Virus record (IMG/VR): IMGVR_UViG_3300010001_000023
Location: 62,001 to 126,000 of that record
Length of the DNA stretch: 64,000 nt
Direction: 5' to 3' (one strand)
Source: an uncultured virus (IMG/VR IMGVR_UViG_3300010001_000023)
Lineage: Duplodnaviria; Heunggongvirae; Uroviricota; Caudoviricetes
Shown: piece by piece, positions 1-64,000 of the stretch
How the letters are laid out: the number at the start of each line of letters is the position of its first letter
How positions within the stretch are numbered: position 1 is the first letter of the stretch
Position numbers and translations under genes: made by a program
The notes under the pieces: generated by a model
Databases searched by the model: none
Seen by the model: only the letters and a program-made list of their open reading frames with translations
What the model was told of the DNA's origin: nothing

Positions 1-2
1 TT

Positions 3-671
3 ATTGAGAAGTATAGAGATAAATCTTTACCACTACACCATAGTGCAACACTTGCACCAAAGTTTACATACGCAGAAAAAGAAGATCGCCTATCATTAAG
101 TAGTTCTATTCTAAGAGATGTATTAGCTCATTTCGGTTTTAATCGGGAAACTAAATTAAAATTCCCTAAGTTTTTAAAACAAGCTGATAAAGCAACGATT
201 ACTGCTTATTTATCTGGGTTGTACCAAATGGATGCTACTGTTAACGCCAATTCAAAATATAAGGCTATGAGTATTGAATTAACGTCTACTTCTAAAGAAT
301 TTATGCAAGATATTCAACAACAACTTTTGAATCTAGGGGTATATTCAACAATTTATGAAAGTATTAGAGAAACCTCTATGCTTCCCGACTCGAATAGAGA
401 ATTAAAAGAATATAAAGTTCAAAATACATATAAGCTATCTATTCAAGATAGAAAATCAAGAGATAAATTTATGGCTGAGGTTGCCCTAAAGCCACAAGAT
501 ATTAATAAAGCAGTGATGTTTAATTTGACATTACAACCTAAAAGTCGCAACCCTAAACACAATTTTACAGCTGAAATTAAATCTATCAACTACATCGGTA
601 AAGAAGACGTTTATGACACTACTCAAGAAGATTATCATTCCTTAATTTTTAATGGAATTGTAACTGGTAAT
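3..671 (+). mobile_element. C-terminal part of an intein with a LAGLIDADG homing endonuclease domain, in nrdE
   Basis: LAGLIDADG-like block AYLSGLYQMDATV. Blocks F/G read IKSINYIGKEDVYDTTQEDYHSLIFNGIVTGN, ending in Asn (669-671) followed by the +1 Cys (672-674) of CTEI. Confidence 0.92.
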
Positions 672-1652
672 TGTACAGAAATTTTCCAGTTCATGGAAGT
701 ATCAGATATTAAGGATTATCATGAGCAAGATGTGCTAGGGCAAGATATTATTTGTAATTTAGCTTCACTTAATATGGTTAAAACTATCGAAGAAAATGAA
801 GTAGAAGAAGCTATTCGTACAGGTATGAGAGCTTTAACATTTGTGGCAGAAAACTCACGTATTGAGCATTTGCCAACGGTTCATAAAGCAAATAAAAATA
901 TGCGAGCAGTAGGGTTAGGAGTAATGTCTTTCCACTCTATGTGTGCTAAAAATAAGATTCGCTATGGATCAGAGGAATCATTAGATTTAATGAATGTTTA
1001 TGGTATGCTTATGGATTTCTACTCATTAGACGAAACAATGCAAATCGCTAAAGAAAAACAGAGTAAATTCTATCGCTTTGAAGACTCGGATTATGCTATT
1101 AAAGATAAAGAGTTTGGTGAATACTTCTATAAAAATAGTCGTGTGACCGAAGATGTAACTCCAGTGACAAACAAAGTAAAGGAAATTTTCAAGGATATTT
1201 ATTTACCGACTAAAGAAGATTGGCAACGATTAGCTAAGGACGTAGGGGAACATGGATTATATTCAGCATATAGACTGTCAATTGCCCCTACGCAATCAAT
1301 TAGTTATATTACAAACTGTTCTTCAGCATTAACTCCAGTAGTTGATACCGTAGAACGCAGAACTTATGGTAATTCAGAAACGTTTTATCCAATGCCTTAT
1401 CTGTCTCCTGAGACTATGTGGTTCTATACTTCCGCATTTAATATTCCTAATGAACATATTATTAATGTGGCAGCAGTTGCACAAAAATGGATTGATCAAG
1501 GTGTATCAACTATTCTATTTGTAAATAGTGAAGTAGAGACTAATAAATTAGCTCGATTATATGCTTACGCAAATGACAGAGGTTTAAAATCGCTTTACTA
1601 TACTCGTAATAAATTATTAAGTATTGAAGAATGTACTAGCTGTGCTGTATAG
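3..1652 (+). CDS. nrdE: Class Ib ribonucleotide reductase alpha subunit, 5'-truncated by the window, containing an intein
   Basis: Frame is open from base 3. After the intein come the NrdE motifs CTEIFQ, ICNLASLN, RAVGLGVM, APTQSISY, KSLYYTR and a C-terminal CTSCAV; the gene precedes nrdF. Confidence 0.95.
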   Translation: MEKYRDKSLPLHHSATLAPKFTYAEKEDRLSLSSSILRDVLAHFGFNRETKLKFPKFLKQADKATITAYLSGLYQMDATVNANSKYKAMSIELTSTSKEFMQDIQQQLLNLGVYSTIYESIRETSMLPDSNRELKEYKVQNTYKLSIQDRKSRDKFMAEVALKPQDINKAVMFNLTLQPKSRNPKHNFTAEIKSINYIGKEDVYDTTQEDYHSLIFNGIVTGNCTEIFQFMEVSDIKDYHEQDVLGQDIICNLASLNMVKTIEENEVEEAIRTGMRALTFVAENSRIEHLPTVHKANKNMRAVGLGVMSFHSMCAKNKIRYGSEESLDLMNVYGMLMDFYSLDETMQIAKEKQSKFYRFEDSDYAIKDKEFGEYFYKNSRVTEDVTPVTNKVKEIFKDIYLPTKEDWQRLAKDVGEHGLYSAYRLSIAPTQSISYITNCSSALTPVVDTVERRTYGNSETFYPMPYLSPETMWFYTSAFNIPNEHIINVAAVAQKWIDQGVSTILFVNSEVETNKLARLYAYANDRGLKSLYYTRNKLLSIEECTSCAV

Positions 1653-1675
1653 AAATAGGGTCTTTCCCTATTTCT
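1651..1675 (+). terminator. Stem-loop between nrdE and nrdF
   Basis: AGAAATAGGG-TCTTT-CCCTATTTCT, perfect 10-bp stem. Confidence 0.55.
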
Positions 1676-1708
1676 CATTGTTAATTAAAATAGAAGGAGA
1701 ACTATTAA

Positions 1709-2728
1709 ATGAAATTAAATAAATTAATCGCAACAAATTGGGACAAAGACAACTCAACCGCAATAATGTATTGGAAACAGAATATGATGCAGCTATGGAC
1801 TGAAGAAGAATTTAAACCATCTCGTGATATTGGCTCATGGAAGACACTATCAAAAGATGAGCAAACTGTATTCATTGAAGTATTATCTGGATTAACAGGA
1901 TTAGATACCACTCAAGCTGATGAAGGTATGCCATTGATTCAAATTCATTACCCTGACTTGCTATGGAAACCAGTATTTGCATTTATGGGTATGATGGAAA
2001 ACGTCCACCACAAATCATATTCCCATATTTTTACATCTCTTATTAGCAGAAAAGAAACTTCATACTATCTTGATGAATGGGTTTCTAATAACAAACATCT
2101 AGCAATTAAAAATACTCTTATCACAAATAATTACCGTAAATTATTAAAAAAGAATCCTACTACTAGGGAATTACTAATTGCTATGGCTTCAAGTGTATTT
2201 CTTGAATCTTTTCTCTTTTTCTCTGGGTTTTATTATCCACTTCTTCTAACGGGACAAGGCAAAATGATAGCGAGTGGTGAGATTATTCGTAAGATTCTTA
2301 TTGATGAGACAACACATGGATCAGGTACAGGATATGCTTTCCAACTTCTATTTAATCAATTACCTGAAGAAGAACAGCAAGATATTAAAAAAGAATTGAT
2401 GCAATTATTTGATGAATTATATTTTAATGAGTGTCAATATACAGCAGAACGTTACGATAGATTAGGTTTAACTGAAGACGTTATTAGATATATTCAATAC
2501 AACGGAAACAAAGCTATGATGAACTTAGGTTTCGATTCAGTATTTAACCCAGAGCCATTTAATCCTATTGTAGAGAACGGTTTAAACACTGATACTAAGA
2601 ACCACGACTTCTTTAGCACCAAAGGCGATGGATATGTTCTATCTCTTAATGTGGAGGATTTACGAGATAAAGACTTTGAATTTGAAAATGTAGAGTCTTA
2701 TGAATTATCAAATAAATTTTTAGATTAA
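1709..2728 (+). CDS. nrdF: Class Ib ribonucleotide reductase beta subunit
   Basis: GLTGLDTTQ, MMENVHHKSYSHIF, VFLESFLFFSGFYYPL, IDETTHG and NHDFFS motifs; RBS GAAGGAGA. Confidence 0.96.
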   Translation: MKLNKLIATNWDKDNSTAIMYWKQNMMQLWTEEEFKPSRDIGSWKTLSKDEQTVFIEVLSGLTGLDTTQADEGMPLIQIHYPDLLWKPVFAFMGMMENVHHKSYSHIFTSLISRKETSYYLDEWVSNNKHLAIKNTLITNNYRKLLKKNPTTRELLIAMASSVFLESFLFFSGFYYPLLLTGQGKMIASGEIIRKILIDETTHGSGTGYAFQLLFNQLPEEEQQDIKKELMQLFDELYFNECQYTAERYDRLGLTEDVIRYIQYNGNKAMMNLGFDSVFNPEPFNPIVENGLNTDTKNHDFFSTKGDGYVLSLNVEDLRDKDFEFENVESYELSNKFLD

Positions 2729-2746
2729 ATAAATTATAAATAATAC

Positions 2747-2775
2747 TTTACAACTTCATGATCTTACTATATAAT
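2747..2775 (+). promoter_or_regulatory. SigA-type promoter
   Basis: TTTACA-17 nt-TATAAT. Confidence 0.6.
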
Positions 2776-2908
2776 AATATTTAAGTAGTCAACCAACAAT
2801 AAAAATAAAAGGAAAAACATATGACGTTGTTTTATTCACACATTACATATCATATAGAATTCTTTTAGGTTGACTACTGAATATTATTTTTTTAAAGGAG
2901 AGAGTCTA

Positions 2909-3553
2909 TTGAACAAAACACTATCTAGTATTCCAAGTATTTCCCCTTCTCACTCACATGAGCTAAGGATTGCAGTAACAGGTCAAATGAGAACAGGAAA
3001 AGATACAATAGCACAAGCTATCTCACAATACCTTAATCATGCAGGTTACAGTGTTTTTCCTCACACATTTGGAGAATCGTTGAAAGCAGTCGCTACTCAA
3101 CTATTTCCAGAGGAATTCAAAGATGGTAAAAAGCCAAGAGAATTGTTTCAATGGCTAGGACAAACAATGAGACAACGCAATGAAGATGTATGGATCAATC
3201 AAGTTAATCAAGCCATTAGTGAGTTAAATGAACTATCCAATGATTCAGATATAACTCACGTAGCACATATCATTACAGATTTACGTCAACCTAACGAATA
3301 TGAATATTGTAAAATGAACAACTTTATCATTATTAAAGTCACATGTGATGATGAAGTAAGGATTAAACGTATGCAAGAATTAGATGATAATTTTAAAGTT
3401 GATGATTTAAACCATGAAACAGAATTACATATTAATTATTTTAATCCTGATTATACATTAGATACTACATACTTAGATCAAGAACAAATGAAAGAAACAA
3501 TTCAAGGATTCACAAAACAACTATTAAAAAGACAACAATACAGAGGAGAATAA
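2909..3553 (+). CDS. Deoxynucleoside monophosphate kinase (P-loop)
   Basis: IAVTGQMRTGKDT P-loop, PRELFQWLGQTMR and IITDLRQPNE; likely TTG start at 2909 after RBS AAAGGAGA. Confidence 0.8.
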   Translation: MNKTLSSIPSISPSHSHELRIAVTGQMRTGKDTIAQAISQYLNHAGYSVFPHTFGESLKAVATQLFPEEFKDGKKPRELFQWLGQTMRQRNEDVWINQVNQAISELNELSNDSDITHVAHIITDLRQPNEYEYCKMNNFIIIKVTCDDEVRIKRMQELDDNFKVDDLNHETELHINYFNPDYTLDTTYLDQEQMKETIQGFTKQLLKRQQYRGE

Positions 3554-3556
3554 ATT

Positions 3557-3781
3557 ATGAATAAACTAACACTTTTCGGATCACCAACTTGCGTACTATG
3601 CCAAACTTTAAAATTAAGACTAAACAATGAAGGTACTGAATTTGAATATGTAGATGTATTTGAAAATCCTGAGTTAGCAGGAGAAAATGGAATTATGTCC
3701 ACTCCTACACTACTATATGGTGAAGAACGTGCAGTAGGTTTAGGTGCAGGCAACGAATTATTAGATAGAATCAAAGGGTAA
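3557..3781 (+). CDS. NrdH/thioredoxin-like redoxin
   Basis: 74 aa, CVLC motif and GIMSTPTL cis-Pro motif, close to nrdEF. Confidence 0.8.
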   Translation: MNKLTLFGSPTCVLCQTLKLRLNNEGTEFEYVDVFENPELAGENGIMSTPTLLYGEERAVGLGAGNELLDRIKG

Positions 3782-3793
3782 AAGAGTGGTTTT

Positions 3794-4045
3794 ATGACAA
3801 ACTATTTAACTGAATTATCGTATCATATCGAAGCCATACGCCTTGAATATCACAAACAAGTAAGAAATGATACATTTAATCTGCGAACATTTGACTTCTT
3901 AGAAAATGAAATCTTTAAGCTTATCAAAGAAGTCGATAATATTAAATGGTCATTCCACACTATTATTCCTAAACTAAAATACAAACGTCAATTACAAGAT
4001 ATTTATATTGACATGTACTACTATTATTATATTGATAGAAAATAA
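3794..4045 (+). CDS. Hypothetical protein
   Basis: 83-aa ORF packed in the operon. Confidence 0.6.
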   Translation: MTNYLTELSYHIEAIRLEYHKQVRNDTFNLRTFDFLENEIFKLIKEVDNIKWSFHTIIPKLKYKRQLQDIYIDMYYYYYIDRK

Positions 4046-4070
4046 AATATATATAAAGGGAGATTTTCAA

Positions 4071-4814
4071 ATGTTTCAACAATTAAAATTAGGTCAAGAA
4101 GTAGTAGATATTGTAAACAAAAAGAAAGGTATTATCACAGCGATCAATGAGCCTGTAGCAACTGTAGACTTTGTAATTGGACAGAACCTCAATACTCGTA
4201 CTAAAACTATTGAACAAAGAGACGTTCTACTATCTAACCTCTATCCAGCAAACACTCAATCTAATGAGCAAACTAATGTACATTATCAAACTGAAGTAGA
4301 CAATCAATACAATCCATACAAAGATGTTCAAGATTTTCACATAGCTTTTAGCCACCCAGTAGCTTCTGTTCCTACACCAATGAGTCCTGAACGTGCTTCA
4401 CAACGTGGAGGATATAAAATTGAGGAATTAGTTGAATTCTTATGGGCAAGTGTGCAAGGTGATGAGGAATTAACTCGTAAACTGGTAGCACAGCTTAAAG
4501 TAGATATGTACAAAGCATTAGATAAAGTAATTGCAAAAGGTTCATTCCCTAAAGAAGAAGTCTTATTACATCAAGTAGATGCTGTTACAGATATGAATTA
4601 TTTCAACTATGGGACATTTGCTGAGTTAGGAGTTGACCCTAGACCAATCTTTAAGATTGTTCAAAGCTCTAATCTGTCTAAGCTTGATTCAAATAACCAA
4701 CCTATTATTGATCCTATAACTAATAAGATTCAGAAATCAGAAAACTTTATTGAACCTGAACCAATGATTAAAGCAGAAATTCAACGTCAAATTAATGAGA
4801 AAATGGGGTATTAA
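4071..4814 (+). CDS. MazG-like all-alpha NTP pyrophosphohydrolase (probable dUTPase) with a small N-terminal extra domain
   Basis: VQDFHIAF, EELVEFL, DAVTDMNYFNYG, VQSSNLSK and KIQKSENFIEPEP motifs of the DR2231/PRA-PH type; ATG at 4071 after RBS AAGGGAG. Confidence 0.75.
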   Translation: MFQQLKLGQEVVDIVNKKKGIITAINEPVATVDFVIGQNLNTRTKTIEQRDVLLSNLYPANTQSNEQTNVHYQTEVDNQYNPYKDVQDFHIAFSHPVASVPTPMSPERASQRGGYKIEELVEFLWASVQGDEELTRKLVAQLKVDMYKALDKVIAKGSFPKEEVLLHQVDAVTDMNYFNYGTFAELGVDPRPIFKIVQSSNLSKLDSNNQPIIDPITNKIQKSENFIEPEPMIKAEIQRQINEKMGY

Positions 4815-4816
4815 TC

Positions 4817-5152
4817 ATGGAAAAAATCTTACGAAATCAATTTGAGCAAACCTTAATAAATATTGAGGACGTAGTAACAGAGAATCAATTATTAGGATTA
4901 GATTTTGATACATATGCACACGAAGATACAGGTGAAGTTGTTCTCAATTTATCAGTCACATTAAAAGAGCGTGATGTATTAGTTTCAGATAAATCAGAAA
5001 CCGATACCTCCATTGATTATAGCCAAGTAAACGCATTAAATGATCTTAGCGAAGTTCTTCAATCTATATCTATTGCTCAGGCTCAACCTCCTGTAGTTGA
5101 AGTTTACAAAGGTAATACTGGTAACTGGGCTGTTCGTCATGACAACTTGTAA
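4817..5152 (+). CDS. Hypothetical protein
   Basis: 111-aa acidic ORF closely following the upstream gene. Confidence 0.6.
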   Translation: MEKILRNQFEQTLINIEDVVTENQLLGLDFDTYAHEDTGEVVLNLSVTLKERDVLVSDKSETDTSIDYSQVNALNDLSEVLQSISIAQAQPPVVEVYKGNTGNWAVRHDNL

Positions 5153-5729
5153 ATTAGCCTTACCACTTCCCACTTCATTAAATAAATTATATACACAACA
5201 ATGGAGTGGTGGAGGATTTACAGGTAAAAAAATCCTATCTAAAGTAGGTGAACAGAATCGTTACGATATTATGCTTAATGTGGAAAAACAAATATCCCTT
5301 CCTATTAATTTAGATTGGGATGTTTCTTACACTAAAGATCATTACATATTCATGGATATAGAAGCCTATGTCACTCGTTCTAACGTAGACCTAGACAACA
5401 CGCTAAAGACTCTTAACGACTCAATACAGGCTACAGGACTTGTATTTATAGATGATAAGAAAGTCGTTCCACGATTCAATAGAGTATATATTGATCCAGA
5501 TAATCCTAGAGTCGAATTAACATTCACTCAAACAGGTTGGAATGGTATCTTTGATAATTTTGCTAATAGAGAAACTTTTGAAAATAACTGTAAAACATGT
5601 TCACGTTATAGAAATGGTAGTTGCTCCATATTAAAGAAATCCCTCGATAATAAGATTCTTCCTGAAATCAAGTTATTTGATAACAAAGAAGATGAGTATT
5701 ATTGCACAGCTTACAAGGAGAAAAAATAA
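5139..5729 (+). CDS. RusA-like Holliday junction resolvase
   Basis: LPLPTSLNKLY, DLDNTLKTLNDSI, VFIDDKKV and DPDNPRVEL; Cys-rich C-terminal tail. Confidence 0.8.
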   Translation: MTTCKLALPLPTSLNKLYTQQWSGGGFTGKKILSKVGEQNRYDIMLNVEKQISLPINLDWDVSYTKDHYIFMDIEAYVTRSNVDLDNTLKTLNDSIQATGLVFIDDKKVVPRFNRVYIDPDNPRVELTFTQTGWNGIFDNFANRETFENNCKTCSRYRNGSCSILKKSLDNKILPEIKLFDNKEDEYYCTAYKEKK

Positions 5730-5839
5730 TGATTATTAAAAACAATAAGCTAATTGAACAAGCCAAACAAGATATTCAACATACTGCTTCAAATGAAATA
5801 GTTATACATATTGCAAAACAACTAAGTAAATATTGTTAA
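5729..5839 (+). CDS. Small hypothetical protein (36 aa, MIIKNNKLIEQAKQD...)
   Basis: ATG overlaps the resolvase stop, RBS AAGGAG at 5715-5720, followed by a terminator. Confidence 0.45.
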   Translation: MIIKNNKLIEQAKQDIQHTASNEIVIHIAKQLSKYC

Positions 5840-5843
5840 TCCT

Positions 5844-5874
5844 AAAACACTCACTCATGTGGGTGTTTCTTTTT
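5844..5874 (+). terminator. Rho-independent terminator ending the nucleotide-metabolism operon
   Basis: AAACACTCAC-TCAT-GTGGGTGTTT followed by a T run. Confidence 0.65.
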
Positions 5875-5938
5875 GTGGTAAATTAATTCCTAATGCTATA
5901 TAATATAATCAAATCTAAAAAAATGGGGAGTGTAGAAA

Positions 5939-6310
5939 ATGAAAACATGGTCAGATGAAGAGATTCAAATACTACATGATAATTGGGACAGACGTATGAA
6001 CGAATTATTAGAGTTATTACCTGACCGAACTGTTCCTTCTATCCAGCATAAGATTAAACGGTTAGGTTATCAAAGGGATAAAACAATCCTTAGACAACAA
6101 GATTATGACTATATTCTTAGTAATTTATCAACCAAGTCTAATAAACAAATGGCAAGAGAACTCAATGTTTCCCCTCCTGTTATCACAAGAGCTTTAAAGG
6201 AACTAGGAATAAATAAAACTAATAACTGGACTCAGACCAATATTGTAAAAGTTCCTAATTCGCCTTTTAGTATTCAAGTATCCTATAAAAAAGTAATCGA
6301 GGTGGAATAG
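5939..6310 (+). CDS. HTH/Myb-like DNA-binding protein
   Basis: WSDEEIQIL...RTVPSIQHKIKRLG, plus a second HTH SNKQMARELNVSPPVITRALKELG; ends 1 nt before the recombinase start. Confidence 0.7.
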   Translation: MKTWSDEEIQILHDNWDRRMNELLELLPDRTVPSIQHKIKRLGYQRDKTILRQQDYDYILSNLSTKSNKQMARELNVSPPVITRALKELGINKTNNWTQTNIVKVPNSPFSIQVSYKKVIEVE

Positions 6311-6311
6311 T

Positions 6312-7817
6312 ATGGATGATTTATTTAAAGATGAAAAGAAAATAAAACATGTAGCCATGTACGCACGTAAGTCTCGTGGAGATGGTGTGGAGGATTTAGA
6401 GAAGCATATATCTACTATGAGAGCAACGTGTGAAGCATACAATTGGACTTATGAGTTGTTCACTGAAATCAAGTCAGGCAATACTATTATAGATAGACCA
6501 GTCATGTCAGAGTTATTAAATAAACTAGAGAATACTACTGAATTTGATGCACTCTTAGCATTTGACCAAGATAGATTATCTCGTGGTGGTTCTACAGATC
6601 AACAACAAATTATGTATATATTAAAAAAATCTAACACAATGCTTATCCTGTGTAATCCTTATCAATTCCTTGATCCTAATAATGAGTCACATGAGGAATT
6701 GATGAATATACGTTCCTTTACCGCACAAATGGAATTAAGACAAACTCGTAAACGTTTTGCAGCAGGTAAACGTATTGGTGCTACAATGGGTAATTGGGTA
6801 TATGGAACGTCACCTTATGGTTATAAATACGATAGAAAAACTAAACGATTAATACTAGATGAGCATGAGTCTTCCATTGTTACTCGTATCAAGAATGAAT
6901 TCTTAGAGGATAAACCTATATCCGACATTACTTGGAATCTTAATCAAGACCATATTCCAAGTCGTTCAGGTGGAATGTGGAATAAATCAGTAGTCAGAGC
7001 TATATTGAAAAACGAGGTTTATACTGGTTGCACTATATTTAATAAGTCTCAAGGTACTCCAGAGAATCGTTCTAAGAATAGATATAGTATTTCTAATCCA
7101 TATAAACCTAACCCTAAATCAGAGTGGAAGTATATATACAACACTCATCCTGCTTTAATCTCAGAGGAAGAGCATAAGCTTATTGTGTCTCAAATAGAAA
7201 GTAGGGGACATAAGAGAAAATCTGAAAAACGAAATATCTATGCTTTGTCAGGATTAGTTAAGACACCTGATGGGGATACCTATAGTGTAAGACAATCAAA
7301 AAGGATAAATTCACTGACTACATTCAATAAAAAATATAAAGATACCCCTTGCTACATTGTAGAAGATGCTATTATGACCACTTTAGAAGTTATGAAGGAT
7401 AGATTAGAAGAACAATTAGAAAAGAAAGATACAGGGGAGGTAAAAAAATCATTAGAAAAACAACTAGCTGATATTAACAATCAGATTCTTAAAGCGACTC
7501 ATGCCATAGATAGAGCAAAGGAAGGATTTTTAGAGGGAATATTTGAATCAGAGGAAATGAAGAAGATTCAGTATGACAAAGGGATAGAAATATCTCAATT
7601 AGAAGATGAAGCAAATAAATTGAGGGTAAAATTAAATAGCATATCCAATGCTGATAACTTAGAAAGAATCAATCGTATAGATGATCTACTAAATAAACTT
7701 ACTCACAATGAATTTACTGAAGAACAAAAGAATGATTTATACAAAAGTATTGTCTCTAGTATAATTTTAAAAAGAGAGATAGACTATGAATTAGATGTTA
7801 TAGTAAATTTTCTTTAA
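6312..7817 (+). CDS. Large serine recombinase (integrase, SprA-like)
   Basis: YARKS catalytic Ser, DRLSR, PYGY, ILKNEVYTG, HPALISEE, YALSGLVK and a C-terminal coiled coil. Confidence 0.93.
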   Translation: MDDLFKDEKKIKHVAMYARKSRGDGVEDLEKHISTMRATCEAYNWTYELFTEIKSGNTIIDRPVMSELLNKLENTTEFDALLAFDQDRLSRGGSTDQQQIMYILKKSNTMLILCNPYQFLDPNNESHEELMNIRSFTAQMELRQTRKRFAAGKRIGATMGNWVYGTSPYGYKYDRKTKRLILDEHESSIVTRIKNEFLEDKPISDITWNLNQDHIPSRSGGMWNKSVVRAILKNEVYTGCTIFNKSQGTPENRSKNRYSISNPYKPNPKSEWKYIYNTHPALISEEEHKLIVSQIESRGHKRKSEKRNIYALSGLVKTPDGDTYSVRQSKRINSLTTFNKKYKDTPCYIVEDAIMTTLEVMKDRLEEQLEKKDTGEVKKSLEKQLADINNQILKATHAIDRAKEGFLEGIFESEEMKKIQYDKGIEISQLEDEANKLRVKLNSISNADNLERINRIDDLLNKLTHNEFTEEQKNDLYKSIVSSIILKREIDYELDVIVNFL

Positions 7818-8040
7818 TGGAATAGGTCTTAAACCTAGCTATAATGCACATTGGTACAAATATTCTTAATGTTAAAAGAAGTTGAGAATATGGATGTTCG
7901 GTATCATATGTGTGACCTATTCCAAGATACACCAATTATTATTCGGTATCCGAAAATTTATGTTTATTATTTTTTAAATATATCGTATAATTTGTTAACG
8001 GTATATTTTATGGAATTTGAAAAAAATATATTATATAAAG

Positions 8041-8092
8041 TTGACTTTAAAAACAAAAAGGAATATATTAAATATAGAACATATGTTCTATA
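8041..8092 (+). promoter_or_regulatory. SigA promoter with a LexA (SOS/Cheo) box
   Basis: TTGACT(8041-8046)-17 nt-TATATT(8064-8069). Perfect 20-bp palindrome TATAGAACATATGTTCTATA (8073-8092) containing GAAC-N4-GTTC. Confidence 0.8.
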
Positions 8093-8117
8093 AAAAACCA
8101 AAGGGAGTGTTGGGTTA

Positions 8118-8318
8118 ATGCATCAATTCAATATAGATTTAAAAGGATTTCAACAATTTACAGAAGAAGAATTATATCTTTTAGAACAAGATACCATTGA
8201 AGGCGTTGTATGTATTCGCTCAATTGAAGGAACGGTAATTATTAAAGCACCAGTTAAAATTTCTATTAATGAAATTATCTATCATATGAATTCGCCTTTA
8301 CAAACGAAGATTTCGTAA
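8118..8318 (+). CDS. Small, probably SOS-induced hypothetical protein (66 aa)
   Basis: RBS AAGGGAG, own LexA-box promoter and downstream terminator. Confidence 0.7.
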   Translation: MHQFNIDLKGFQQFTEEELYLLEQDTIEGVVCIRSIEGTVIIKAPVKISINEIIYHMNSPLQTKIS

Positions 8319-8340
8319 TTCGTCTCTACAAACAAAGAAA

Positions 8341-8374
8341 TTCCCCCTCCTACAAAAAAATGTAAGAGGGGGAA
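8341..8374. terminator. Bidirectional terminator between convergent units
   Basis: TTCCCCCTCCTACA-AAAAAA-TGTAAGAGGGGGAA. Confidence 0.75.
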
Positions 8375-8380
8375 CAATTA

Positions 8381-8854
8381 TTAATTTCCAATAAGCAGAG
8401 GGAATACAACACGAGTAAATACTTCAAATAAAGCAAACACTCCAGTTAGTATAATACCTAATGTCTTGTTACTTAGTTTCTTTTCTTCTAACTTGATAGT
8501 CATGGACTCAGTATTAGATTTTAATTGGACTTTGATTTCAGATATGTCACTATGGACTTTACCGAATTCTTCATTAGTCTTTTCAAATTGTTTCACTGTG
8601 TTCATATTAGAACTTTTCAATTCTTCAGCAATATTATTCATGCTATTACTGAATACTTTTGTATTATTCTCCATTGCTTTGATTGTCTCTTTAAGTGCTG
8701 TTACTAACACAGTAGTCTCTAAATGTCTCTGACTATTCTTATCATGGAAATTATGTAGTTTTTCATTGGTTATGTCAATCTGATCTTCCAGCTTATTAAC
8801 CCTGTTTTCTAATGATGTGATTCTATCGTTGGTCATTCTTATTTTTTCTTCCAA
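8381..8854 (-). CDS. Coiled-coil protein with C-terminal TM helix (XhlA-like lysis accessory)
   Basis: Heptad-rich body, hydrophobic C-terminus, downstream of the endolysin. Confidence 0.6.
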   Translation of the reverse strand: MEEKIRMTNDRITSLENRVNKLEDQIDITNEKLHNFHDKNSQRHLETTVLVTALKETIKAMENNTKVFSNSMNNIAEELKSSNMNTVKQFEKTNEEFGKVHSDISEIKVQLKSNTESMTIKLEEKKLSNKTLGIILTGVFALFEVFTRVVFPLLIGN

Positions 8855-9270
8855 ATTCCTACAACTCCTATAAACAATAAAAATAGTTGAGCTACCATTA
8901 ATGCCATTGCTGTATAGCTAGTTACAAATAAAGAAGCACCAGCTAAACTAGCTAATGAAAAGAAGAAATAAATAATTCCACTGAAGAAAGAGCCTGCCAA
9001 CAATAAATAATAGACAATCACATTTTTAAAAAACACACTTGAGAATATCATAGCTGAAGCAATCAATAAGATGATTCCTAGTGACTCAATAGAGCCAAAA
9101 GAACTCAATACACCATATAAAGGAGAAACTGTTGTTAGATTCTTTTTGTCAGCTACAATCCACTCATATGCTCTGATAAGCCCTAAGAATCCCACCAACA
9201 TAACAAACAGATTAGCCATTAGCACATGAGCATCAAGATTTTTTGTACAACTCCTTATCTTATGTTTCAT
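8839..9270 (-). CDS. 4-TM membrane protein, lysis module
   Basis: Four hydrophobic segments; overlaps the next gene. Confidence 0.65.
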   Translation of the reverse strand: MKHKIRSCTKNLDAHVLMANLFVMLVGFLGLIRAYEWIVADKKNLTTVSPLYGVLSSFGSIESLGIILLIASAMIFSSVFFKNVIVYYLLLAGSFFSGIIYFFFSLASLAGASLFVTSYTAMALMVAQLFLLFIGVVGIWKKK

Positions 9271-9292
9271 TATTCTACCACCTATCTATAAA

Positions 9293-10744
9293 TTATTTTT
9301 TAACGTATGGTCGAATAAAGTGACTTACTCCTGTATAGTTGTCAGTGCGTAGTTTACATGGAGTATCAGCTTCACCATCCCAATTTTGTTCTAATATCGT
9401 AAACGTATTCAAGTTAATATCTCCATAAACTAGACCAATATGACCGTATTTATTATCAAAATTACCCACTGTGAAAACAGCAATATCACCTTTTTGTGGA
9501 AGTGTATCTGGTTTGTTTTCAATTAACTTCCAACCAGTTGGCAATTGATTAAGGATAGCGTCTTTTGCGTTACCCCAAAATCTAAATTTACCTCCAGTAA
9601 GATCTAAACCATATTGTACTACAACATCCATACATTGATAACCATACACCAAATCTGGATCTATATACTTGCCTATATAAGAATCAAGCAACTTATACAT
9701 TTCTTGTTGAGTAGGAATATAAATTTTTTCTTTACTTGGTACTTTTTTTTTAGCAGGCGTAGTTTGTTTTAAATTAAGCACTTTACCTACAACAATTAAA
9801 TCTGATTTCAGATTGTTCCATGCTTTTAAATTAGCGACTGTAATATCATGATTTTTAGCAATCTTACTTAAAGTATCACCTTTTTTAACAACATACGTTG
9901 AAGGTTTAGTTGCTTCTTTTTTAACTTCTGTTAGATTTAATTCTATTCCAACTGGTAGGGGAGTATTCATAAGTTGTTTATTAAACTTTCTAATATCAGA
10001 AACATTAATACCATATTGTTTCTTGATTGATAATAAAGTATCGCCTTTTTTAGTCTTGATACTACTAGGTTTCTTTGTTTTTGTTTCAACCACTTTTTTC
10101 TTCTCTTTAGCTGTTTCGGTTTTCACTGAAATTTTTTTCTCAGTTACAATCTCTTTACCGTTAATCGCATCCGCAATGTCTTTACAGTAGGCATCAGTGT
10201 TTTTTTTGATGTAATCCATATCCTTAGAGCTTGTGATAAATCCTAATTCAACTAATCTATAATTTATTCCGTAGTCCTTAGCTAAGATAACATTTAATAG
10301 ATTATCTCTGCCATCAACTGTTCTTATTAACCCAACATGCTTCTTAATAGCAGATTGAATTCCTAGATCAATCTTATCAGCTTCTAATCCTTTACCAATG
10401 ATGACATGACCACCACTAGCTGAAGCACCTGCTGCATCTAAATGAAATTCAACAACAATATCATACTTCTGTTGAGCTACCCAATACATTCCATAATCTT
10501 TATGATTGTTTACAGCTTGCCCATACGCTGAATCACGGAAACAGTCCTGCTCCATTTTAGAACCACCATATAATGAAACTTTATGACCAGCTTCTTTTAA
10601 GTATTTAGATACTTTAGGAACAATATTTTCTCTAATAAAGTCACGTTCGTTTGTTCCATTACCTACTGCACCAGAGTCGTTGATCCATTTATTAGAATAA
10701 TAATCAAACCCCCGACCATGCCCAGCTATCAATAATATTTTCAT
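9293..10744 (-). CDS. Endolysin: Amidase_3 - LysM - LysM - CHAP
   Basis: KILLIAGHG, EFHLDAAG, RLVELGFITS; LysM repeats KKGDTLLSI and YVVKKGDTLSKIAK; CHAP motifs YGYQCMD, YGHIGLV, LEQNW. Confidence 0.92.
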   Translation of the reverse strand: MKILLIAGHGRGFDYYSNKWINDSGAVGNGTNERDFIRENIVPKVSKYLKEAGHKVSLYGGSKMEQDCFRDSAYGQAVNNHKDYGMYWVAQQKYDIVVEFHLDAAGASASGGHVIIGKGLEADKIDLGIQSAIKKHVGLIRTVDGRDNLLNVILAKDYGINYRLVELGFITSSKDMDYIKKNTDAYCKDIADAINGKEIVTEKKISVKTETAKEKKKVVETKTKKPSSIKTKKGDTLLSIKKQYGINVSDIRKFNKQLMNTPLPVGIELNLTEVKKEATKPSTYVVKKGDTLSKIAKNHDITVANLKAWNNLKSDLIVVGKVLNLKQTTPAKKKVPSKEKIYIPTQQEMYKLLDSYIGKYIDPDLVYGYQCMDVVVQYGLDLTGGKFRFWGNAKDAILNQLPTGWKLIENKPDTLPQKGDIAVFTVGNFDNKYGHIGLVYGDINLNTFTILEQNWDGEADTPCKLRTDNYTGVSHFIRPYVKK

Positions 10745-10745
10745 A

Positions 10746-11126
10746 TTACTCAACTTCCTCTGCATAAGATTTTGGCGGGATATTGTTATCTTTGTCTTCG
10801 TCAACTACATCAGGATTCTTAGTATTATCTACTTCAATATCGGACTTCTCCGTCACTTCTTCAGACCCTTCAAATTCCACTTCACCTTTATCTAATTGCT
10901 TTTTAAAGTTCTTTGCTTTGATACCATTTTCTGTAAATCCGTTATCCTTCCACCACGCCCAGAGTGCAGCGCCCACTGTAAAAATAATCGTCAGGCCATT
11001 TGTCATCTGCTCATCTGTAAACGGCAGAGGATTATGACCTGCCATCACCATAGTCTGATTAAATAACGCAACCGCTAAAACAATCGTCCGAATCCATGTG
11101 CCAGTTGAAATTTTTTCTTTGTTCAT
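10746..11126 (-). CDS. Holin (SPP1 family)
   Basis: GTWIRTIVLAVALFNQ...AALWAWWKDNGFT; immediately upstream of the endolysin. Confidence 0.9.
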   Translation of the reverse strand: MNKEKISTGTWIRTIVLAVALFNQTMVMAGHNPLPFTDEQMTNGLTIIFTVGAALWAWWKDNGFTENGIKAKNFKKQLDKGEVEFEGSEEVTEKSDIEVDNTKNPDVVDEDKDNNIPPKSYAEEVE

Positions 11127-11171
11127 TTTTCTTCCTCCTCAATTTAAATAGGACACCTCTTTGAGATGTCC

Positions 11172-11573
11172 CTAAAAGAATATTTGTGCGAATCCGAATG
11201 CCGCGACAATGATTGAGACAACGCCACCGATGATGGATGTAATGATGGTCGCATTGCCTTTCTGTTTTTCAGTGACTGAGTTCTTGACTTCTTCTAAATC
11301 TTCTCGTGTCTCTTGAACGTCCCGCTCATTATTGATGAGCCTTTCGTTAAACCCCTGCATGTTGGTGTTCAGATTGGACAGATGGCCGTTTGTCTCTTTT
11401 TGGCTCTCAAGCAACTGTGACGTTGTGCCGGTCAATGTCGTTACCAGTATTTTTAAATCGCTATGCAGACCGAAATGTCGGTTGTCCACTGTGTTGATTA
11501 AATCCCTGATCTCACCGTTGCATTTTTCCCACTCGTGTCGTGGCACATAGTAGTCATGACTTCTTTCTGTCAT
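11172..11573 (-). CDS. Coiled-coil protein with C-terminal TM helix (XhlA-like)
   Basis: Likely start MTERSHDY at 11573 after GGAGG; C-terminus IITSIIGGVVSIIVAAFGF. Confidence 0.65.
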   Translation of the reverse strand: MTERSHDYYVPRHEWEKCNGEIRDLINTVDNRHFGLHSDLKILVTTLTGTTSQLLESQKETNGHLSNLNTNMQGFNERLINNERDVQETREDLEEVKNSVTEKQKGNATIITSIIGGVVSIIVAAFGFAQIFF

Positions 11574-11973
11574 ATAATTCAGCACCTCCAAAAAACCCGA
11601 CCAACGCACAGACGGATGACAGCACGGCGAATTGTGCGGGCGACAGCCAGTTGATGGCATTAAAAAGTGGTGCACTTGTCATCAGAAAGTACATCACGGC
11701 ATTTGACGTGCCACCGATAAATAAAAATAGTGACGTCATATTATTCTTTTTAGGCAGCAACCAGCTTGATCCGATTAAAAACAGGCTCGTGACTGTTATC
11801 ATGGCTCCCCATGCCCATATGGGAAGTATGTTGTGTATTGCCTGATAAAACTCGCTGTCATTCAGCACTGATTCCTGTTCCCTTAACCAAAACAATCCAC
11901 GGGCTAAAGTAAACAGCCCCAATCCAAACAATAACGAGCTTGCCAGCATTTCTGATAAAGTCAGTTTCTTCAT
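11554..11973 (-). CDS. 4-TM membrane protein, lysis module
   Basis: Start MKKLTLSE after RBS AAAGGAG; four hydrophobic segments. Confidence 0.7.
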   Translation of the reverse strand: MKKLTLSEMLASSLLFGLGLFTLARGLFWLREQESVLNDSEFYQAIHNILPIWAWGAMITVTSLFLIGSSWLLPKKNNMTSLFLFIGGTSNAVMYFLMTSAPLFNAINWLSPAQFAVLSSVCALVGFFGGAELYDRKKS

Positions 11974-12027
11974 TCTCCACTCTCCTTTTTTATAATAAAA
12001 ACTCCTCACTGAGTGAGAGGTTGGAAA

Positions 12028-15000
12028 TTAAACCAATTTATAACGCTTTAGTTCTTGATAAATCATGTTCTTAATTTCACTGGCCGGATATGCTAAATCA
12101 GCAACTGCGGTATAAGGCAATCCTTGTATTTGTGCATAGACTACGAGTTTGTCAGGCGATGTTTTTGCGATACACCCAAATAAATCCTGCCCGCCTCTGA
12201 CTGGCAAATTAGGGTACTCATAAATCATCGTTGCTTTAGTTGGTGTCCCCGCGCAGATGATCGGTGGCACATCATCAAATTCCGACCGGAACGAAATCAA
12301 CACACTGCCGCTTAATTCGTCGTACCAACCGCGAATCGCAAACATGTTAAGTCCTGCATGATAATCTTTAGCAGCATAAGTACGCTGCACCACTTCTTCC
12401 ATCACATTTTCTTTTCGTGGCACTCCGAACATGCCATTGTTAGCATTATCAGACCCCATCACAAGGCCAGCAGGGGTAGCAACAATAACTGTACAACCGT
12501 TTGTATCCTCTTCTGGATACTGATGTCCTGCAATACCTAGTGAGGCAAGAACGCCGTCACGATAACCTTCAGGTTGCAACCACGTGGCACCGTCATCTGT
12601 TGACACATAAATACCACCACGTCGTCCATGACCTTCAGCAAAATAGAATCTATCGCCCCATCTATCGTAAGCAACGCCGTGCAGATGCGTCTCTGAATTT
12701 ATTGTTTCGCCATGCTGAACCAAGCTATCCCACACAACGTTAAAGGTATTGCCGCTGTCCGTACTGATCCATACGAATCGGCTGTCCACCCAGTTAGGCA
12801 CACTCGCCCCGTATTCGCAGAGGATAAACTTCTTGCCATCGCCGTCAAACGAAAACTGGAACAATGTGCCGTTTGCATGTTTCGCAACTTTATTTTCACT
12901 CCATGTTATGTTAGGTGTCCCCCATCCGATAGATTTACGCAGGTCTGTTGCAGTCATGGCTAAAACTTCGCCATCACTTGTCGGCATCAGTCTACTCATC
13001 CATCCATATTCCGTATGCTTCCAAGTGCGATTATGCTCTGTCCACGTCTTGCCGTTGTCAACGCTGTAACTGATGGCACCAAGTCCTGCTGTATATCCCC
13101 ACATCTTGTCATCAAAGTAATCAATAAAACGAGGCCCTGCAATACCGGGCGATTCTGTCGGTGTCATTGTCATATTGACTGCTTGCGGGAACATCGGCAT
13201 AGGTTCCGTATCAATCAATTCCGTAACGCCTTGTGCAATCAGATCAGTTCTGATTGATTTGTAGCCTACAAAAGTAGTTGCCATCTTACCTTTTTCAACC
13301 TGTACTTTTGGCTTTTGATTGGTTGACGATACGTATAGAAAGGCTAAACCGTCTATCGTTGCTTGGAACGTGTATTGTTTCAACGAACCGTTGAACACCA
13401 ATAATTCTTTGATGCTTTGTGTATTGCCAGTCGAAAAGTTCGGCATTGCCGTTCCTATCCCTAAAGTAAAACGGTCAGCTTTCAAAGGTTCATGGATTTT
13501 AATCGTGTAATACTCATTCGTTTTAATCGGGAACACTACTGTGTTAGCGTCAGGATTTGTGTTCATCAGAACAGCAGTCTGACCCAGTGTGCCGCCGACA
13601 ATCCACGGATAAAAGTTGCCGTCAAACAGATTGCGCTCTGAATCGACCATAATGCTGTCTAACGATGACGCGTTCGATTTAGGTAGTACACTTTGTGATA
13701 TAGTTCTTGCAGTTGTATATGCAGTAGGTGCCGTTCCCTCTTCGACTTGCAATCTTGGTTCTTTATTACCGCTAGATACATTGATAAAAGCATACCCGTC
13801 AATTGGAGATGTAAATGCACCTTCCTTCTGTATATCGTTGTAGATTAAAAACTTTGTCAACGCTGCGCCACCTGTTGATGGATCAAATGTAGTCGGGATG
13901 GACGTATGGACAGCTATCCTGTACGCATCACTCAATGATGGGTCATGTACTTTTACATAGTACGTTTTGTCTTTTGATACTTTCACAATAGCTGTACGTC
14001 TGGACGGGTCATTGTTAAATAAATAACCTGTGCTACCCTGTGCGCCACCAATATAATAAGGGTGGTAAGTACCATTAAATAAATTGATAGACGGGTCGAA
14101 TATGCTATCAAAGTTATTAATCGCACGTTCTGCTTTAGTGTCTGCCGTATTAGCAAGTGTCAACGCAGAACTTGCTTTAGTGTCTGCCGTATTAGCAAGT
14201 GTCAGCGCAGAACTTGCTTTGGTGTCTGCCGCCTTAGCTAATGTCATGTCTGGTTCAGGTATAAATTCTTTCGAGATAATTCTCGACGGTATATAAGTCG
14301 TGGCTGCTGTCCCTTCCTCAACCTGCAAACGAGGTTCACTTGCATTGTTTGAAACGTTGATAAACGCGTAGCCTGTCAAAGTTGATGTAAATGCACCTTC
14401 CTTTTGAATATCGTTGTAGATTAAAAAATTAGTGATTTTCGCACCATTTGTACTAGGTTCATACACGGTCGGTATTACTTCATTTAAACCTATTCTGTAA
14501 TTATTACTCAATGATGGGTCGTGTACTTTTACATAATACGTTTTGCCTTGTACCACTGGAATGATTGCTGTTCGCCTTTTATCATCGCCTTTAAACAAAT
14601 AACCACTTGTACCTGTTGTGCCACCCAAATAATATTTATGATATACACCATCAAATAAATTTCGTGTTTTTTCAAAGAATGTCGTTTTTTCGGGTTTAAT
14701 ACTACCATCAGTAATCACAGCATCCTTACCTTTTAATGATGCAATCCACTCCTGTTCCGTCCCCACAAAGCCGTTCGCCACTGCTGATTCATAGGCGGAT
14801 TTACCAGTATCACCTTTAACACCTTTAATAGCATTTAAATAATCATTGACCGTACCTGTGTTACCTTGTTGTAACCACACTTCATAAGCTGAATAACCCT
14901 CATCACCTTTTACTTTAAGTAACTCTAATTGTTCAGAGGTAAAATCTTCAAAGGTAAAAGCTTCACCTTTGAAACGATCTGGATTAGCTTCAATAACAGA

Positions 15001-15438
15001 TATAATCTTATCATCTAAAATTGCTATATCAACTATTTTTTCAATGATTTTATCTATTCCACTATCTCTAATCTCAAAATCAAAGTTAGACACATGGACA
15101 CTTTCTGTTCCATCTTCTGTCTCCAAGAATAGTTTTGCTCTAACTCTACCTACGTGGATAATAACTTCTTCTGAGATATTGTAAGTAATTTCTCCATTAA
15201 AACCGTCTGTCACTTCAACAGGTACTTTTGTAAAAATCGAACCGTCTGCACAAAATAGATTTAATATAGGTTTCATAGTAGTAGAAGTTAAATCAAAAGG
15301 GATACCGTTTTTTGTGATACGAATGATGATACTTGCTGTATTTTTATCCTTAGAATAAAATACGGATTTTATATCACCTATATTCACGTTTTGATCGTCA
15401 ATATTTGCAGTAACTCTAGCTATTTTGTAATTTGTCAT
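12028..15438 (-). CDS. BppU-family baseplate/receptor-binding protein with three carbohydrate-binding-like repeats and a C-terminal BNR/sialidase-like propeller
   Basis: N-terminal FYSKDKNTASI...HVGRVRAKLFL BppU-like domain; repeats NLFDG...EPRLQVEEG; Asp-boxes SVDNGKTW, STDSGNTF, STDDGATW. Confidence 0.75.
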   Translation of the reverse strand: MTNYKIARVTANIDDQNVNIGDIKSVFYSKDKNTASIIIRITKNGIPFDLTSTTMKPILNLFCADGSIFTKVPVEVTDGFNGEITYNISEEVIIHVGRVRAKLFLETEDGTESVHVSNFDFEIRDSGIDKIIEKIVDIAILDDKIISVIEANPDRFKGEAFTFEDFTSEQLELLKVKGDEGYSAYEVWLQQGNTGTVNDYLNAIKGVKGDTGKSAYESAVANGFVGTEQEWIASLKGKDAVITDGSIKPEKTTFFEKTRNLFDGVYHKYYLGGTTGTSGYLFKGDDKRRTAIIPVVQGKTYYVKVHDPSLSNNYRIGLNEVIPTVYEPSTNGAKITNFLIYNDIQKEGAFTSTLTGYAFINVSNNASEPRLQVEEGTAATTYIPSRIISKEFIPEPDMTLAKAADTKASSALTLANTADTKASSALTLANTADTKAERAINNFDSIFDPSINLFNGTYHPYYIGGAQGSTGYLFNNDPSRRTAIVKVSKDKTYYVKVHDPSLSDAYRIAVHTSIPTTFDPSTGGAALTKFLIYNDIQKEGAFTSPIDGYAFINVSSGNKEPRLQVEEGTAPTAYTTARTISQSVLPKSNASSLDSIMVDSERNLFDGNFYPWIVGGTLGQTAVLMNTNPDANTVVFPIKTNEYYTIKIHEPLKADRFTLGIGTAMPNFSTGNTQSIKELLVFNGSLKQYTFQATIDGLAFLYVSSTNQKPKVQVEKGKMATTFVGYKSIRTDLIAQGVTELIDTEPMPMFPQAVNMTMTPTESPGIAGPRFIDYFDDKMWGYTAGLGAISYSVDNGKTWTEHNRTWKHTEYGWMSRLMPTSDGEVLAMTATDLRKSIGWGTPNITWSENKVAKHANGTLFQFSFDGDGKKFILCEYGASVPNWVDSRFVWISTDSGNTFNVVWDSLVQHGETINSETHLHGVAYDRWGDRFYFAEGHGRRGGIYVSTDDGATWLQPEGYRDGVLASLGIAGHQYPEEDTNGCTVIVATPAGLVMGSDNANNGMFGVPRKENVMEEVVQRTYAAKDYHAGLNMFAIRGWYDELSGSVLISFRSEFDDVPPIICAGTPTKATMIYEYPNLPVRGGQDLFGCIAKTSPDKLVVYAQIQGLPYTAVADLAYPASEIKNMIYQELKRYKLV
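14131..14231. repeat. 42-bp tandem repeat, about 2.4 copies (ADTKASSALTLANT)
   Basis: Units start at 14131, 14173 and 14215 and are nearly identical. Confidence 0.9.
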
Positions 15439-15517
15439 ATTTCTTTAAATCCTCCTCAAATTGTTTTTAAACAAAAACAAAAGAAAGTGAATAAACACTC
15501 TCTTTTATGTATAAATA

Positions 15518-18500
15518 TTAACTTTGCCATGTAGCAGTTGAAGTTCCACCTTTGTTCAACCAAATTTTATATGTTGTCGTAGATGTTGTACCTCCATTAG
15601 CTCTATGGAACAAGCCTTTGGTAGAATCAGATGCACCGTAAGTTACTCCATTAAAGTCATAGCCATATCTACCATTAGCATCTGTAGTAAATGTAATATC
15701 TTTGACTACAGGGTTAGGGTTCAAATAACTACCGCCAAGCATTGTGACTAACGTTGAAGCTGTCGCAACAGTGTCAGAAGCTTTTACTCGAATTGTGTAC
15801 TGAGTATTAGGCTCAAGTGTGAAGAATCCCCAACGTGATTGACCTGCTTCTGCTGTAATCGTAACAGTGTCCGTTCCACCTTTTACATTAAGTGCAAAGG
15901 CTTCGCTGTGACTTATTGTATATGTACTATTCATCACTAACTTACTTGCTGACCCACCAGCCTGTGGAATTGTTTTATCTGTAAAATCAAATGTCGTTGT
16001 ATCCCATAAATTCGTTCCTGTTCCAGCAGTTACGACCTGAATGGTTACTGTTGTTCCAGTGGAAACATTGTTAGCTGAATCCTTAGCTTTTACAGTAATA
16101 GTCTCTCCAGCAACAAGGTTACTCGCAATAATACTCCAAGCACCCGAACTGTTTGCTGTTGTCGTACCTGTGAAACCACCTGTTAAAGTAATTGTACTAT
16201 TTTCTTCTGCTGTACCAGAAATAGTTGTGCTATTGGTATAAACAGGGTTAACCGTTGGTGCGTTAGGTGGTGTTGTATCTGTTGGAATCGTTGTACCCGT
16301 TCCACCATTCGTTAAAAGATATTCTAGCAGAGGTGTTTGATAATAAATATCTAATGCTTCATCTGTTCTTGATTTAACTTTGGTCGCTTTAGATGTTGAA
16401 GCAATTGTGAATTTACCTCGTTGTACCATCATATTCTCAATAACAGATAGTTTATCCCCTGTACCAAAATCAAGTTCAATTGTAGAAGATTTTTCTGATC
16501 TAAAAATGTTATCTTTCATAATCGAGTTCTGAAGTAACAATTTAGACACTTTAGATTCATTAGCACTGTAAGAAAATACATTGTTGATAAATGTAAACTG
16601 TCGTCTATTTTTATATTGGACAAGAGAATCTAAGAATGAATTTCGCTCAAAGTGAACTCTATGCAATCCATATTGTCCAACAGGTACATCATTGTAAGTC
16701 TGTGTGCCATCATAGTTTGTCCATAAATCACACTTCTCAAAGTTATTCCCAATAAAATTAGTAGTCGCATTTGCAGGTTCACCATTAATAACACCTGTTT
16801 GTTCATTGACTAATCCAGCACCAAATGGAATAACTTTAGCATAACTTCCATCATTCATTAACCCTCTGAAGTCGTTACCAATAAAATCGCATCCTCGCAG
16901 AGAAGAGTTGATCATATAATAGTTGCCTGATACAGTAGGGCAGGTTTTAAACACATTATTTTCAAATGTTAAAAATTTAGTGAGCATAGTAGAAGTATTC
17001 GCTACATTACCGCCAGCATTATTATAGAAGAAACATTGTCTAATCTTAGCATGTCCATTCCACTTATCTGCTCTCCATTGAGAAGCTGTATTATTATCAC
17101 CAGCAATTTCACTGAAATGTGGTTCAATATCTAATCCCATAGCAGGAGAATAATAAAGTTGTTGGTTTAGACTATTCTTTAATGTACCAGCATTTGTGAA
17201 TTCAGAACGTGTTATTTCAAAGTTAGTACCACCAATCATCGCAAATGATAAACGACCTCCACCTGAGAATACACATTCATCAAATGAGAAGAAATCTGAG
17301 TGTGTTGCTTTATAAGTAGAGTAATTCATAGAAGAGTTAATATTTACACAGTCAACAGCAGCGTTTAAGAATTTAGAACGTTTAACTTCAAAGAACTTAC
17401 AACCACTAAATTCAATCATGTGCCCGACAGTTTCAGCTAAAGTCTTCCCATTATATTTAATATTTGCATTAGCTGATTGTGTCCCAATGGTAGGAAATGT
17501 GATTTTATGACCTTCGCCATCTACTACTAATCCCTCAATGTATAGATTTTCACATCCAACAAATTTAAATAAGTTTAAATGACAGTTCTTTGATCTGTAA
17601 TAATCACCAACAAGATAATCAAATCCACGTTCAAAGCCAGCTCTTGGCATTGAAACGAACTTAACACCACTACCAAAGATACGATGATTTTTACCAGTCC
17701 ATATAATATCATCAGCAGAGCCAGCTAATGTGTTTTGTTCATTGTTCACCTGTCTGACGCGTTGTGAACGAATTTCACCAATTTTTAATGAAGGATTAAT
17801 CTTATAGTCACAACCTGTGTTTGTATTAAAATGATTAGCCCATGCTTTAATTGCATCATAATTATCAAACGAAGCATTTTCAGGGAGTGAAGTATCTTTT
17901 AATCCAAACTTTGCTACCACATCGACATAAGAAAGAACATTTACAGGGGTAGTTGTACCATTTCCTCCTGTATTCAATCCATTAATCTTAGCTTCTACAG
18001 TTGTACCATCTGCCATTGTTACCTGTGCTGCTGTATGTGTATGGTTTGTATTAGATTTATCATCTAATGAGCTTTGTAGATTAGTAATATCGCTAATTGT
18101 ATGTGTATGACCTAATTTAGAATAAGTGATATCATGGTTATGAGTCTTATCAGATTTGGCATCTAAAGCAGTTTGAAGTCCTGTAATTTCACTTAGAACA
18201 TGCGTATGTCCAATTTTGCTATATACAGTATCATGGTTGTGTGTACTAGACGCTTTACCATCTAAACTTGTCTGAAGATCAGACACATCTGAGATAGTAT
18301 GTGTATGTGTTTTATTAGCTTTTTTAGCCATTTCAGTAGCAAAATCTGTAATCTGAGAAGTTGCATGTGTATGTGTTGCACTAGCTTTTTCATCAAGTGT
18401 ATTTTGCAAATTTGTTATTTGAGCAATCGTATGTGTATGAGAAGAAGGTGCTTTGTTATTTAATGCAGACTGTAAGCCTGTTGTATCAGCAATGGTATGT

Positions 18501-19621
18501 GTATGACTCTTAGGTGCATATTTAGTATCAGCATCAATAGTTTTTTGATAAGTTGTTAAATCGACTGATTCTCCAGCTTGAACTGTAGATAATTTATTGT
18601 CGATCTCAGACCTAGTGTAAGTTCCAACTTCAGAAGCAGTGTGAGTGTGTTCTAACTTACTATATAAATCATCATGTTTATGACCTGTATCTGCTTTGTT
18701 ATTCCAATTCACTTTATCAGCTAAAGTAATATGAATATCATTATTTAAGAGGTGACTATCTAACCCCATAATATCTGAAATGGCATGAGTATGAGACTTT
18801 GTTGCATATAATACATCAGCATCTTTTTTCAAGACGTATTTAGCAAATTCAACTGTATTGTCTAAACGATAAGATGTTTTGACATCATTAATAACTAAAT
18901 ATCCATCAACCACAGAAACCTTGTCACCAGAACCAATATCAGCACCTTTAATCCAACTAGAGACACCTGATTTACGGACATACAACACTGTTCCAACTAA
19001 GTAGGTACTTGGTGTCGTTCCTACTGGTAATTCCGATATAGTTGAAACCACGCCATCAATTTGTAATCCTTTTCCTTTTAAACTATCTATCCATTCTTGT
19101 TCTGTTCCTTTAAATCCATTTTTAACAGCAATAGCATAGGCTGATTCACCTTTAATATCACTGTTGTTTTGAATAAACGTGTTTAACTTTGTCTGTAGTT
19201 GAGTATTAATATTGCTTAATACACGATTTTCAATTGTCTTTATTGTATCTAAATTAACAGCATTTTGGGGAACAACATCTGCTGATCGGGTTATTTCAAT
19301 TTTATGAGACTTATCAGATGGAAATTTTTTATTATTAAACTCAATTTCAATATAATAGCTTCCCACAGGTAAAACATTTGAGATAACAAAAACTAATTTT
19401 GAACTTTTAACCTTGCATGTACTAGAGTAAATAACTCGATTATATTTATCAGACAAATAAACTTCTGCATCTCCACTTGTTGAGTTGCCTAATAATGAAA
19501 AAGGATTATGTGTTTGTAATAGCTGAATGGCAATTGGAGAACGATCCCCTTGCTTTATCTTAATCGCTTTGTCTTCCTTAAAATTAACAAATATAATATT
19601 GTTAATACTTTTCATAGCCAT
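15518..19621 (-). CDS. Tail fibre/spike with His-rich repeats, a beta-helix (pectin-lyase-like) region and an Ig-like domain
   Basis: Repeated HTHTIxDITxLQxxLDxKA units; Asn/Phe-ladder central region; DTTPPNAPTVNPV...AKDSANNVS Big domain. Confidence 0.75.
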   Translation of the reverse strand: MAMKSINNIIFVNFKEDKAIKIKQGDRSPIAIQLLQTHNPFSLLGNSTSGDAEVYLSDKYNRVIYSSTCKVKSSKLVFVISNVLPVGSYYIEIEFNNKKFPSDKSHKIEITRSADVVPQNAVNLDTIKTIENRVLSNINTQLQTKLNTFIQNNSDIKGESAYAIAVKNGFKGTEQEWIDSLKGKGLQIDGVVSTISELPVGTTPSTYLVGTVLYVRKSGVSSWIKGADIGSGDKVSVVDGYLVINDVKTSYRLDNTVEFAKYVLKKDADVLYATKSHTHAISDIMGLDSHLLNNDIHITLADKVNWNNKADTGHKHDDLYSKLEHTHTASEVGTYTRSEIDNKLSTVQAGESVDLTTYQKTIDADTKYAPKSHTHTIADTTGLQSALNNKAPSSHTHTIAQITNLQNTLDEKASATHTHATSQITDFATEMAKKANKTHTHTISDVSDLQTSLDGKASSTHNHDTVYSKIGHTHVLSEITGLQTALDAKSDKTHNHDITYSKLGHTHTISDITNLQSSLDDKSNTNHTHTAAQVTMADGTTVEAKINGLNTGGNGTTTPVNVLSYVDVVAKFGLKDTSLPENASFDNYDAIKAWANHFNTNTGCDYKINPSLKIGEIRSQRVRQVNNEQNTLAGSADDIIWTGKNHRIFGSGVKFVSMPRAGFERGFDYLVGDYYRSKNCHLNLFKFVGCENLYIEGLVVDGEGHKITFPTIGTQSANANIKYNGKTLAETVGHMIEFSGCKFFEVKRSKFLNAAVDCVNINSSMNYSTYKATHSDFFSFDECVFSGGGRLSFAMIGGTNFEITRSEFTNAGTLKNSLNQQLYYSPAMGLDIEPHFSEIAGDNNTASQWRADKWNGHAKIRQCFFYNNAGGNVANTSTMLTKFLTFENNVFKTCPTVSGNYYMINSSLRGCDFIGNDFRGLMNDGSYAKVIPFGAGLVNEQTGVINGEPANATTNFIGNNFEKCDLWTNYDGTQTYNDVPVGQYGLHRVHFERNSFLDSLVQYKNRRQFTFINNVFSYSANESKVSKLLLQNSIMKDNIFRSEKSSTIELDFGTGDKLSVIENMMVQRGKFTIASTSKATKVKSRTDEALDIYYQTPLLEYLLTNGGTGTTIPTDTTPPNAPTVNPVYTNSTTISGTAEENSTITLTGGFTGTTTANSSGAWSIIASNLVAGETITVKAKDSANNVSTGTTVTIQVVTAGTGTNLWDTTTFDFTDKTIPQAGGSASKLVMNSTYTISHSEAFALNVKGGTDTVTITAEAGQSRWGFFTLEPNTQYTIRVKASDTVATASTLVTMLGGSYLNPNPVVKDITFTTDANGRYGYDFNGVTYGASDSTKGLFHRANGGTTSTTTYKIWLNKGGTSTATWQS

Positions 19622-19642
19622 CTTTTCAACTCCATTAATTGA

Positions 19643-19677
19643 AAAAGTCAGTTAGACATATATCTAACCGACTTTTA
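19643..19677 (-). terminator. Rho-independent terminator
   Basis: AAAAGTCAGTTAGA-CATATA-TCTAACCGACTTTT. Confidence 0.65.
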
Positions 19678-19704
19678 TATATTTTATTTTTTATGTTAAT
19701 GTTT

Positions 19705-22431
19705 TTAATTTCTTAATTGTTCTTTTAATTCATCAATCTGTACTTGTTGCTTTTTAACTACATCCCAAAGAATAGATACCATACCGTAAATATCAATCGC
19801 ATCACCTTCATGCAATACTTCAGGAGAATCCTCTAAGATGACACCATATTTAGTTTTGTTGACACCAGCTTCTAAATCGGTATTCAAGTTATACTGTTTA
19901 ATATCTGTTTGTTTTAATATATCTAACGTATCAATCTCTAAATCTTTGATATTAGATTTATATTTACGACTAGATACAGAGTTAAACTTACTTGCTTTAA
20001 CAGGTAAATAACCGATACTTTTACCACTATTGTATCCTCTTTTATTAGTGACACGTAGCTCACCAGCAACACCAATATAAAAGTTGGTACTACCTGTTAC
20101 AATTCCATCAGCTTGCAATGAAGTTTTAGAAGAAAGATTTCCTGTACCACTACCATTAAAGTAAACTGATTCTTTACCGTTACGTGAAGTAATAGTGTCC
20201 GCTTGAATCTTACCAATGTTCAATGCGACTTTAGAAGAAGGAGAGCCTGAACCATCTACACCATGAATAACATTTTGCTTCTTAGAGAATTTGAATCCAG
20301 ATCCTAAGTTGGTAGTGGTATCACCGTAAATCATGTATCCAGTTAAACCGCTGTTAACTCCAAAAGTAAAGTCGTTTTTACCACTACGAATATCTTCATG
20401 AGGAGATAATACAACATGAGATTTCTTAGAACGGTTATGAACAGAATTAGCAGCATGTATATGAATCTTATTACCATTTGATTGTAAACCAATAGCTCCA
20501 TTTGCAGAATATAATGTTAATCCACGACTGTCAGAATATTCATGAGAGAAGAATTCAATCGTACCAGAGGACACATTAGTGCTAGTTGAAGAAAGGTATT
20601 TACCCGTACCGTCTCTATAAGTAGAAATACCATCAGATGTGTAATATAGTGAACGTGCGTTAGGGTTGCTATGGTCATTCCAGTCTTTAGTATAGTCATA
20701 TCCATAAACATTGCTATCAATCAAATCTCCTTCGGGGTCGGTAATACGAAGCATACCATCTACAAATTGGATAACTTGTGTACGATTACGTTTCTTACCA
20801 TCTCTCCATGTACGCTCATAATAACCTTTTGATACTAAAGTACCTGCTTTAATAGATACAAATGCATTAGGATCAACCACATTATTCGTCTGTTTGAATA
20901 CCACAGCACCATCGAAATCAATATTACTCGCTTTAATTTTAATAGATTCAGCAGATTGGTTGATGATGGATTTTACCTGAGTTGCTCCAACTTTTTTAGA
21001 GACAACTGAAGTTAAATTATCAGCAGACTGCTCAATAGTAGACATGCGAGAATTTTGGCTGTCAATAGTTGAATTAAACACATTCTTTTTGACAACGTTA
21101 GTATTTAATTCAGTCTCGATAGTTCCTACACGATTATCATTGCTCGTTTTATATGCTGTTAAAGTAGAATTCACTGAATTAATTGAAGCGTCAACATCTT
21201 CAGGAGCAGGAGTCCAGTCAGTAGGGCGAGTGCCATGTTCTACTTTAGGACTTGTTAAATAGACAATACTATTTAAATTCTTCGGATTGTAAACGTAGAA
21301 GTTTAGTTTTATTTCTTGCGTTGTATCATTTTTATATGAAACAGAAATACGTTTCCAATCTGTGTTTTTATTATAGGTTGCAGCGGCATAAGTTGTTGTA
21401 CCAGCATACAATCTTAAAGTGGTAATTGAGTTGTCAGGGTTAGCAGCACTATGTTTAATCCAAATACTCGCTGTTACTTCTTGATTAGGTAATACACTAA
21501 TAGCATTAGTAGAAATAGAATGTGTGTAGACTGGAGGATTAGCAGTGTCATTAACTTGTGTAACTTTAAAAACATTTAACCCTGTTTGAAATATCTCAGT
21601 AGTTTTTTCTACACTATGGTAAGTAGGGATACCTGTTAAATCATATTTTCTAATTAAGTTTCTAGTACCAATTGTTAAATCTTCTAACTTTTTATCAGTT
21701 GCAGCTAAAGCAGTTTTATCAGCTTTGATATTATATAAATTCTGAATATCAGTCGTATCATATCCACTGATTGCTTCCCAACCCATTGCATCAATCCCAT
21801 CGTATCGGAACACCTTATTCTCATCAATAACAAATACAGTGTCCCCATTGTTAGGATTAGGGTAGGTAGAGTTTCTTAGTTCAAGTGTTTTTACATAAGG
21901 TAACCAATTTAACTTGTTTTCATCCCCTGAACGATTAGCATAATCTCCCGCAGCATTAGCATAGTCACCACGATCTTCAGCGTATTCACCTTGACGTTGA
22001 GTAACTCTACCAACTTCTTCAGTTTGATTGAATAACTCTTGAAGCATAGTTAAATCACTTGCGTCACCAGTTGTCTCATAATCTTCATAAACTTCATATC
22101 TAAAAGCAAGTGAAGTTACACGGTTTCTATCTTTATATGAAGAAAATCTTGCTGTATAAGTTCCTACATGTTCCATATCAGCTTTTCTTAGTTCATACAC
22201 AATAAATTGTGAGCCATCATAATAAGCCAATCCTGTGTTATTAGTCCCAGTAGCTTCGTGAACTGTGCTAACAGTGAAACGCTCACCACGTTCTAAATTC
22301 ATTTTTTGTCCAGCATCATACAATTCAATATTCAAATAGGCTGAATCGTACTGAACGATTCTAATGACTGGATTAGGCATTTGTTCCTTAATATCAAGCT
22401 TTAAAGTGTAATTGTTAGAAAATGGTATCAT
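19705..22431 (-). CDS. Tail fibre with BppU-like N-terminus, CBM-like domain and C-terminal intramolecular chaperone (peptidase S74)
   Basis: KVEHGTRPTDWTPAPED, IINQSAESIKIKA; SSRKYKSNI...YGVILED...coiled-coil end. Confidence 0.8.
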   Translation of the reverse strand: MIPFSNNYTLKLDIKEQMPNPVIRIVQYDSAYLNIELYDAGQKMNLERGERFTVSTVHEATGTNNTGLAYYDGSQFIVYELRKADMEHVGTYTARFSSYKDRNRVTSLAFRYEVYEDYETTGDASDLTMLQELFNQTEEVGRVTQRQGEYAEDRGDYANAAGDYANRSGDENKLNWLPYVKTLELRNSTYPNPNNGDTVFVIDENKVFRYDGIDAMGWEAISGYDTTDIQNLYNIKADKTALAATDKKLEDLTIGTRNLIRKYDLTGIPTYHSVEKTTEIFQTGLNVFKVTQVNDTANPPVYTHSISTNAISVLPNQEVTASIWIKHSAANPDNSITTLRLYAGTTTYAAATYNKNTDWKRISVSYKNDTTQEIKLNFYVYNPKNLNSIVYLTSPKVEHGTRPTDWTPAPEDVDASINSVNSTLTAYKTSNDNRVGTIETELNTNVVKKNVFNSTIDSQNSRMSTIEQSADNLTSVVSKKVGATQVKSIINQSAESIKIKASNIDFDGAVVFKQTNNVVDPNAFVSIKAGTLVSKGYYERTWRDGKKRNRTQVIQFVDGMLRITDPEGDLIDSNVYGYDYTKDWNDHSNPNARSLYYTSDGISTYRDGTGKYLSSTSTNVSSGTIEFFSHEYSDSRGLTLYSANGAIGLQSNGNKIHIHAANSVHNRSKKSHVVLSPHEDIRSGKNDFTFGVNSGLTGYMIYGDTTTNLGSGFKFSKKQNVIHGVDGSGSPSSKVALNIGKIQADTITSRNGKESVYFNGSGTGNLSSKTSLQADGIVTGSTNFYIGVAGELRVTNKRGYNSGKSIGYLPVKASKFNSVSSRKYKSNIKDLEIDTLDILKQTDIKQYNLNTDLEAGVNKTKYGVILEDSPEVLHEGDAIDIYGMVSILWDVVKKQQVQIDELKEQLRN

Positions 22432-22731
22432 TAAATAAAATCCTCCTTTTGTTCATAAAAAGAGCGACAACATTCAAGTTATCGCTCAAAATTTTGTTAT
22501 TATATTTCACTTTGATCAACAATCTTATTGGCTGTAGCATTTTTTACTACATGATAAACAATAGTTCCTAATGTACTCTCGTCAAAATGTGTTATTGTAA
22601 TACAATGACTCCATATATTTACCACTGTTTTTCCTCTTTCTTGAGCGATATGGTATTGAATTTAATTAGTTAACAAGTTTTCTTTTTACAATTCGCTCTT
22701 ATGATTTTATTTAATATAATTAAAAAAGAGA

Positions 22732-23076
22732 CTACTTTTCAGCAGTCTCTAGTTTACTAATTTTTTCTTCTAATTGTTTTATATATTGTTCCTGTAAGTT
22801 AATAACTTTCTCAGGTTCAACATAGATAAACTGTGATTTATCAACGGATTGAGCTTTCATCTCATCAGTTAGTAATTTATTTAATGAAAAAGAGTTATTT
22901 TCTTCTTCATAGATGAAATATCTACCAACTTTGCATCCAATCCTTAATTCTGTGTACCCATTTCTGAATAACTCCAAATCTTCTTGGTTATTGGTTATTT
23001 TAACAGATTCACATTTATCATCAATATTAATTATTTGATTATTCTCATCAACATAAACAATACTATACATAAACAA
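22732..23076 (-). CDS. Hypothetical tail-associated protein
   Basis: 114-aa ORF overlapping the end of the Tal-like gene. Confidence 0.6.
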   Translation of the reverse strand: MFMYSIVYVDENNQIINIDDKCESVKITNNQEDLELFRNGYTELRIGCKVGRYFIYEEENNSFSLNKLLTDEMKAQSVDKSQFIYVEPEKVINLQEQYIKQLEEKISKLETAEK

Positions 23077-26000
23077 CTGTCACCTCCAAGTACTTACTTA
23101 ATTCACCATAATGAGCTAAATCGTTGGTTGTAGCTTTAATACCAAAACCAGCATATGTATTTTGATTGATCAGTGACTTAAATGTACTTGTTACATCAAC
23201 TGTTTTAGATTCAGACCAATCCAATATAATTTCTTTTGACGAACTAGAAAATGAGGGGCGACCTGATGGTTGAGAACTGTATTTATGCATCCGTAAATTA
23301 AATTTAACATTAGAAGTTTTACCGATTTTTGAACGTCTCGTTAATTTAACTTTAATTGATTTAATCGCTTTTCCACTTAATACAGACCTCATTGAATTAC
23401 CCGAAGAGTCTTCTAAATTCCACCAAATACCAACTTGCAATGGTGAACCATAGCCTTGTCCTTGAACTGGATAACCGTAATGATGATTCCCCGACCTTGC
23501 CCAACTATTGTATCCAGAATATCTGAAATGGTTTGCTTTGCTTGTTTTAAATGTTTTCGTTTTAGTTGTTGAAACTTTTGTTGGAGGTTTAACAACCGTT
23601 GGTTCTGGATAAGTGGCATCAGTCGTATTGATATTGCCTGCATACGAGGTACTAGCATCATTTGCTTTTCCTAAAGGAGCTTTTCCATTAATATTGATGT
23701 TACTACCTCGCCATGCAATCGCACCATAACGTGTACCTTGACCTGTATTATTAAACATATAGACACTGTTTAAGTACGAAGCACTTACGCAATCAGTAAC
23801 GTTTTGAATGTCACAGTTAGTGATGAAAGTATTTCCACCGCCATAACAGTTAATCCCTTTTAAATCAGGTGCATTGTTACCATTAAAGCTCAAGTTTTCA
23901 AAAGTTACATAGTGTGAATAGTAATTTTGAATCATATAGTTTTTTTCATCGTCTAAAACGTTGAAGTTACCATTTTTCACAGCAATCCTGCATTGACACC
24001 CATCAATACTGAAACGTGCTGTACTTGTGATACCATTAAAGTTAATATCTAAATAACCACCGCCTAATTTTGATTTAAGAATAATGTGTTCGGATGGATC
24101 AGCAGAGGCGTATGAAGGTAAAACATCAATGAAAAATCCTGTCCCTAGAATATCGGGTAGTAAATCAATAGCTTCATTAATGGTTCGAGTTTTATAAATA
24201 TTTTTTTCATCATTGTAACCCACATCATTTTCTCCTGCGTCTAAGCCGAGTACCTCGATTGCCATACCATCTGTACTTTTTGAAGCAATATAATCATTCT
24301 GTATTTTATTTTCTACAATTAAATCCTGAACAGTGAATTGGTCTGCACCTTTATTTTCAGAACTGATTTGAAATAATACATTGTTTTCTTCATCTCTAAA
24401 GTTGATTTCACCTGCTGGAACAGTCACTTTTTTATTTTCATCAATAACTGCTGATGTGGTCTCATTGCCTTCTTCATCATAGGAAGTCTCATAAACAATA
24501 TTACCTTGAGAATCAGTTTTATAACCATAAGTATAACCACCAATGTTTAATTCTCCACCTGTTAATTTATTCATGGTCAACTTGTCAACATGAGCATCGT
24601 TAATTACAGCATATTTAATTTTTGAGATACCTTTAGATATTGTAATATCACCATCGCCCAATTCAATAAGATTAGAATTTAGTTTGATAGAATCAGGATC
24701 AAGCGTTGCAATAGATTTATCTCCATTGGTTTCAGAGGTAACAGTAAAACCATCGGTTACAACATCCAATACTGTTACAGCTTTATTTGCGGTAGTCTGG
24801 GCTTTTTTTGTTAGTTCTTGTAAAGCCTGTTGAATAGAAGTGTTGTAATTTGTATAAGCGATTTTATAATCAGTTAATAATGTATTAATCAATTGTTTTT
24901 CTTCAGACGATACCTCGTCATTAGATATATAAATATTAAAGTTTTCCTTTAAATTATTATAAGCTTGTATAAAAACAGATTGGTTACTGGTTAACGCTTG
25001 AATATTGGAGGAGGGTAGTGAAGGATTTGAGATGATGTCATTATAATTATCTTCTAAATCTTTATACTCACGATCTACAATATCGTTATGAGTTTTTAGT
25101 CTAGCTCGTTCTTCTGCTGTAATAACACCATCATCTATTGCAAGCCCGATTTCTGTCTGATAGCTAGAGAAAGCATCATTAAAATCTTTTAAATCATTTT
25201 TATATTCTTCACGTAATCCTTCTATAGCACCAAGTGCTACATCTTTAATACTTTTACTAATATCAAAAATGCTGTTATCATATTCTGATACATAATTTTG
25301 TCTTGCTTCTTCCATAGCATTAAAATTATTCTGATAATCAGTTATCTCTTCAGGTGTCGAACTTCCGTCTGAAATCATAGCTTCAATTTGAGTTGTGTAA
25401 GTATCAAACTTAGATTTGTATTCGTTATAAGTATCTGTTAATATTTGTTTTTGTTCAGCGGATAAATCTGGGTTGTTAGAGATAGTATTAAATCTATTTT
25501 CAATATTCATCTGTTCCGACTTCAATCGGATTAAATCATTTTCAATGTTTATTTTCTCAGTGGCATTAACAATACCATCTTGAATAGCATTTGAGATACT
25601 AGAAGAAAGTTGATTAAATGCTTCTTGAACGTCTGCCATTTCATCTGTTATATCCTCAGAAATTCTATCAATATAGTTTCTTACTGATATAATTTTGTTG
25701 TCAACTTGATTATCTCTAATATTCTCTAAGACTTCTTCAACAATTAAAAGAATATCTTTAACTTCTTGTCTAAATCTCACAACGGAATCACTAACTTTTT
25801 TGTTTTCCTCTTGTGTGACCCTTGAGTCAGCTATACTCTCATTAATTGTATTAACCAAATTTTCATACATATTAGTGTATTCTTGGTATGCTAGTTGAAG
25901 TCGAGCTAAGTCATCATTGTTAATATATGCACTGTTAAGAGCTAATTCAATTTGTTGTACATATTCTGTATTTTCTTTTTCCAGTTGACTTAAAACCAGT

Positions 26001-28444
26001 TTTATCTTTTCTTTTTCTACATCTGTAACAATCTCATCTTTAAACGACTCCATAAGAACAGAGTTGGTTTCGTTTAAGGCATTACTAACATCTTTTGATT
26101 CATCTACTACTTGGTTAAGTTTTTGATCATATATCTTTTGGAACTCAATAAATTTGTCTTCTATTTCTTTTTTATTTTTAGCAAAATAATTGATTCCATT
26201 TTCATCAAGTAATTTAAACTTATCTTCTCTGATATATAAACCATCTTCTTGAATAACGATAGAATTATCTTCATTTTCAACCGTAACTTCGTCTAACTTA
26301 ACCTTACCTTTTAATGAATCGGCTTTCAGACCATTAGAGTCAGCTAATATCTCGTATGAATTTCCATCGTTCTTAGTAGAAGAAATAACTCCGTTAATCA
26401 TTTCAATACGTCTATCAGGATTAGTTTCTGATAGATTCTTGATACCTTGTTTACCAATTTCAACCGTTCTTCCACCAGCAATTACACGCTTGTCATTTGC
26501 ATCCCATTCTCCGTCTAACAGTCCATTTAAGCGTTGAAGTTTCTCATCTTGATTTCTGATTTGATTCTTATGTAAATCCACTTGATTAGAAGTTGAGACT
26601 GTGCTTGCTAAACGTTCAGAGATAATAGTGTTTATATCTTTAAAATCAATAACGTCACTTAATGTCAATGTAATCTCGTTAGACTCATGATTAATTTGCA
26701 TCTCTATGATATATGATTTAATCTTCTCACCAAATATTTTATTAGAGAATACAACAATATCACCAACTTTTAACTTACTCCAATTATGTTGATCTTCTAA
26801 TGATTGTACAAAGTTAACAATATCAATAGTAATCTCACGGTTAAGTTTAATTTGGTTTTTTAAATGTTTAATTCCATCTTCAAGTAAAGCTTTAGCATCA
26901 GTATGATTCTCTTCTGACCATGTACCTGAGTAAATAAATAACTCACGTTCTCTATAAAGTTTGTCTGAGAGATAAGTCTTAGGATTCATGGAAGCAATTA
27001 AACTTTGCTTCTGCTTTTCTAAATCAGACAATCTTTTGTTTAAAGTATTAACAATACCTGTTTGATATTCCATATCTTCTTTAGCTTTAACATAGTTGTA
27101 TTTTTCTTCAATCTTTTTATTATCAGTTTCTTCATAATCAGATAAAGAAGATCGAGATAGCACAGCATAAATTTGTGGGCTAACACCAGTAAGATTTACT
27201 GAATACTTTAGTTGATTGTTATACTTTGTTGCGTCAGTAATATCTTTAGTATCTATTTTGATATATGTCCACTCATTGTTAGGAAGGTTGAAAGTTTTAC
27301 CTTGAAATTTTACATTTGTAAGTGTTCCTGTGTTTTTTAACATTAAGATATAATAAGAAGATTGCTCTAGGTTTACATAGAATTTCTCATTATTTAAGCC
27401 AAAATCAATGTATTCGCCTTTAGGTTTAAGCAGGTCAACTCTATCTTGTAATCTTTGAGTCAATGCTGTTAATTCACGTAATTTTAAATCTTGTGGTGCT
27501 TGTTCATTTAAAAGATTCTCATAGTCCTTAGTTAAAGTTTCAGCTTCTTCTTTTTTAGAATTAAAATAATCTTCGTAATCAAGAAGTGCATGGCATAATT
27601 CATCAGACATATAATTACTATGACTGATAACTTCTTTTTTCTCATTTCTTTTAAACGGATGAATAAAATATGAGAAATCTTCTATATACTCTGTTCCAGC
27701 AGGGTTAACACCGTTAATCGTTAATCCTTCTTTTCCATAGAGATATAGTCTTGTTAATACATCTTTAGATACAATAGAGTCTTCAAATGACTTTAAATAA
27801 TTACTCTCATTGATTTTTAGACCACGATTATAACCTACATTATCTTTGTGCAAGAATGAAATAGTGCGATTTTTGTTATCAAACACAACAACACTATCGA
27901 ATAAAATGTTGATTTCATCAATTACAGATGTAACAGTAGATTGATCTGATTGTAGCTCTCGCTTTACATTTTTCAGCTTGTCATCAATAATTCCAACTTT
28001 CCATAGTGGTGCATGAAGAGCTAATACTTTAGTCATCATATCCTGAATAGTTGAAGCTAAGAATTCAATTTTACCCACAGTCTTTTTATTTAATTCAGTA
28101 GCCAAAGACTCAGCAGTAACTACTAATTTATCGCTCTCATTAGACTGTTTAGAGATATTGTCAATCACTAAATAATCTTTGAACCCATTATATTCATATT
28201 GAATAATATATTTATTTTTCATTAAATTATATACTGGGTTAGTGATATATTCTTTAGTTTGTTCATCTTGAATTGTTGGTGGAACGCTAAACTGTATGCT
28301 ATTTAGATTAGATACTTTAAAAGTTCCACTTAGTTCAGTAATGTGTGTAAGTCTTTCAATTCTCTGAAAGTTAGGTTTTAACAACCATAGTTTAGCTCTA
28401 GGTCTTTCATTTACTAAAGCTTCAAAGTAATTATTTAACACCAT
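23063..28444 (-). CDS. Tal-like tail hub/spike protein (prophage endopeptidase family) with a long coiled coil and C-terminal beta-rich domains
   Basis: Follows Dit and tape measure; TRLYLYGKEGLTINGVNPAGTEYIEDFSYF motif; ATG at 28444 after AAGGAGGA. Confidence 0.8.
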   Translation of the reverse strand: MVLNNYFEALVNERPRAKLWLLKPNFQRIERLTHITELSGTFKVSNLNSIQFSVPPTIQDEQTKEYITNPVYNLMKNKYIIQYEYNGFKDYLVIDNISKQSNESDKLVVTAESLATELNKKTVGKIEFLASTIQDMMTKVLALHAPLWKVGIIDDKLKNVKRELQSDQSTVTSVIDEINILFDSVVVFDNKNRTISFLHKDNVGYNRGLKINESNYLKSFEDSIVSKDVLTRLYLYGKEGLTINGVNPAGTEYIEDFSYFIHPFKRNEKKEVISHSNYMSDELCHALLDYEDYFNSKKEEAETLTKDYENLLNEQAPQDLKLRELTALTQRLQDRVDLLKPKGEYIDFGLNNEKFYVNLEQSSYYILMLKNTGTLTNVKFQGKTFNLPNNEWTYIKIDTKDITDATKYNNQLKYSVNLTGVSPQIYAVLSRSSLSDYEETDNKKIEEKYNYVKAKEDMEYQTGIVNTLNKRLSDLEKQKQSLIASMNPKTYLSDKLYRERELFIYSGTWSEENHTDAKALLEDGIKHLKNQIKLNREITIDIVNFVQSLEDQHNWSKLKVGDIVVFSNKIFGEKIKSYIIEMQINHESNEITLTLSDVIDFKDINTIISERLASTVSTSNQVDLHKNQIRNQDEKLQRLNGLLDGEWDANDKRVIAGGRTVEIGKQGIKNLSETNPDRRIEMINGVISSTKNDGNSYEILADSNGLKADSLKGKVKLDEVTVENEDNSIVIQEDGLYIREDKFKLLDENGINYFAKNKKEIEDKFIEFQKIYDQKLNQVVDESKDVSNALNETNSVLMESFKDEIVTDVEKEKIKLVLSQLEKENTEYVQQIELALNSAYINNDDLARLQLAYQEYTNMYENLVNTINESIADSRVTQEENKKVSDSVVRFRQEVKDILLIVEEVLENIRDNQVDNKIISVRNYIDRISEDITDEMADVQEAFNQLSSSISNAIQDGIVNATEKINIENDLIRLKSEQMNIENRFNTISNNPDLSAEQKQILTDTYNEYKSKFDTYTTQIEAMISDGSSTPEEITDYQNNFNAMEEARQNYVSEYDNSIFDISKSIKDVALGAIEGLREEYKNDLKDFNDAFSSYQTEIGLAIDDGVITAEERARLKTHNDIVDREYKDLEDNYNDIISNPSLPSSNIQALTSNQSVFIQAYNNLKENFNIYISNDEVSSEEKQLINTLLTDYKIAYTNYNTSIQQALQELTKKAQTTANKAVTVLDVVTDGFTVTSETNGDKSIATLDPDSIKLNSNLIELGDGDITISKGISKIKYAVINDAHVDKLTMNKLTGGELNIGGYTYGYKTDSQGNIVYETSYDEEGNETTSAVIDENKKVTVPAGEINFRDEENNVLFQISSENKGADQFTVQDLIVENKIQNDYIASKSTDGMAIEVLGLDAGENDVGYNDEKNIYKTRTINEAIDLLPDILGTGFFIDVLPSYASADPSEHIILKSKLGGGYLDINFNGITSTARFSIDGCQCRIAVKNGNFNVLDDEKNYMIQNYYSHYVTFENLSFNGNNAPDLKGINCYGGGNTFITNCDIQNVTDCVSASYLNSVYMFNNTGQGTRYGAIAWRGSNININGKAPLGKANDASTSYAGNINTTDATYPEPTVVKPPTKVSTTKTKTFKTSKANHFRYSGYNSWARSGNHHYGYPVQGQGYGSPLQVGIWWNLEDSSGNSMRSVLSGKAIKSIKVKLTRRSKIGKTSNVKFNLRMHKYSSQPSGRPSFSSSSKEIILDWSESKTVDVTSTFKSLINQNTYAGFGIKATTNDLAHYGELSKYLEVTVVYV

Positions 28445-28500
28445 CCAAAAGTCCTCCTTGTATTCTCTCATAAAAAATAAAGAAGCCAATTGCTGGCTTC

Positions 28501-30594
28501 TTATAATAGTTTAAACTGATATATTATCTTAACTTTACAGCTTCCTGTAAAAGTCAATTTGTTCATTCCACGTTTTAACTTAATAAATACATCATCATGT
28601 GCATCATATTTAAAGTAGGGGAATGGTCTACTTGTTCTAATTTGTTCTGTTTCACCAATCATAGTGATTACCTCATTAGGAATATTATCCTCAATACTTG
28701 TGATCTGATTAGTAGAGTGATTAACAATACCAATCACACTGCCATCGGTTGAGGTAATCTCAAAGATAGGGTAGACTTCCTTATCACCAAAGTTAAAAAT
28801 TTCAACAGTGTCATTGGATAATGCAACTGATGTATCAATATATTTTCTATTTAAGTCCATCCAATTGATTACCTCTGTTCCTAATTCTTCTGTTTCAGGA
28901 ATAAAATCTTTTACAGTTAAGTAACGAGGTTGAACATCTTCCCATTGCATTTGTTTATCTGATGTAAATAACGAGTACTCATTAGTTTTTGCGATTACTC
29001 TATCAAATATTGAAATCACTTTGCTATATTGATTTTGTAAATCTGTGACACCATTAATAGATTCCAATTTAGTGAATGTCTCTAATGTGTCTGTTTTAAG
29101 TGTAGTTAATTGTGATTCAAACGTAGTCAGCTTAGACTTATAAGTTGTAAAATCAATACCTACAATATCATCAATAGGAGTGCCACCATCAAGTCTTTTC
29201 TTGTTAACATCATTTAGTTCCCACATTTCAATATTACTAATAGTTCCACTCACTCCGTTGAAGTTAATATCAAAGTAAGGGTGATCATCAAAATGAGGAT
29301 ATTTTTCTCTAATTTGATTTTCTGTTAGAGTATCAAATCCATTGTATTCTTCTTCATTAACAACATAGATTCTTAATCTACTATATTTAGTAGAAGTATT
29401 ATTGTAGGGGAGTAGTTCAACAGTATTTTCAGCAGTTGTTCCTAAAAATTTAAATGACATTAAACTGTCTGTATTCGTATATTCTTTTCCTTGAATCTTG
29501 ATTCTACCTTGATTACTTGGCGTTTCGGCAATACAAACATATCTAATTCCGTTGCTAAACTGTCCAATAGTTGTCAATTTTCCATTAGTGTTAATTGTCT
29601 GTGTTTCAGTGTTTAAATCCAAACTAAACATACTATTTTGAATTACACTTCCATCAATAGTGCTTTTTGTCCAACCTTCTCCTACGCCATCAGTGGAACT
29701 ATCTATATCAAATGTTCCTGCATTTTTAAGGATATTTTTTCTAAATTTAAACTGATGTGGAGTGAATCCTGAAATATTATAATCATTTTCATGAATCCTA
29801 ATTTTTCCTTGAGTGCCACTTAATCTCATGTAATAGTTTCTTCCATTGATTAGATTAAGCCTTTTTCTTAGTACAACATTATTCAACGTTAATTTAGTTG
29901 AAGTAGTTGTAATATTAGAAAGCGATCCACTGATTAATTTCCAACCATCAGGTAATCTATCTAAGTTTCTATCTTTAAAAAACTCTTCAATATTAGCATA
30001 ATTAGTTCTAGCCATATTTTGTTTAATATGATTCATAAAGTTTTTCTCAATGGTAAGTAGGCTATGTAATTCTTGAGAATATTCTTTTAACACTTTCTCG
30101 GTAGCAGTTATACTAAAATCATAATTATCTTCAAGAATCTCTGAGTATTTTCTTGAACTGTTAGTTTCAAATTCTAAATCCAAATACCCATCATTGATGA
30201 CATTATGAGATAATTCAGAAGACCCTGTTACAATCGCATACATAATAATATGTAAAGAACTTTCTTCTTCATTATCAAATTTAAATTCTTTATATGTATC
30301 TGTATCAATCCATCGTCTTAAATCAGCTATATTCGCCAATGTAAATTTGTGAGGATCAAATAATAACCTAATTCTAAATTTTAATGGTGACTCAATATAT
30401 CCTAATAGATAACTTTTATCATTATATCTCGTTCTTTCAGTAATCAGTTGACGGTCTGCTAAGAACGTATCCTTAGCAAGACCAGAATCAACCAATACAT
30501 TATTCACATTAAAATCACGAGTGTGCTTACCATTAAAAATAAAATGAGGTGCATTACGCAATTCAGTATACTCAGTTGCATACTTGTCTTTCAT
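28501..30594 (-). CDS. Distal tail protein (evolved Dit with large insertion)
   Basis: HFIFNGKHTRDFNV N-terminus, NFGDKEVYPIFEI...FIKLKRGMNKL C-terminus; directly after the tape measure. Confidence 0.8.
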   Translation of the reverse strand: MKDKYATEYTELRNAPHFIFNGKHTRDFNVNNVLVDSGLAKDTFLADRQLITERTRYNDKSYLLGYIESPLKFRIRLLFDPHKFTLANIADLRRWIDTDTYKEFKFDNEEESSLHIIMYAIVTGSSELSHNVINDGYLDLEFETNSSRKYSEILEDNYDFSITATEKVLKEYSQELHSLLTIEKNFMNHIKQNMARTNYANIEEFFKDRNLDRLPDGWKLISGSLSNITTTSTKLTLNNVVLRKRLNLINGRNYYMRLSGTQGKIRIHENDYNISGFTPHQFKFRKNILKNAGTFDIDSSTDGVGEGWTKSTIDGSVIQNSMFSLDLNTETQTINTNGKLTTIGQFSNGIRYVCIAETPSNQGRIKIQGKEYTNTDSLMSFKFLGTTAENTVELLPYNNTSTKYSRLRIYVVNEEEYNGFDTLTENQIREKYPHFDDHPYFDINFNGVSGTISNIEMWELNDVNKKRLDGGTPIDDIVGIDFTTYKSKLTTFESQLTTLKTDTLETFTKLESINGVTDLQNQYSKVISIFDRVIAKTNEYSLFTSDKQMQWEDVQPRYLTVKDFIPETEELGTEVINWMDLNRKYIDTSVALSNDTVEIFNFGDKEVYPIFEITSTDGSVIGIVNHSTNQITSIEDNIPNEVITMIGETEQIRTSRPFPYFKYDAHDDVFIKLKRGMNKLTFTGSCKVKIIYQFKLL

Positions 30595-30614
30595 AATTTT
30601 CCTCCTTGTAACTC

Positions 30615-33600
30615 TTACTTCAACAACCCTTTGTTTCTTAAAGCAGTAGCTAAATCATCTGTTAGACTATTCAATTCTTCTTGTGTTCCAGAGAAATTCT
30701 GAATAGTGACTAATGTTTGAGGAGCAAGATTGTTGTTTGTTGTGATTGTCTTAACAGTGTTCGCACTTGCAGGTAGCTTAGAAGCGATTACTGTTGGAAG
30801 AGTAGCACTAATAGATGGTGCTAGGGCGTTTACAGCTTTAATAGCAGCAGAAGTAATGTTAGTCTTAGTGGTTGGTTCTAATTTAGAATTAGGTACTGGA
30901 TTTCTACTTTTTTCATCTAATTTAAGACTACCAGCAACATCAGACAGACTACCGAAAGTTTCTTGAAGTGCGTCAAGTATATTTTGACTTGCTGAATTAC
31001 CGATTTCCTTCATATGTTCATTCACATATTTAGCTAAATCTTCAATCAATGTTTTATACTTGCTAACTTGTCCTTCCATTAATTCTTCTTGCATCTGATT
31101 AAATTTACGAGTATCCTCTAATAGATCTTGATACGCTGTATTCAAATCCTCTTTTTGTTTATCAATCTGTTCGCTCTTATCTTCTAATTCTTCCTGTAAT
31201 GCTTCTTTGCGATCTTCTCTAGCTTTGTTTGTTAAATAAGAATCATAGTCTTCCTGCTGTCTCTTAAGCTCTTCTTGCAACTCTTTGACTTTAGCTTGAT
31301 TGGAAAGACTATCATCACCAGAACGTTGAGAAATTTCATTCTTCAATTTGTTCATTGCTTCGGTACGTTCTTTAATGTCCTTAGCATACTGATCGTCTTG
31401 AGCTTCCTCGTCAATCAATTTCAATTTTTTATTTATCATTTTTTCGTATTCTTTGTACTCATCATCATAAGCCTTAGTAGCAAGCTCTAGTTGTTTTTGA
31501 TAAATAGTTTTAATTGAATTGATAACTCCGTTTGCCAAATCATATCTGACTTGATGGACTGACTTATTGCTTTCTTTAATAGCATTGTCAATATTCTCTA
31601 TCTCATCACGCAATTTTTTAGCTTGTGTTGGTAGGCTCTTATAAAGCTTCAATTGGTCTTCAAGTTTCTTTTTATTCGATTCAAGAGCCTTACGTTGTTC
31701 AACCAATCCTTTTAATTGAGCCACTTGATTATCTCTAAATAAATCAATTTGACCGTCTTGATTGATAAATGAACTCATGTATGAAGCTTTTTCATAAGCA
31801 ATAGTTGCTTTCTTCAACGCTTTAGCATTTTCATTCAACTGGTTTTCTATATCTTGATTAGCGACTTCAATTTTAAATTCATAAGCAGCCATTTTAGCAT
31901 CGGCATAAGCTAAATTTAAAGAATTCATTTGCTCTTTGATAGTCTTTTGTAACTCGTAATTTTTCTTAGCATTTGCATATTGAATTTTTAATTGTTCAAT
32001 CGTAAACTTGATTTGAGCAGCACGTTTTTCTTCTTGTGAAGCTTGAGCTTTAGTATATTTTAATATTTGATTTGCTTGTTTTGGATCTTCTAAATCCAAC
32101 TTAGCTTTCTTATTAGAAATATCTTTCATTGTCTTCTCGTAAGAATTAGTGGCTTTGTTATAATCCGACATGATTTGCTCGTAAATAGAAGCAGCAATCG
32201 CAGCATTTCCTTGACGTATATCAGCACTAATATCTCTAATAGCCTGCTGTGCATCAGCCTTAGCTCTTCTTAGTTCATCACCATATACTGTGTCAGCAGC
32301 GAAAAGTTTCTTAGTCTTTTTATTTTTAAGAGCTTTATCAATATAATTAATTTTACTTGATTCAAAGCCTTTTTCTAAAGACTTGCTTGCTTGTAACTGT
32401 TTATTTTTATTTCTCCAAGCATCATTTTCCGTTCCTTTTTCAGCAGCAATTTTATCAAGTTCATACTGAAGTTTAGCTGTTTGATAAGACTGTAACTCTT
32501 TAAGGTGGTCATATTGTTCAACGTGAGACTGAGCAATCTTGAAAAGATTATCATTTTTAGCTTTGCTATCGTTCAATGACTCAAGTTGTAAATCTAATAA
32601 TTTACCTCTCGCTTCATCTACTTTTTGTTTCATAGCTTCGGCTTCGTTATTTGCATTGATAAGTCTTTCTATCGCAGCGAGACGCTCTTCTTCAGCCGCA
32701 TTAGCATACTCAACGTCTACGCCTGACATAGAACCATATATCGGTTTTCCAGATATGCTATAATTGGAACCAGCGACTTTGTGATAACCTAATGCTTCAG
32801 GGTTAACTGCTGTATTGTTGTTGTAACGTGTCTGTTTACCTTTAGAAACTTGTAAATGCAAATGTGTTCCACTGGAGTTACCTGTTGAACCTACTTGACC
32901 GACAATTTGCCCAGCTTTTACTTTTTGCCCAACTTTAAATTTAGAAGGAACTTTCATATGCATGTACGTGTAAGTGTTCTTGCCATCAAAAATAGTAATC
33001 TGATTACCAGCACCATACGGATCCCAGTCTGAAGACATAACTACACCTGAACGAGCAGCACGAATACTAGCACCAGATTTCACACCATTGTAATCAAAGC
33101 CTGAATGTTTGCCACCACCATCAGAAGCGTTGTAATGTCCAAATTGTTTGTCTCTACGGTACATTCCATCAATAAGAGATTTTCCAATAGTTCCAGCTAC
33201 CGCAGTCGATACTGAGATAGGTTGTGACATACCATACATTTTATAATACTTATCAGCTTCGGAATTACGTTTTGATTGGTTAGGGATTCCTGCACGCTCA
33301 TATTTAGACTGGAAGGTTTGAGCTGCTGATTTAGCAGTCTTTGTTTTCTTCAATGCATTATAAGCGTTAGTCTCAGTAGTCATTAATTCTTTCCAGAAGA
33401 AGTCTAACTGTACATTAACATCCTTCCAAGACTTACCACGTTCTTTAGCATATTTATATAAAGCATTTCGTCTAGCACCATCCCATTGGAATAGTCCTTT
33501 TCCGCCTTTGTATGGATCTTTATACTGTTGAGCAGAAGCTTTAAATTGAGATTCTTGTGAAACGTTACCCATGATACCAGCAGCTTGAGCAGAAGAAAAC

Positions 33601-36600
33601 CCTTTTGAAATTAAGAAATTCCATAGTTTAGCTTGTGTTGAACTTCCTTTAGCTGAAACTTTTCCACTTTTAGAACCTTCTAAGTTATTGGCTGTGTATT
33701 TATAATAAGGAACATTAGTCTCTTGATTAATCAAGCCATATTCTTTGATGTTTCCACTCTTGATTTGTTTTTCAAGAGCAGTCATCTGTTTATCTAAATT
33801 CTTTGTTTTTTGGTCAATTAATTTGTTTTCTTCTCTGAGAGATTCACGATATTTAGCTGACCATGTAGCATACTTCTGAGTCTGTAGTTGTTGTTTTTCT
33901 AACTTATTATTAAGTTTATCCATTGACAAACCTAATTTATCAGCAACATAAGTAGTAACTGTAAAGGTCTTGTAGAGTGTTTCAACTTCAACGCCAGCTT
34001 TTTTCATAGCCTTTGCTGTTTTGTCTGCTTCATCTCCAGCTTTTTTAAGTCCTTTGCCAGCTTTACCTCCAGCACTTCCTGTATCACCTAAACCAGAAGC
34101 TGAATCTTGAGCTTGTTTACCAACATCTCCTAAAGATTTACCCAATGCGTCAGATACAGAAGATAGATTTTTACCTGTGTTTGTAGCATTTTTCCATTGG
34201 GCGTTCATTTTAAGCATGTTGTCTGTCATGACTTTAGGCAAGTAAACAGCACTTGTTTTTAAATTAGCTCCTAATAAATCATCACCTAAAGCACCAGCAC
34301 TCATTGCAGACACCATACCAGAAGTATAATCTGCTCCGACTGAATATTTACCTTTTTTGCTTGATTTTAATTCTTTGGCTTCTGCTTTTCTTATTTGAGC
34401 CATTTTATCATCAAACTCAGCAAAAGCTTCATTTGCGATACGACCAAGTTCATTGATATGATCTGCCCATTTTTTGCCTAGTAAATTTAAAACATGCGTC
34501 TCTAAAGCATCTTTTTTCTCAGCTAAAGTGTTATAGTTTGATAAATCTACATCATAGCTATCCGCAATAGAATTTACTAAAGCTTCTTGTTGATCAGCAG
34601 TACCATTGCTATATATATCAGCAATACCAGCTTTTAGTTGAGCTAAACTTTTATAGTTTTCACTATCAATGTTATAGGTTTTTCTAAGATATTCAGCTAA
34701 TTCTGTCCCTTGACCTGCAACAGCTTTGTAATAAGCTTCGCTTGCCATAGTTTTATCTTCAAGAGTTTTTAGATAATGATTCTTTTCTTTATCTCTTTCA
34801 GAAATCAAGAAGTTTGTTAGTGCTTCTTCATTTCCAGCTAAACCAAGAATTTTTTCTCCATAAACGTCAACTAAATCCGCCATAGTATTCCAAGATAGTT
34901 CCCCACCTTGCATTTCACCTATAGCTTTACCAACTAATTCTTGATTTGAAGCAACTTCTCTCATTGAATTAGCTAAATCTTCATTAGCCTTAATTTGATT
35001 ATCAGTAGACTCAGCATTTTCATTATTAATAGCTGTGCCATCCGCAGTAGCTTTATTCTTTTTCTTAATAGCTTCTGTTGTACTGATTGTTACTTGACCT
35101 TGTTTTTCAACTTTAGCTGCTAATCCTGTCTCTGCTTCAATTCCTGATTCTAATGAAGCTCTAAGTTGAGCAATACCATCTTTGCTCATATGAGCTGCTT
35201 CGGCAGATTTAAGAATAGCTGTGGCTACTTTTTCATAAGCAGCTTCTAAAGCAGGTAAAGCATCTGTACGTTCAGCTTGTGTTTTAGCAGTCTGAAATGA
35301 TTTTAAAGCTGACTCATAAGATTTCATCTTCGTAGCAAAACCACTATCATTAATAAGGCTACTATTCAAAGCATTAAACTGTTCTCTAGCATTTTTAACG
35401 TTGTCAGAAGTTGTTTGTATTGCTATTGAAACAGATTGCAAAGCAGAAGTACCAGCTTGACCAAATGAATATGAACCCGATTTCATTTGAGCCATTTGAG
35501 CATTAAATATTGTTACTTCAGCTTGAATAGCTGCTCTTTCAGCATTGCTTTGCATTTGTTTTTGACCGATATATTTCGATAATGCGTCCTGTTTAACTGT
35601 TAAACGGTTAACTTCGTCTTTGTCATGTGCAGAGGTTGCTTGAGATAATTGTTCGTTAACAGTTTTTAAAACTTTTTGAGCATCGGTTAGCGATTTTACT
35701 TTCGCAATTTGATTATCAATTTTACTGTTTGTTTGTGTGTTAGAGTTAGATTTTAATTCTGTTTCAGGATCGTATCCGTCAAACCAGCCTTTTCCACCTA
35801 TTTTATTAGCTTCTTTTTCTTTTGCCTTACTTAGTTCTTGAGCGTCTGAAATAGCTTTTTGTTGAGCAATTTGTTTATCAATCTCAAGTTGTTGTTTCAT
35901 TAAATCAATACGTTGTTTTAATACCTCTGCATTAGCATTTACAGTATTTCCATATTGACCTTCACTTGATACTAACTCTGGGAAAATATTAGCAATTTGA
36001 CCTACAACATTTTTGTATTCTTGAGCTTCATCACTATTAAATGATTTACCAGAATTCATTTTTTGTTGTAAAGTGTCATAGCTTGAAATCATCTTATCAA
36101 TTTCAGAAGAACCCATGCTTTGTAGAGCTTGTTTAGTTTGTAATTGCTGTTGTTCATATTCTTCCGCAGCTTGACTCGTTGCGTTAAAACTTCCTGTTAA
36201 TTTTTCTAGTCCAAACGATATGCCAGTCATTACAAGACCGACACCAGTTGCCGCAAGTAATCCTCTTAAAGCACCTTTAAGCGTTACAGCAGCGGCTGAA
36301 GCCACACGAGAAGCAGTTGCATTAGCAGTTGTTGCAACTGTAGTTTTATTAATAGAACCTTGTAAAAGAAGGGAAGACATAGAAACTTCTTTTTGAGCTT
36401 TTGATAATTGATAATTAGCTGTAGTTGCTGATTTTGCTTGAGAAGCCTGTTTATCATACACACCTGAATTATTAAATTGTAATTGTGAAGAGGCTCCTGT
36501 TGGAACTACATGTGTTACATTACCTAAATTATCTTTTACTTTGTTTAGATTATTTGCTTCGATAATGAGGTCAGACATACTTTGTCTAGCATCACTAAAC

Positions 36601-38888
36601 CCACTTCTCACATTTCTTGAGAATAATGAAGCAGCAGCACCAACTACACCAAACAATGGGGCAGCACTACCTAATTGAGTAATACCTGCTGTTAGTCCTG
36701 TCATCAAGTCTGTAAATAATCTGATTCCATCTAATATACCAGACTTTAAGAAAGCATCGCCTAACGCAAGTGAAAATTGTTCTAAAGATACTTTAGCTTT
36801 ATTGATTTTTGCTTCAACTGATTCCATGTATTTAGCGTTCTCTTGGAGTGAAGAACCAGCGGAATTTTCAGAAGTTTGCTCAATTTGTTTATATAAACCA
36901 TTGACTTGTCCCAAGTCATCAAGCAATACTTGCATACGTTGATAGTGATATGTTCCGCCAAGACCACGAACAATAGCAGCTTGTTGGTCTTTATCAATAC
37001 CCTTAATCTTTTGTGCGACTTCTTCTAATAAAGCCATAGCACCTTTAAGTTGTCCATTGGAATCTTTCATGTCGATTCCTAAGTCTTCTATAGTAGCTTT
37101 TCCTGTTCCAACGTAAAGCTTAGGAAGGACTGCTTTCATAAAGTTACCGATTTCATCCCCTGATTGCTTAGTTTTAGCAGTCAAAGCACCGATAACCGCA
37201 TTAGTTTGATCAAATGTTAATCCCATAGATTTAGCAGTGGAACCAGCTTTAGCTTGACCCTGTGCTAATTTTTCTACGGTAGTAGCATATTTGTTAGAGA
37301 TTTCGTTTAATGAGTCAACTTGTCTCATCGCATCTTGTCCATTGGTTTCCCACTGAGCAGACATAGAAGTTAAATACTCAGCAGCTTGTTTAGCGTCAAT
37401 CTCACCAACGTTAGCAGCAATTAAAGCAGCATTAGCAAATTGAGGTAGCTCTTTACCTTTTGTACCTTGTCTAGCAAATTCAGCATATACATCTAATGCA
37501 CTTGAAATCGTTTGACCAAATTGTAAAGCTGCATCATTTGCATTGTTAAACACTTCCGCTAAGTTTGTATCTGCTGACATAACTTTAGCAAGAGTAATCA
37601 TTTTACTATCAATTTCAGTAATGGTATCTATAAATAATCTACCTGATTGAATCGCACCAAAGAATAGGGTAGAAGCACCCATCCAAACAGGGAACTTAAT
37701 CATAGCTTGTCTAAATGATTCTACAAATCCTAATTGAGAACGAGTAGCTCTTTCAGCTTCAGCTTTAATACCTCTGAATTGTGTTCTGATCTGTTCCATT
37801 TGATAAGCAGCATTAGTATCAAATTTCTTTGATTCACTACCTAATCCTAACAAATCAGATTTTAAAGCATTTGTAGCTCTCTTATTAATAGAATCAGCCA
37901 TTCTACGTTCATTACGCTCAATTTCAGCCAACAAACTTTGTTGCACTCTTAATAATTTATTTTGCTGTTCATAATCTTTAAGAATGACTTGTGCTGCATT
38001 ATGCTGAGCATCAAAATCATCTTTGGTAAGATGTTTACCTAGACGTTCATCACCAATCTTTTTGTAAATAGCTAGTAATTGTTCAGCTTCAATAGAACTT
38101 AATTTACCATTATCTCTTAATTTAAGGATATTTTGACTCTGTTTATCAATAGCTCTGCTAATATCTTCATGTGTTTTTAACTGAGATTTATATTCAGAAT
38201 CTAATGACTTAATCTCAGATAAGTTAAGACTACCATCATTATTACCCGTAAACTTATAAGATTGCTGTCCTGTTTTATTTCCAGCAGAGTTTACTTTGTT
38301 AACTGTGATTAAATAATCTTTTAACTCTCGATTAGCGTTTTCAGTTTTTTGAGTAGTGTAAGACATTCCATCAGCCATCGTCTTACTCAACATTTTTTGA
38401 GCTTCTGCGATATTACGGAAGGATCTACCTAAACCTATAACTTCTTCTTGTGTCTCTTTAATATTTCCCGCACTAGAAGGAATGTTGGCTGCTGAAGTTG
38501 TGTTCTTAACACTATTTTCAATAGCTTTTTGTGATTTTTTAATTTCATTAGGATTAACTCGTGCGTTAATATCAGCACTAATGCTTCTATGATAGTTTTT
38601 CTGTATATCATTTAATGCTTTATTGATATTTTTTACACTTTGAGTCTTGTTAATATCTAAATCTAATTTAACCTTTCGTAAATTTCCATCTTTATTAATG
38701 GAATCCACAATTTGGTTAGCTGATACTCGTAAAGCATTTTTACTTGACGATGTTGAATTAGCTTCTAAATCTACTCTAATTCTTTTTAGATTCTTCTCTA
38801 TCTGGGTGATAGTTTCTTCAATTTTTCTTTTAGAGGAGCTTGAATCTATTTCTAGGGTGCTTAATATCCCTAAGTTAAAATCTGCCAA
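30615..38888 (-). CDS. Tape measure protein with phage-tail lysozyme and M23 peptidase domains
   Basis: About 2760 aa, helical; AAGIMGNVSQES..GLFQW lysozyme motif; HSGFDY, YMHM, GNSSGTHLHL M23 motifs; likely TTG start at 38888. Confidence 0.93.
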   Translation of the reverse strand: MADFNLGILSTLEIDSSSSKRKIEETITQIEKNLKRIRVDLEANSTSSSKNALRVSANQIVDSINKDGNLRKVKLDLDINKTQSVKNINKALNDIQKNYHRSISADINARVNPNEIKKSQKAIENSVKNTTSAANIPSSAGNIKETQEEVIGLGRSFRNIAEAQKMLSKTMADGMSYTTQKTENANRELKDYLITVNKVNSAGNKTGQQSYKFTGNNDGSLNLSEIKSLDSEYKSQLKTHEDISRAIDKQSQNILKLRDNGKLSSIEAEQLLAIYKKIGDERLGKHLTKDDFDAQHNAAQVILKDYEQQNKLLRVQQSLLAEIERNERRMADSINKRATNALKSDLLGLGSESKKFDTNAAYQMEQIRTQFRGIKAEAERATRSQLGFVESFRQAMIKFPVWMGASTLFFGAIQSGRLFIDTITEIDSKMITLAKVMSADTNLAEVFNNANDAALQFGQTISSALDVYAEFARQGTKGKELPQFANAALIAANVGEIDAKQAAEYLTSMSAQWETNGQDAMRQVDSLNEISNKYATTVEKLAQGQAKAGSTAKSMGLTFDQTNAVIGALTAKTKQSGDEIGNFMKAVLPKLYVGTGKATIEDLGIDMKDSNGQLKGAMALLEEVAQKIKGIDKDQQAAIVRGLGGTYHYQRMQVLLDDLGQVNGLYKQIEQTSENSAGSSLQENAKYMESVEAKINKAKVSLEQFSLALGDAFLKSGILDGIRLFTDLMTGLTAGITQLGSAAPLFGVVGAAASLFSRNVRSGFSDARQSMSDLIIEANNLNKVKDNLGNVTHVVPTGASSQLQFNNSGVYDKQASQAKSATTANYQLSKAQKEVSMSSLLLQGSINKTTVATTANATASRVASAAAVTLKGALRGLLAATGVGLVMTGISFGLEKLTGSFNATSQAAEEYEQQQLQTKQALQSMGSSEIDKMISSYDTLQQKMNSGKSFNSDEAQEYKNVVGQIANIFPELVSSEGQYGNTVNANAEVLKQRIDLMKQQLEIDKQIAQQKAISDAQELSKAKEKEANKIGGKGWFDGYDPETELKSNSNTQTNSKIDNQIAKVKSLTDAQKVLKTVNEQLSQATSAHDKDEVNRLTVKQDALSKYIGQKQMQSNAERAAIQAEVTIFNAQMAQMKSGSYSFGQAGTSALQSVSIAIQTTSDNVKNAREQFNALNSSLINDSGFATKMKSYESALKSFQTAKTQAERTDALPALEAAYEKVATAILKSAEAAHMSKDGIAQLRASLESGIEAETGLAAKVEKQGQVTISTTEAIKKKNKATADGTAINNENAESTDNQIKANEDLANSMREVASNQELVGKAIGEMQGGELSWNTMADLVDVYGEKILGLAGNEEALTNFLISERDKEKNHYLKTLEDKTMASEAYYKAVAGQGTELAEYLRKTYNIDSENYKSLAQLKAGIADIYSNGTADQQEALVNSIADSYDVDLSNYNTLAEKKDALETHVLNLLGKKWADHINELGRIANEAFAEFDDKMAQIRKAEAKELKSSKKGKYSVGADYTSGMVSAMSAGALGDDLLGANLKTSAVYLPKVMTDNMLKMNAQWKNATNTGKNLSSVSDALGKSLGDVGKQAQDSASGLGDTGSAGGKAGKGLKKAGDEADKTAKAMKKAGVEVETLYKTFTVTTYVADKLGLSMDKLNNKLEKQQLQTQKYATWSAKYRESLREENKLIDQKTKNLDKQMTALEKQIKSGNIKEYGLINQETNVPYYKYTANNLEGSKSGKVSAKGSSTQAKLWNFLISKGFSSAQAAGIMGNVSQESQFKASAQQYKDPYKGGKGLFQWDGARRNALYKYAKERGKSWKDVNVQLDFFWKELMTTETNAYNALKKTKTAKSAAQTFQSKYERAGIPNQSKRNSEADKYYKMYGMSQPISVSTAVAGTIGKSLIDGMYRRDKQFGHYNASDGGGKHSGFDYNGVKSGASIRAARSGVVMSSDWDPYGAGNQITIFDGKNTYTYMHMKVPSKFKVGQKVKAGQIVGQVGSTGNSSGTHLHLQVSKGKQTRYNNNTAVNPEALGYHKVAGSNYSISGKPIYGSMSGVDVEYANAAEEERLAAIERLINANNEAEAMKQKVDEARGKLLDLQLESLNDSKAKNDNLFKIAQSHVEQYDHLKELQSYQTAKLQYELDKIAAEKGTENDAWRNKNKQLQASKSLEKGFESSKINYIDKALKNKKTKKLFAADTVYGDELRRAKADAQQAIRDISADIRQGNAAIAASIYEQIMSDYNKATNSYEKTMKDISNKKAKLDLEDPKQANQILKYTKAQASQEEKRAAQIKFTIEQLKIQYANAKKNYELQKTIKEQMNSLNLAYADAKMAAYEFKIEVANQDIENQLNENAKALKKATIAYEKASYMSSFINQDGQIDLFRDNQVAQLKGLVEQRKALESNKKKLEDQLKLYKSLPTQAKKLRDEIENIDNAIKESNKSVHQVRYDLANGVINSIKTIYQKQLELATKAYDDEYKEYEKMINKKLKLIDEEAQDDQYAKDIKERTEAMNKLKNEISQRSGDDSLSNQAKVKELQEELKRQQEDYDSYLTNKAREDRKEALQEELEDKSEQIDKQKEDLNTAYQDLLEDTRKFNQMQEELMEGQVSKYKTLIEDLAKYVNEHMKEIGNSASQNILDALQETFGSLSDVAGSLKLDEKSRNPVPNSKLEPTTKTNITSAAIKAVNALAPSISATLPTVIASKLPASANTVKTITTNNNLAPQTLVTIQNFSGTQEELNSLTDDLATALRNKGLLK

Positions 38889-38979
38889 TATTCTTACAAC
38901 TCCTTGTATTCTCGTATTCTCGATCAATTATTCAAGTCCACCCATAATTCATTTATTAAAGGTGGAATTCAGTAATTGA

Positions 38980-39996
38980 TTAAAGATCAATGTCTAATTC
39001 TTCCAATGCTTCGGCATCATCTGAAAGATTATAGATTTCTGTTGTTTCTGTGGATTCATGATGTGCAAAATATTTTGATACAATTTTCATTTTCACACCT
39101 TGTTCCAATAAATAAGTAATACAACTTGCTTTGAAGATATGAGGTTGGATTCTTCTTCCTAAAATATGGGATAATGTATTTTCGCAGAAATAATTCGCCC
39201 ACGATGCGTTCATCACTCTAGGATTCTCTTTGTCACCGATTGTAAAGATATATTCATGATCATATCCTCTTTTTTCAATCCAAAGCTCAATATACCTTAA
39301 AGCTTCAGGGTAGAAGAGATATTCCAAACGTTTGCCTTCTTCGCCTCTCCCTTTTCCCCTTATAGGTAAGTGTTTTTTGTACCCACCTTTTTTAAATTCT
39401 TGTGATAAAATGCTTGTTTTAAACTGTACGATTTCTGAACGTCTCGCACCAACATTAAAGGCTACTGCTAACCATGCCATACCTAAATAATCTTCATCAC
39501 TCTCTAAAGCTTGCATCATAATGTCATACTCTTCTTTAGAAATTTTAACCTTATCATAAGTCTGAGTTTTCAAGACTGGGGGAAGTCCTTGCATAAAATT
39601 ACGAAAAGTTTCAAAAATCAATTCACCATTATTATCTGTATAATCATCCACCCAATAGTTTTCTATATATTGACATAGGGAAGATACCGCAGACTTCTTT
39701 AAATTGATACCTGAAGATGACATTCCTCTGTCCACTCGTAAATAATTCAAATAACGAATCGCATCACGTTTTTTAATCTTGTTAAATGGTTTGTTGTTGG
39801 CACTGTTTTTAATAAACCAACCAAACTGCTTTAAAGCAGAGATATATTGTTTCTCTGATTGTTTAGATAATTGAGCCGATTGTAAGAATTCTTCAACAGC
39901 TTCTTTATATAAAGGATCAACCTGTGACCACATTTCATCTGTCACGTCAGGTAATTTTTTAGCTCTCTCACGTAACATATTCTTCTCAATTGTCAC
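38980..39996 (-). CDS. Tyrosine recombinase/integrase-family protein within the tail operon
   Basis: GARRSEI, RGKG, PHIFKAS, AHHESTETTEIY. Confidence 0.88.
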   Translation of the reverse strand: MTIEKNMLRERAKKLPDVTDEMWSQVDPLYKEAVEEFLQSAQLSKQSEKQYISALKQFGWFIKNSANNKPFNKIKKRDAIRYLNYLRVDRGMSSSGINLKKSAVSSLCQYIENYWVDDYTDNNGELIFETFRNFMQGLPPVLKTQTYDKVKISKEEYDIMMQALESDEDYLGMAWLAVAFNVGARRSEIVQFKTSILSQEFKKGGYKKHLPIRGKGRGEEGKRLEYLFYPEALRYIELWIEKRGYDHEYIFTIGDKENPRVMNASWANYFCENTLSHILGRRIQPHIFKASCITYLLEQGVKMKIVSKYFAHHESTETTEIYNLSDDAEALEELDIDL

Positions 39997-40010
39997 GTTA
40001 TCACTCTTTT

Positions 40011-40481
40011 CTAATAAAATTTAATGTTAATTCCACGTTTCATTAATCCATCATGCAACGCTTGTTTCACAATATTTCTACCAATTCCTTTGGCTAAGAA
40101 ATCAACTGCTTCTTCTGTATATGGTCTTGCTGGCATACCCGTTAAAGGATTACCAGCAAATCCATCTTCGCCCTCGATTAACTTATTAATTAGTACATCT
40201 TCAAAATCTTCTGTTGCACCTGTTGCAATATTAACCATTACAAATTCAGTAAGTTCTTTAGATTTCTTCGGATCTAGCATTACAATATTGTCTGGATCAG
40301 CTAAACCTTCATTAGTTCCACGTCTTTTATATTTGATAGGATTATAGACTTCATATACATTATCATGTTGGAATTCCAACCATGTATCTCTAACCACAGG
40401 GAACAATTCTTTCTCTATAACTTCTTCAATGGCATATTGAATATAAAGCTCCATCTCTTTTAGATTTTTGAAAGTAGGCAT
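40011..40481 (-). CDS. Putative tail completion protein (HK97 gp10-like)
   Basis: GMPARPYTEEA motif; position in the tail operon. Confidence 0.55.
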   Translation of the reverse strand: MPTFKNLKEMELYIQYAIEEVIEKELFPVVRDTWLEFQHDNVYEVYNPIKYKRRGTNEGLADPDNIVMLDPKKSKELTEFVMVNIATGATEDFEDVLINKLIEGEDGFAGNPLTGMPARPYTEEAVDFLAKGIGRNIVKQALHDGLMKRGINIKFY

Positions 40482-40489
40482 TTAATCAC

Positions 40490-41017
40490 CTATTCATTTT
40501 CTAATTGCTTACTAAATTTTTCTCTTGCTTTTTCTAATTCTTCTTCATGTTTATTCAGGAATTCAAATGCAGCACTTTTAGTCGCTGTTTCAGTAGCAAA
40601 CATATTATTGATTTTCTTTAACTCTTCAAATAGGAATACGTCATTGATAATTTCTTCAAATAGTCCTGTTTCATATAACGCATTATAGTAGGGGAGTAAT
40701 GCACGTAGTGTTTTAGCTTTTTTCATTTGTACACCAAAGTGTGTAAACTTTTTAATAGTAAGGAAGTACCAAAAATAAATAATACTTGTTTCATCTTTAG
40801 TGATAGATTCAATCACTTTCTTATCGTCTTTATTTGTGGAATTTAGTAAAGCAACATACTCTTCTATAACTTCTTTAATCTTTGATGTAGCAAAGTAAGG
40901 GTAGAATTCCATATCTTTACCATTTGATAAGGTATGTGTAGCAAGTTCTTCGTATTTACTAGCTTCAGCTAGAATATCTTCAAACTGAATTACCTCTGTA
41001 TTTTTAAATTCACTCAT
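40490..41017 (-). CDS. Putative tail assembly chaperone
   Basis: Between the major tail and tape measure genes; strong RBS. Confidence 0.5.
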   Translation of the reverse strand: MSEFKNTEVIQFEDILAEASKYEELATHTLSNGKDMEFYPYFATSKIKEVIEEYVALLNSTNKDDKKVIESITKDETSIIYFWYFLTIKKFTHFGVQMKKAKTLRALLPYYNALYETGLFEEIINDVFLFEELKKINNMFATETATKSAAFEFLNKHEEELEKAREKFSKQLENE

Positions 41018-41102
41018 ATTCCATTCTCCTTTTAATCCGTGTTGATTTTTTATTTTTGTTTAACTTACATAAGCAATATATAAATTAAACAAAAATAAAA
41101 AA

Positions 41103-41124
41103 ACAGGTAGAATAAACTACCTGT
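41103..41124 (-). terminator. Terminator after the major tail gene and its extension
   Basis: ACAGGTAG-6 nt-CTACCTGT followed by a T run on the - strand. Confidence 0.75.
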
Positions 41125-41208
41125 CTCTTATATTTCAATAGTAACTGAATCGCTATTTACTTCAACCACGTTAACCTTTAAAGGTTCCTGTTTCGCAACA
41201 GGATTACT

Positions 41209-41928
41209 TCATACTTCTTCGTGGTCTACGAATACGAAGTTACCCATTTCACGAGTTTTAGTGTCTAATGAAGCTTTAAGAGTCATTTCAGGAGTGAAGG
41301 CTGAACCAGCTTCAAATCCCATTTCAAACTCAGAAGATGGAGTAACGTTTTCAAACAAGATGTAAACATCTTTAACGATTGCTTCAGTTTCCATATCGTA
41401 TGCATAAGTAAATAACTGAGCTTTGTATTTCTCAGCGAACTTATCAGAACGCATTGGAATTGTTTGACCAGTTACATCTTTTTCGTAGACAGCTGCAACA
41501 GTAGAACCTACTTCTAAATCTGGTACAGTAAGTTCACCAGCAGTAGCTTCACCAGTAAAGTTTTTACCTTCTTTATCTGAAACAACGACTGAACCAGAAT
41601 AAGCTGAATCTTTCAATGTTACTTTACCGCCAGCTTCAACTTCAACACGGTCAGTTTGCAATACTTTAACTGTTTGGTCTTCAAGTACTTTAACACCTTG
41701 TGTAGCAGCTAACCAGTTAGTACTGAATGTAGCATCTGTTACTGAGATTTCGATTTCTTTACCAGATTTAATTGTGTAAAGTGTACCGTTACCGATACCA
41801 CCTTTAATTGCTTCTTCTTCAACTGTTTGGCTGATAGAAGCACTTTGAGTTGTGCCAGTAGCGATAGTAAAACCATCACTTTTTCTTTTTAATGTAACAT
41901 CTGCTGTATCTTGAATATATAATGGCAT
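41209..41928 (-). CDS. Major tail (tube) protein; possible read-through form ending at 41128
   Basis: 239 aa, acidic and beta-rich, strongly biased codons, RBS GGAGG; position after the neck genes. Confidence 0.8.
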   Translation of the reverse strand: MPLYIQDTADVTLKRKSDGFTIATGTTQSASISQTVEEEAIKGGIGNGTLYTIKSGKEIEISVTDATFSTNWLAATQGVKVLEDQTVKVLQTDRVEVEAGGKVTLKDSAYSGSVVVSDKEGKNFTGEATAGELTVPDLEVGSTVAAVYEKDVTGQTIPMRSDKFAEKYKAQLFTYAYDMETEAIVKDVYILFENVTPSSEFEMGFEAGSAFTPEMTLKASLDTKTREMGNFVFVDHEEV

Positions 41929-41967
41929 ATTCGTATTTCCTCCTATAAAATGTTTTTATAATTTATT

Positions 41968-42786
41968 TTATTTAACGTAACCGCTCATTGAATTTGTGAA
42001 TTGTTCAAGTGACTGATCTTTATTCCTGTTTTTGTTTGTACTAATATTAGTAGTCCATGCGACAGGTTCAACCTCATCTGATACAGTTCTGAATAGCGTT
42101 CTTTCACTGTTCGCAATAAACAAGCCGATACGTTGAAATGAATGTTGTAATTGCAATGAATTCCATTTAGCTATATCTTTGTAATCAATCCCCATGTGTA
42201 CTGCACATGAAGAAATCATAGTAGATAAATTAGGCGTTTCATCGTCTTCTTTTGATTTAGTTTTTGGCTTATCCTCTCTTTTATAGAGGACAGGGTTAAT
42301 CTTTGAAGTAATCTCAGATACACCATTTAGCTGTAACAATATACGTCTATAACTATCAAAAGCTTCATCTGAAAGATTGATAATAAAATCAGCACTCTTC
42401 ATTAATAAATCCTTGTTATATTCTTCTTCGTTCTCGTAATCTTCTTTAGTATCTTCTAAGTAATAGAACTTACAATAACAAGTAATAATAATATAATGAT
42501 TTAAAATTTCAGTGAAATATTCTTTTAACAGTGATAAGAATGTATGTGAATTATTTAATTCTGTCAGCAAATTAAAAACTTCTTTATCTGACTGACCTGT
42601 TTCAGCTTGTTGCCCTTTACCTAATTCTGCGAGTACCTTCTTCTTATCCATTGCAATAACACCTAAAGAAGTTGATCTTTGTATATACTCCTGTATGGAT
42701 AATGGCTTCATCTCACCAAACTCAGTAATGATAGGTAGACCTAATATCGCTCTTTCTTCAATAGATGAATTATTCATATAAATCAC
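41968..42786 (-). CDS. Hypothetical virion morphogenesis protein
   Basis: 272-aa ORF in the neck/tail operon. Confidence 0.6.
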   Translation of the reverse strand: MIYMNNSSIEERAILGLPIITEFGEMKPLSIQEYIQRSTSLGVIAMDKKKVLAELGKGQQAETGQSDKEVFNLLTELNNSHTFLSLLKEYFTEILNHYIIITCYCKFYYLEDTKEDYENEEEYNKDLLMKSADFIINLSDEAFDSYRRILLQLNGVSEITSKINPVLYKREDKPKTKSKEDDETPNLSTMISSCAVHMGIDYKDIAKWNSLQLQHSFQRIGLFIANSERTLFRTVSDEVEPVAWTTNISTNKNRNKDQSLEQFTNSMSGYVK

Positions 42787-43316
42787 CTCTGTTGATTCGT
42801 GATAATATATTTTTGTTCAAAGGCTAGGTATTCTTTTGGAGCTTCTCTTTTAAATGAGCGACCTGTTCTAGTCTGCCCGATACCTCCAATTCGTTGTCCT
42901 ACAAACAAAGTGTCTAATCTATCACAAATTTCCTCTATGCGGTAGTCAAATGAAAAGTCATTATGAGAAAGGATGGTGAATATTAACTCTCTTTCAGTTA
43001 GCATACGATTTCCGAACACTGGTACTGATTTACCTAAATAAACAAATATCACCGTCTTTTTAGTCTCAATGATATCATCAGCTTTTTCAGATTTTCGTAT
43101 TAAATCATTCGCAATTTCCTCAAACTTATCAGTTTCAAATTCAGTGACATTCGGTAAATTTTCATCTCTGAAATCAACATAATTATCATTGGCATCTTTA
43201 GGATTGTAATAAAGCAACCTCATTAAATGTTCATCTTGTTTCATAATGTTGATATACTTTTGAATAATGTTACCTCGACCATAAATTTTAAAATTATGTT
43301 GTGACATTTGTTTCAC
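42783..43316 (-). CDS. Putative tail terminator/neck protein
   Basis: Position; RIEEICDRLDTLF helix typical of the family. Confidence 0.5.
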   Translation of the reverse strand: MKQMSQHNFKIYGRGNIIQKYINIMKQDEHLMRLLYYNPKDANDNYVDFRDENLPNVTEFETDKFEEIANDLIRKSEKADDIIETKKTVIFVYLGKSVPVFGNRMLTERELIFTILSHNDFSFDYRIEEICDRLDTLFVGQRIGGIGQTRTGRSFKREAPKEYLAFEQKYIITNQQR

Positions 43317-43959
43317 TTACTTTCTGTGCTGACAACACGATATAACCTTTTTCATTAATAACTTTATCTAGTTGAATATCTGTAATTTTGTACTCATCGT
43401 TAAATATATTAAATTGATGATTCAAAGGAATCTGTTTAATATAATTTGGTTGATATTGCATATAGATTACGATTCGCCCCTCAGCTAAAGGTAAAATTGC
43501 ATTGTCTGCAATAGAATAGCCTTTCACATCGACTACAATAGGCACTTCTTTTGTAACATATTCATACTTATAAGTTGTTCCTCTTGATCCAACCACAGGA
43601 ATCTTACGAGTTTCGATAGGTACTAAGAATGTGTCATTACATAGTTTTCCGTATAAATTAGGGTAAATGTCATCATCATTAGTCTTCATAATCAGATAAG
43701 TATAATTTCTATATTTAACATAGTTCCCAATGTCAGCTAATGGTGATTCAGGCTCAAGTAAAAAAGTCCTATCAAAATAGTCTCTTTGATAATTTGATAC
43801 AATAGCCTGTGTCTCAGTCTCATTAATTGTCACCTTGTATAAAGTAGGGGAGTTTAACACAAATCTACGTGCAGCATCAATAGAAAAGTTTCTTGTATGC
43901 TCTGGTATAGAAGTACCATAAGGTGTGTTCATGGCTTTATATCTATCAAGATAATCCAT
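43294..43959 (-). CDS. Putative head-closure protein
   Basis: Position in the neck cluster; beta-rich. Confidence 0.5.
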   Translation of the reverse strand: MDYLDRYKAMNTPYGTSIPEHTRNFSIDAARRFVLNSPTLYKVTINETETQAIVSNYQRDYFDRTFLLEPESPLADIGNYVKYRNYTYLIMKTNDDDIYPNLYGKLCNDTFLVPIETRKIPVVGSRGTTYKYEYVTKEVPIVVDVKGYSIADNAILPLAEGRIVIYMQYQPNYIKQIPLNHQFNIFNDEYKITDIQLDKVINEKGYIVLSAQKVSETNVTT

Positions 43960-44278
43960 CTTCGACAACACCTTTCTCACGATCAATCATATTAATCATT
44001 GAGAATACTTGAGTCCTGACTCTTGCTACAGCTTCATTACTATGCAACTCTTTAATAGAGTAGTCTTCATGAAATGTATAAAGTGAACTCATCACCTTAA
44101 CATACCATGCTGTCTCCGTCTCCAATACACATGGATATACTTTAGGAAGTCCTTTAAGTTCATGTATTAATGATTCCAGATACTTGTCAATATAATTATT
44201 CTTTTCTTCGCATAACGGTAGAATTTTAAATACTCTGTTCTTTAACTCCTCAAGGTAAACAGCATATACTTTATCCAT
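43946..44278 (-). CDS. Hypothetical neck-cluster protein
   Basis: Overlaps both neighbours. Confidence 0.55.
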   Translation of the reverse strand: MDKVYAVYLEELKNRVFKILPLCEEKNNYIDKYLESLIHELKGLPKVYPCVLETETAWYVKVMSSLYTFHEDYSIKELHSNEAVARVRTQVFSMINMIDREKGVVEDGLS

Positions 44279-44711
44279 TGTTTTTGTCTCTCATTCTAAA
44301 TTTCTGCCTGAAACTATATGAGTTCTTTTTAGCATCAACTAATGATTGATATTTAGACTTAGTATCTTTTAATTCCTTGAGTAAAGCAGCTTGAGAGTAT
44401 GTTTTGTAATCCTTTGAGTTCAATTGAATACGCATGTTATCTTCCGAGATAATAAACTTATCTAGGTAGTTGACAGCCATCAACAATGCGATAATTTCTT
44501 CTTCTTCCACAGATAAAGTTTCAACAAATTCCGAAGCAACACCGTTGTCAGTGAACAATAATTTATCCTCAGATAATTCTGGAAAATAGGCTAAAGCACT
44601 GATAAGCTTTGACTGTAAATCAGCTTCTAAAACTGACTTATCTATCTGTGCAATAGAGAAGTCTGTAATTTTAGATAAAAATTTGTCATAAATCGAAGTA
44701 AATTTTGTCAA
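44271..44711 (-). CDS. Putative head-tail adaptor
   Basis: Helical 146-aa protein two genes after the capsid gene; RBS AGGAGG. Confidence 0.55.
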   Translation of the reverse strand: MTKFTSIYDKFLSKITDFSIAQIDKSVLEADLQSKLISALAYFPELSEDKLLFTDNGVASEFVETLSVEEEEIIALLMAVNYLDKFIISEDNMRIQLNSKDYKTYSQAALLKELKDTKSKYQSLVDAKKNSYSFRQKFRMRDKNNG

Positions 44712-44732
44712 GAGCTTCTCCTCCTAACAAGA

Positions 44733-45272
44733 TTAAGAATTCAAAACTGAGTGTACTTTATCAATCTTAAGAGCTTCCTCAAAAGCCTTGATTAAGTGTA
44801 TGTCTGCGATTTCACCATTTGCGTATCTTTGTCTTAATACAGTGGCTACTACTTCTTTAGTAGTATCAGTTAAAGTTGGGATAGTTTCTAATATTTCATT
44901 TGGATCTGACTCGAATAAAAGATCAATTTTATCTTCTAACAAGATACCAGTCATTTCTTTTTCAAGACCTAGATATTTAACAACATCCTCTTCTTCAATC
45001 CAAAGCCATCCATTCTTAAACACATTTCGATCTGTATTTTTCAAAACAGTTAAATCTTCGACAGTCATCCAGTCGGAATCCATAAAATTTGATAGTTCTA
45101 AATAACCGTTACCTTTTTTAGCTGAATAATAGAAACTAGAAGTAGTCGCATTATAGACTAATACTTCAGTGTCTTTACTCACTTGCGGTCTTTTTTTGGT
45201 AACTGGCTCAGTTGTTTTTTCTACTTTATTTTCTACTGTTTCTTCAGTAGCAGTTGTTCTTTTAACAGCCAT
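44733..45272 (-). CDS. Hypothetical virion protein
   Basis: 179 aa, directly after the capsid gene terminator. Confidence 0.6.
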   Translation of the reverse strand: MAVKRTTATEETVENKVEKTTEPVTKKRPQVSKDTEVLVYNATTSSFYYSAKKGNGYLELSNFMDSDWMTVEDLTVLKNTDRNVFKNGWLWIEEEDVVKYLGLEKEMTGILLEDKIDLLFESDPNEILETIPTLTDTTKEVVATVLRQRYANGEIADIHLIKAFEEALKIDKVHSVLNS

Positions 45273-45304
45273 ATTACTTTCTCCTTTTACTCTTTAAAAA
45301 TAAG

Positions 45305-45328
45305 AAGGCTAGGAATTAACCCAGCCTA
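45305..45328 (-). terminator. Terminator after the major capsid gene
   Basis: AGGCTGGG-TTAATT-CCTAGCCT followed by a T-rich tract. Confidence 0.65.
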
Positions 45329-45334
45329 AAATAA

Positions 45335-46336
45335 TTATGATAATTCAATGACACCAAATTTAGCAGCAGATACTACAGACACACCAGCGATTTGGATGAT
45401 GTCGTGTTGCATTTGCATATCTTGACGGTTGTTTTCTGTACCATTAGCTTCACGAACGAAAGTTTGACCTAAGTAAACTTTAACGATTTTTTGAGCAGCA
45501 GCAGGTAATACAAGGATTTGCTTGTCATTAAGAGCGAACTCATCAGTAAGAGCTTTGTGGAATTGTGGTAATTCCAATACTTGGTATCCATCAACCATGC
45601 CAAAGAATCCTTTAACATTGCGTTCTCCAGCTTGAGCATCTGAGAAATATTCAGGTTTCAGTTTACGAAGTGCAGCTTTTGTACCAACTAATAAAGCTTG
45701 TCCATTGTCAGCTTCCACATGGTCAGCAACTTCCAGAGCTTTTTCACGGATTGCATCTACACCTGAAGAAGAAGCGATTGACTGCTTGTAAACACCAGTT
45801 AATCCATCAACAGAAGCAGCAAATGCTTGAGCAATACGAGAGAAGTATTCGTTAACGATAGAATCAGCAGCACGTTGAACGAATACTGACCAATCTGTTT
45901 GACCAGCTAAGAAACGAACTAACTCTTCGTATGTACCTACAGAAATAGCTTCAACTTTGATAGAGAAGTCTTCTGAATCTAAACGATGACGAGTTACGTT
46001 TCCGTTACCCAATGAAATAGTATTAACAGGGAAAAGTGACAAATCGTCAACGTGGAACATATTTTCTTCGTTCAAAGCGATAGATTTAAATTCAGCAAAT
46101 TGACCAAACACTTCTTTTGTACGATCATTAACGATAGGTGTAATAGTTTCTTCGATGAAAGCGAACAATTCATCTTTATGTTTACGGTAAGCCTGCATTG
46201 TTAATTTGTCAGTACCAAAACGAGTAATCATTGCTTGACGGATTACTTCAGAACCATCTTTCGCTGAGTATTGTTGTACGTTGCCTTTAGCTACATCTTT
46301 AGCTAAAGCAACAATGTTATTATCTAGTAAAGTCAT
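45335..46336 (-). CDS. Major capsid protein
   Basis: 333 aa, highly biased codons, strong RBS; order portal-protease-decoration-capsid as in SPbeta-like phages. Confidence 0.85.
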   Translation of the reverse strand: MTLLDNNIVALAKDVAKGNVQQYSAKDGSEVIRQAMITRFGTDKLTMQAYRKHKDELFAFIEETITPIVNDRTKEVFGQFAEFKSIALNEENMFHVDDLSLFPVNTISLGNGNVTRHRLDSEDFSIKVEAISVGTYEELVRFLAGQTDWSVFVQRAADSIVNEYFSRIAQAFAASVDGLTGVYKQSIASSSGVDAIREKALEVADHVEADNGQALLVGTKAALRKLKPEYFSDAQAGERNVKGFFGMVDGYQVLELPQFHKALTDEFALNDKQILVLPAAAQKIVKVYLGQTFVREANGTENNRQDMQMQHDIIQIAGVSVVSAAKFGVIELS

Positions 46337-46376
46337 TATTTATTTTCCTCCATATGTATGTATAATTTATTTTTTA

Positions 46377-46811
46377 TTACTTGAATTTGCGGATTTGGTA
46401 AGCAGGGCGACGGTCAATACCGATTGTACGAACTAAGTCTACAACATAGTCGCCAGCAGCATCTTTAGCAAGCTTTCCTGCTGTGACAGCAAGAACGTCT
46501 CCAGCTACAAAGCCAGTAGCATGTAATTTTTGTTCAACAGTTACAGTATCGCCTTTTTCAAGTTGGTGAACACGCATAACGTCTCCAGCTTGGTTAGTGT
46601 AATCGAAACCTTTAGTTGTATCTCCAGTTGTATATTCAACAGTAGATACTAAGTATGCGTTATCAGCAGCAGCTTCAACAGCTTGGTGTAAACGACCTTC
46701 GCCTTCTACTAAGTTTCCTAGACCAACAAACTCACCATTCTCGTAAACTTTGTCAGCTTTTACTGATTCTACTCGTGCATTGTGTACAGCAGTTAATTCT
46801 AATTTAGCCAT
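46377..46811 (-). CDS. Putative head decoration protein
   Basis: 144 aa, Ala/Gly/Val-rich, highly biased codons, immediately before the capsid gene. Confidence 0.65.
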   Translation of the reverse strand: MAKLELTAVHNARVESVKADKVYENGEFVGLGNLVEGEGRLHQAVEAAADNAYLVSTVEYTTGDTTKGFDYTNQAGDVMRVHQLEKGDTVTVEQKLHATGFVAGDVLAVTAGKLAKDAAGDYVVDLVRTIGIDRRPAYQIRKFK

Positions 46812-46840
46812 TATTTATTTTCCTCCGATATATTTATAAT

Positions 46841-48187
46841 TTATTTTTTAAGATACTGTTTAAAAATTCCACCGTATACGTCAGACTCTTCTTTAGAGTT
46901 ATCTAACGCTGTAAATACAGGTGCAATATCTGTATCTTCAATTTGTTTAGTTTCAACTTCACCAGTTGATAATTTTTTACCAATGATAGAGAAGATGTGC
47001 AATTCAGTATCTTCTACTGATAATTCTTTAGCTTTTAATGTAGAAATTTCATCTGGAGTCAGATTATCCTTGTGTTTGCTGAATAATGCATTAACCTCTT
47101 TTTCACGAATCTCTTTTTTCAAGCTAAACAATTCATTTTCTAAACGAGTTTTTTCAGTAAGAATATCTTCCAATTCTTTCGCAGAGTACTCGTTATCCAA
47201 AACTGTAATACGGTCAATTACTGATTCTTGTTTTTCTGCATCTTCACGTTGTGCTTTATGTACCTCAGCCAATGTATCAACATCTTCTTCAACTACAATA
47301 TTAACGTGATCTTTAGTGTCAAGATTCTCTTCTTTCTTTTCTTCAGCTTCCTCAGCAACTTCTTCTTTTACTTCAGCCTTTGCAGCAGCTTTTTTACGTG
47401 CTGGCTTTTTAGTTTCAGTCTCTTCAGTTTTTACTTCTGCTTCGACTTTTTCTTCAGCTTCTTTGGCTTCAACAAATTCTGTTTCAACTTTTTCTTCTTT
47501 AGCCATAGTTCCTCCTTCTTCTTCATTCTTTGTAAATGAAAGATTATATAAATTTATTTTTTCATCAATATAATTTTTTGCCTTTTGCGTAAAGATCATT
47601 TCAACCGTACTATTTTCCATAGCAGGCATTTCATCCTTCCCTAAAAGGCAAGCACCATTGAATTTAAAATCAGTAAACTCAAATTTACCATTCGAGAAAT
47701 TACCAGAATATTCACTAGCTAGTTCCATTGATTGTCCAGTAGCACCTGATTTATTCATAATAATATCTACCGCATCATCCCACTTGTTCCAAAGTAATCC
47801 TTCACAAGTCAGATATTCACGTTCAATACCATCATCACATAATCTCATTTCAAATTGTGCATTGTTGTCAGTCGGGATCACTCCATACGGAATCGTCTTA
47901 TTGACTAACTTCAACTCACCATCTTCACTAACATTTAATTCAATCTCATGTCCTTGAAAATCTTGTTGATCCTCTGAATTGAAACCAACACTTCCCACGA
48001 TAGGTGTGTTAGATAAAGTAGGAATAGCACGTTCTACAACTTCCTTAGTGAAAACAGAGCCATTATGGTTTAAACCTAAGTGCATCAACCATATCTTAAC
48101 TCTAGTAAAACGAGTGTCCTCACCAACAGAAAATTCTTGTAAAGGTTGAGTCATCATTGGCACAACATTGTTAACATAGTTAATCAT
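46841..48187 (-). CDS. Prohead protease/scaffold protein
   Basis: GLNHNGSVF, GQSMEL and FNGACLLG N-terminal domain plus Glu/Lys-rich scaffold tail. Confidence 0.75.
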   Translation of the reverse strand: MINYVNNVVPMMTQPLQEFSVGEDTRFTRVKIWLMHLGLNHNGSVFTKEVVERAIPTLSNTPIVGSVGFNSEDQQDFQGHEIELNVSEDGELKLVNKTIPYGVIPTDNNAQFEMRLCDDGIEREYLTCEGLLWNKWDDAVDIIMNKSGATGQSMELASEYSGNFSNGKFEFTDFKFNGACLLGKDEMPAMENSTVEMIFTQKAKNYIDEKINLYNLSFTKNEEEGGTMAKEEKVETEFVEAKEAEEKVEAEVKTEETETKKPARKKAAAKAEVKEEVAEEAEEKKEENLDTKDHVNIVVEEDVDTLAEVHKAQREDAEKQESVIDRITVLDNEYSAKELEDILTEKTRLENELFSLKKEIREKEVNALFSKHKDNLTPDEISTLKAKELSVEDTELHIFSIIGKKLSTGEVETKQIEDTDIAPVFTALDNSKEESDVYGGIFKQYLKK

Positions 48188-48190
48188 ATT

Positions 48191-49750
48191 TTATTTTTCA
48201 CCGCCTTTTAATGCACTAGAATCAGAATCACGATTAGTTTGTCCACTATCACTTAATTCCTTACTATCCTTTTGTGGTCTTCCACCTTCATCTTGAGTAG
48301 CGGAATTCATACCACCAGTGTAAGAACTAGCAAGTGGAATCATATTAATATCTAAATCAAGAATATTGTTTTCGAGTTCTAATGTATTAGCCAGTGTATG
48401 ATAATCTTGTCTATGCATAGCAGCAATCTTACCTCTTACAGCAAATCCTAATGAACCAGCAGTGACCAATTGATCTAAATACTCTTGTTCACTAAAACCA
48501 GTTACATCTAATAACGTAATCTTCCAATTATTTTTGGTTACAATATCTTTAGAATATTTAATCTTACGATTCAACCAGCGTTCAACCTGTCTATAAAAAT
48601 CAATGACTAAATGTTCATCTTTTCTTAATGATGAAGCTAATCCACCTGTAGAGTTTTTATCATTATTAAACAAGAATGAAGATACACCAGACGAATTATA
48701 TACGTCTCTCAACGCTTCTGATACTTTATCCCCGTTATCATTCTGTTCTAATTTAATAGAGCTAATTTCCATAGGTGAGACGATTGCCCCTATCTCTGGA
48801 GGTAAACTTTCCTCAACCATATATTGAAAATAATCCACTGATTCTGTTGAGATAGAATAATTATCAGGTTGATAATCACCTTTATTATTGTCAAACATAG
48901 GAACTTTCTGATGTAATAACATATAGTTATTAATTTTAGCTCCTGCTTTCTTTAACTTCTTATAATCATTAAGTTCCAACAAACTACCAATAACCATTGA
49001 AAATGGTGGTATAATATCCAGTGTATCTTCATCAAATTTGAAACATACACTTCTCGTAAAAGTAGGGGAGAACCATCTATCTACTTCTTTCATGGTATAT
49101 AGCTTATAAGCTAATATAAACTCTGGAGGATAAGTGTCTATTAATCCTTTTCGAGTGTCAAAATAAGCTAGATTAAATTGAAATACATACATACCATCTG
49201 ACATTCCGATAATCCTACAGTAATCTGAATCTAATCTCAAAATGAAGTAGTTATTGCTATCTTCAACTTCGTAGCCAAAGAATACATCTTCAATTACACA
49301 TGTTTTAAATGCTTTTTTTAATTCATGTGGAAGATTCATTTTATTTAATTGTTGTGAGATAGCTCCCAACTCTTTTTTTACCGTGGATTTAACCATTTTT
49401 TGACTCTTATCATGAATAGGGTCAATACTATAATAGAATCGAGACATATTGACGAAATAATTGATTAGAGACTTATATTCACCTGATGAGCGATACAGTC
49501 TACGTGATAAAGCTCTTAGTTCATTAGAAGAATTACTAGGATTTTTAATCCATTTATTCAACTGCTCTAAACTAATATCATCTAATGCTTGTATATTATT
49601 CTTATATAAAGCGGAAAGAGAGGAAGTCACATTCAAAGGAATCGTGATATTCTTTTCTTTAAAGTATTTGGTGAAACTATCACTGTTTTCTTTTGCTCTT
49701 TGAATACGTGTTAGTTCTAAATTTGAATCCTCTTTATTTTCTGTCATCAT
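48191..49750 (-). CDS. Portal protein
   Basis: 519 aa directly after the terminase; C-terminal GGRPQKD motif. Confidence 0.85.
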   Translation of the reverse strand: MMTENKEDSNLELTRIQRAKENSDSFTKYFKEKNITIPLNVTSSLSALYKNNIQALDDISLEQLNKWIKNPSNSSNELRALSRRLYRSSGEYKSLINYFVNMSRFYYSIDPIHDKSQKMVKSTVKKELGAISQQLNKMNLPHELKKAFKTCVIEDVFFGYEVEDSNNYFILRLDSDYCRIIGMSDGMYVFQFNLAYFDTRKGLIDTYPPEFILAYKLYTMKEVDRWFSPTFTRSVCFKFDEDTLDIIPPFSMVIGSLLELNDYKKLKKAGAKINNYMLLHQKVPMFDNNKGDYQPDNYSISTESVDYFQYMVEESLPPEIGAIVSPMEISSIKLEQNDNGDKVSEALRDVYNSSGVSSFLFNNDKNSTGGLASSLRKDEHLVIDFYRQVERWLNRKIKYSKDIVTKNNWKITLLDVTGFSEQEYLDQLVTAGSLGFAVRGKIAAMHRQDYHTLANTLELENNILDLDINMIPLASSYTGGMNSATQDEGGRPQKDSKELSDSGQTNRDSDSSALKGGEK

Positions 49751-49762
49751 TGTCCTCCTTTC

Positions 49763-51298
49763 CTAGATTACTGATTTTGGTTTTCTGAATTTACCGAACA
49801 TTTTTGGATTAGCAACTACTCCACCTTTATATAGGTCTCGCTCTAATTCAGTCGCTAAATGATTACCCATAGATACCGAAGAATATCTATCCTTACGGGC
49901 AGTTCCAGTAGTAACCAATTTAAACGAACCTCCATCCATTATAACTTGTTCTAAGTTCATAGCTTCTCCTATGAAGTACTCAGTCTGACGATAAGGATAT
50001 TTTATTAATGCTCTTATTCCTTCTTTAAGGTCTAAATATTTTAATTTTTTATTTAATATCATTTGTTCTTCCGCCACATTCTCTTGAATTAATAATCTGA
50101 AACGACCACGCATAAAAGCATCCGCAAGATTCTCAGCCATCTTCATATTTAATTCATTTGTAGCTCTAATAACATATATCACTTTTTTAGCTTCAGGATG
50201 TTTACATTCAGCAGCTAAATCAGGGTCGTTCATTACGTTTAAAGGGTCATACTCTGTACCACGCTCTGTATCAGGTAAGTACCGTCTTAAATTATCCAAC
50301 ACACCCATACCAACGTTTTTACTATCAAGCACAATATAGTCACATTCAAAATCATGGTACAACTGTTGAACTCTTATTGCCTGAGTCTCAAAGTCAACAC
50401 CTTCCATATCTTGCATGTAACATAGTTGACGTTCATAATATTTACCTTTGTTAATTAATCTAAGCAAACTAAATACAGAAGCATCATTTGCATTACCACC
50501 CATACGTGCCACATCGACAGCAAGTATTCTGATTTCTTTAGGTTCTTTAGGTGGATTGGTTATATTGGTATGTTCAGTTACTTCTTTAGGATAAAAAGCT
50601 TGATCTATTTTTCTATTCATATCAATCTTATTAAAGTTAAAGAAAGCTGCTTCTGATTCTCCCCACCAACGAGCTTCCATCTCCATAGCAAACTTCATTT
50701 CATTAAAGCCTTCTTGTTGTGCTTCGGCTTTCATTTGTTTATGTGAGTAAAGTTTTTCTTTGACACCAGTATAGTAAGGGATGTGACAAACAAATGTCTG
50801 TAAAGCATCTTTTGATTTCTTCTTCGTCATCTGCTTCACATAGCCTTTCATTGTGTTGTAAGACCAATGAGACTTCATCCATGCTGATGATAAATACATT
50901 TGCATATTTTCCTCACGGGGGTAATCTCTATATTCCTCTTTTTTATAGAAGTTGGGTTCACGTTGAGAGGTTAACATTTTCTTAAATACTGTATCAATAG
51001 TGTCTGCATCTACTTTAACAAACTCATCAACAAGTAATAGGTTAGCACGATGACCACGAGCATTATCAGTAGAAGCTACGACACGAATCCAACTTCCATT
51101 ACGAAACTCTATCATAGGTTTTTGATTACCTGTGTTAATATAAGTGATTTCACGTTGTAGTAGGGGGGACATAATTTCATTCTCTATTTTTTCTAAAACG
51201 TTGATACCTTGAGACTTCACGGGTGCGGTAATAATAATCTTAGTACTAGGAAACAGCACACATCTAGTAACACAATATACAGCAGAAAGAAAGGATTT
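49763..51298 (-). CDS. terL: Terminase large subunit, exon 2
   Basis: Begins KSFLSAVY; ARGHRANLLLVDEF Walker B, YLSSAW, ILAVDVARMGG nuclease motif, KDRYSS. Confidence 0.92.
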   Translation of the reverse strand, partial: KSFLSAVYCVTRCVLFPSTKIIITAPVKSQGINVLEKIENEIMSPLLQREITYINTGNQKPMIEFRNGSWIRVVASTDNARGHRANLLLVDEFVKVDADTIDTVFKKMLTSQREPNFYKKEEYRDYPREENMQMYLSSAWMKSHWSYNTMKGYVKQMTKKKSKDALQTFVCHIPYYTGVKEKLYSHKQMKAEAQQEGFNEMKFAMEMEARWWGESEAAFFNFNKIDMNRKIDQAFYPKEVTEHTNITNPPKEPKEIRILAVDVARMGGNANDASVFSLLRLINKGKYYERQLCYMQDMEGVDFETQAIRVQQLYHDFECDYIVLDSKNVGMGVLDNLRRYLPDTERGTEYDPLNVMNDPDLAAECKHPEAKKVIYVIRATNELNMKMAENLADAFMRGRFRLLIQENVAEEQMILNKKLKYLDLKEGIRALIKYPYRQTEYFIGEAMNLEQVIMDGGSFKLVTTGTARKDRYSSVSMGNHLATELERDLYKGGVVANPKMFGKFRKPKSVI

Positions 51299-52475
51299 CA
51301 CTGTTGTTATCCTATAGGCTTTTTATCCTATAGTTCTATATATTTCTATATAGGTCAGCATACATTTTTATCTAAATTACATACTCAGTAGATAGGGAAC
51401 ACTCGTGGGGATGTTATAGATCTCGTAAAATGAGTTTCAATCCCTATGCGTTACGATACTTAAAGCTCTTTAATTCTCTAAGTTATCTCGGTATTACCTT
51501 CAACTAAATGGTCAGGCTTTCACCGATATTGCTCCCTACATTACACTACATTGACTGAGTTTACTGTAGTGTACGAGCTTTGTTTTAATATTAACTTTTG
51601 TTTTTTAATTTTTATAAATTTATTCGCTAAAATAAGTTTTCTGTCTAAATATGGGTATGAAATATCTGTGTATATCAATTCTAAAAATTTTAAAATTGAG
51701 CTATGATCTACAAATAATCTTTGTTTTTTAGAATTTTCTTGATAGTTTGAGCATTTTATCCCTTTTGATTCAAGGAACTCTTGTACCTTATCTAAAAATA
51801 CATTTGAGTAAGCTGTGAAATGACAAGCTCCATTCTTATCAATACAACCATCTCCATCAAAAAAACCTCTGATTATAGCAATGTTAATTTCATCACTATA
51901 GCAGAGGTCTGGAGACACTGTTTTATAAGTTTTATTTTGTAGAAGATTTTTGTTTTCAAGGTCTACTGCCATTTCTTTTGAGTAAAGCCTTATTTGACAA
52001 ATCTCAGTTCCACGAACAATTTGCCCTGTGGATTTGATTACACTGTCTTTTGAAATAAAAGTGGTTATTGGCACATCACCATCTAAAGAATGTTTAAATT
52101 TCTCTAGGTGTGCAATATCTTTTGCTGCTAGTTCTATAGATACTTCTGAAGTAGTAGGTGTGTTGATTATATACCCGTCAGCGTAAAGAAAACCAAACCA
52201 GTAGGCTACTTCTTTAGAGTTAATCTCTTTGAAGTATCTTCTATTAAAAGTATGGTGGTAATTCTCTCGGTACCATCCTTTGTTGTTTGCTCTGCCTTGA
52301 ATTTGTCTTTTCGTAAATTTTTCAAATCCATATTTTTCGTTAATTATTTTAGCTATTTCAGAGTGAGACATAGTGCCAACACTGTTTTTAATGAATAAAT
52401 CTTCTTCTTTACTAAAAATACTAGGTCTTGGCATATTCTCACTCCTTTATTTAATTTTTAAGTTAATATTTCAAA
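51299..52475 (-). mobile_element. Group I intron in terL (1177 nt) with a homing endonuclease in the P1 loop
   Basis: Removal restores Walker A SRGLG|KS in frame. Exon 1 ends in U and the intron ends in G. P1 (52460-52480 with 51574-51597, U.G at the splice site), P3 GGGAGCA/TGTTCCC and P7 GCATA/TATGC are visible. Confidence 0.92.
51541..52434 (-). CDS. Intron-encoded LAGLIDADG homing endonuclease
   Basis: Two motifs, AYWFGFLYADGYI and AIIRGFFDGDGCI; own RBS AAAGGAG. Confidence 0.92.
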   Translation of the reverse strand: MPRPSIFSKEEDLFIKNSVGTMSHSEIAKIINEKYGFEKFTKRQIQGRANNKGWYRENYHHTFNRRYFKEINSKEVAYWFGFLYADGYIINTPTTSEVSIELAAKDIAHLEKFKHSLDGDVPITTFISKDSVIKSTGQIVRGTEICQIRLYSKEMAVDLENKNLLQNKTYKTVSPDLCYSDEINIAIIRGFFDGDGCIDKNGACHFTAYSNVFLDKVQEFLESKGIKCSNYQENSKKQRLFVDHSSILKFLELIYTDISYPYLDRKLILANKFIKIKKQKLILKQSSYTTVNSVNVV

Positions 52476-52745
52476 ACCCAAACCTCTCGATCCCAAAAAC
52501 ATAAAATATTGATTATTAATCATTGCCCAAAGCAATACACACTGGAACGGTCTCAAATTAATACCCATGAAGTCTAATACAAATCTATGTGGATTAGCTC
52601 TGTAAAAAGCTATCCATTTCGCTATGTTTTCCATTGACTCCTGAGACTTTGTTTTTTCTTTTTTATGATTTCTTCTTATTTTAAATAAATCAATTTGATG
52701 ACTATAATTGTGCATATTAGTGTTTGAATTCTTATCAAAAGGCAT
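52476..52745 (-). CDS. terL: Terminase large subunit, exon 1
   Basis: FYRANPHRFVLDFMGINLRPFQ (Q motif)...FLGSRGLG. Confidence 0.9.
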
Positions 52746-53638
52746 TATTCATCACCTTCGATTCCCAATAAATCCTCTTTAGATATTCCGTATTGTTCCT
52801 GATAGTCTAAGTATTCTGATTCATTAGGATTTTCCATGTCTAAGGATTTTAACATTGGGTATAAAAAGTCTTCTCTAATCGCTTTACGAATTCCGTCTAC
52901 ATCAGCGAACATAGGTAAAGGCTCAGGGACAGGTTGTTCGTTTTCCCAAATTCTTACCCACATTCCAAACGACTGTTGTTCATTCGTTTTGTTAGCTTTT
53001 TCTTGTGATGGAGCGATACCAGCACTACGCATAACTTCAAGTTGTAACTTAGTTTCTTTAGTAGTATCTATACCAGCAGCACGTTTTTTCTTAATATCTA
53101 AATCTAACTGGCATATTTGAGCTATATTACTTTCCATTGTAGGTGAGTCAACATCATAAGTATTCAAGTATTTCTCATACATAGCCATTAAGAATAAATA
53201 ATCATCTTCAGTGTAATTTCCAACTCCCCAGAACAACTGACAATCTCGTAGCTCTTCTGGTGTTAAGCTTTCAATAGTATCCTCATTAATAGACATTACT
53301 TTTCCATTAAATAGATCTTCTGAATCAAGGAATTCTCCTGATACTTTTTTCATTCTATTTGTTATCGTAGTTAAATATAAACCACGATCAAAATTACATT
53401 CTTCAAAAATTTCTTGTATAAAAGGTCTATTTAAAACCATTAGTATTTTCAGAAAAGTTTTATGACCTGCTAATTCATCGTTGACTAATTTCTTACAACA
53501 ATCTTTGCAAACTGGATATAAGTTATCAGCAAACGCTGGGTCTGTTCCGTTGATTGAATAGTAATTTTGTGTGATAACTAAATTACGATTGCAACTAGAA
53601 CAAGCTTTTTTTTCTGATTTCTTTCTTGTTACAGCCAA
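52745..53638 (-). CDS. Putative terminase small subunit with N-terminal zinc finger
   Basis: CSSC...CKDC; stop overlaps the terL start. Confidence 0.6.
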   Translation of the reverse strand: MAVTRKKSEKKACSSCNRNLVITQNYYSINGTDPAFADNLYPVCKDCCKKLVNDELAGHKTFLKILMVLNRPFIQEIFEECNFDRGLYLTTITNRMKKVSGEFLDSEDLFNGKVMSINEDTIESLTPEELRDCQLFWGVGNYTEDDYLFLMAMYEKYLNTYDVDSPTMESNIAQICQLDLDIKKKRAAGIDTTKETKLQLEVMRSAGIAPSQEKANKTNEQQSFGMWVRIWENEQPVPEPLPMFADVDGIRKAIREDFLYPMLKSLDMENPNESEYLDYQEQYGISKEDLLGIEGDE

Positions 53639-53861
53639 TAATTCTCACTTCTTTTCTATTCAATTTTTGTTCGGTAGACAAATGTTTATCTAACCAACAA
53701 AAATCCATCCTCTGAATAGGATGGATTTAAGAAAGGGAGAGTTTTCTTTGGAAAAAGAATTCATGGGAATTGAGTGTTAAACACTCAAAACTATACTCAG
53801 TTAACTACCAAATATAGTTTTCAATGTTTAATTCTTTTGAGATAAAATTTACCTTTTATTG

Positions 53862-53890
53862 TTGACTTTTTATAATTTATCTAGTATTAT
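53862..53890 (+). promoter_or_regulatory. SigA-like promoter antisense to the late operon
   Basis: TTGACT-17 nt-TATTAT; shares 17 nt with the promoter at 60029-60057. Confidence 0.5.
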
Positions 53891-53954
53891 GATATATGTA
53901 GAAGTCTGAAACAAAATAAAGGTGACATAAAAAAAATGCCACCAAATAAAGATG

Positions 53955-55103
53955 CTAAATTTTTAAATAGGTTTCTATTAATGGAATAATTTGATCTAAT
54001 ACCTCTTGTTCAGTCATTCCTATACTTCCTTCTGACCAAAAAGTTAAAGCAGTACCTCTAAACTTATCAGTCTCTACAACTTCATAGGTATTATCATAAT
54101 GACAAACAGATTCAACTTTATATTTACTAACAATAAAATCTTGCTGCCATTCAATATCTCCCATTTCAAATTTTGATTGAGGAAGGAATACTAATGAGTA
54201 AAAATTACAATTGTACAAATTGTAACCTGCATCACCAATAGCTTGAGCAGTAAGTCCATAATCATTACCCTCAGAAGTGTAAGATTGTTTCCAATAAAGG
54301 ACACCAATATTTTTCTTTAAATTCGGTAGTCCAGATTTTAAACAATCATTCCACATCGTTACTTTATATCCTTGAGACTCTACAACATCAGAATAATGAT
54401 TCATAAAGTTAACAAATGAATCTTGACTGGATGAAGCTCCAGCAACTTCATCTCCACCTATGTTAAATCTTTGGTTAGGAATATCTGTTTGCCTAAACAT
54501 TTTTGCGACTTCTTCTATCATAGGTCTTAACGCTTCAACTACAGTACTGTAATCCCAATAATTTAAAACACTGTCGCTAAAATCACTTTTAACTGTGGTT
54601 GCTAAAGTAGGATCTTTAAGAGTTAATAAATCTAACCAACCTTTAGAATGTGCAGGCATATCGAAATCAGGAATGATCATTACTTTATTAGCACTGCAAT
54701 ATCTAACTAATTCAGACACTTCATCTTTAGTTAAATATTTACCATTATTTAAAGTGGCATCATTTTGTCCTAAGAAATCTGAAGCAATAGTAAAACCATC
54801 ATTATCAGAGAAATGAAGCTGTAAATACTCACCACCATATGCAGCGATAGTATCAACCACAATCTTAATTGCCGACAAGGAATAATATCTTCTTGCTACA
54901 TCTAAAATGACTCCACGTTCTTCTTTAGTTTTAAAAGCAGGGGATTTAACATTATTTACTCCATTGTTAATAGTAAATAAACCTTCTTCATAGTTCTTAT
55001 AAGGTGTTAATCCTTCTAATTTAATCTGTGTTTTACCATTGGTATTTTTTGCAATTCTTTTAATCTCTGTACCTTGCGAACTAAGTATATATTCTTCAGT
55101 CAC
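53955..55103 (-). CDS. GH20 beta-N-acetylhexosaminidase (dispersin-B-like) with an N-terminal partial Fn3/Ig-like segment
   Basis: RGVILDVARRYY, YLQLHFSDNDGF, IIPDFDMPAHS, catalytic FNIGGDE, MWND, VLYW, FWSE. Confidence 0.88.
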   Translation of the reverse strand: MTEEYILSSQGTEIKRIAKNTNGKTQIKLEGLTPYKNYEEGLFTINNGVNNVKSPAFKTKEERGVILDVARRYYSLSAIKIVVDTIAAYGGEYLQLHFSDNDGFTIASDFLGQNDATLNNGKYLTKDEVSELVRYCSANKVMIIPDFDMPAHSKGWLDLLTLKDPTLATTVKSDFSDSVLNYWDYSTVVEALRPMIEEVAKMFRQTDIPNQRFNIGGDEVAGASSSQDSFVNFMNHYSDVVESQGYKVTMWNDCLKSGLPNLKKNIGVLYWKQSYTSEGNDYGLTAQAIGDAGYNLYNCNFYSLVFLPQSKFEMGDIEWQQDFIVSKYKVESVCHYDNTYEVVETDKFRGTALTFWSEGSIGMTEQEVLDQIIPLIETYLKI

Positions 55104-55189
55104 ATTTTCACCAACTTAATTTTTGTTTATACGTTTACACAAGAATTGAACTTGTTTTTCAGTGACCACACTAAACGTTAATAAAAAAG

Positions 55190-55740
55190 CACACTATAAC
55201 CTTAAACTTTGTGTGCCATAGCTCAGAAGCTATCGCAAGTTTTTACTTAACACTCGAAGCAACTCGATGGTATGTTAAGAAGGATCATCAACTCGTCAGT
55301 CAATGATATGTGCTACCACGTATTCTGTACACTAATACTGTAGCTCTACAGGACTTACATCATCAAAGTATGTTAGTAATCCCCACAGCTTTTTACTTCT
55401 ACACAAAGTGTAGCCTTCTCTTAAAGAATAAGGAAGGGTTTAATGCGAGCGATTGTCACAAAAACAACAATATAATTATAGGTAGCGAACCTATTGGAAT
55501 CGACTTCTTCCATTCAAGTCTATGACTAAATAGACAACAAAAGTTCCGTCTAGTTTTTCCTCTAAATAACACTCTTCAACCCTTGCAATAGGAATTACGA
55601 AAGAGTATCGGGAGAGTCCACTAGCCTTCACATATACAGTCATTTTTGATAAAGGGATACGCTGTCAAATCCCAACTCAAATTAATTAATGTCATGACTC
55701 ATTAACTAACTCTACAATTAGTTTAATCTAATTATTTCAC
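55190..55740 (-). ncRNA. Candidate large structured non-coding RNA(s)
   Basis: About 550 nt with no credible ORF, many short hairpins, directly downstream of tRNA-Pro. Confidence 0.5.
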
Positions 55741-55745
55741 TGAAG

Positions 55746-55818
55746 TCAGAATACTAGGATTTGAACCTAGACTACTACATCCCAAATGTAGCGTGTTACC
55801 AAATTACACTATATTCTG
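55746..55818 (-). tRNA. tRNA-Pro(UGG)
   Basis: Acceptor CAGAATA/TATTCTG, anticodon arm CTACA-TTTGGGA-TGTAG, T arm CTAGG-TTCAAAT-CCTAG; CCA not encoded. Confidence 0.92.
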
Positions 55819-55906
55819 TTAATAAAAGCCTACTTGACTAGAGCAGGCACATGGTTAACTAGACCTTTGGGATAGGAACAAAAGCAACTAGTAATCTTTT
55901 TGGCAA

Positions 55907-55979
55907 TGTGAGATAGCAGAATCGAACTGCTGTAATCCGAACCACAATCGGATGTATTAACCACTATACTAATCTCACC
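55907..55979 (-). tRNA. tRNA-His(GUG)
   Basis: G-1, acceptor GTGAGAT/ATCTCAC, anticodon arm TCCGA-TTGTGGT-TCGGA, T arm AGCAG-TTCGATT-CTGCT. Confidence 0.92.
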
Positions 55980-55989
55980 ATAATAAAAG

Positions 55990-56432
55990 CAAACAGGGTG
56001 GTCGAGAGCTATCCGTTACAAGGTGGTCATCCAGTGAAGCCAACTTCTTTATAATCACCCTATACACTTGACGAGAGTGTTCTGTTTCGGGGTAATAACC
56101 ACAGTAACCTGTTTACATTCATTAAGCTATATTTAGTGTGGCTGCTTTGCCACCATTACGCTACTTTTTCTTTCGGTTAATAACCTGTCTACCTTGAGGA
56201 CAAAGCATAAAACCCTTTCAAAACCTCCATTAACACTCATAGTAGACGAGCCTTAACTTCATCGGTTAACTTGAACTCATTGAACAAGTTTAAAACTTTT
56301 CGATTTTGGTGAGAATCGAGAACTCGCATTAGATAAAAGCATGATTTTAATAAGCACGAATAGGAAGGGTATCACCTATCGGGATCAACAGTCAGATATA
56401 ATGCTTCTGCCGAGCTACACCCAGTGCTTCTT
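55990..56432 (-). ncRNA. Candidate structured non-coding RNA(s) upstream of tRNA-His
   Basis: No ORF; closed multi-stem domains AAACAGG...CCTGTTT (55991-56114) and AAGCAC...GTGCTT (56352-56429). Confidence 0.5.
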
Positions 56433-56455
56433 GAGTGTAATATTATGTATTTAAT

Positions 56456-57661
56456 TTAATTTAATTTAATAGTTTTAACAGTATGGACTACACCGAATTT
56501 AGTCTTCTCTAAAGTAACTAATTTTTGAGCAGCACCGATACCAAATCTTCCACTAATTGAATACTTATCTCCACCAATTAAAGATGGGTTAACAATAACA
56601 GTAGAAGTTCCATGAGACTTAGAGTAATCATGATGTGTGTGACCTAAGAACACCCAATTTGGAACATATCCAAGCATCTGAGCTAACTTATCACTAGCAC
56701 TTGCTTGACGATCATTGTCTCCATGCCCAAAGATAGCTTTATCACCAAGTATATTTAATTCAACTAATCCATCTTCGTCTTCAAGATAAGTTATATTCTC
56801 AAAATTAGATAACCTTGCTTGTGCATACCAAAGAATCATTTTCTCAAAGTTATCTTCTTGAGTAGCTGCATCTTTTTGTGGACTTGTTCTTCCATGATTT
56901 CCCACTATATTAAGGTATGTAACGTTTGGTGTGATACTAGCAACATTTGCAATAAATTCGGCAATCAATTCAGAAGCTATCATAACTTGTTTAATTGTAT
57001 CTTCTTCTGCTTGAACTCTACTTGAAACATGAATTAAACCAGCAATAAAATCTCCCATTCCAGCTAAAATAACTTTTTGGTGTTTATTTTGTGTGATTTC
57101 TTTTAGCGTTTCTTTTAGATAATAATGAACACGTTCTTTGATAACTTCTGTGTTAACGGAGTTTCGTGAACTATTAACTACTGTTCCTAAATGCCAATCT
57201 GACATTAGTACAATTAATTCTTTTTCATCATTTAACTCATTTGGTTCAACAATAAAGTTAGGATTAAATTCTAACGCATGAACTACTTCAAAAATCTCGC
57301 TTTTAATATGTTCAAATCTACCAGAATAATCTAATAATTTTCTATATTCTCTTCGTTGATCTTGGAGCATCTTAGTTAAAGCACGATTCTTTTCGTTAAA
57401 CTTTAATTGCTCACGAGCCATTTCTTCAGCAAAATCCTCTGGTAAGTTAGCTTGTCTTTTCTCTTCAACTAATTCTTCCCAAACATTTTTATATGCCTGA
57501 TATTCTTTTCTGAACTTAGATTCATCATAATTAGTTCCATGTTCAGCATTGAGTAAATCAGCAATGGCTTGATTAGATAAACCAAGCTCATTACGATTTT
57601 CATATAGTCGATATTGATACTCAGATAGCTTCTCATCAGGCTTCCGAGTAATCGTACTCAT
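56456..57661 (-). CDS. Calcineurin-like metallophosphoesterase with N-terminal coiled coil
   Basis: SDWHLG, GDFIAG, GNHGR, HGD and GHTHH motifs. Confidence 0.85.
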   Translation of the reverse strand: MSTITRKPDEKLSEYQYRLYENRNELGLSNQAIADLLNAEHGTNYDESKFRKEYQAYKNVWEELVEEKRQANLPEDFAEEMAREQLKFNEKNRALTKMLQDQRREYRKLLDYSGRFEHIKSEIFEVVHALEFNPNFIVEPNELNDEKELIVLMSDWHLGTVVNSSRNSVNTEVIKERVHYYLKETLKEITQNKHQKVILAGMGDFIAGLIHVSSRVQAEEDTIKQVMIASELIAEFIANVASITPNVTYLNIVGNHGRTSPQKDAATQEDNFEKMILWYAQARLSNFENITYLEDEDGLVELNILGDKAIFGHGDNDRQASASDKLAQMLGYVPNWVFLGHTHHDYSKSHGTSTVIVNPSLIGGDKYSISGRFGIGAAQKLVTLEKTKFGVVHTVKTIKLN

Positions 57662-57864
57662 TACTCAGTACCTAACTCGTCTTGAAAGAATTTTTCAGTT
57701 TCTTCTTTGATTGTGAGTGATACAATTTTATCATCGAAGCTATGAATCATATCTGAAAAAACATGATTTCCAACTTCTTCGCCTTTTGCATTATATTCTG
57801 TTACAGTGTTATTTTCTAAATCAATACTACATTTAAGTGATAGTGTGTTTACTGATTTTGCCAT
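57661..57864 (-). CDS. Small hypothetical protein (SPbeta YonK-like)
   Basis: 67 aa, between the HU-like and phosphoesterase genes, strong RBS. Confidence 0.6.
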   Translation of the reverse strand: MAKSVNTLSLKCSIDLENNTVTEYNAKGEEVGNHVFSDMIHSFDDKIVSLTIKEETEKFFQDELGTE

Positions 57865-57903
57865 GTTATCTTTCTCCTTGTGTTCTCCCGTTTTATATAA
57901 TTT

Positions 57904-58227
57904 TTATTTTGAAGTTTTTTCTTTTAATGTTTCTTTGAGTTTTGAAGCTAATTTGAATCGTACTGTTTTATGTGCTGGAGTAGACCATTCTTTACCGTTC
58001 AATGCTGACACACCTTGACGTGCATTAACTTCATCAGCTTTAACTGTAACGAAATCTAAACCAAAAGCATCGTATTCACCTGAAGCAAATCCATCTACTA
58101 AACCTTCGATTGTACGAGTATAAGCATCAAAGACTTCTTTAGTTTCTTTCTTTGTGAAATCAAATCCAACGCTATTTAATTGTAATTGTAAATCATTCAA
58201 AATTTCTTGTTTTGCTAATTTTGCCAT
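57904..58227 (-). CDS. HU/IHF-like DNA-binding protein
   Basis: ARQGVSALNGKEWSTPAHKTVRFKLASKLKE arm motif. Confidence 0.85.
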   Translation of the reverse strand: MAKLAKQEILNDLQLQLNSVGFDFTKKETKEVFDAYTRTIEGLVDGFASGEYDAFGLDFVTVKADEVNARQGVSALNGKEWSTPAHKTVRFKLASKLKETLKEKTSK

Positions 58228-58485
58228 GTTATTTTTTCTCCTTTTAGTCCGTTAAAACTATTCCTTTTGTATTTGATTGGTTGTATATGTATGTTCTCTA
58301 TAAGATCTATAGAGATGTGAGGAATCTCTCTACCAATCAAGGGGAGTCCTCACAAAACTTATTAAGTTATTATGTATAATTTATCTTTAGAAGGCTAGTA
58401 AAATAGGGAATCAACAAAGATTGTATTTATTACCCTCTATATATATTACATTTTTAGAAGCAAAAAGTAGCTTAAAAGTGCGGAT

Positions 58486-59928
58486 TTAACTATTTTCACA
58501 TTTTCTACACTGACTTCTTAATCCTAATTTCCCTGTAATATCATTTCTAAAATACCTAGAATCTACCGCTAATTTAGTTTCTCCACACTTGCTACAAGTT
58601 TTATATTGTCCTTTTCTACGTTCAATCCAAATCCAATTTTCCAATTGTTTTTCATATGTATTAAAAATCTTAGTAGGGATATTATTATTTAACCATTTTG
58701 AAAGAGTCATTTTACTAATCTTGAAATCCAATTCTCTCAACAACTCTTCCTGAATCTGTTTATGTTCAGTGATCCCTGTATCCATTATGTAGTCAATAAT
58801 TAATTTTTCTTCTTTATTCCACTCAGTGTTATCAAGTAAATTCTTAAAGTCTTCTAATACTGCCCAGAAACTCGTGTTTGGTTTTTCCTTATACTTCTTC
58901 TCAGATTCATAATATCCTTCTAATAGAGCTTTATATGTTTCAATATTCCTGTAACTCAGATGATTCCAGCTATCATGTGAAATGGTTTCTTCAATATCGA
59001 CTACTGGTGTGGCACTTAGTGACCTACTCATATTCTCATCTGCTGTATGCATTTCACCTTTTAACCACGAAATTTGTTTAGCTCTTTCTGGAGTAAAAGG
59101 TTTTGTTTCTAATAAATTGATCTCATCTTGAAATTGTCTCAAAACAATTGCTTTGAGTTTTGAATGTGGTTCATGTGAAACTTTAAAATCTCCATTTAGA
59201 AAACCTTCTAATACTTTTAAATCTGTTGGTTTAAATTTAGTATTGCTATATTGCACTAAATTTTTTTTATCTACAATACCATTATTTTCTTCAATGATTC
59301 TTTCTAAGCTAGTTACTTCAAAGTTATCAGGTGAATTTTTCATTCTTACAGCATATGATTTAGGGATTTCCTTCAATTCAGTTAATCGTTGTTCTTGATA
59401 CTCTTTTCGTTTGTTCTTTTTAATCTTCTCTAATCGTAGTCTTTCTTTTTTTAATTCTTCGTGTTCATCTTCTTGTTCCTTATTATCAAAGCGTGCATAG
59501 CAGATGAAATCTGCAATAGTTTCTAATGTCTTAGTAAACCCGTTTTCACCTGATAATGGAATACCCTTTGTTTTCACTTGTTGATTCATAAATTTATTTG
59601 AGCTTACTGTACGAACCGCTGCGTCATCATTAAAAGTTTTTGAAATAGCATCACAACGATCCTTACCATACTTTACCCCATAATCACATGCTTCTCTGAA
59701 TCTTTGCCAAATATCATAAGTGTCTTCAGATGAACCTTCGTGTTTAATTAAATGCGTATGTACTGAATCAAATCTCAAGAATATCCATAAATTATCTTCG
59801 TGTCTCTTAATTTTATTTTCCGTTCCTACAATATCCTTAATTTCACCTAACTGCATTGCCTTTAATGTATCTAAAGAGTAGCCTAAAGCTTTCTCGTATT
59901 TCGGTAATTCTTCCAGTGTAATCATCAT
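58486..59928 (-). CDS. Hypothetical protein with C-terminal HTH-like region and zinc ribbon
   Basis: 480 aa; CSKC...CRKC C-terminus; first gene of the leftward unit. Confidence 0.65.
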   Translation of the reverse strand: MMITLEELPKYEKALGYSLDTLKAMQLGEIKDIVGTENKIKRHEDNLWIFLRFDSVHTHLIKHEGSSEDTYDIWQRFREACDYGVKYGKDRCDAISKTFNDDAAVRTVSSNKFMNQQVKTKGIPLSGENGFTKTLETIADFICYARFDNKEQEDEHEELKKERLRLEKIKKNKRKEYQEQRLTELKEIPKSYAVRMKNSPDNFEVTSLERIIEENNGIVDKKNLVQYSNTKFKPTDLKVLEGFLNGDFKVSHEPHSKLKAIVLRQFQDEINLLETKPFTPERAKQISWLKGEMHTADENMSRSLSATPVVDIEETISHDSWNHLSYRNIETYKALLEGYYESEKKYKEKPNTSFWAVLEDFKNLLDNTEWNKEEKLIIDYIMDTGITEHKQIQEELLRELDFKISKMTLSKWLNNNIPTKIFNTYEKQLENWIWIERRKGQYKTCSKCGETKLAVDSRYFRNDITGKLGLRSQCRKCENS

Positions 59929-59992
59929 TGTCCTTTTCCATCTCTTTCTATATAATTTGTTTTTTGTCGGTTTCCCTTTTACCGATATAAGA

Positions 59993-60057
59993 ATTATACC
60001 ATGAATTCATATTGTGTGTCAACCCCTATTGACTATCTATAATTTATCTAGTATAAT
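59993..60057. promoter_or_regulatory. Back-to-back divergent SigA promoters
   Basis: + strand: TTGACT(60029)-17 nt-TATAAT(60052-60057). - strand: TTGACA(60022-60017)-18 nt-TATAAT(59998-59993), with a TGn extension. Confidence 0.8.
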
Positions 60058-60113
60058 GATAATAGTTCTTAAATAAGGACTAAATTTAATAGAGAATAAA
60101 AGGAGATTGTTAA

Positions 60114-62393
60114 ATGGAAAAAGTTTATAAGGAATTTGATGAAAGGTTAATTGTTACCAAAGAAGTGTTTTATAGTGATAACTCTTCATTCGGAGTTTAT
60201 GGGTTTAAATTTGAAGACGAAGTAAACAAGGAAGTTAAGTTACATCCCATCTATAAAAACTTTACAATTGTAGGAACAGTTCCACAATTAGTAGAAGGTA
60301 AATCATATATGGTTCATTTTACTGAAGCATATGATGAGAAAAAAGGTGTAGATATTTATAAGTTCATCAAAGTTAAATCAGATGGAGTCAAAGGTAAAGA
60401 AGCAAACCATGCTTTTATTCGTGCTATGCTCACTGATATTCAAGCTGACAATATTATCTTAAACTTTTATGATAGAGAAGAATTAGTCAAGGATATTCTT
60501 ACTGATAAAGTTAACTTAACTCAAGTTGAAGGTATCGGAGAGATTGTAGCGGAAAAAATAAAATTGAAACTCAGTGATGTTGATGATTACAGTACAGCAA
60601 TTATAGAACTCGCCCCGCTTGGAGTTGGAATTAATTCCATTAAAAAATTAGTAGACCACTTTGGTGATGTTCAAAAACTTTTAGAGGTGTTAAATAAAAA
60701 TATATATCGGCTAACAGAGGTAGATGGCTTTGGTTTTAAGAAGATAGATAAATTGGCTTTAGAATTAGGAATAAGTAAAAATGACCCTCGAAGAATAAAA
60801 GCGGGATCAATCTACGTTATCCAAGAATTAGTTAATTTATCTGGGAGTACGAAAATAGATGTAGAGTTATTTGATAAAAAAATGTGTGATATTTTAGAAG
60901 TTGAAGAAGTGGATTCTGAATTATTCACTAAAATTATGAAGGATGAAAGAATCTACTATGACAAAGGGTTTATCAGCTTGAAGACATATCGAGAAGAAGA
61001 ATACCAAATCGTACAGAAGCTTAGAAGTATTCGAGACAACTTTAACAGTGAATATTCAGAAGAAGTAATTACAAATGCTATTACAATGAATGAATTAAAA
61101 AATGGATTTAAATTTACAGATGAGCAAAAAGAAGCTATACACAAAGGTATTCAAAATGGAGTCTTGGTACTAGATGGAGTAGCTGGTGCAGGGAAAAGCA
61201 AACTGGTGAAGGTTATTATTGATGTTATCTCTAAACATCTAGCTGTCTCCTTGTCAGGTAAAGCAGTTAATGTATTATCATTAAACGAAATGACAGCAGC
61301 AACTATACATAGAGCATTATCTCGACATATTACCATAGATCCTAAATCAGAGGAATCCTATCTTGACTATGATATTATTATAGTAGACGAAGCTTCTATG
61401 ATTGATAACAGTATTTTTAATTGGCTTCTTTCTTATATTACAGATGGTACTCAACTGGTAATAGTAGGGGATAGTGGTCAATTACCTGCGATTGGTAGAG
61501 GTGCTGTTTTCGACTATCTTTTGTCTTCTACAGAGTTCGCTAGAGCCACACTTACTAAAGTTCACAGACAAGCTTTAGATAGTGGCACATTAACTGTTGC
61601 AAATGAAGTGAGAAAAGGTAATCAATTTAGAAGTTCAAGCGAAACAGGTTTAAAAGTTTTTGGGAATAACAAAGACTTTTATTATTTTTCATACAATGAT
61701 AAAACTTTAATCCTTAATGATATTATCCTCACTGTAAAAAAATACATAAGTAACCCTGAGAAAAACCTCGATGACATTCAAGTTATTACTGGACTGAAAT
61801 CAAAAGGTGAATTATCCGTAATGAATCTAAATAAATTATTACAACCAATTTTTAATCCTCCTAAAGTATCAGATGATGAATTGACTAATTCTAACTATAC
61901 TTTCCGAGTAGGAGACAGAGTTATTCAACAAGGTAACAATTATAAAGCTAGAATTATGACAAAGACTCAGTTTGCAGATTACACAAATGGTTTTGTTAAA
62001 ATGAACGCTATTCAATTTGAGTCCACTGAAGTCTTTAACGGAACGTTTGGTAAAATTATAGGTTGTGCTGAAGGATATGGAATGTTAATTGATTTTGAAG
62101 GAATTGATGGATTAGTTTTCTATCAGAAAGATGAAGATGATGACGAAATAGGAGTATTAGATTTAGGTTATGCAATCACTTGTCATCGTTCACAGGGTTC
62201 AGGATTTAAAACTTTAATTATTGCAGTTACATATAACGACTATATGTTGTTAAGTCGTCAATTCTTATATACTGCCTTAACTCGTACTATAGATCAATGC
62301 TTCCTCTTCGGAGAATCCAAAGCTGTACAATATGCCATTAAAACTGATAAAGGCAAAAATAGAAAATGTTTTATTGGTGAGTTTCTTAAATAA
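60114..62393 (+). CDS. recD2: RecD2-like SF1B helicase
   Basis: HhH motifs VEGIG and VDGFGFKKID, GVAGAGKS, IIVDEASM, VGDSGQLPAIG, YAITCHRSQGS, LYTALTR. Confidence 0.9.
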   Translation: MEKVYKEFDERLIVTKEVFYSDNSSFGVYGFKFEDEVNKEVKLHPIYKNFTIVGTVPQLVEGKSYMVHFTEAYDEKKGVDIYKFIKVKSDGVKGKEANHAFIRAMLTDIQADNIILNFYDREELVKDILTDKVNLTQVEGIGEIVAEKIKLKLSDVDDYSTAIIELAPLGVGINSIKKLVDHFGDVQKLLEVLNKNIYRLTEVDGFGFKKIDKLALELGISKNDPRRIKAGSIYVIQELVNLSGSTKIDVELFDKKMCDILEVEEVDSELFTKIMKDERIYYDKGFISLKTYREEEYQIVQKLRSIRDNFNSEYSEEVITNAITMNELKNGFKFTDEQKEAIHKGIQNGVLVLDGVAGAGKSKLVKVIIDVISKHLAVSLSGKAVNVLSLNEMTAATIHRALSRHITIDPKSEESYLDYDIIIVDEASMIDNSIFNWLLSYITDGTQLVIVGDSGQLPAIGRGAVFDYLLSSTEFARATLTKVHRQALDSGTLTVANEVRKGNQFRSSSETGLKVFGNNKDFYYFSYNDKTLILNDIILTVKKYISNPEKNLDDIQVITGLKSKGELSVMNLNKLLQPIFNPPKVSDDELTNSNYTFRVGDRVIQQGNNYKARIMTKTQFADYTNGFVKMNAIQFESTEVFNGTFGKIIGCAEGYGMLIDFEGIDGLVFYQKDEDDDEIGVLDLGYAITCHRSQGSGFKTLIIAVTYNDYMLLSRQFLYTALTRTIDQCFLFGESKAVQYAIKTDKGKNRKCFIGEFLK

Positions 62394-62875
62394 ATTATAA
62401 AAAAATTAGTTCTTAGGGTCTTGAAATTGCTGACGCAATTCCGCTTAGTGCTTCACATTAACGCTACGCTTATAATGTTCATCACATAGAAAGAATCTTC
62501 ACGAACGACTTTTATGAAGCGTAGCGAATAAAACAAAGTTCAAGCGGAATGTAGCGTAGCGAAATGAGCATGAGCGATAGCGACACTTTCAAAAAAATAA
62601 ATCATAGGTAAATAGGCTTGAGCCTTACAGCCACAAGGGATTGAGCAAAAATAGTATAGATTTGAAGGATACATAGGGTTTATATTATTACCTATGAGGG
62701 GTTCAAACCTATACTAATTTTTTAAAATTGCCTTGTTCCACTAGGGAAAAATGGACTAAAAACAGGAGAAAAAAATATGGGACATTATTAATACTATAAT
62801 ATAATACCTTTAGTGCAATTAAAGTCCCATATTATTTTTACTAAAATTTAAATAAAAACAAGACAGGAGAAAATT

Positions 62876-64000
62876 ATGAAAAAAGATTATCCGTTAGATT
62901 TATTAAAAACTATAGAAAACAAAACAGTTACACTTAAAGAACTGATAGATATGTTTGGAACTGAAGCACAAACTAGAAATTTTTATACAAAAGGAAAAAT
63001 TCCTAAAGACCAAATGGAATCTATCAAGAAGAAAATTGATAAATATTATATTAAGTTTGAAGAAATCCCTGATAAAAAAGATAAACGCAAGAAAAATTAT
63101 AAGATTGGCAAATTACATAATCCTGATGGTAAACCTTTGGTCACAGAATCGTGGAAGTCATTAGACAAAAGAAAACAACTCGCTAAAAGTATTGATCTTT
63201 TGGTTATTAGTGCATTAGTTAAAAATAATAATGAACTTGATGGTAAAACTTATACTATTGGTCGCTGGATGAAGGAAATAGGTTTTATGTCTGAGGAAGA
63301 ATACAATGATTCTCGTACTGTGAAATATGGAAATAAATATTACAATGAAAATGAGCCAACAGTTAAAGAGATTCAGGGGATTATAAAAAAGCTGGAAGAA
63401 GAAAAAGTTATAGAAGAGAATGTAAATTATACGGAGAACGCATATATGCTGCAAGATTATTTTACTACTACCAATTTAGCACAAGCATTTAAAGAATCAT
63501 TAGCTAGGCTAGAACGCACTAGGATTATTGTATCAGGAGAGTTCATTAAAGCTAAGTTACGAGGTAGTGAAACCTTTATCACATTAGATGAGATTGTGTT
63601 TTCAACTATCGTGTCAGGAGAACAGAAAATTAAAGAGGATTTAGAAAGAAAAGGTAAAAGTATTAATGGCTCAGAATTTAATAAACTTAAAGACAAATTT
63701 TATGAGAATATTGAATATATAGATTCAAAAGGTGATAAACAAAGCATTTCTATTGATTTCTACTTTAGAGCCACAATGATACAAACTAAGACAACTAAAT
63801 CAAGAACATTTAAATATATTGAACGCAATGGTAAAGAAATATTGGAACAATACAAAAAAGACAGAGAAAATTTATGGCAAAATGAAATCGCTTTACTGAA
63901 AGCTGAAAAGTTTGAAAGAATGAATAATGAATTACATAGACAGAAAGACAACTATATTGATTGGACTCAAAAAAAATATGAAAAGGATCGAGATAATGTC
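62876..64000 (+). CDS. Hypothetical protein, 3'-truncated by the window (candidate replication initiator)
   Basis: RBS AGGAGA, ATG at 62876 (MKKDYPLDLLKTIENK...), frame appears open to the window end; Lys/Glu-rich. Confidence 0.7.
   Translation, partial: MKKDYPLDLLKTIENKTVTLKELIDMFGTEAQTRNFYTKGKIPKDQMESIKKKIDKYYIKFEEIPDKKDKRKKNYKIGKLHNPDGKPLVTESWKSLDKRKQLAKSIDLLVISALVKNNNELDGKTYTIGRWMKEIGFMSEEEYNDSRTVKYGNKYYNENEPTVKEIQGIIKKLEEEKVIEENVNYTENAYMLQDYFTTTNLAQAFKESLARLERTRIIVSGEFIKAKLRGSETFITLDEIVFSTIVSGEQKIKEDLERKGKSINGSEFNKLKDKFYENIEYIDSKGDKQSISIDFYFRATMIQTKTTKSRTFKYIERNGKEILEQYKKDRENLWQNEIALLKAEKFERMNNELHRQKDNYIDWTQKKYEKDRDNV

Follow-up and report, generated by a model that had tools for sequence, protein, structure and literature searches.

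Can an enzyme encoded far from the tail genes of a phage be displayed on the tail by completing, in trans, a domain of which each gene holds only one part? This question is raised by a locus in the window, i.e., the whole analyzed stretch of 64,000 nucleotides, which is best explained as part of an SPbeta-like siphophage with a staphylococcal-type host. The initial annotation had pointed to a hidden extension of the major tail gene (41128-41208) and to a non-GH20 N-terminus on a GH20 enzyme (53955-55103), and both sequences are present as described. The GH20 gene lies upstream of the tail-tube gene at a distance of 12.7 kb. The argument refers to the following features:

41098..41129, minus strand: terminator-like hairpin, 13 pairs and then a T tract, directly after the TAA of the extension (hairpin search)
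41128..41208, minus strand: candidate A-B hairpin tag, 26 in-frame codons SNPVAKQEPLKVNVVEVNSDSVTIEI after the TGA plus their own TAA (ORF reading and A-B profile)
41209..41928, minus strand: tail-tube (major tail) protein gene, 239 aa (ORF, structure-profile match and PHROG 2729)
53921..53943, minus strand: terminator-like hairpin 3' of the GH20 gene (hairpin search)
53955..54923, minus strand: GH20 catalytic domain, residues 61-382, dispersin type, plus stop (Pfam PF00728 and solved relatives)
54924..55103, minus strand: C-G module, GH20 residues 1-60, Fn3 without strands A and B, candidate catcher (profile and homologous N-termini)

The tail-tube gene and the codons behind its stop

We identified the product of 41209-41928 as a tail-tube protein based on its family profile, which matches the solved tail tube proteins 8K98_A (E 1.8e-71) and 9JGH_A (E 2e-71), and on its membership in PHROG 2729 (virion structural protein); NCBIfam provided no name for it or for the GH20. 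Downstream of the gene come two chaperone-like ORFs, an integrase-like ORF, and the tape measure gene (2770 aa). Behind its TGA stop (41209-41211), the sense codons of SNPVAKQEPLKVNVVEVNSDSVTIEI span 41131-41208, with EPLKVNVVEVNSDSVTIEI as their terminal part, and are closed by a TAA at 41130-41128, where the terminator-like hairpin begins (41129-41098). The reading as a tag is based on this position in frame behind the TGA and on the end point right after strand B. From the arrangement we infer read-through of the TGA, giving a predicted extended protein. As far as the accessible text of PMC11126739 describes it for E. coli, TGA is the leakiest bacterial stop and mostly decoded as Trp. A suppressor tRNA was looked for in the phage and not found, tRNA-Pro and tRNA-His being the only tRNAs present.

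A dispersin-type enzyme headed by a truncated Fn3 domain

The GH20 ORF (382 aa, GTG start) begins with VTEEYILSSQGTEIKRIAKNTNGKTQIKLEGLTPYKNYEEGLFTINNGVNNVKSPAFKTK. Its catalytic domain is assigned to the dispersins, in line with the biofilm-degrading enzyme type originally proposed: the Pfam model GH20 (PF00728) covers residues 63-359 (E 3.1e-31; 109.4 bits vs a cut-off of 22.3), and the solved relatives include 8QAK (E 5.7e-77), 8QB6, named 'Dispersin' (3.6e-75), and DspB, 1YHT (3.7e-29). Residues D218-E219 are invariant among 18 aligned relatives, and we take them to be the conserved Asp-Glu catalytic pair of GH20. The probable substrate is PNAG (poly-beta-1,6-GlcNAc). In an AF2 monomer model, residues 61-382 mostly exceed a pLDDT of 90, and residues 1-59 stay below 50, which may only reflect a shallow alignment.

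Compared with the PDB, the profile of this N-terminal module matches fibronectin and other Fn3 domains, with profile positions 8-68 corresponding to residues about 38-95 of the ~95-residue domains. The first ~30-35 Fn3 residues are missing and only strands C-G, the C-terminal two thirds, are represented, so that the module is classified as a truncated Fn3 domain; the earlier assignment of the GH20 N-terminus to these strands is borne out by the alignment. Its motif, L..L.P.T.Y..G.F.....ES..V.VP.F.T, is found at the extreme N-terminus. Alignment with 37 members of the family shows no variation at Y38, F57, and T59 and a conservation of at least 90% at L32, G41, and P55. Neither a Pfam model nor a solved structure of the C-G module itself was found, and the 128.9-kb genome holds one copy, on the GH20.

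A family search with a module profile, whose scores are to be read in view of the query itself being part of that profile, yielded 154 representatives at E<=1e-3; in most of them the module occupies residues 1-82, and the proteins range from 72 to 1710 aa. The cargos of the 60 members scanned comprise GH20, polysaccharide deacetylase, GDSL esterase, NAGPA, pectate-lyase-like, S11 peptidase, collagen, and Big_2 domains. By these matches, the C-G module is an N-terminal adaptor heading varied phage proteins. Furthermore, 11 of 149 representatives bear an A-B peptide at their own C-terminus. In 50,697 phage records, tblastn with the 62-aa module found a single chance match (E 10), and tblastn matched the GH20 of phage PSU6 over its full length, residues 1-382.

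Homology of both halves to a gene pairing of staphylococcal phages

Judged by profile, frame, and position, both halves are homologous to a recurrent A-B / C-G gene pairing of staphylococcal phages. In phage K, ORF95 has the C-terminus ...APKNVQVTPKEDGADVSAE, an A-B peptide; it is followed by ORF96, which has the module at its start and ...APADVTVEPGENSADITV at its end, and the gene following ORF96 encodes a bare module. The related myophages PSU6 and DH2 share this arrangement. Among IMG/VR loci with a Triavirus-type module gene, all 67 of 67 have an A-B peptide ORF that ends 24-233 nt upstream, and in 15 of 15 representative siphophage loci this A-B ORF overlaps the 3' end of the tail-tube gene in its +1 frame. 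The extension behind the TGA matches these peptides in form and in its exact end point, which agrees with its initial reading as an A-B peptide. The accompanying statement on staphylococcal siphophages stood as regards an A-B peptide preceding the module, whereas its site is the +1 frame of the tube gene and not the annotated C-terminus.

Every A-B / C-G pair verified in other phages consists of adjacent genes, in contrast to the 12.7 kb separating the two halves here; instead of a module gene immediately downstream of the tube gene, the chaperone-like ORFs follow. The pairing of tags and modules is not strictly one to one, because the myophages PSU6 and DH2 have three modules, one of them on a GH20, vs two terminal A-B peptides; for the same reason, a GH20 module need not be accompanied by a dedicated tag. 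The genome of the window has one module and one tag. The SPbeta-like relatives NC_029119 and PV389079 contain neither of them, in agreement with the predicted co-occurrence of tag and module. In Twort-like myophages, the GH20 module is the same but this tail-tube protein is missing.

Proteins with the module are virion components according to Table 3 of PMC5923470, where MALDI virion masses from phages 3A, 42E, and 47 are assigned to an 'Ig-like domain' protein. The same table gives three Kayvirus virion proteins of 23,069, 17,718, and 7,818 Da, which, to judge from their sizes, would be ORF95, ORF96, and gp152. A homology of ORF95 to the neck 'stopper decoration protein' of phage 812 was considered as well and is probably not given, because ORF95 matches only 9ROX/9ROZ, which are not among the entries of the phage 812 paper; a literature search on 9ROX returned nothing relevant. 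The 80alpha baseplate paper, in its accessible text, concerns BppU-like Ig domains and not the C-G module (PMC7048315). In the literature searched, no paper was found that treats these staphylococcal A-B / C-G pairs as split domains.

Folding and complex predictions

An ORF96-type protein, in which module and A-B tail are part of one chain, was modeled with a mean pLDDT of 93.2 (tail 90-95), and the tail presumably packs on the module. A fold search with this model returned matches all to its Big_2 domain (residues 67-153), being uninformative on the composite Fn3; among these, the lambda gpV domain matched with Z 14.4 and an rmsd of 1.1 over 86 residues.

For the halves of the present genome, a complex prediction of GH20 residues 1-66 with the 26-residue peptide scored 0.49, vs 0.05 for the best of three controls. 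The runs share at least 92% of contacts, with a partner pLDDT of at least 65; the output comprised these values and no interface. Of 157 solved complexes, 116 reach the mark applied, as do 2 of 215 mismatched pairs; 18 of the 157 and both mismatched pairs reach it at scores up to 0.60, and these counts calibrate the result only roughly, the partner being shorter than 30 residues and the alignment custom-made. The suggested complementation of the two halves thus passes weakly, and the prediction lends weak support to binding of the extension to the GH20 module.

Proposed mechanism

Based on these data, we propose, with a probability of roughly 60%, that a leaky-stop A-B tag on the tail tube docks the GH20 enzyme by completing its Fn3 module in trans. 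Most ribosomes would terminate at the tail-tube TGA, and a small fraction would read through it, most likely inserting Trp. Read-through would add 26 residues, the last 18 of which would form a beta-hairpin equivalent to the Fn3 strands A and B. The N-terminal module of the GH20 is predicted to supply strands C, C', E, F, and G alone; exposed on the exterior of the tail tube, the hairpin would complete it to a seven-stranded sandwich, and the enzyme would become part of the virion. Only few tube subunits per tail would carry enzyme, their number being determined by how leaky the stop codon is, and the tail-borne GH20 could cut the poly-N-acetylglucosamine (PNAG) matrix ahead of the phage.

Distinctiveness of the extension

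An open frame of at least 26 codons past the stop was found for 23 of 131 ORFs of at least 100 aa, and for 3 of the 20 among them that end in TGA. Openness as such is common here; the content of the extension is unusual. An A-B profile was built from 31 non-redundant peptides of other phages, excluding this genome's own. The extension reached 11.2 bits, the first rank among 6019 six-frame segments of the 128.9-kb genome, which is modest vs the 16-44 bits of clear A-B members and was attained anywhere in 2 of 50 triplet-shuffled genomes. With an earlier, narrower profile of 15 peptides it scored 7.6 bits at rank 3, the two segments above it being antisense to genes; 0 of 20 shuffles matched this value (shuffle maximum 7.5). 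The A-B profiles revealed no other sense-strand candidate in the genome. Pattern (P..V.V....S..[VI][TS]) and end point fit the extension as strands A-B. This label rests on pattern and position and not on profile homology, because the A-B profile gave 0 matches of at least 6 bits in 38 multi-Fn3 proteins with 125 C-G hits. A tblastn search of the 26-aa extension against the 50,697 phage records gave no match.

These figures bear on the strongest alternative, according to which the 26 codons are untranslated 3' sequence resembling an A-B peptide, and the GH20 module binds another virion protein or self-associates, as the collagen-bearing (trimeric) members of its family might. The frequent openness past stops and the modest, occasionally equaled profile score would fit this explanation, as would the myophages having GH20 and module without a dedicated tag, the collagen repeats in many module family members, and the identity of the sole other record with the extension (L018). 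We nevertheless regard it as unlikely, since the best A-B match of the entire genome is located at the tag site of 15 of 15 siphophage lineages, the genome offers no other sense-strand candidate, a terminator abuts the TAA of the extension, and the complex prediction passed, if weakly, with all controls at or below 0.05.

Location of the enzyme and origin of the extension

The GH20 gene sits between tRNA genes and packaging genes, outside the tail module, and is followed by its own terminator. This would suit a soluble enzyme freed at lysis or a moron serving the lysogen, with the module binding carbohydrate or the cell wall. Glycan binding is common among Fn3-like and Ig-like domains, and the module showed no confident fold alone. 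Such a role is nonetheless rather improbable, more so than the previous alternative: the module is also found at the start of proteins bearing collagen stalks and tail-tip domains and of small proteins detected in virions, a sandwich short of two strands is unlikely as a stand-alone binding domain, and the GH20 lacks a signal peptide, as judged from its sequence, for export from a lysogen.

For the tail-tube protein, comparison with its relatives characterizes the 3' end of the gene family as a recoding site. Three of the relatives (L022, L024, and L027) have a -1-frame ORF encoding an acidic linker and an Ig-like domain, and the C-terminal tails in the family range from 0 to 25 aa. The extension is absent from all 20 aligned relatives, and among 12 IMG/VR loci L018 alone shares it, being identical over 3117/3117 bases; a scan of genome contigs found no relative. 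These variable tails and appended whole domains could also suggest that the extension is a decaying, functionless remnant of an Ig or Fn3 domain that the tube protein once had in full at its C-terminus, which we consider very improbable given that it stops exactly after strand B, as functional tags elsewhere do, that TAA and terminator follow at once with no trace of more domain sequence, and that it is Fn3-like vs the Big_2-like domain of the relatives.

Implications

Docking of the dispersin through a read-through tag could be one instance of a general non-covalent plug-and-socket system shared by staphylococcal and related phages, an extrapolation to which we give slightly less than an even chance. 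A-B tags would stand at C-termini or be rationed by recoding (+1 frameshift or, here, TGA read-through), and truncated Fn3 sockets would head dozens of cargos such as depolymerases, esterases, Ig adhesins, and collagen fibres. Adaptors with both socket and tag would build chains (phage K ORF95 to ORF96 to gp152). The cargo gene could reside anywhere in the genome; tail, neck, or sheath could display its product, and horizontal transfer could exchange one cargo for another. The putative dispersin-armed tail tube would be an example.

If true, this would show how phages gain and exchange surface enzymes without re-engineering structural genes, explain the abundance of small 'Ig-like' proteins in staphylococcal virions, and give a purpose to recoded tail-tube gene ends. 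Engineered tag-and-catcher pairs would have a natural counterpart in this system, applicable to cargo loading on therapeutic staphylococcal phages, and a PNAG-degrading dispersin on a phage tail would bear on the penetration of staphylococcal biofilms. In addition, functional stop-codon read-through that sets subunit stoichiometry would gain an example among bacterial viruses.

Comparison with known systems

A solved precedent for a hairpin-completed domain is provided by the Lactococcus phage Tuc2009, in whose crystal structure, as described in the accessible text of PMC4742702, a 25-residue C-terminal hairpin of BppU completes the beta-sheet of BppA domain 2 to a titin-like composite. There, a C-terminal hairpin of ~25 residues on a structural tail protein anchors a sugar-directed accessory protein on the virion via an Ig/titin-like domain, and the proposed docking would be analogous. 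At the sequence level, the length (26 aa) and the truncated acceptor would suit the BppU-BppA type; no sequence relation between BppU-BppA and the present halves was found. In Tuc2009, the hairpin is donated by a baseplate protein synthesized at full length, the acceptor domain lies at the C-terminus, and the cargo is a carbohydrate-binding module, whereas here a tube subunit would be tagged through a leaky stop, the acceptor is N-terminal on the GH20, and the cargo is an enzyme.

The A-B / C-G pairs of Staphylococcus phages (phage K ORF95-ORF96-gp152; Triavirus) have the same module family, tag form, and end point, and the Triavirus-type siphophages also share the carrier, a tail-tube protein reached by recoding. 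Their partner is adjacent and has a Big_2 domain, in contrast to the enzyme partner 12.7 kb off, and the Triavirus tag is accessed by a +1 shift, here by the proposed TGA read-through.

SPP1 gp17.1*, TP901-1 TpeX, and the C-terminal domain of lambda gpV are tail-tube extensions adding a whole Ig/Fn3 domain. They resemble the present case in that a recoded 3' end of the tube gene leads to a minority of surface-decorated subunits, and the relatives of the present tube protein recode likewise, in the -1 frame. Here, only two strands would be added, by stop-codon read-through rather than frameshift, and the decoration would be non-covalent and exchangeable, because the rest of the domain and the cargo come from a separate gene.

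Cellular dispersins are secreted. With Dispersin B and the GH20 PNAG hydrolases (1YHT, 8QB6, 8QAK) the catalytic domain aligns over residues 61-380; the N-terminal module has no counterpart in these alignments, because the matches start at residues 58-61. Finally, donor-strand complementation in chaperone-usher pili and engineered split-domain tags such as SpyTag/SpyCatcher complete an incomplete Ig-like fold by strands of another chain, on the tag-and-catcher principle. In comparison to these systems, the phage would donate two strands instead of one, to another domain type, and would do so without chaperone, usher, or covalent bond.

Tail-tube gene and GH20 gene

Both elements named in the initial annotation, a hidden extension of the major tail gene and an N-terminal segment ahead of the GH20 domain, were found in place in the window, which covers bases 62001-126000 of a 128,864 bp source record with direct terminal repeats:

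41209-41928, minus strand: tail-tube ORF of 239 aa, with TGA as stop
Next 26 in-frame codons behind this TGA, closed by TAA at 41128-41130, minus strand: extension, reading SNPVAKQEPLKVNVVEVNSDSVTIEI
Beginning at the TAA of the extension (41128-41130), minus strand: terminator-like hairpin
53955-55103, minus strand: GH20 ORF of 382 aa with GTG start and a Pfam GH20 domain spanning residues 63-359, preceded by about 60 residues

We assign the 239-aa product as the tail-tube (major tail) protein, because a profile of 20 of its relatives matched the tail tube structures 8K98_A and 9JGH_A (E about 2e-71) and because its gene is followed by a pair of chaperone-like ORFs, an integrase-like ORF, and the gene of a 2770-aa tape measure protein, an order being the same in annotated relatives. 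Homologues are found in SPbeta-type phages, with 33 records matched by tblastn at 35-58% identity (Bacillus 25, Mammaliicoccus 4, Staphylococcus 4). The integrase-like gene, a tyrosine recombinase (38980-39996, minus strand) between the chaperone-like genes and that of the tape measure protein, occupies the equivalent position in a Staphylococcus phage SPbeta-like and in Mammaliicoccus phage phi116.

An open frame behind the tube stop means little by itself, since 23 of 131 ORFs of at least 100 aa are likewise followed by at least 26 sense codons. In three relatives (L022, L024, and L027, about 1900-2250), a -1-frame ORF across the tube stop encodes an acidic linker and an Ig-like domain, and in phi116 (L004 3700-3820) such an ORF encodes a Pro/Glu-rich tail, both likely reflecting an unannotated programmed -1 frameshift. 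Because of the Ig-like domains in the -1 frame of these three relatives, we regard the 3' end of this tube-gene family as a putative recoding site for tail decoration.

Residues 61-380 of the GH20 protein matched solved dispersins (8QAK, 5.7e-77; 8QB6, "Dispersin," 3.6e-75; DspB 1YHT, 3.7e-29), the D218-E219 pair is invariant across 18 relatives, and no signal peptide was seen in the GH20 sequence. The 1.35-kb gap upstream of the gene hosts, on the minus strand, tRNA-Pro(TGG) at 55745-55818, tRNA-His(GTG) at 55907-55978 and a match to the Rfam "drum" sRNA at 56158-56267 (59.8 bits vs a gathering score of 43). The large terminase is apparently split on the minus strand into a 95-aa ORF (52458-52745) corresponding to the first part of phrog_15503 and a 512-aa ORF (49763-51301) matching its second part and terminase families, with a LAGLIDADG endonuclease ORF (51541-52434) in between; the region 49763-52745 resembles an intron, or a comparable insertion, that carries a homing endonuclease.

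The GH20 N-terminal module as a putative truncated Fn3 domain

The N-terminal segment of the GH20 protein (the module) has homologues at the N-termini of the GH20 proteins of two Twort-like myophages, PSU6 and DH2, as well as of 575-623-aa collagen-plus-GH20 "tail fiber" proteins, e.g., of PSU4. Searched against 1.84 billion representatives, the module profile matched 154 proteins with E<=1e-3, among them 43 with <=1e-10. The family members comprise 72-1710 aa, mostly with the match at residues 1-82, and some are stand-alone modules of 72-92 aa; other matches fall on internal repeats within large multi-Fn3 proteins, covering profile positions about 20-66. Pfam assigned no family to the module itself in any of 60 scanned proteins, and the regions behind it were GH20, polysaccharide deacetylase, GDSL esterase, NAGPA, pectate-lyase-like, BNR, S11 peptidase, collagen with a tail-tip domain, and Big_2. 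The genome of the window carries exactly one copy, on the GH20 protein.

Compared with the PDB, the module profile matched fibronectin and other Fn3 domains, its positions 8-68 aligning with residues about 38-95 of ~95-residue domains. Because only this part is covered, we consider the module to be an Fn3 domain without roughly its first 30-35 residues, i.e., strands A and B, in agreement with how the GH20 N-terminus had initially been parsed. AF2 modeled the barrel of the GH20 monomer mostly at pLDDT >90 and residues 1-59 at <50, which fits an incomplete domain but could also be caused by the shallow alignment.

Tag and module genes in other staphylococcal phages

Candidate counterparts of the missing strands (A-B peptides, or tags) were found next to module genes in other phages. 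In phage K (L015 2346-3755), ORF95 ends with the terminal tag ...APKNVQVTPKEDGADVSAE; ORF96 begins 22 nt further on with the module, followed by a Big_2 domain and the tag ...APADVTVEPGENSADITV at its end, and the gene of a bare 75-aa module starts 14 nt on. The three proteins possibly form a chain, an arrangement also noted at loci L016 and L017. PSU6 and DH2 possess a chain of tag and module genes as in phage K; in all, each of these phages has three modules, one of them on GH20, but two terminal tags. One more tag-like stretch, EAPSNVEVEAGEESATVTS, is located at residues about 279-296 of the PSU6 tail sheath (L099 17688-19460), where the tag profile gives 20.9 bits; no recognizable module stands behind it, and it could represent a docking site or simply open an ordinary domain. 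Among the module-family representatives, 11 of 149 themselves end in an A-B peptide.

The annotated tail-tube protein of the S. aureus Triavirus phiSa2wa_st5 has ...DSAGSLPS at its C-terminus, the +1 frame across the 3' end of its gene reads ...YPANPQNVEVAVNSKSATVSAE, and the next gene encodes the module plus Big_2. With this module protein, 67 IMG/VR loci were fetched, many of them near-identical, and in all 67 an A-B peptide ORF ends 24-233 nt (mostly 33 nt) ahead of the module gene; ten loci with 45-51% identity to the query (L085-L094) retain the peptide in a diverged form. The arrangement initially described for staphylococcal siphophages is thus essentially right, except that the tag does not form the annotated C-terminus: at 15 of 15 representative siphophage loci, whose tube proteins differ and comprise 198-233 aa, it is encoded in the +1 frame across the tube ORF end and is apparently reached through a +1 frameshift. 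In these loci (L030-L094, about 880-965), the tube ORF ends with TP, SP, or LPS before its stop, the tag being next in the +1 frame, so that staphylococcal siphophages may share a +1 shift at a proline codon close to the tube-gene stop.

Evaluation of the extension as a tag

A tag profile of 31 non-redundant A-B peptides, none originating from the genome of the window, gave 11.2 bits for the extension, the best score among 6019 six-frame segments and one reached anywhere in 2 of 50 shuffled genomes. The local chance would be far below this genome-wide figure, because the site, the tube-gene end, was set in advance. The score is well under the range of clear tag members (16-44 bits). Like all tags, the extension stops directly behind the second strand, and it resembles the siphophage form (VNSDSVTIEI vs ANSKSASITAE). 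The profile revealed no other sense-strand candidate in this genome, and module and tag are both absent from the SPbeta-like phages NC_029119 and phi116. Several observations speak against the proposed pairing. In 38 multi-Fn3 proteins, the tag profile gave 0 matches beside 125 module-like hits. None of the tube-protein relatives share the extension, the sole other record with it being identical (3117/3117 bases). The GH20 gene is 12.7 kb away from the tube gene, unlike every pair verified in other phages, and PSU6 and DH2 have more modules than terminal tags.

Since tRNA-Pro and tRNA-His are the only tRNAs encoded by the phage, read-through would depend on host tRNA-Trp. Leaky TGA has reportedly been described for B. 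subtilis, comparable to E. coli. In the latter, no stop codon leaks more than TGA, which is decoded mostly as Trp (PMC11126739).

Proposed binding and virion location

A complex prediction weakly supports the pairing, with a score of 0.49 for GH20 residues 1-66 and the 26-residue peptide compared with 0.05 for the best of 3 controls, a contact agreement of at least 92% among runs and a partner pLDDT of at least 65, no interface being given. Of 157 solved complexes, 116 reach the mark of this method, as do 2 of 215 mismatched pairs; at scores of 0.60 or under, just 18 of the 157 and both mismatches do so. These counts apply only roughly here, since the 38-row alignment was our own and the peptide has <30 residues. 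The predicted model of an ORF96-type protein, carrying module and tag on one chain, has a mean pLDDT of 93.2, with the tag at 90-95 and forming two strands; from these values, rather than from coordinates, we infer that the tag packs on the module.

In MALDI-TOF of intact virions, an "Ig-like domain" protein was assigned a mass in Triaviruses 3A, 42E, and 47, as were Kayvirus proteins of 23,069, 17,718, and 7,818 Da (PMC5923470, Table 3); by size, the latter would fit ORF95, ORF96, and the 75-aa module. The PDB entries 9ROX and 9ROZ contain ORF95 residues 2-175, i.e., without the tag, and our literature search found no paper on them.

Comparison with known systems

The most likely reading, to which we assign a probability of about 0.6, is a non-covalent tag-and-catcher docking the dispersin via a truncated Fn3 on read-through tube subunits. 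TGA read-through would tag a minority of tube subunits with the A-B hairpin, on which the dispersin-type GH20 would dock through its truncated Fn3. The proposed tag-and-catcher seems to be part of a wider, apparently undescribed staphylococcal-phage system; in the part of the literature covered, neither split A-B/C-G pairs of staphylococcal phages nor a tag reached by read-through were found to be described. Recoded tube extensions bringing whole Ig/Fn3 domains are well known from SPP1 and TP901-1. The closest solved case to the proposed split domain is BppU-BppA of Tuc2009, described as a 25-residue C-terminal BppU hairpin completing the sheet of BppA domain 2 to a composite titin-like domain (PMC4742702). 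The arrangement proposed for the window can be considered a novel form of an already known anchoring principle.

Follow-up and report, generated by a model that had tools for sequence, protein, structure and literature searches.

An in-frame 26-codon extension behind a UGA stop in an SPbeta/SPR-type tail tube gene: a candidate read-through isoform

The tail tube gene of an uncultured tailed phage, located on the minus strand of a 64,000-nucleotide stretch of its DNA (hereafter, the window; all coordinates are window positions), ends in a UGA stop followed by A, behind which the same frame stays open for 26 codons up to a TAA stop adjoining an intrinsic terminator. With moderate confidence, these codons are considered to encode a real C-terminal appendage of the tube protein, which would be reached by read-through of the leaky UGA-A in a fraction of the translation events. 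Such an interpretation had been put forward in an earlier note on this DNA made from the letters alone, and it is partly supported by the comparisons with related phages reported here. The features of the gene end are collected in Table 1. The window has a G+C content of 33%, and an identical stretch was found in two more public records (L006 and L016; an IMG/VR record and a 128,864-bp metagenome contig), which possibly represent the same data.

Table 1. Features at the 3' end of the tail tube gene (window positions)
Feature	Position	Strand	Basis
Shine-Dalgarno-like AGGAGG, 5' of the tube gene ATG	41939..41944	-	direct sequence reading
Tail tube protein (TTP) core ORF, 239 aa, MPLYIQ...VDHEEV	41212..41928	-	ORF reading, homology and fold
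First stop UGA, followed by A (41208)	41209..41211	-	direct sequence reading
Candidate read-through extension, 26 sense codons in frame 0, SNPVAKQEPLKVNVVEVNSDSVTIEI	41131..41208	-	open frame, coding-like codons
Hairpin CCUGUU-GCGA-AACAGG, six unpaired bases from the UGA	41187..41202	-	RNAfold
Small hairpin AACCU-UUAA-AGGUU, perfect palindrome	41173..41186	-	RNAfold
Second stop TAA	41128..41130	-	direct sequence reading
Intrinsic terminator, hairpin of 13 pairs plus T-run, beginning at the second stop	41098..41129	-	consensus scan

The 26-codon in-frame stretch between the TGA and the TAA had been described exactly in the earlier note, in its coordinates as well as in its wording. Reading of the minus strand from 41211 to 41208 confirmed the UGA-A context, and a consensus scan, which placed the terminator at 41129..41098 (-), bore out the claim that it comes after the second stop and not after the first. 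The gene itself ends in GAA GAA GTA TGA and contains neither of the frameshift motifs X_XXY_YYZ and CCC_stop at this point. Beyond the TGA, 10 open codons follow in the +1 frame and one in the -1 frame. The window was thus examined for both a shift site and an alternative-frame ORF, has neither, and does not belong to the class of genes extended by frameshifting.

The label of major tail gene, which the earlier note had also used, proved to be correct, since both homology and fold identified the product as a tail tube protein. The protein matched phrog_2729 with an E value of 9e-55, and PF27173 is the precomputed annotation of its family. When the PDB was searched with phmmer, chains of the SPR tail tube protein were matched with an E value of 1.3e-47 over query residues 3-233; the identity to this solved tube protein is 40%. 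An AlphaFold2 model was obtained with a pLDDT of 72.6, and its top Foldseek matches were 8ygm_A and 8xkn_B (E about 1e-20, TM 0.74-0.81), with chains of DSR2-TTP complexes further down the list. Model and matches support the tube-protein fold, which consists of a D1 beta-sandwich and an inserted D2. A tblastn search with the protein retrieved 33 phage records at 35-58% identity, all of them SPbeta-like (25 from Bacillus, 4 from Mammaliicoccus and 4 from Staphylococcus), and the SPbeta counterpart of the gene is yomU, encoding YomU. Downstream of the gene, two genes in the chaperone position and a 2770-aa tape measure ORF are located, and the order of ORFs around it is the same as in the Mammaliicoccus, Staphylococcus and Bacillus records. 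The gene encodes the major tail (tube) protein, of the SPbeta/SPR type. An overlap like that of lambda G/GT, indicative of a tail-chaperone frameshift, was looked for between 40490..41017 and 40011..40481, and none was found. A Pfam search of four longer family members (331-356 aa) and of P0005 returned no domain.

The openness of the 26 codons is by itself not beyond chance and is common in this genome. At least 26 open codons follow the stop in 11 of the 53 crude ORF-genes of the window, in 31 of the 167 crude genes (19%) across the 128,864-bp genome and in 7 of the 44 genes having at least 78 nt of non-coding DNA behind them. Moreover, open frame-0 runs are present behind the stop in L064 (27 codons) and L078 (25 codons), two relatives in which they clearly have no meaning, since they pass into and beyond the terminator to finish at TAA-T. 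Both observations agree with the view that the approximately 80 nt from the stop to the terminator are a plain untranslated spacer that lacks a frame-0 stop by luck, and so does the absence of homology between the extension and the tails of relatives, the phage's own genome or the best 150 of the 178 library matches. This explanation is nevertheless improbable in view of codon usage and of the position of the terminator.

The codon-usage log-odds of the extension against off-frame triplets was 15.3. Real coding windows of 26 codons gave a mean of 14.0 (sd 6.2), among which the extension stands at the 58th percentile, and open intergenic 78-mers gave a mean of 1.4 (sd 7.1). The score of the extension was reached by 6% (off-frame background) or 4% (intergenic background) of the open intergenic 78-mers, which in turn make up only 11.8% of all intergenic 78-mers, so that the joint frequency of an open spacer with such a gene-typical score is below about 1%. 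The other two frames of the same stretch scored -36 and -49. The G+C content of the extension is 0.346, compared with 0.318 in coding and 0.272 in intergenic DNA.

As for the terminator, its stem lies 4-28 nt past the last coding stop in every relative having a terminator: at 14 nt in long forms, at 24-28 nt in short forms without an extension, at 6-26 nt past the stop of the extension in forms with a -1 shift site, and at 4 nt in L018. In the window, the stem lies 85 nt past the TGA and 4 nt past the TAA. If the gene truly ended at its first stop, its spacer would have three times the length observed in any relative that does so; in addition, the open frame stops exactly at the terminator. 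The combination of codon usage, openness and terminator placement exceeds chance. Since the codons are coding-like and the placement of the terminator fits the second stop only, the extension points to coding sequence.

The extension itself has few recognizable features. In the AlphaFold2 model, residues 240-266 form a weak beta-hairpin with a pLDDT of 41-53. A Pfam search with the 266-aa read-through product gave no match in the extension and hence no Ig-like or FN3 domain, for which 26 aa would be too short. Smith-Waterman comparison with the tails of nine relatives, using 2000 shuffles, revealed no significant similarity (p 0.05-0.73). Two resemblances noted by eye, an alignment of the extension as a linker plus the first Big_2 strand and a shared acidic, hydrophobic C-terminus, were dropped on account of the same shuffle values. 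When the extension was compared with the genome of the phage by tblastn, its own locus was the single match, and hence there was no paralogue.

To place the gene end within its family, 94 loci with relatives of the tube gene were collected and reduced to 64 distinct gene-end types, with the partial matches L015 and L025 left out. In 48 of the 64 types (long types), a variable tail is encoded directly past the conserved core; these tails comprise approximately 30-50 residues from a conserved glycine anchor to the stop and approximately 20-40 residues past the core. All 48 long types end in TAA, and in 37 of them it is TAA-T. In the remaining 16 types (short types), the stop comes a few residues past the core, as in the window. 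A TGA stop was found in the window only, the other 63 gene-end types ending in TAA or TAG.

In nine of the 16 distinct short types, a shift site is located at the stop and is followed by an extension ORF; five of these sites are of the -1 kind and four of the +1 kind. The -1 heptamer is G_GGA_AAG in the Mammaliicoccus phages (L001 and L002) and A_AAA_AAG in L027, L028 and L043; it is located at the stop or one codon ahead of it, and the -1 ORF behind it extends for 28-137 codons. In L027, L028 and L043, this ORF contains a Big_2 Ig-like domain (E 1e-13 to 3e-14). The +1 types have CCC_TAA followed by +1 ORFs of 48, 30, 26 and 21 codons in L013, L018, L085 and L023, respectively, of which the ORF of L023 is doubtful, as it enters the start region of the next gene. 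No extension was found in 6 of the 16 short types, and the window itself makes up the sixteenth. It had been stated in the earlier note that tail-tube extensions are usually made by frameshifting, and within the YomU-type family this holds insofar as these nine short relatives combine a canonical shift site with an extension ORF.

The shift sites of the Mammaliicoccus phages are well preserved. Four records represent three distinct sequences, with a DNA difference of 10-13% between the cores; all of them have the same heptamer, and the -1 ORF remains open for 29-31 codons despite in-frame indels and a TAG-to-TAA change. In the deposited records, only the short form is annotated, and small ORFs on the opposite strand have been placed so that they overlap the extension or lie immediately past it. 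We infer frameshifting in the tube genes of the relatives from these sequence signatures, none being annotated in the records examined.

A quick maximum-likelihood tree was built from 59 rows with the tail columns kept (L015, L025, L016, L026 and L091 were left out). The window was grouped with the five -1 rows and with four direct-tail rows of the Staphylococcus type in a clade of 100% SH-aLRT support, and the next row outside this clade was the +1 type L018. Judged by their sequences, members of one clade thus hold, at the same position, a directly encoded tail, a predicted -1 frameshift or an in-frame UGA. The TGA of the window stands exactly at the end of the core, which is the place of the shift sites in its relatives. 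Because sister phages appear to reach such extensions by frameshifting, a version with an in-frame UGA is plausible as a third route, and the read-through interpretation of the window is strengthened by them.

The conservation of the TGA and of the codons behind it was examined with Logan contigs of four runs, which were compared with positions 40900-42000. One informative piece was obtained (run X4), a 245-nt contig of low depth from an abattoir metagenome of another study, which spans 41160-41404 and has 11 differences from the window, 9 of them listed. In this contig, the TGA and the following A are unchanged, and the first 16 extension codons form an open frame with no stop and no indel. 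The 64 core codons contain two synonymous changes and M>I among the nine listed differences, and in the extension the listed differences amount to S>T, a synonymous change of V, A>S (two bases) and K>Q (two bases). Counted over these nine differences, the extension has 6 substitutions in 49 nt and the core has 3 in 193 nt; five of the six extension substitutions are crowded into 7 nt at the top of a hairpin. The faster change of the extension would fit relaxed constraint as well as a fast-evolving linker. Since the contig comes from another study and keeps the TGA, the latter is not due to misassembly and is not confined to one lineage. The pieces from the other three runs (X2, X3 and X5) cover other parts of the tube gene only, and the matches of X3 at 41046-41119 are low-complexity, AT-rich sequence.

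Comparison of homologues had been proposed in the earlier note, with conservation of the TGA and of the downstream codons as the expected sign of read-through and a sense codon in its place as the sign of a simple mutation. As to the first, on a single 245-nt fragment, the TGA is kept and 16 extension codons are open, but residues change in three of the first six extension codons. As to the second, a phmmer search against 1.84 billion representatives gave 178 matches with E <= 0.001, and among the best 150 of these, none aligned beyond query residue 243; thus, no homologue with a sense codon and the same tail was present among these 150, nor did they give any independent indication that the extension peptide occurs as protein. 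The nearest protein among the matches listed was 62% identical to the tube protein. No match was obtained for the region by megablast against phages, and a search of genome contigs for relatives found none with the single protein and only three distant loci with an alignment. A tblastn search against plasmids returned only four Bacillus matches of at most 41% identity, and there was no RNA run among the runs listed as carrying the sequence.

These data also bear on the explanation of the gene end as a relic, according to which a sense codon at the core-tail junction of an ancestor with a directly encoded tail was changed to TGA, so that the 26 codons are now a decaying 3' UTR and any read-through is incidental and unselected. 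The direct-tail forms are the majority in the family, and four of them stand in the well-supported clade of the window; the read-through product (266 aa) would be about as long as the direct forms (263-265 aa); and a short protein would work, as the natural short forms do. The extension has no detectable similarity to other tails, changes faster than the core in the X4 contig and shows no measurable constraint. Furthermore, the split between the window and the contig is shallow, as indicated by only two synonymous changes in the 64 core codons among the differences listed, so that an unselected frame could easily still be open.

On the other hand, a relic would not account for the position of the stop, which falls exactly on the first codon past the core, where relatives have their recoding site, and not elsewhere in the tail. 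Nor would it account for the choice of TGA-A, the leakiest type of stop, in a family whose other 63 gene-end types use TAA or TAG; a random nonsense mutation in an AT-rich tail rich in Lys, Glu and Gln would presumably yield TAA more often. Two lineages, sampled in different studies, have the TGA in common, and the comparison with the best 150 library matches brought to light no sense-codon form with this tail. The relic explanation, a nonsense mutation having been named as the alternative in the earlier note, is the serious rival; it is regarded as rather unlikely, and the reading of the 26 codons as a translated appendage is preferred to it.

The stop context is consistent with the preferred reading. 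In the phage, TGA ends 15 of the 167 crude genes, and TGA-A ends only 3. UAA is preferred in highly expressed bacterial genes; UAAU is described as the strongest termination signal, and UGA with a following A as a stop that tRNA-Trp misreads with particular ease (PMC5289835). In B. subtilis, read-through of UGA is reported to amount to approximately 6% (PMC6316719, citing Lovett 1991), and the high-copy virion genes of SPP1 all end in UAA (PMC6316719). Given this preference for UAA, a TGA-A stop is odd in the gene of the most abundant tail protein, unless its leakiness is tolerated or wanted. By analogy, the UGA-A of the tube gene can be described as a leaky stop in a favourable context, the context effect being known from published work (PMC5289835). 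In the earlier note, the capsid and decoration genes had been cited as ending in TAA, and the two nearby genes putatively concerned (45335..46336 and 44733..45272) do end in TAA-T; a search of the PDB gave no match for their products.

The extension region is predicted to fold slightly better than expected (RNAfold, z = -1.96), which is only marginal, 7 of 200 shuffles folding as well. The hairpin at 41187..41202 is weaker but kept in the X4 variant (-7.5 vs -9.2 kcal/mol). With the terminator included, the fold of 41092-41214 has z = -5.4. A role of the hairpin behind the UGA in read-through is speculation; to our knowledge, no role is established for a hairpin of this kind in bacterial read-through. 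Its location six unpaired bases behind the UGA might call to mind dedicated decoding of the UGA, by selenocysteine insertion at a SECIS-like hairpin, by a phage suppressor tRNA or by genetic code 4. However, in a scan of 40950..41350, no Rfam family, SECIS included, came near the gathering score, and the only tRNAs in the phage genome are tRNA-Pro(tgg) and tRNA-His(gtg), with no suppressor tRNA and no tRNA-Sec. In addition, TGA serves as a stop in this phage, because it ends 15 crude genes of normal length and because code 11 yields an intact tape measure ORF of 2770 aa. An assembly error at the TGA is contradicted by the independent X4 contig. Dedicated decoding or an assembly error is accordingly regarded as very improbable.

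According to the preferred reading, most ribosomes would stop at the UGA and give a tube subunit of 239 aa, a length normal for the family's short forms, and in a few per cent of cases a near-cognate tRNA, by precedent tRNA-Trp, would decode the UGA. These ribosomes would translate the 26 codons as well and terminate at the TAA next to the terminator, and the resulting 266-aa subunit would bear a flexible tail where the SPR tube protein has a disordered C-terminal segment. Judging from the 2770-aa tape measure and from the tail dimensions of SPbeta (quoted in bioRxiv 10.1101/2021.11.22.469490), the tube probably consists of several hundred subunits; at a few per cent read-through, roughly ten of them per tail would be extended. 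The outcome would be the same as that which sister phages appear to achieve by -1 or +1 frameshifting at the stop. It is from the DNA that we infer the occurrence of read-through, its frequency, the presence of the long form in virions and selection for it. By analogy with SPP1 gp17.1*, the tail may be a dispensable surface decoration.

It is tentatively proposed, with somewhat less than even confidence, that members of the YomU/SPR TTP family acquire such an appendage by four interchangeable routes, namely, direct encoding, -1 frameshifting at G_GGA_AAG or A_AAA_AAG, +1 frameshifting at CCC_UAA and programmed read-through of UGA-A, in which the hairpin located a short way past the UGA may assist. 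Recoding is classically used to produce minor, extended isoforms of the major structural proteins of phages. For tailed phages, frameshifting or in-frame decoding is named (PMC5009743), and for the RNA phage Qbeta the textbook mechanism is read-through (PMC8067240). In open-access full text, no report was found of a tailed-phage tube protein extended by read-through, and no mention of frameshifting in an SPbeta-like tube gene. If the interpretation is true, the window would hold a case of selected stop-codon read-through making an isoform of a structural protein in a tailed dsDNA phage. Use of the UGA would also make the clade a natural experiment with one appendage position and four decoding routes, and it would indicate directly that what counts is the ratio between short and long subunits and not the mechanism that sets it. 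Gene callers miss all such extensions. Moreover, since TTP is the trigger of the DSR2 defence system, an unnoticed second isoform would bear on work with DSR2.

Among the known systems, SPP1 is close to the window in several respects. Its two tube proteins, gp17.1 and gp17.1*, are made from one gene by a +1 frameshift at CCC_UAA, and gp17.1* is a minor extended isoform (approximately 3:1) whose extension is reported to be non-essential (PMC6316719). Both cases concern the tube protein of a siphophage with a Gram-positive host and an event at the very stop, which in the window is a putative one. The CCC_TAA arrangement of SPP1 is present in the window's relatives L013, L018 and L085. Unlike SPP1, the window has its extension in frame 0 and without a shift site, so that it would be reachable by stop read-through only; the stop of the tube gene is UGA and not UAA, and the extension comprises 26 aa with no recognizable domain, compared with 87 aa with an FN3 motif in SPP1.

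The route proposed for the window resembles that of Qbeta A1, in which the UGA at the end of the coat gene is read as Trp approximately once in 15 times, which gives a few extended subunits per particle (PMC8067240). In both, a UGA ends the gene of a major virion protein, read-through being predicted from DNA for the window and experimental for Qbeta. However, Qbeta is an ssRNA phage of E. coli, and its extension is folded, approximately 200 aa long and needed for infection.

Ig-like extensions obtained by -1 or +1 frameshifting or in frame are known from T3, A2, A118, A500 and PSA (Atkins et al. 2016, PMC5009743). As would be the case in the window, they are optional surface appendages on major structural proteins, with a decoding route that is seemingly interchangeable, and exactly this arrangement, with Big_2 in the -1 frame, is present in the relatives L027, L028 and L043. 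In the part of that review concerned with these extensions, frameshifting and in-frame decoding are named and stop read-through is not; the extension of the window also differs from them in being too short for an Ig fold.

The closest structural counterpart is provided by SPR and SPbeta, the cores of which are homologous throughout to that of the window. In the cryo-EM structure of the SPR TTP, residues 242-264 form a disordered C-terminal tail (PMC11850899), at the same position as residues 240-266 of the window's predicted read-through product. In SPR and SPbeta, this tail is encoded directly and the stop is TAA-T, whereas in the window a UGA stands between the core and the putative tail.

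The extension behind the UGA of the tail tube gene was compared with the X4 contig, a 245-nt metagenome contig from another study that covers the first 16 extension codons and retains the TGA. Five of the six differences in the extension were packed into 7 nt (window 41191..41197), where the hairpin 3' of the UGA has its loop and upper part. This clustering looks like the result of one multi-base event and not of independent substitutions.

The tape measure gene of the window is very long, which implies an unusually long tail. A gene for a tyrosine recombinase (integrase; Pfam Phage_integrase) was located within the tail module, with the tape measure gene on one side and two genes at the tail-chaperone position on the other; the SPbeta-like records of Mammaliicoccus and Staphylococcus likewise carry an integrase annotation in this position. 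Neither a lambda G/GT-like overlap nor an in-phase slippery heptamer was found in the chaperone-position pair, and the second gene is preceded by a stop in its own frame immediately 5' of its ATG. The two tRNA genes of the window are the only ones in the 128,864-bp phage genome.

Features of the window and candidate frameshift sites in related tube genes (locus coordinates are those of each collected locus)
Feature	Location	Strand	Remarks
Tape measure ORF	window 30615..38927	-	2770 aa
Integrase gene	window 38980..39996	-	338 aa
Chaperone-position pair	window 40011..40481, 40490..41017	-	phrog_16506, phrog_7383
tRNA-Pro(tgg), tRNA-His(gtg)	window 55745..55818, 55907..55978	-	
Candidate -1 site and extension	L001:2205-2306		
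Candidate -1 site and extension	L002:2205-2312		
Candidate -1 site and extension	L097, L098		same place as in L001/L002
Candidate -1 site and extension	L027:2217-2591		
Candidate -1 site and extension	L028:2217-2582		
Candidate -1 site and extension	L043:2211-2639		
CCC_TAA and +1 ORF	L013:2189-2347		
CCC_TAA and +1 ORF	L018:2207-2311		
CCC_TAA and +1 ORF	L085		stop at 2236

Among the related tube genes, one (L014, NZ_JBHVTC010000023.1) is of the Bacillus SPbeta type, with a C-terminal tail matching that in IMG/VR Bacillus-type loci, and lies in a record titled Streptomyces sp.; this contig may be a contamination or wrongly labelled.

Unannotated candidate -1 frameshift sites, G_GGA_AAG or A_AAA_AAG, were found at the tube gene stop in published Mammaliicoccus phages and IMG/VR contigs. 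The predicted extensions comprise 28-137 codons, three including a Big_2 domain. In the public records, only the short form of the tube gene is annotated, and small opposite-strand "hypothetical" ORFs are drawn across the extension or just past its end.

In a Terribacillus prophage and metagenome or IMG/VR contigs, the tube gene ends in CCC_TAA, followed by a putative +1 extension ORF, acidic or proline-rich. This arrangement is the same as that of SPP1 gp17.1*, the tube protein extended C-terminally by a +1 frameshift at CCC_UAA.
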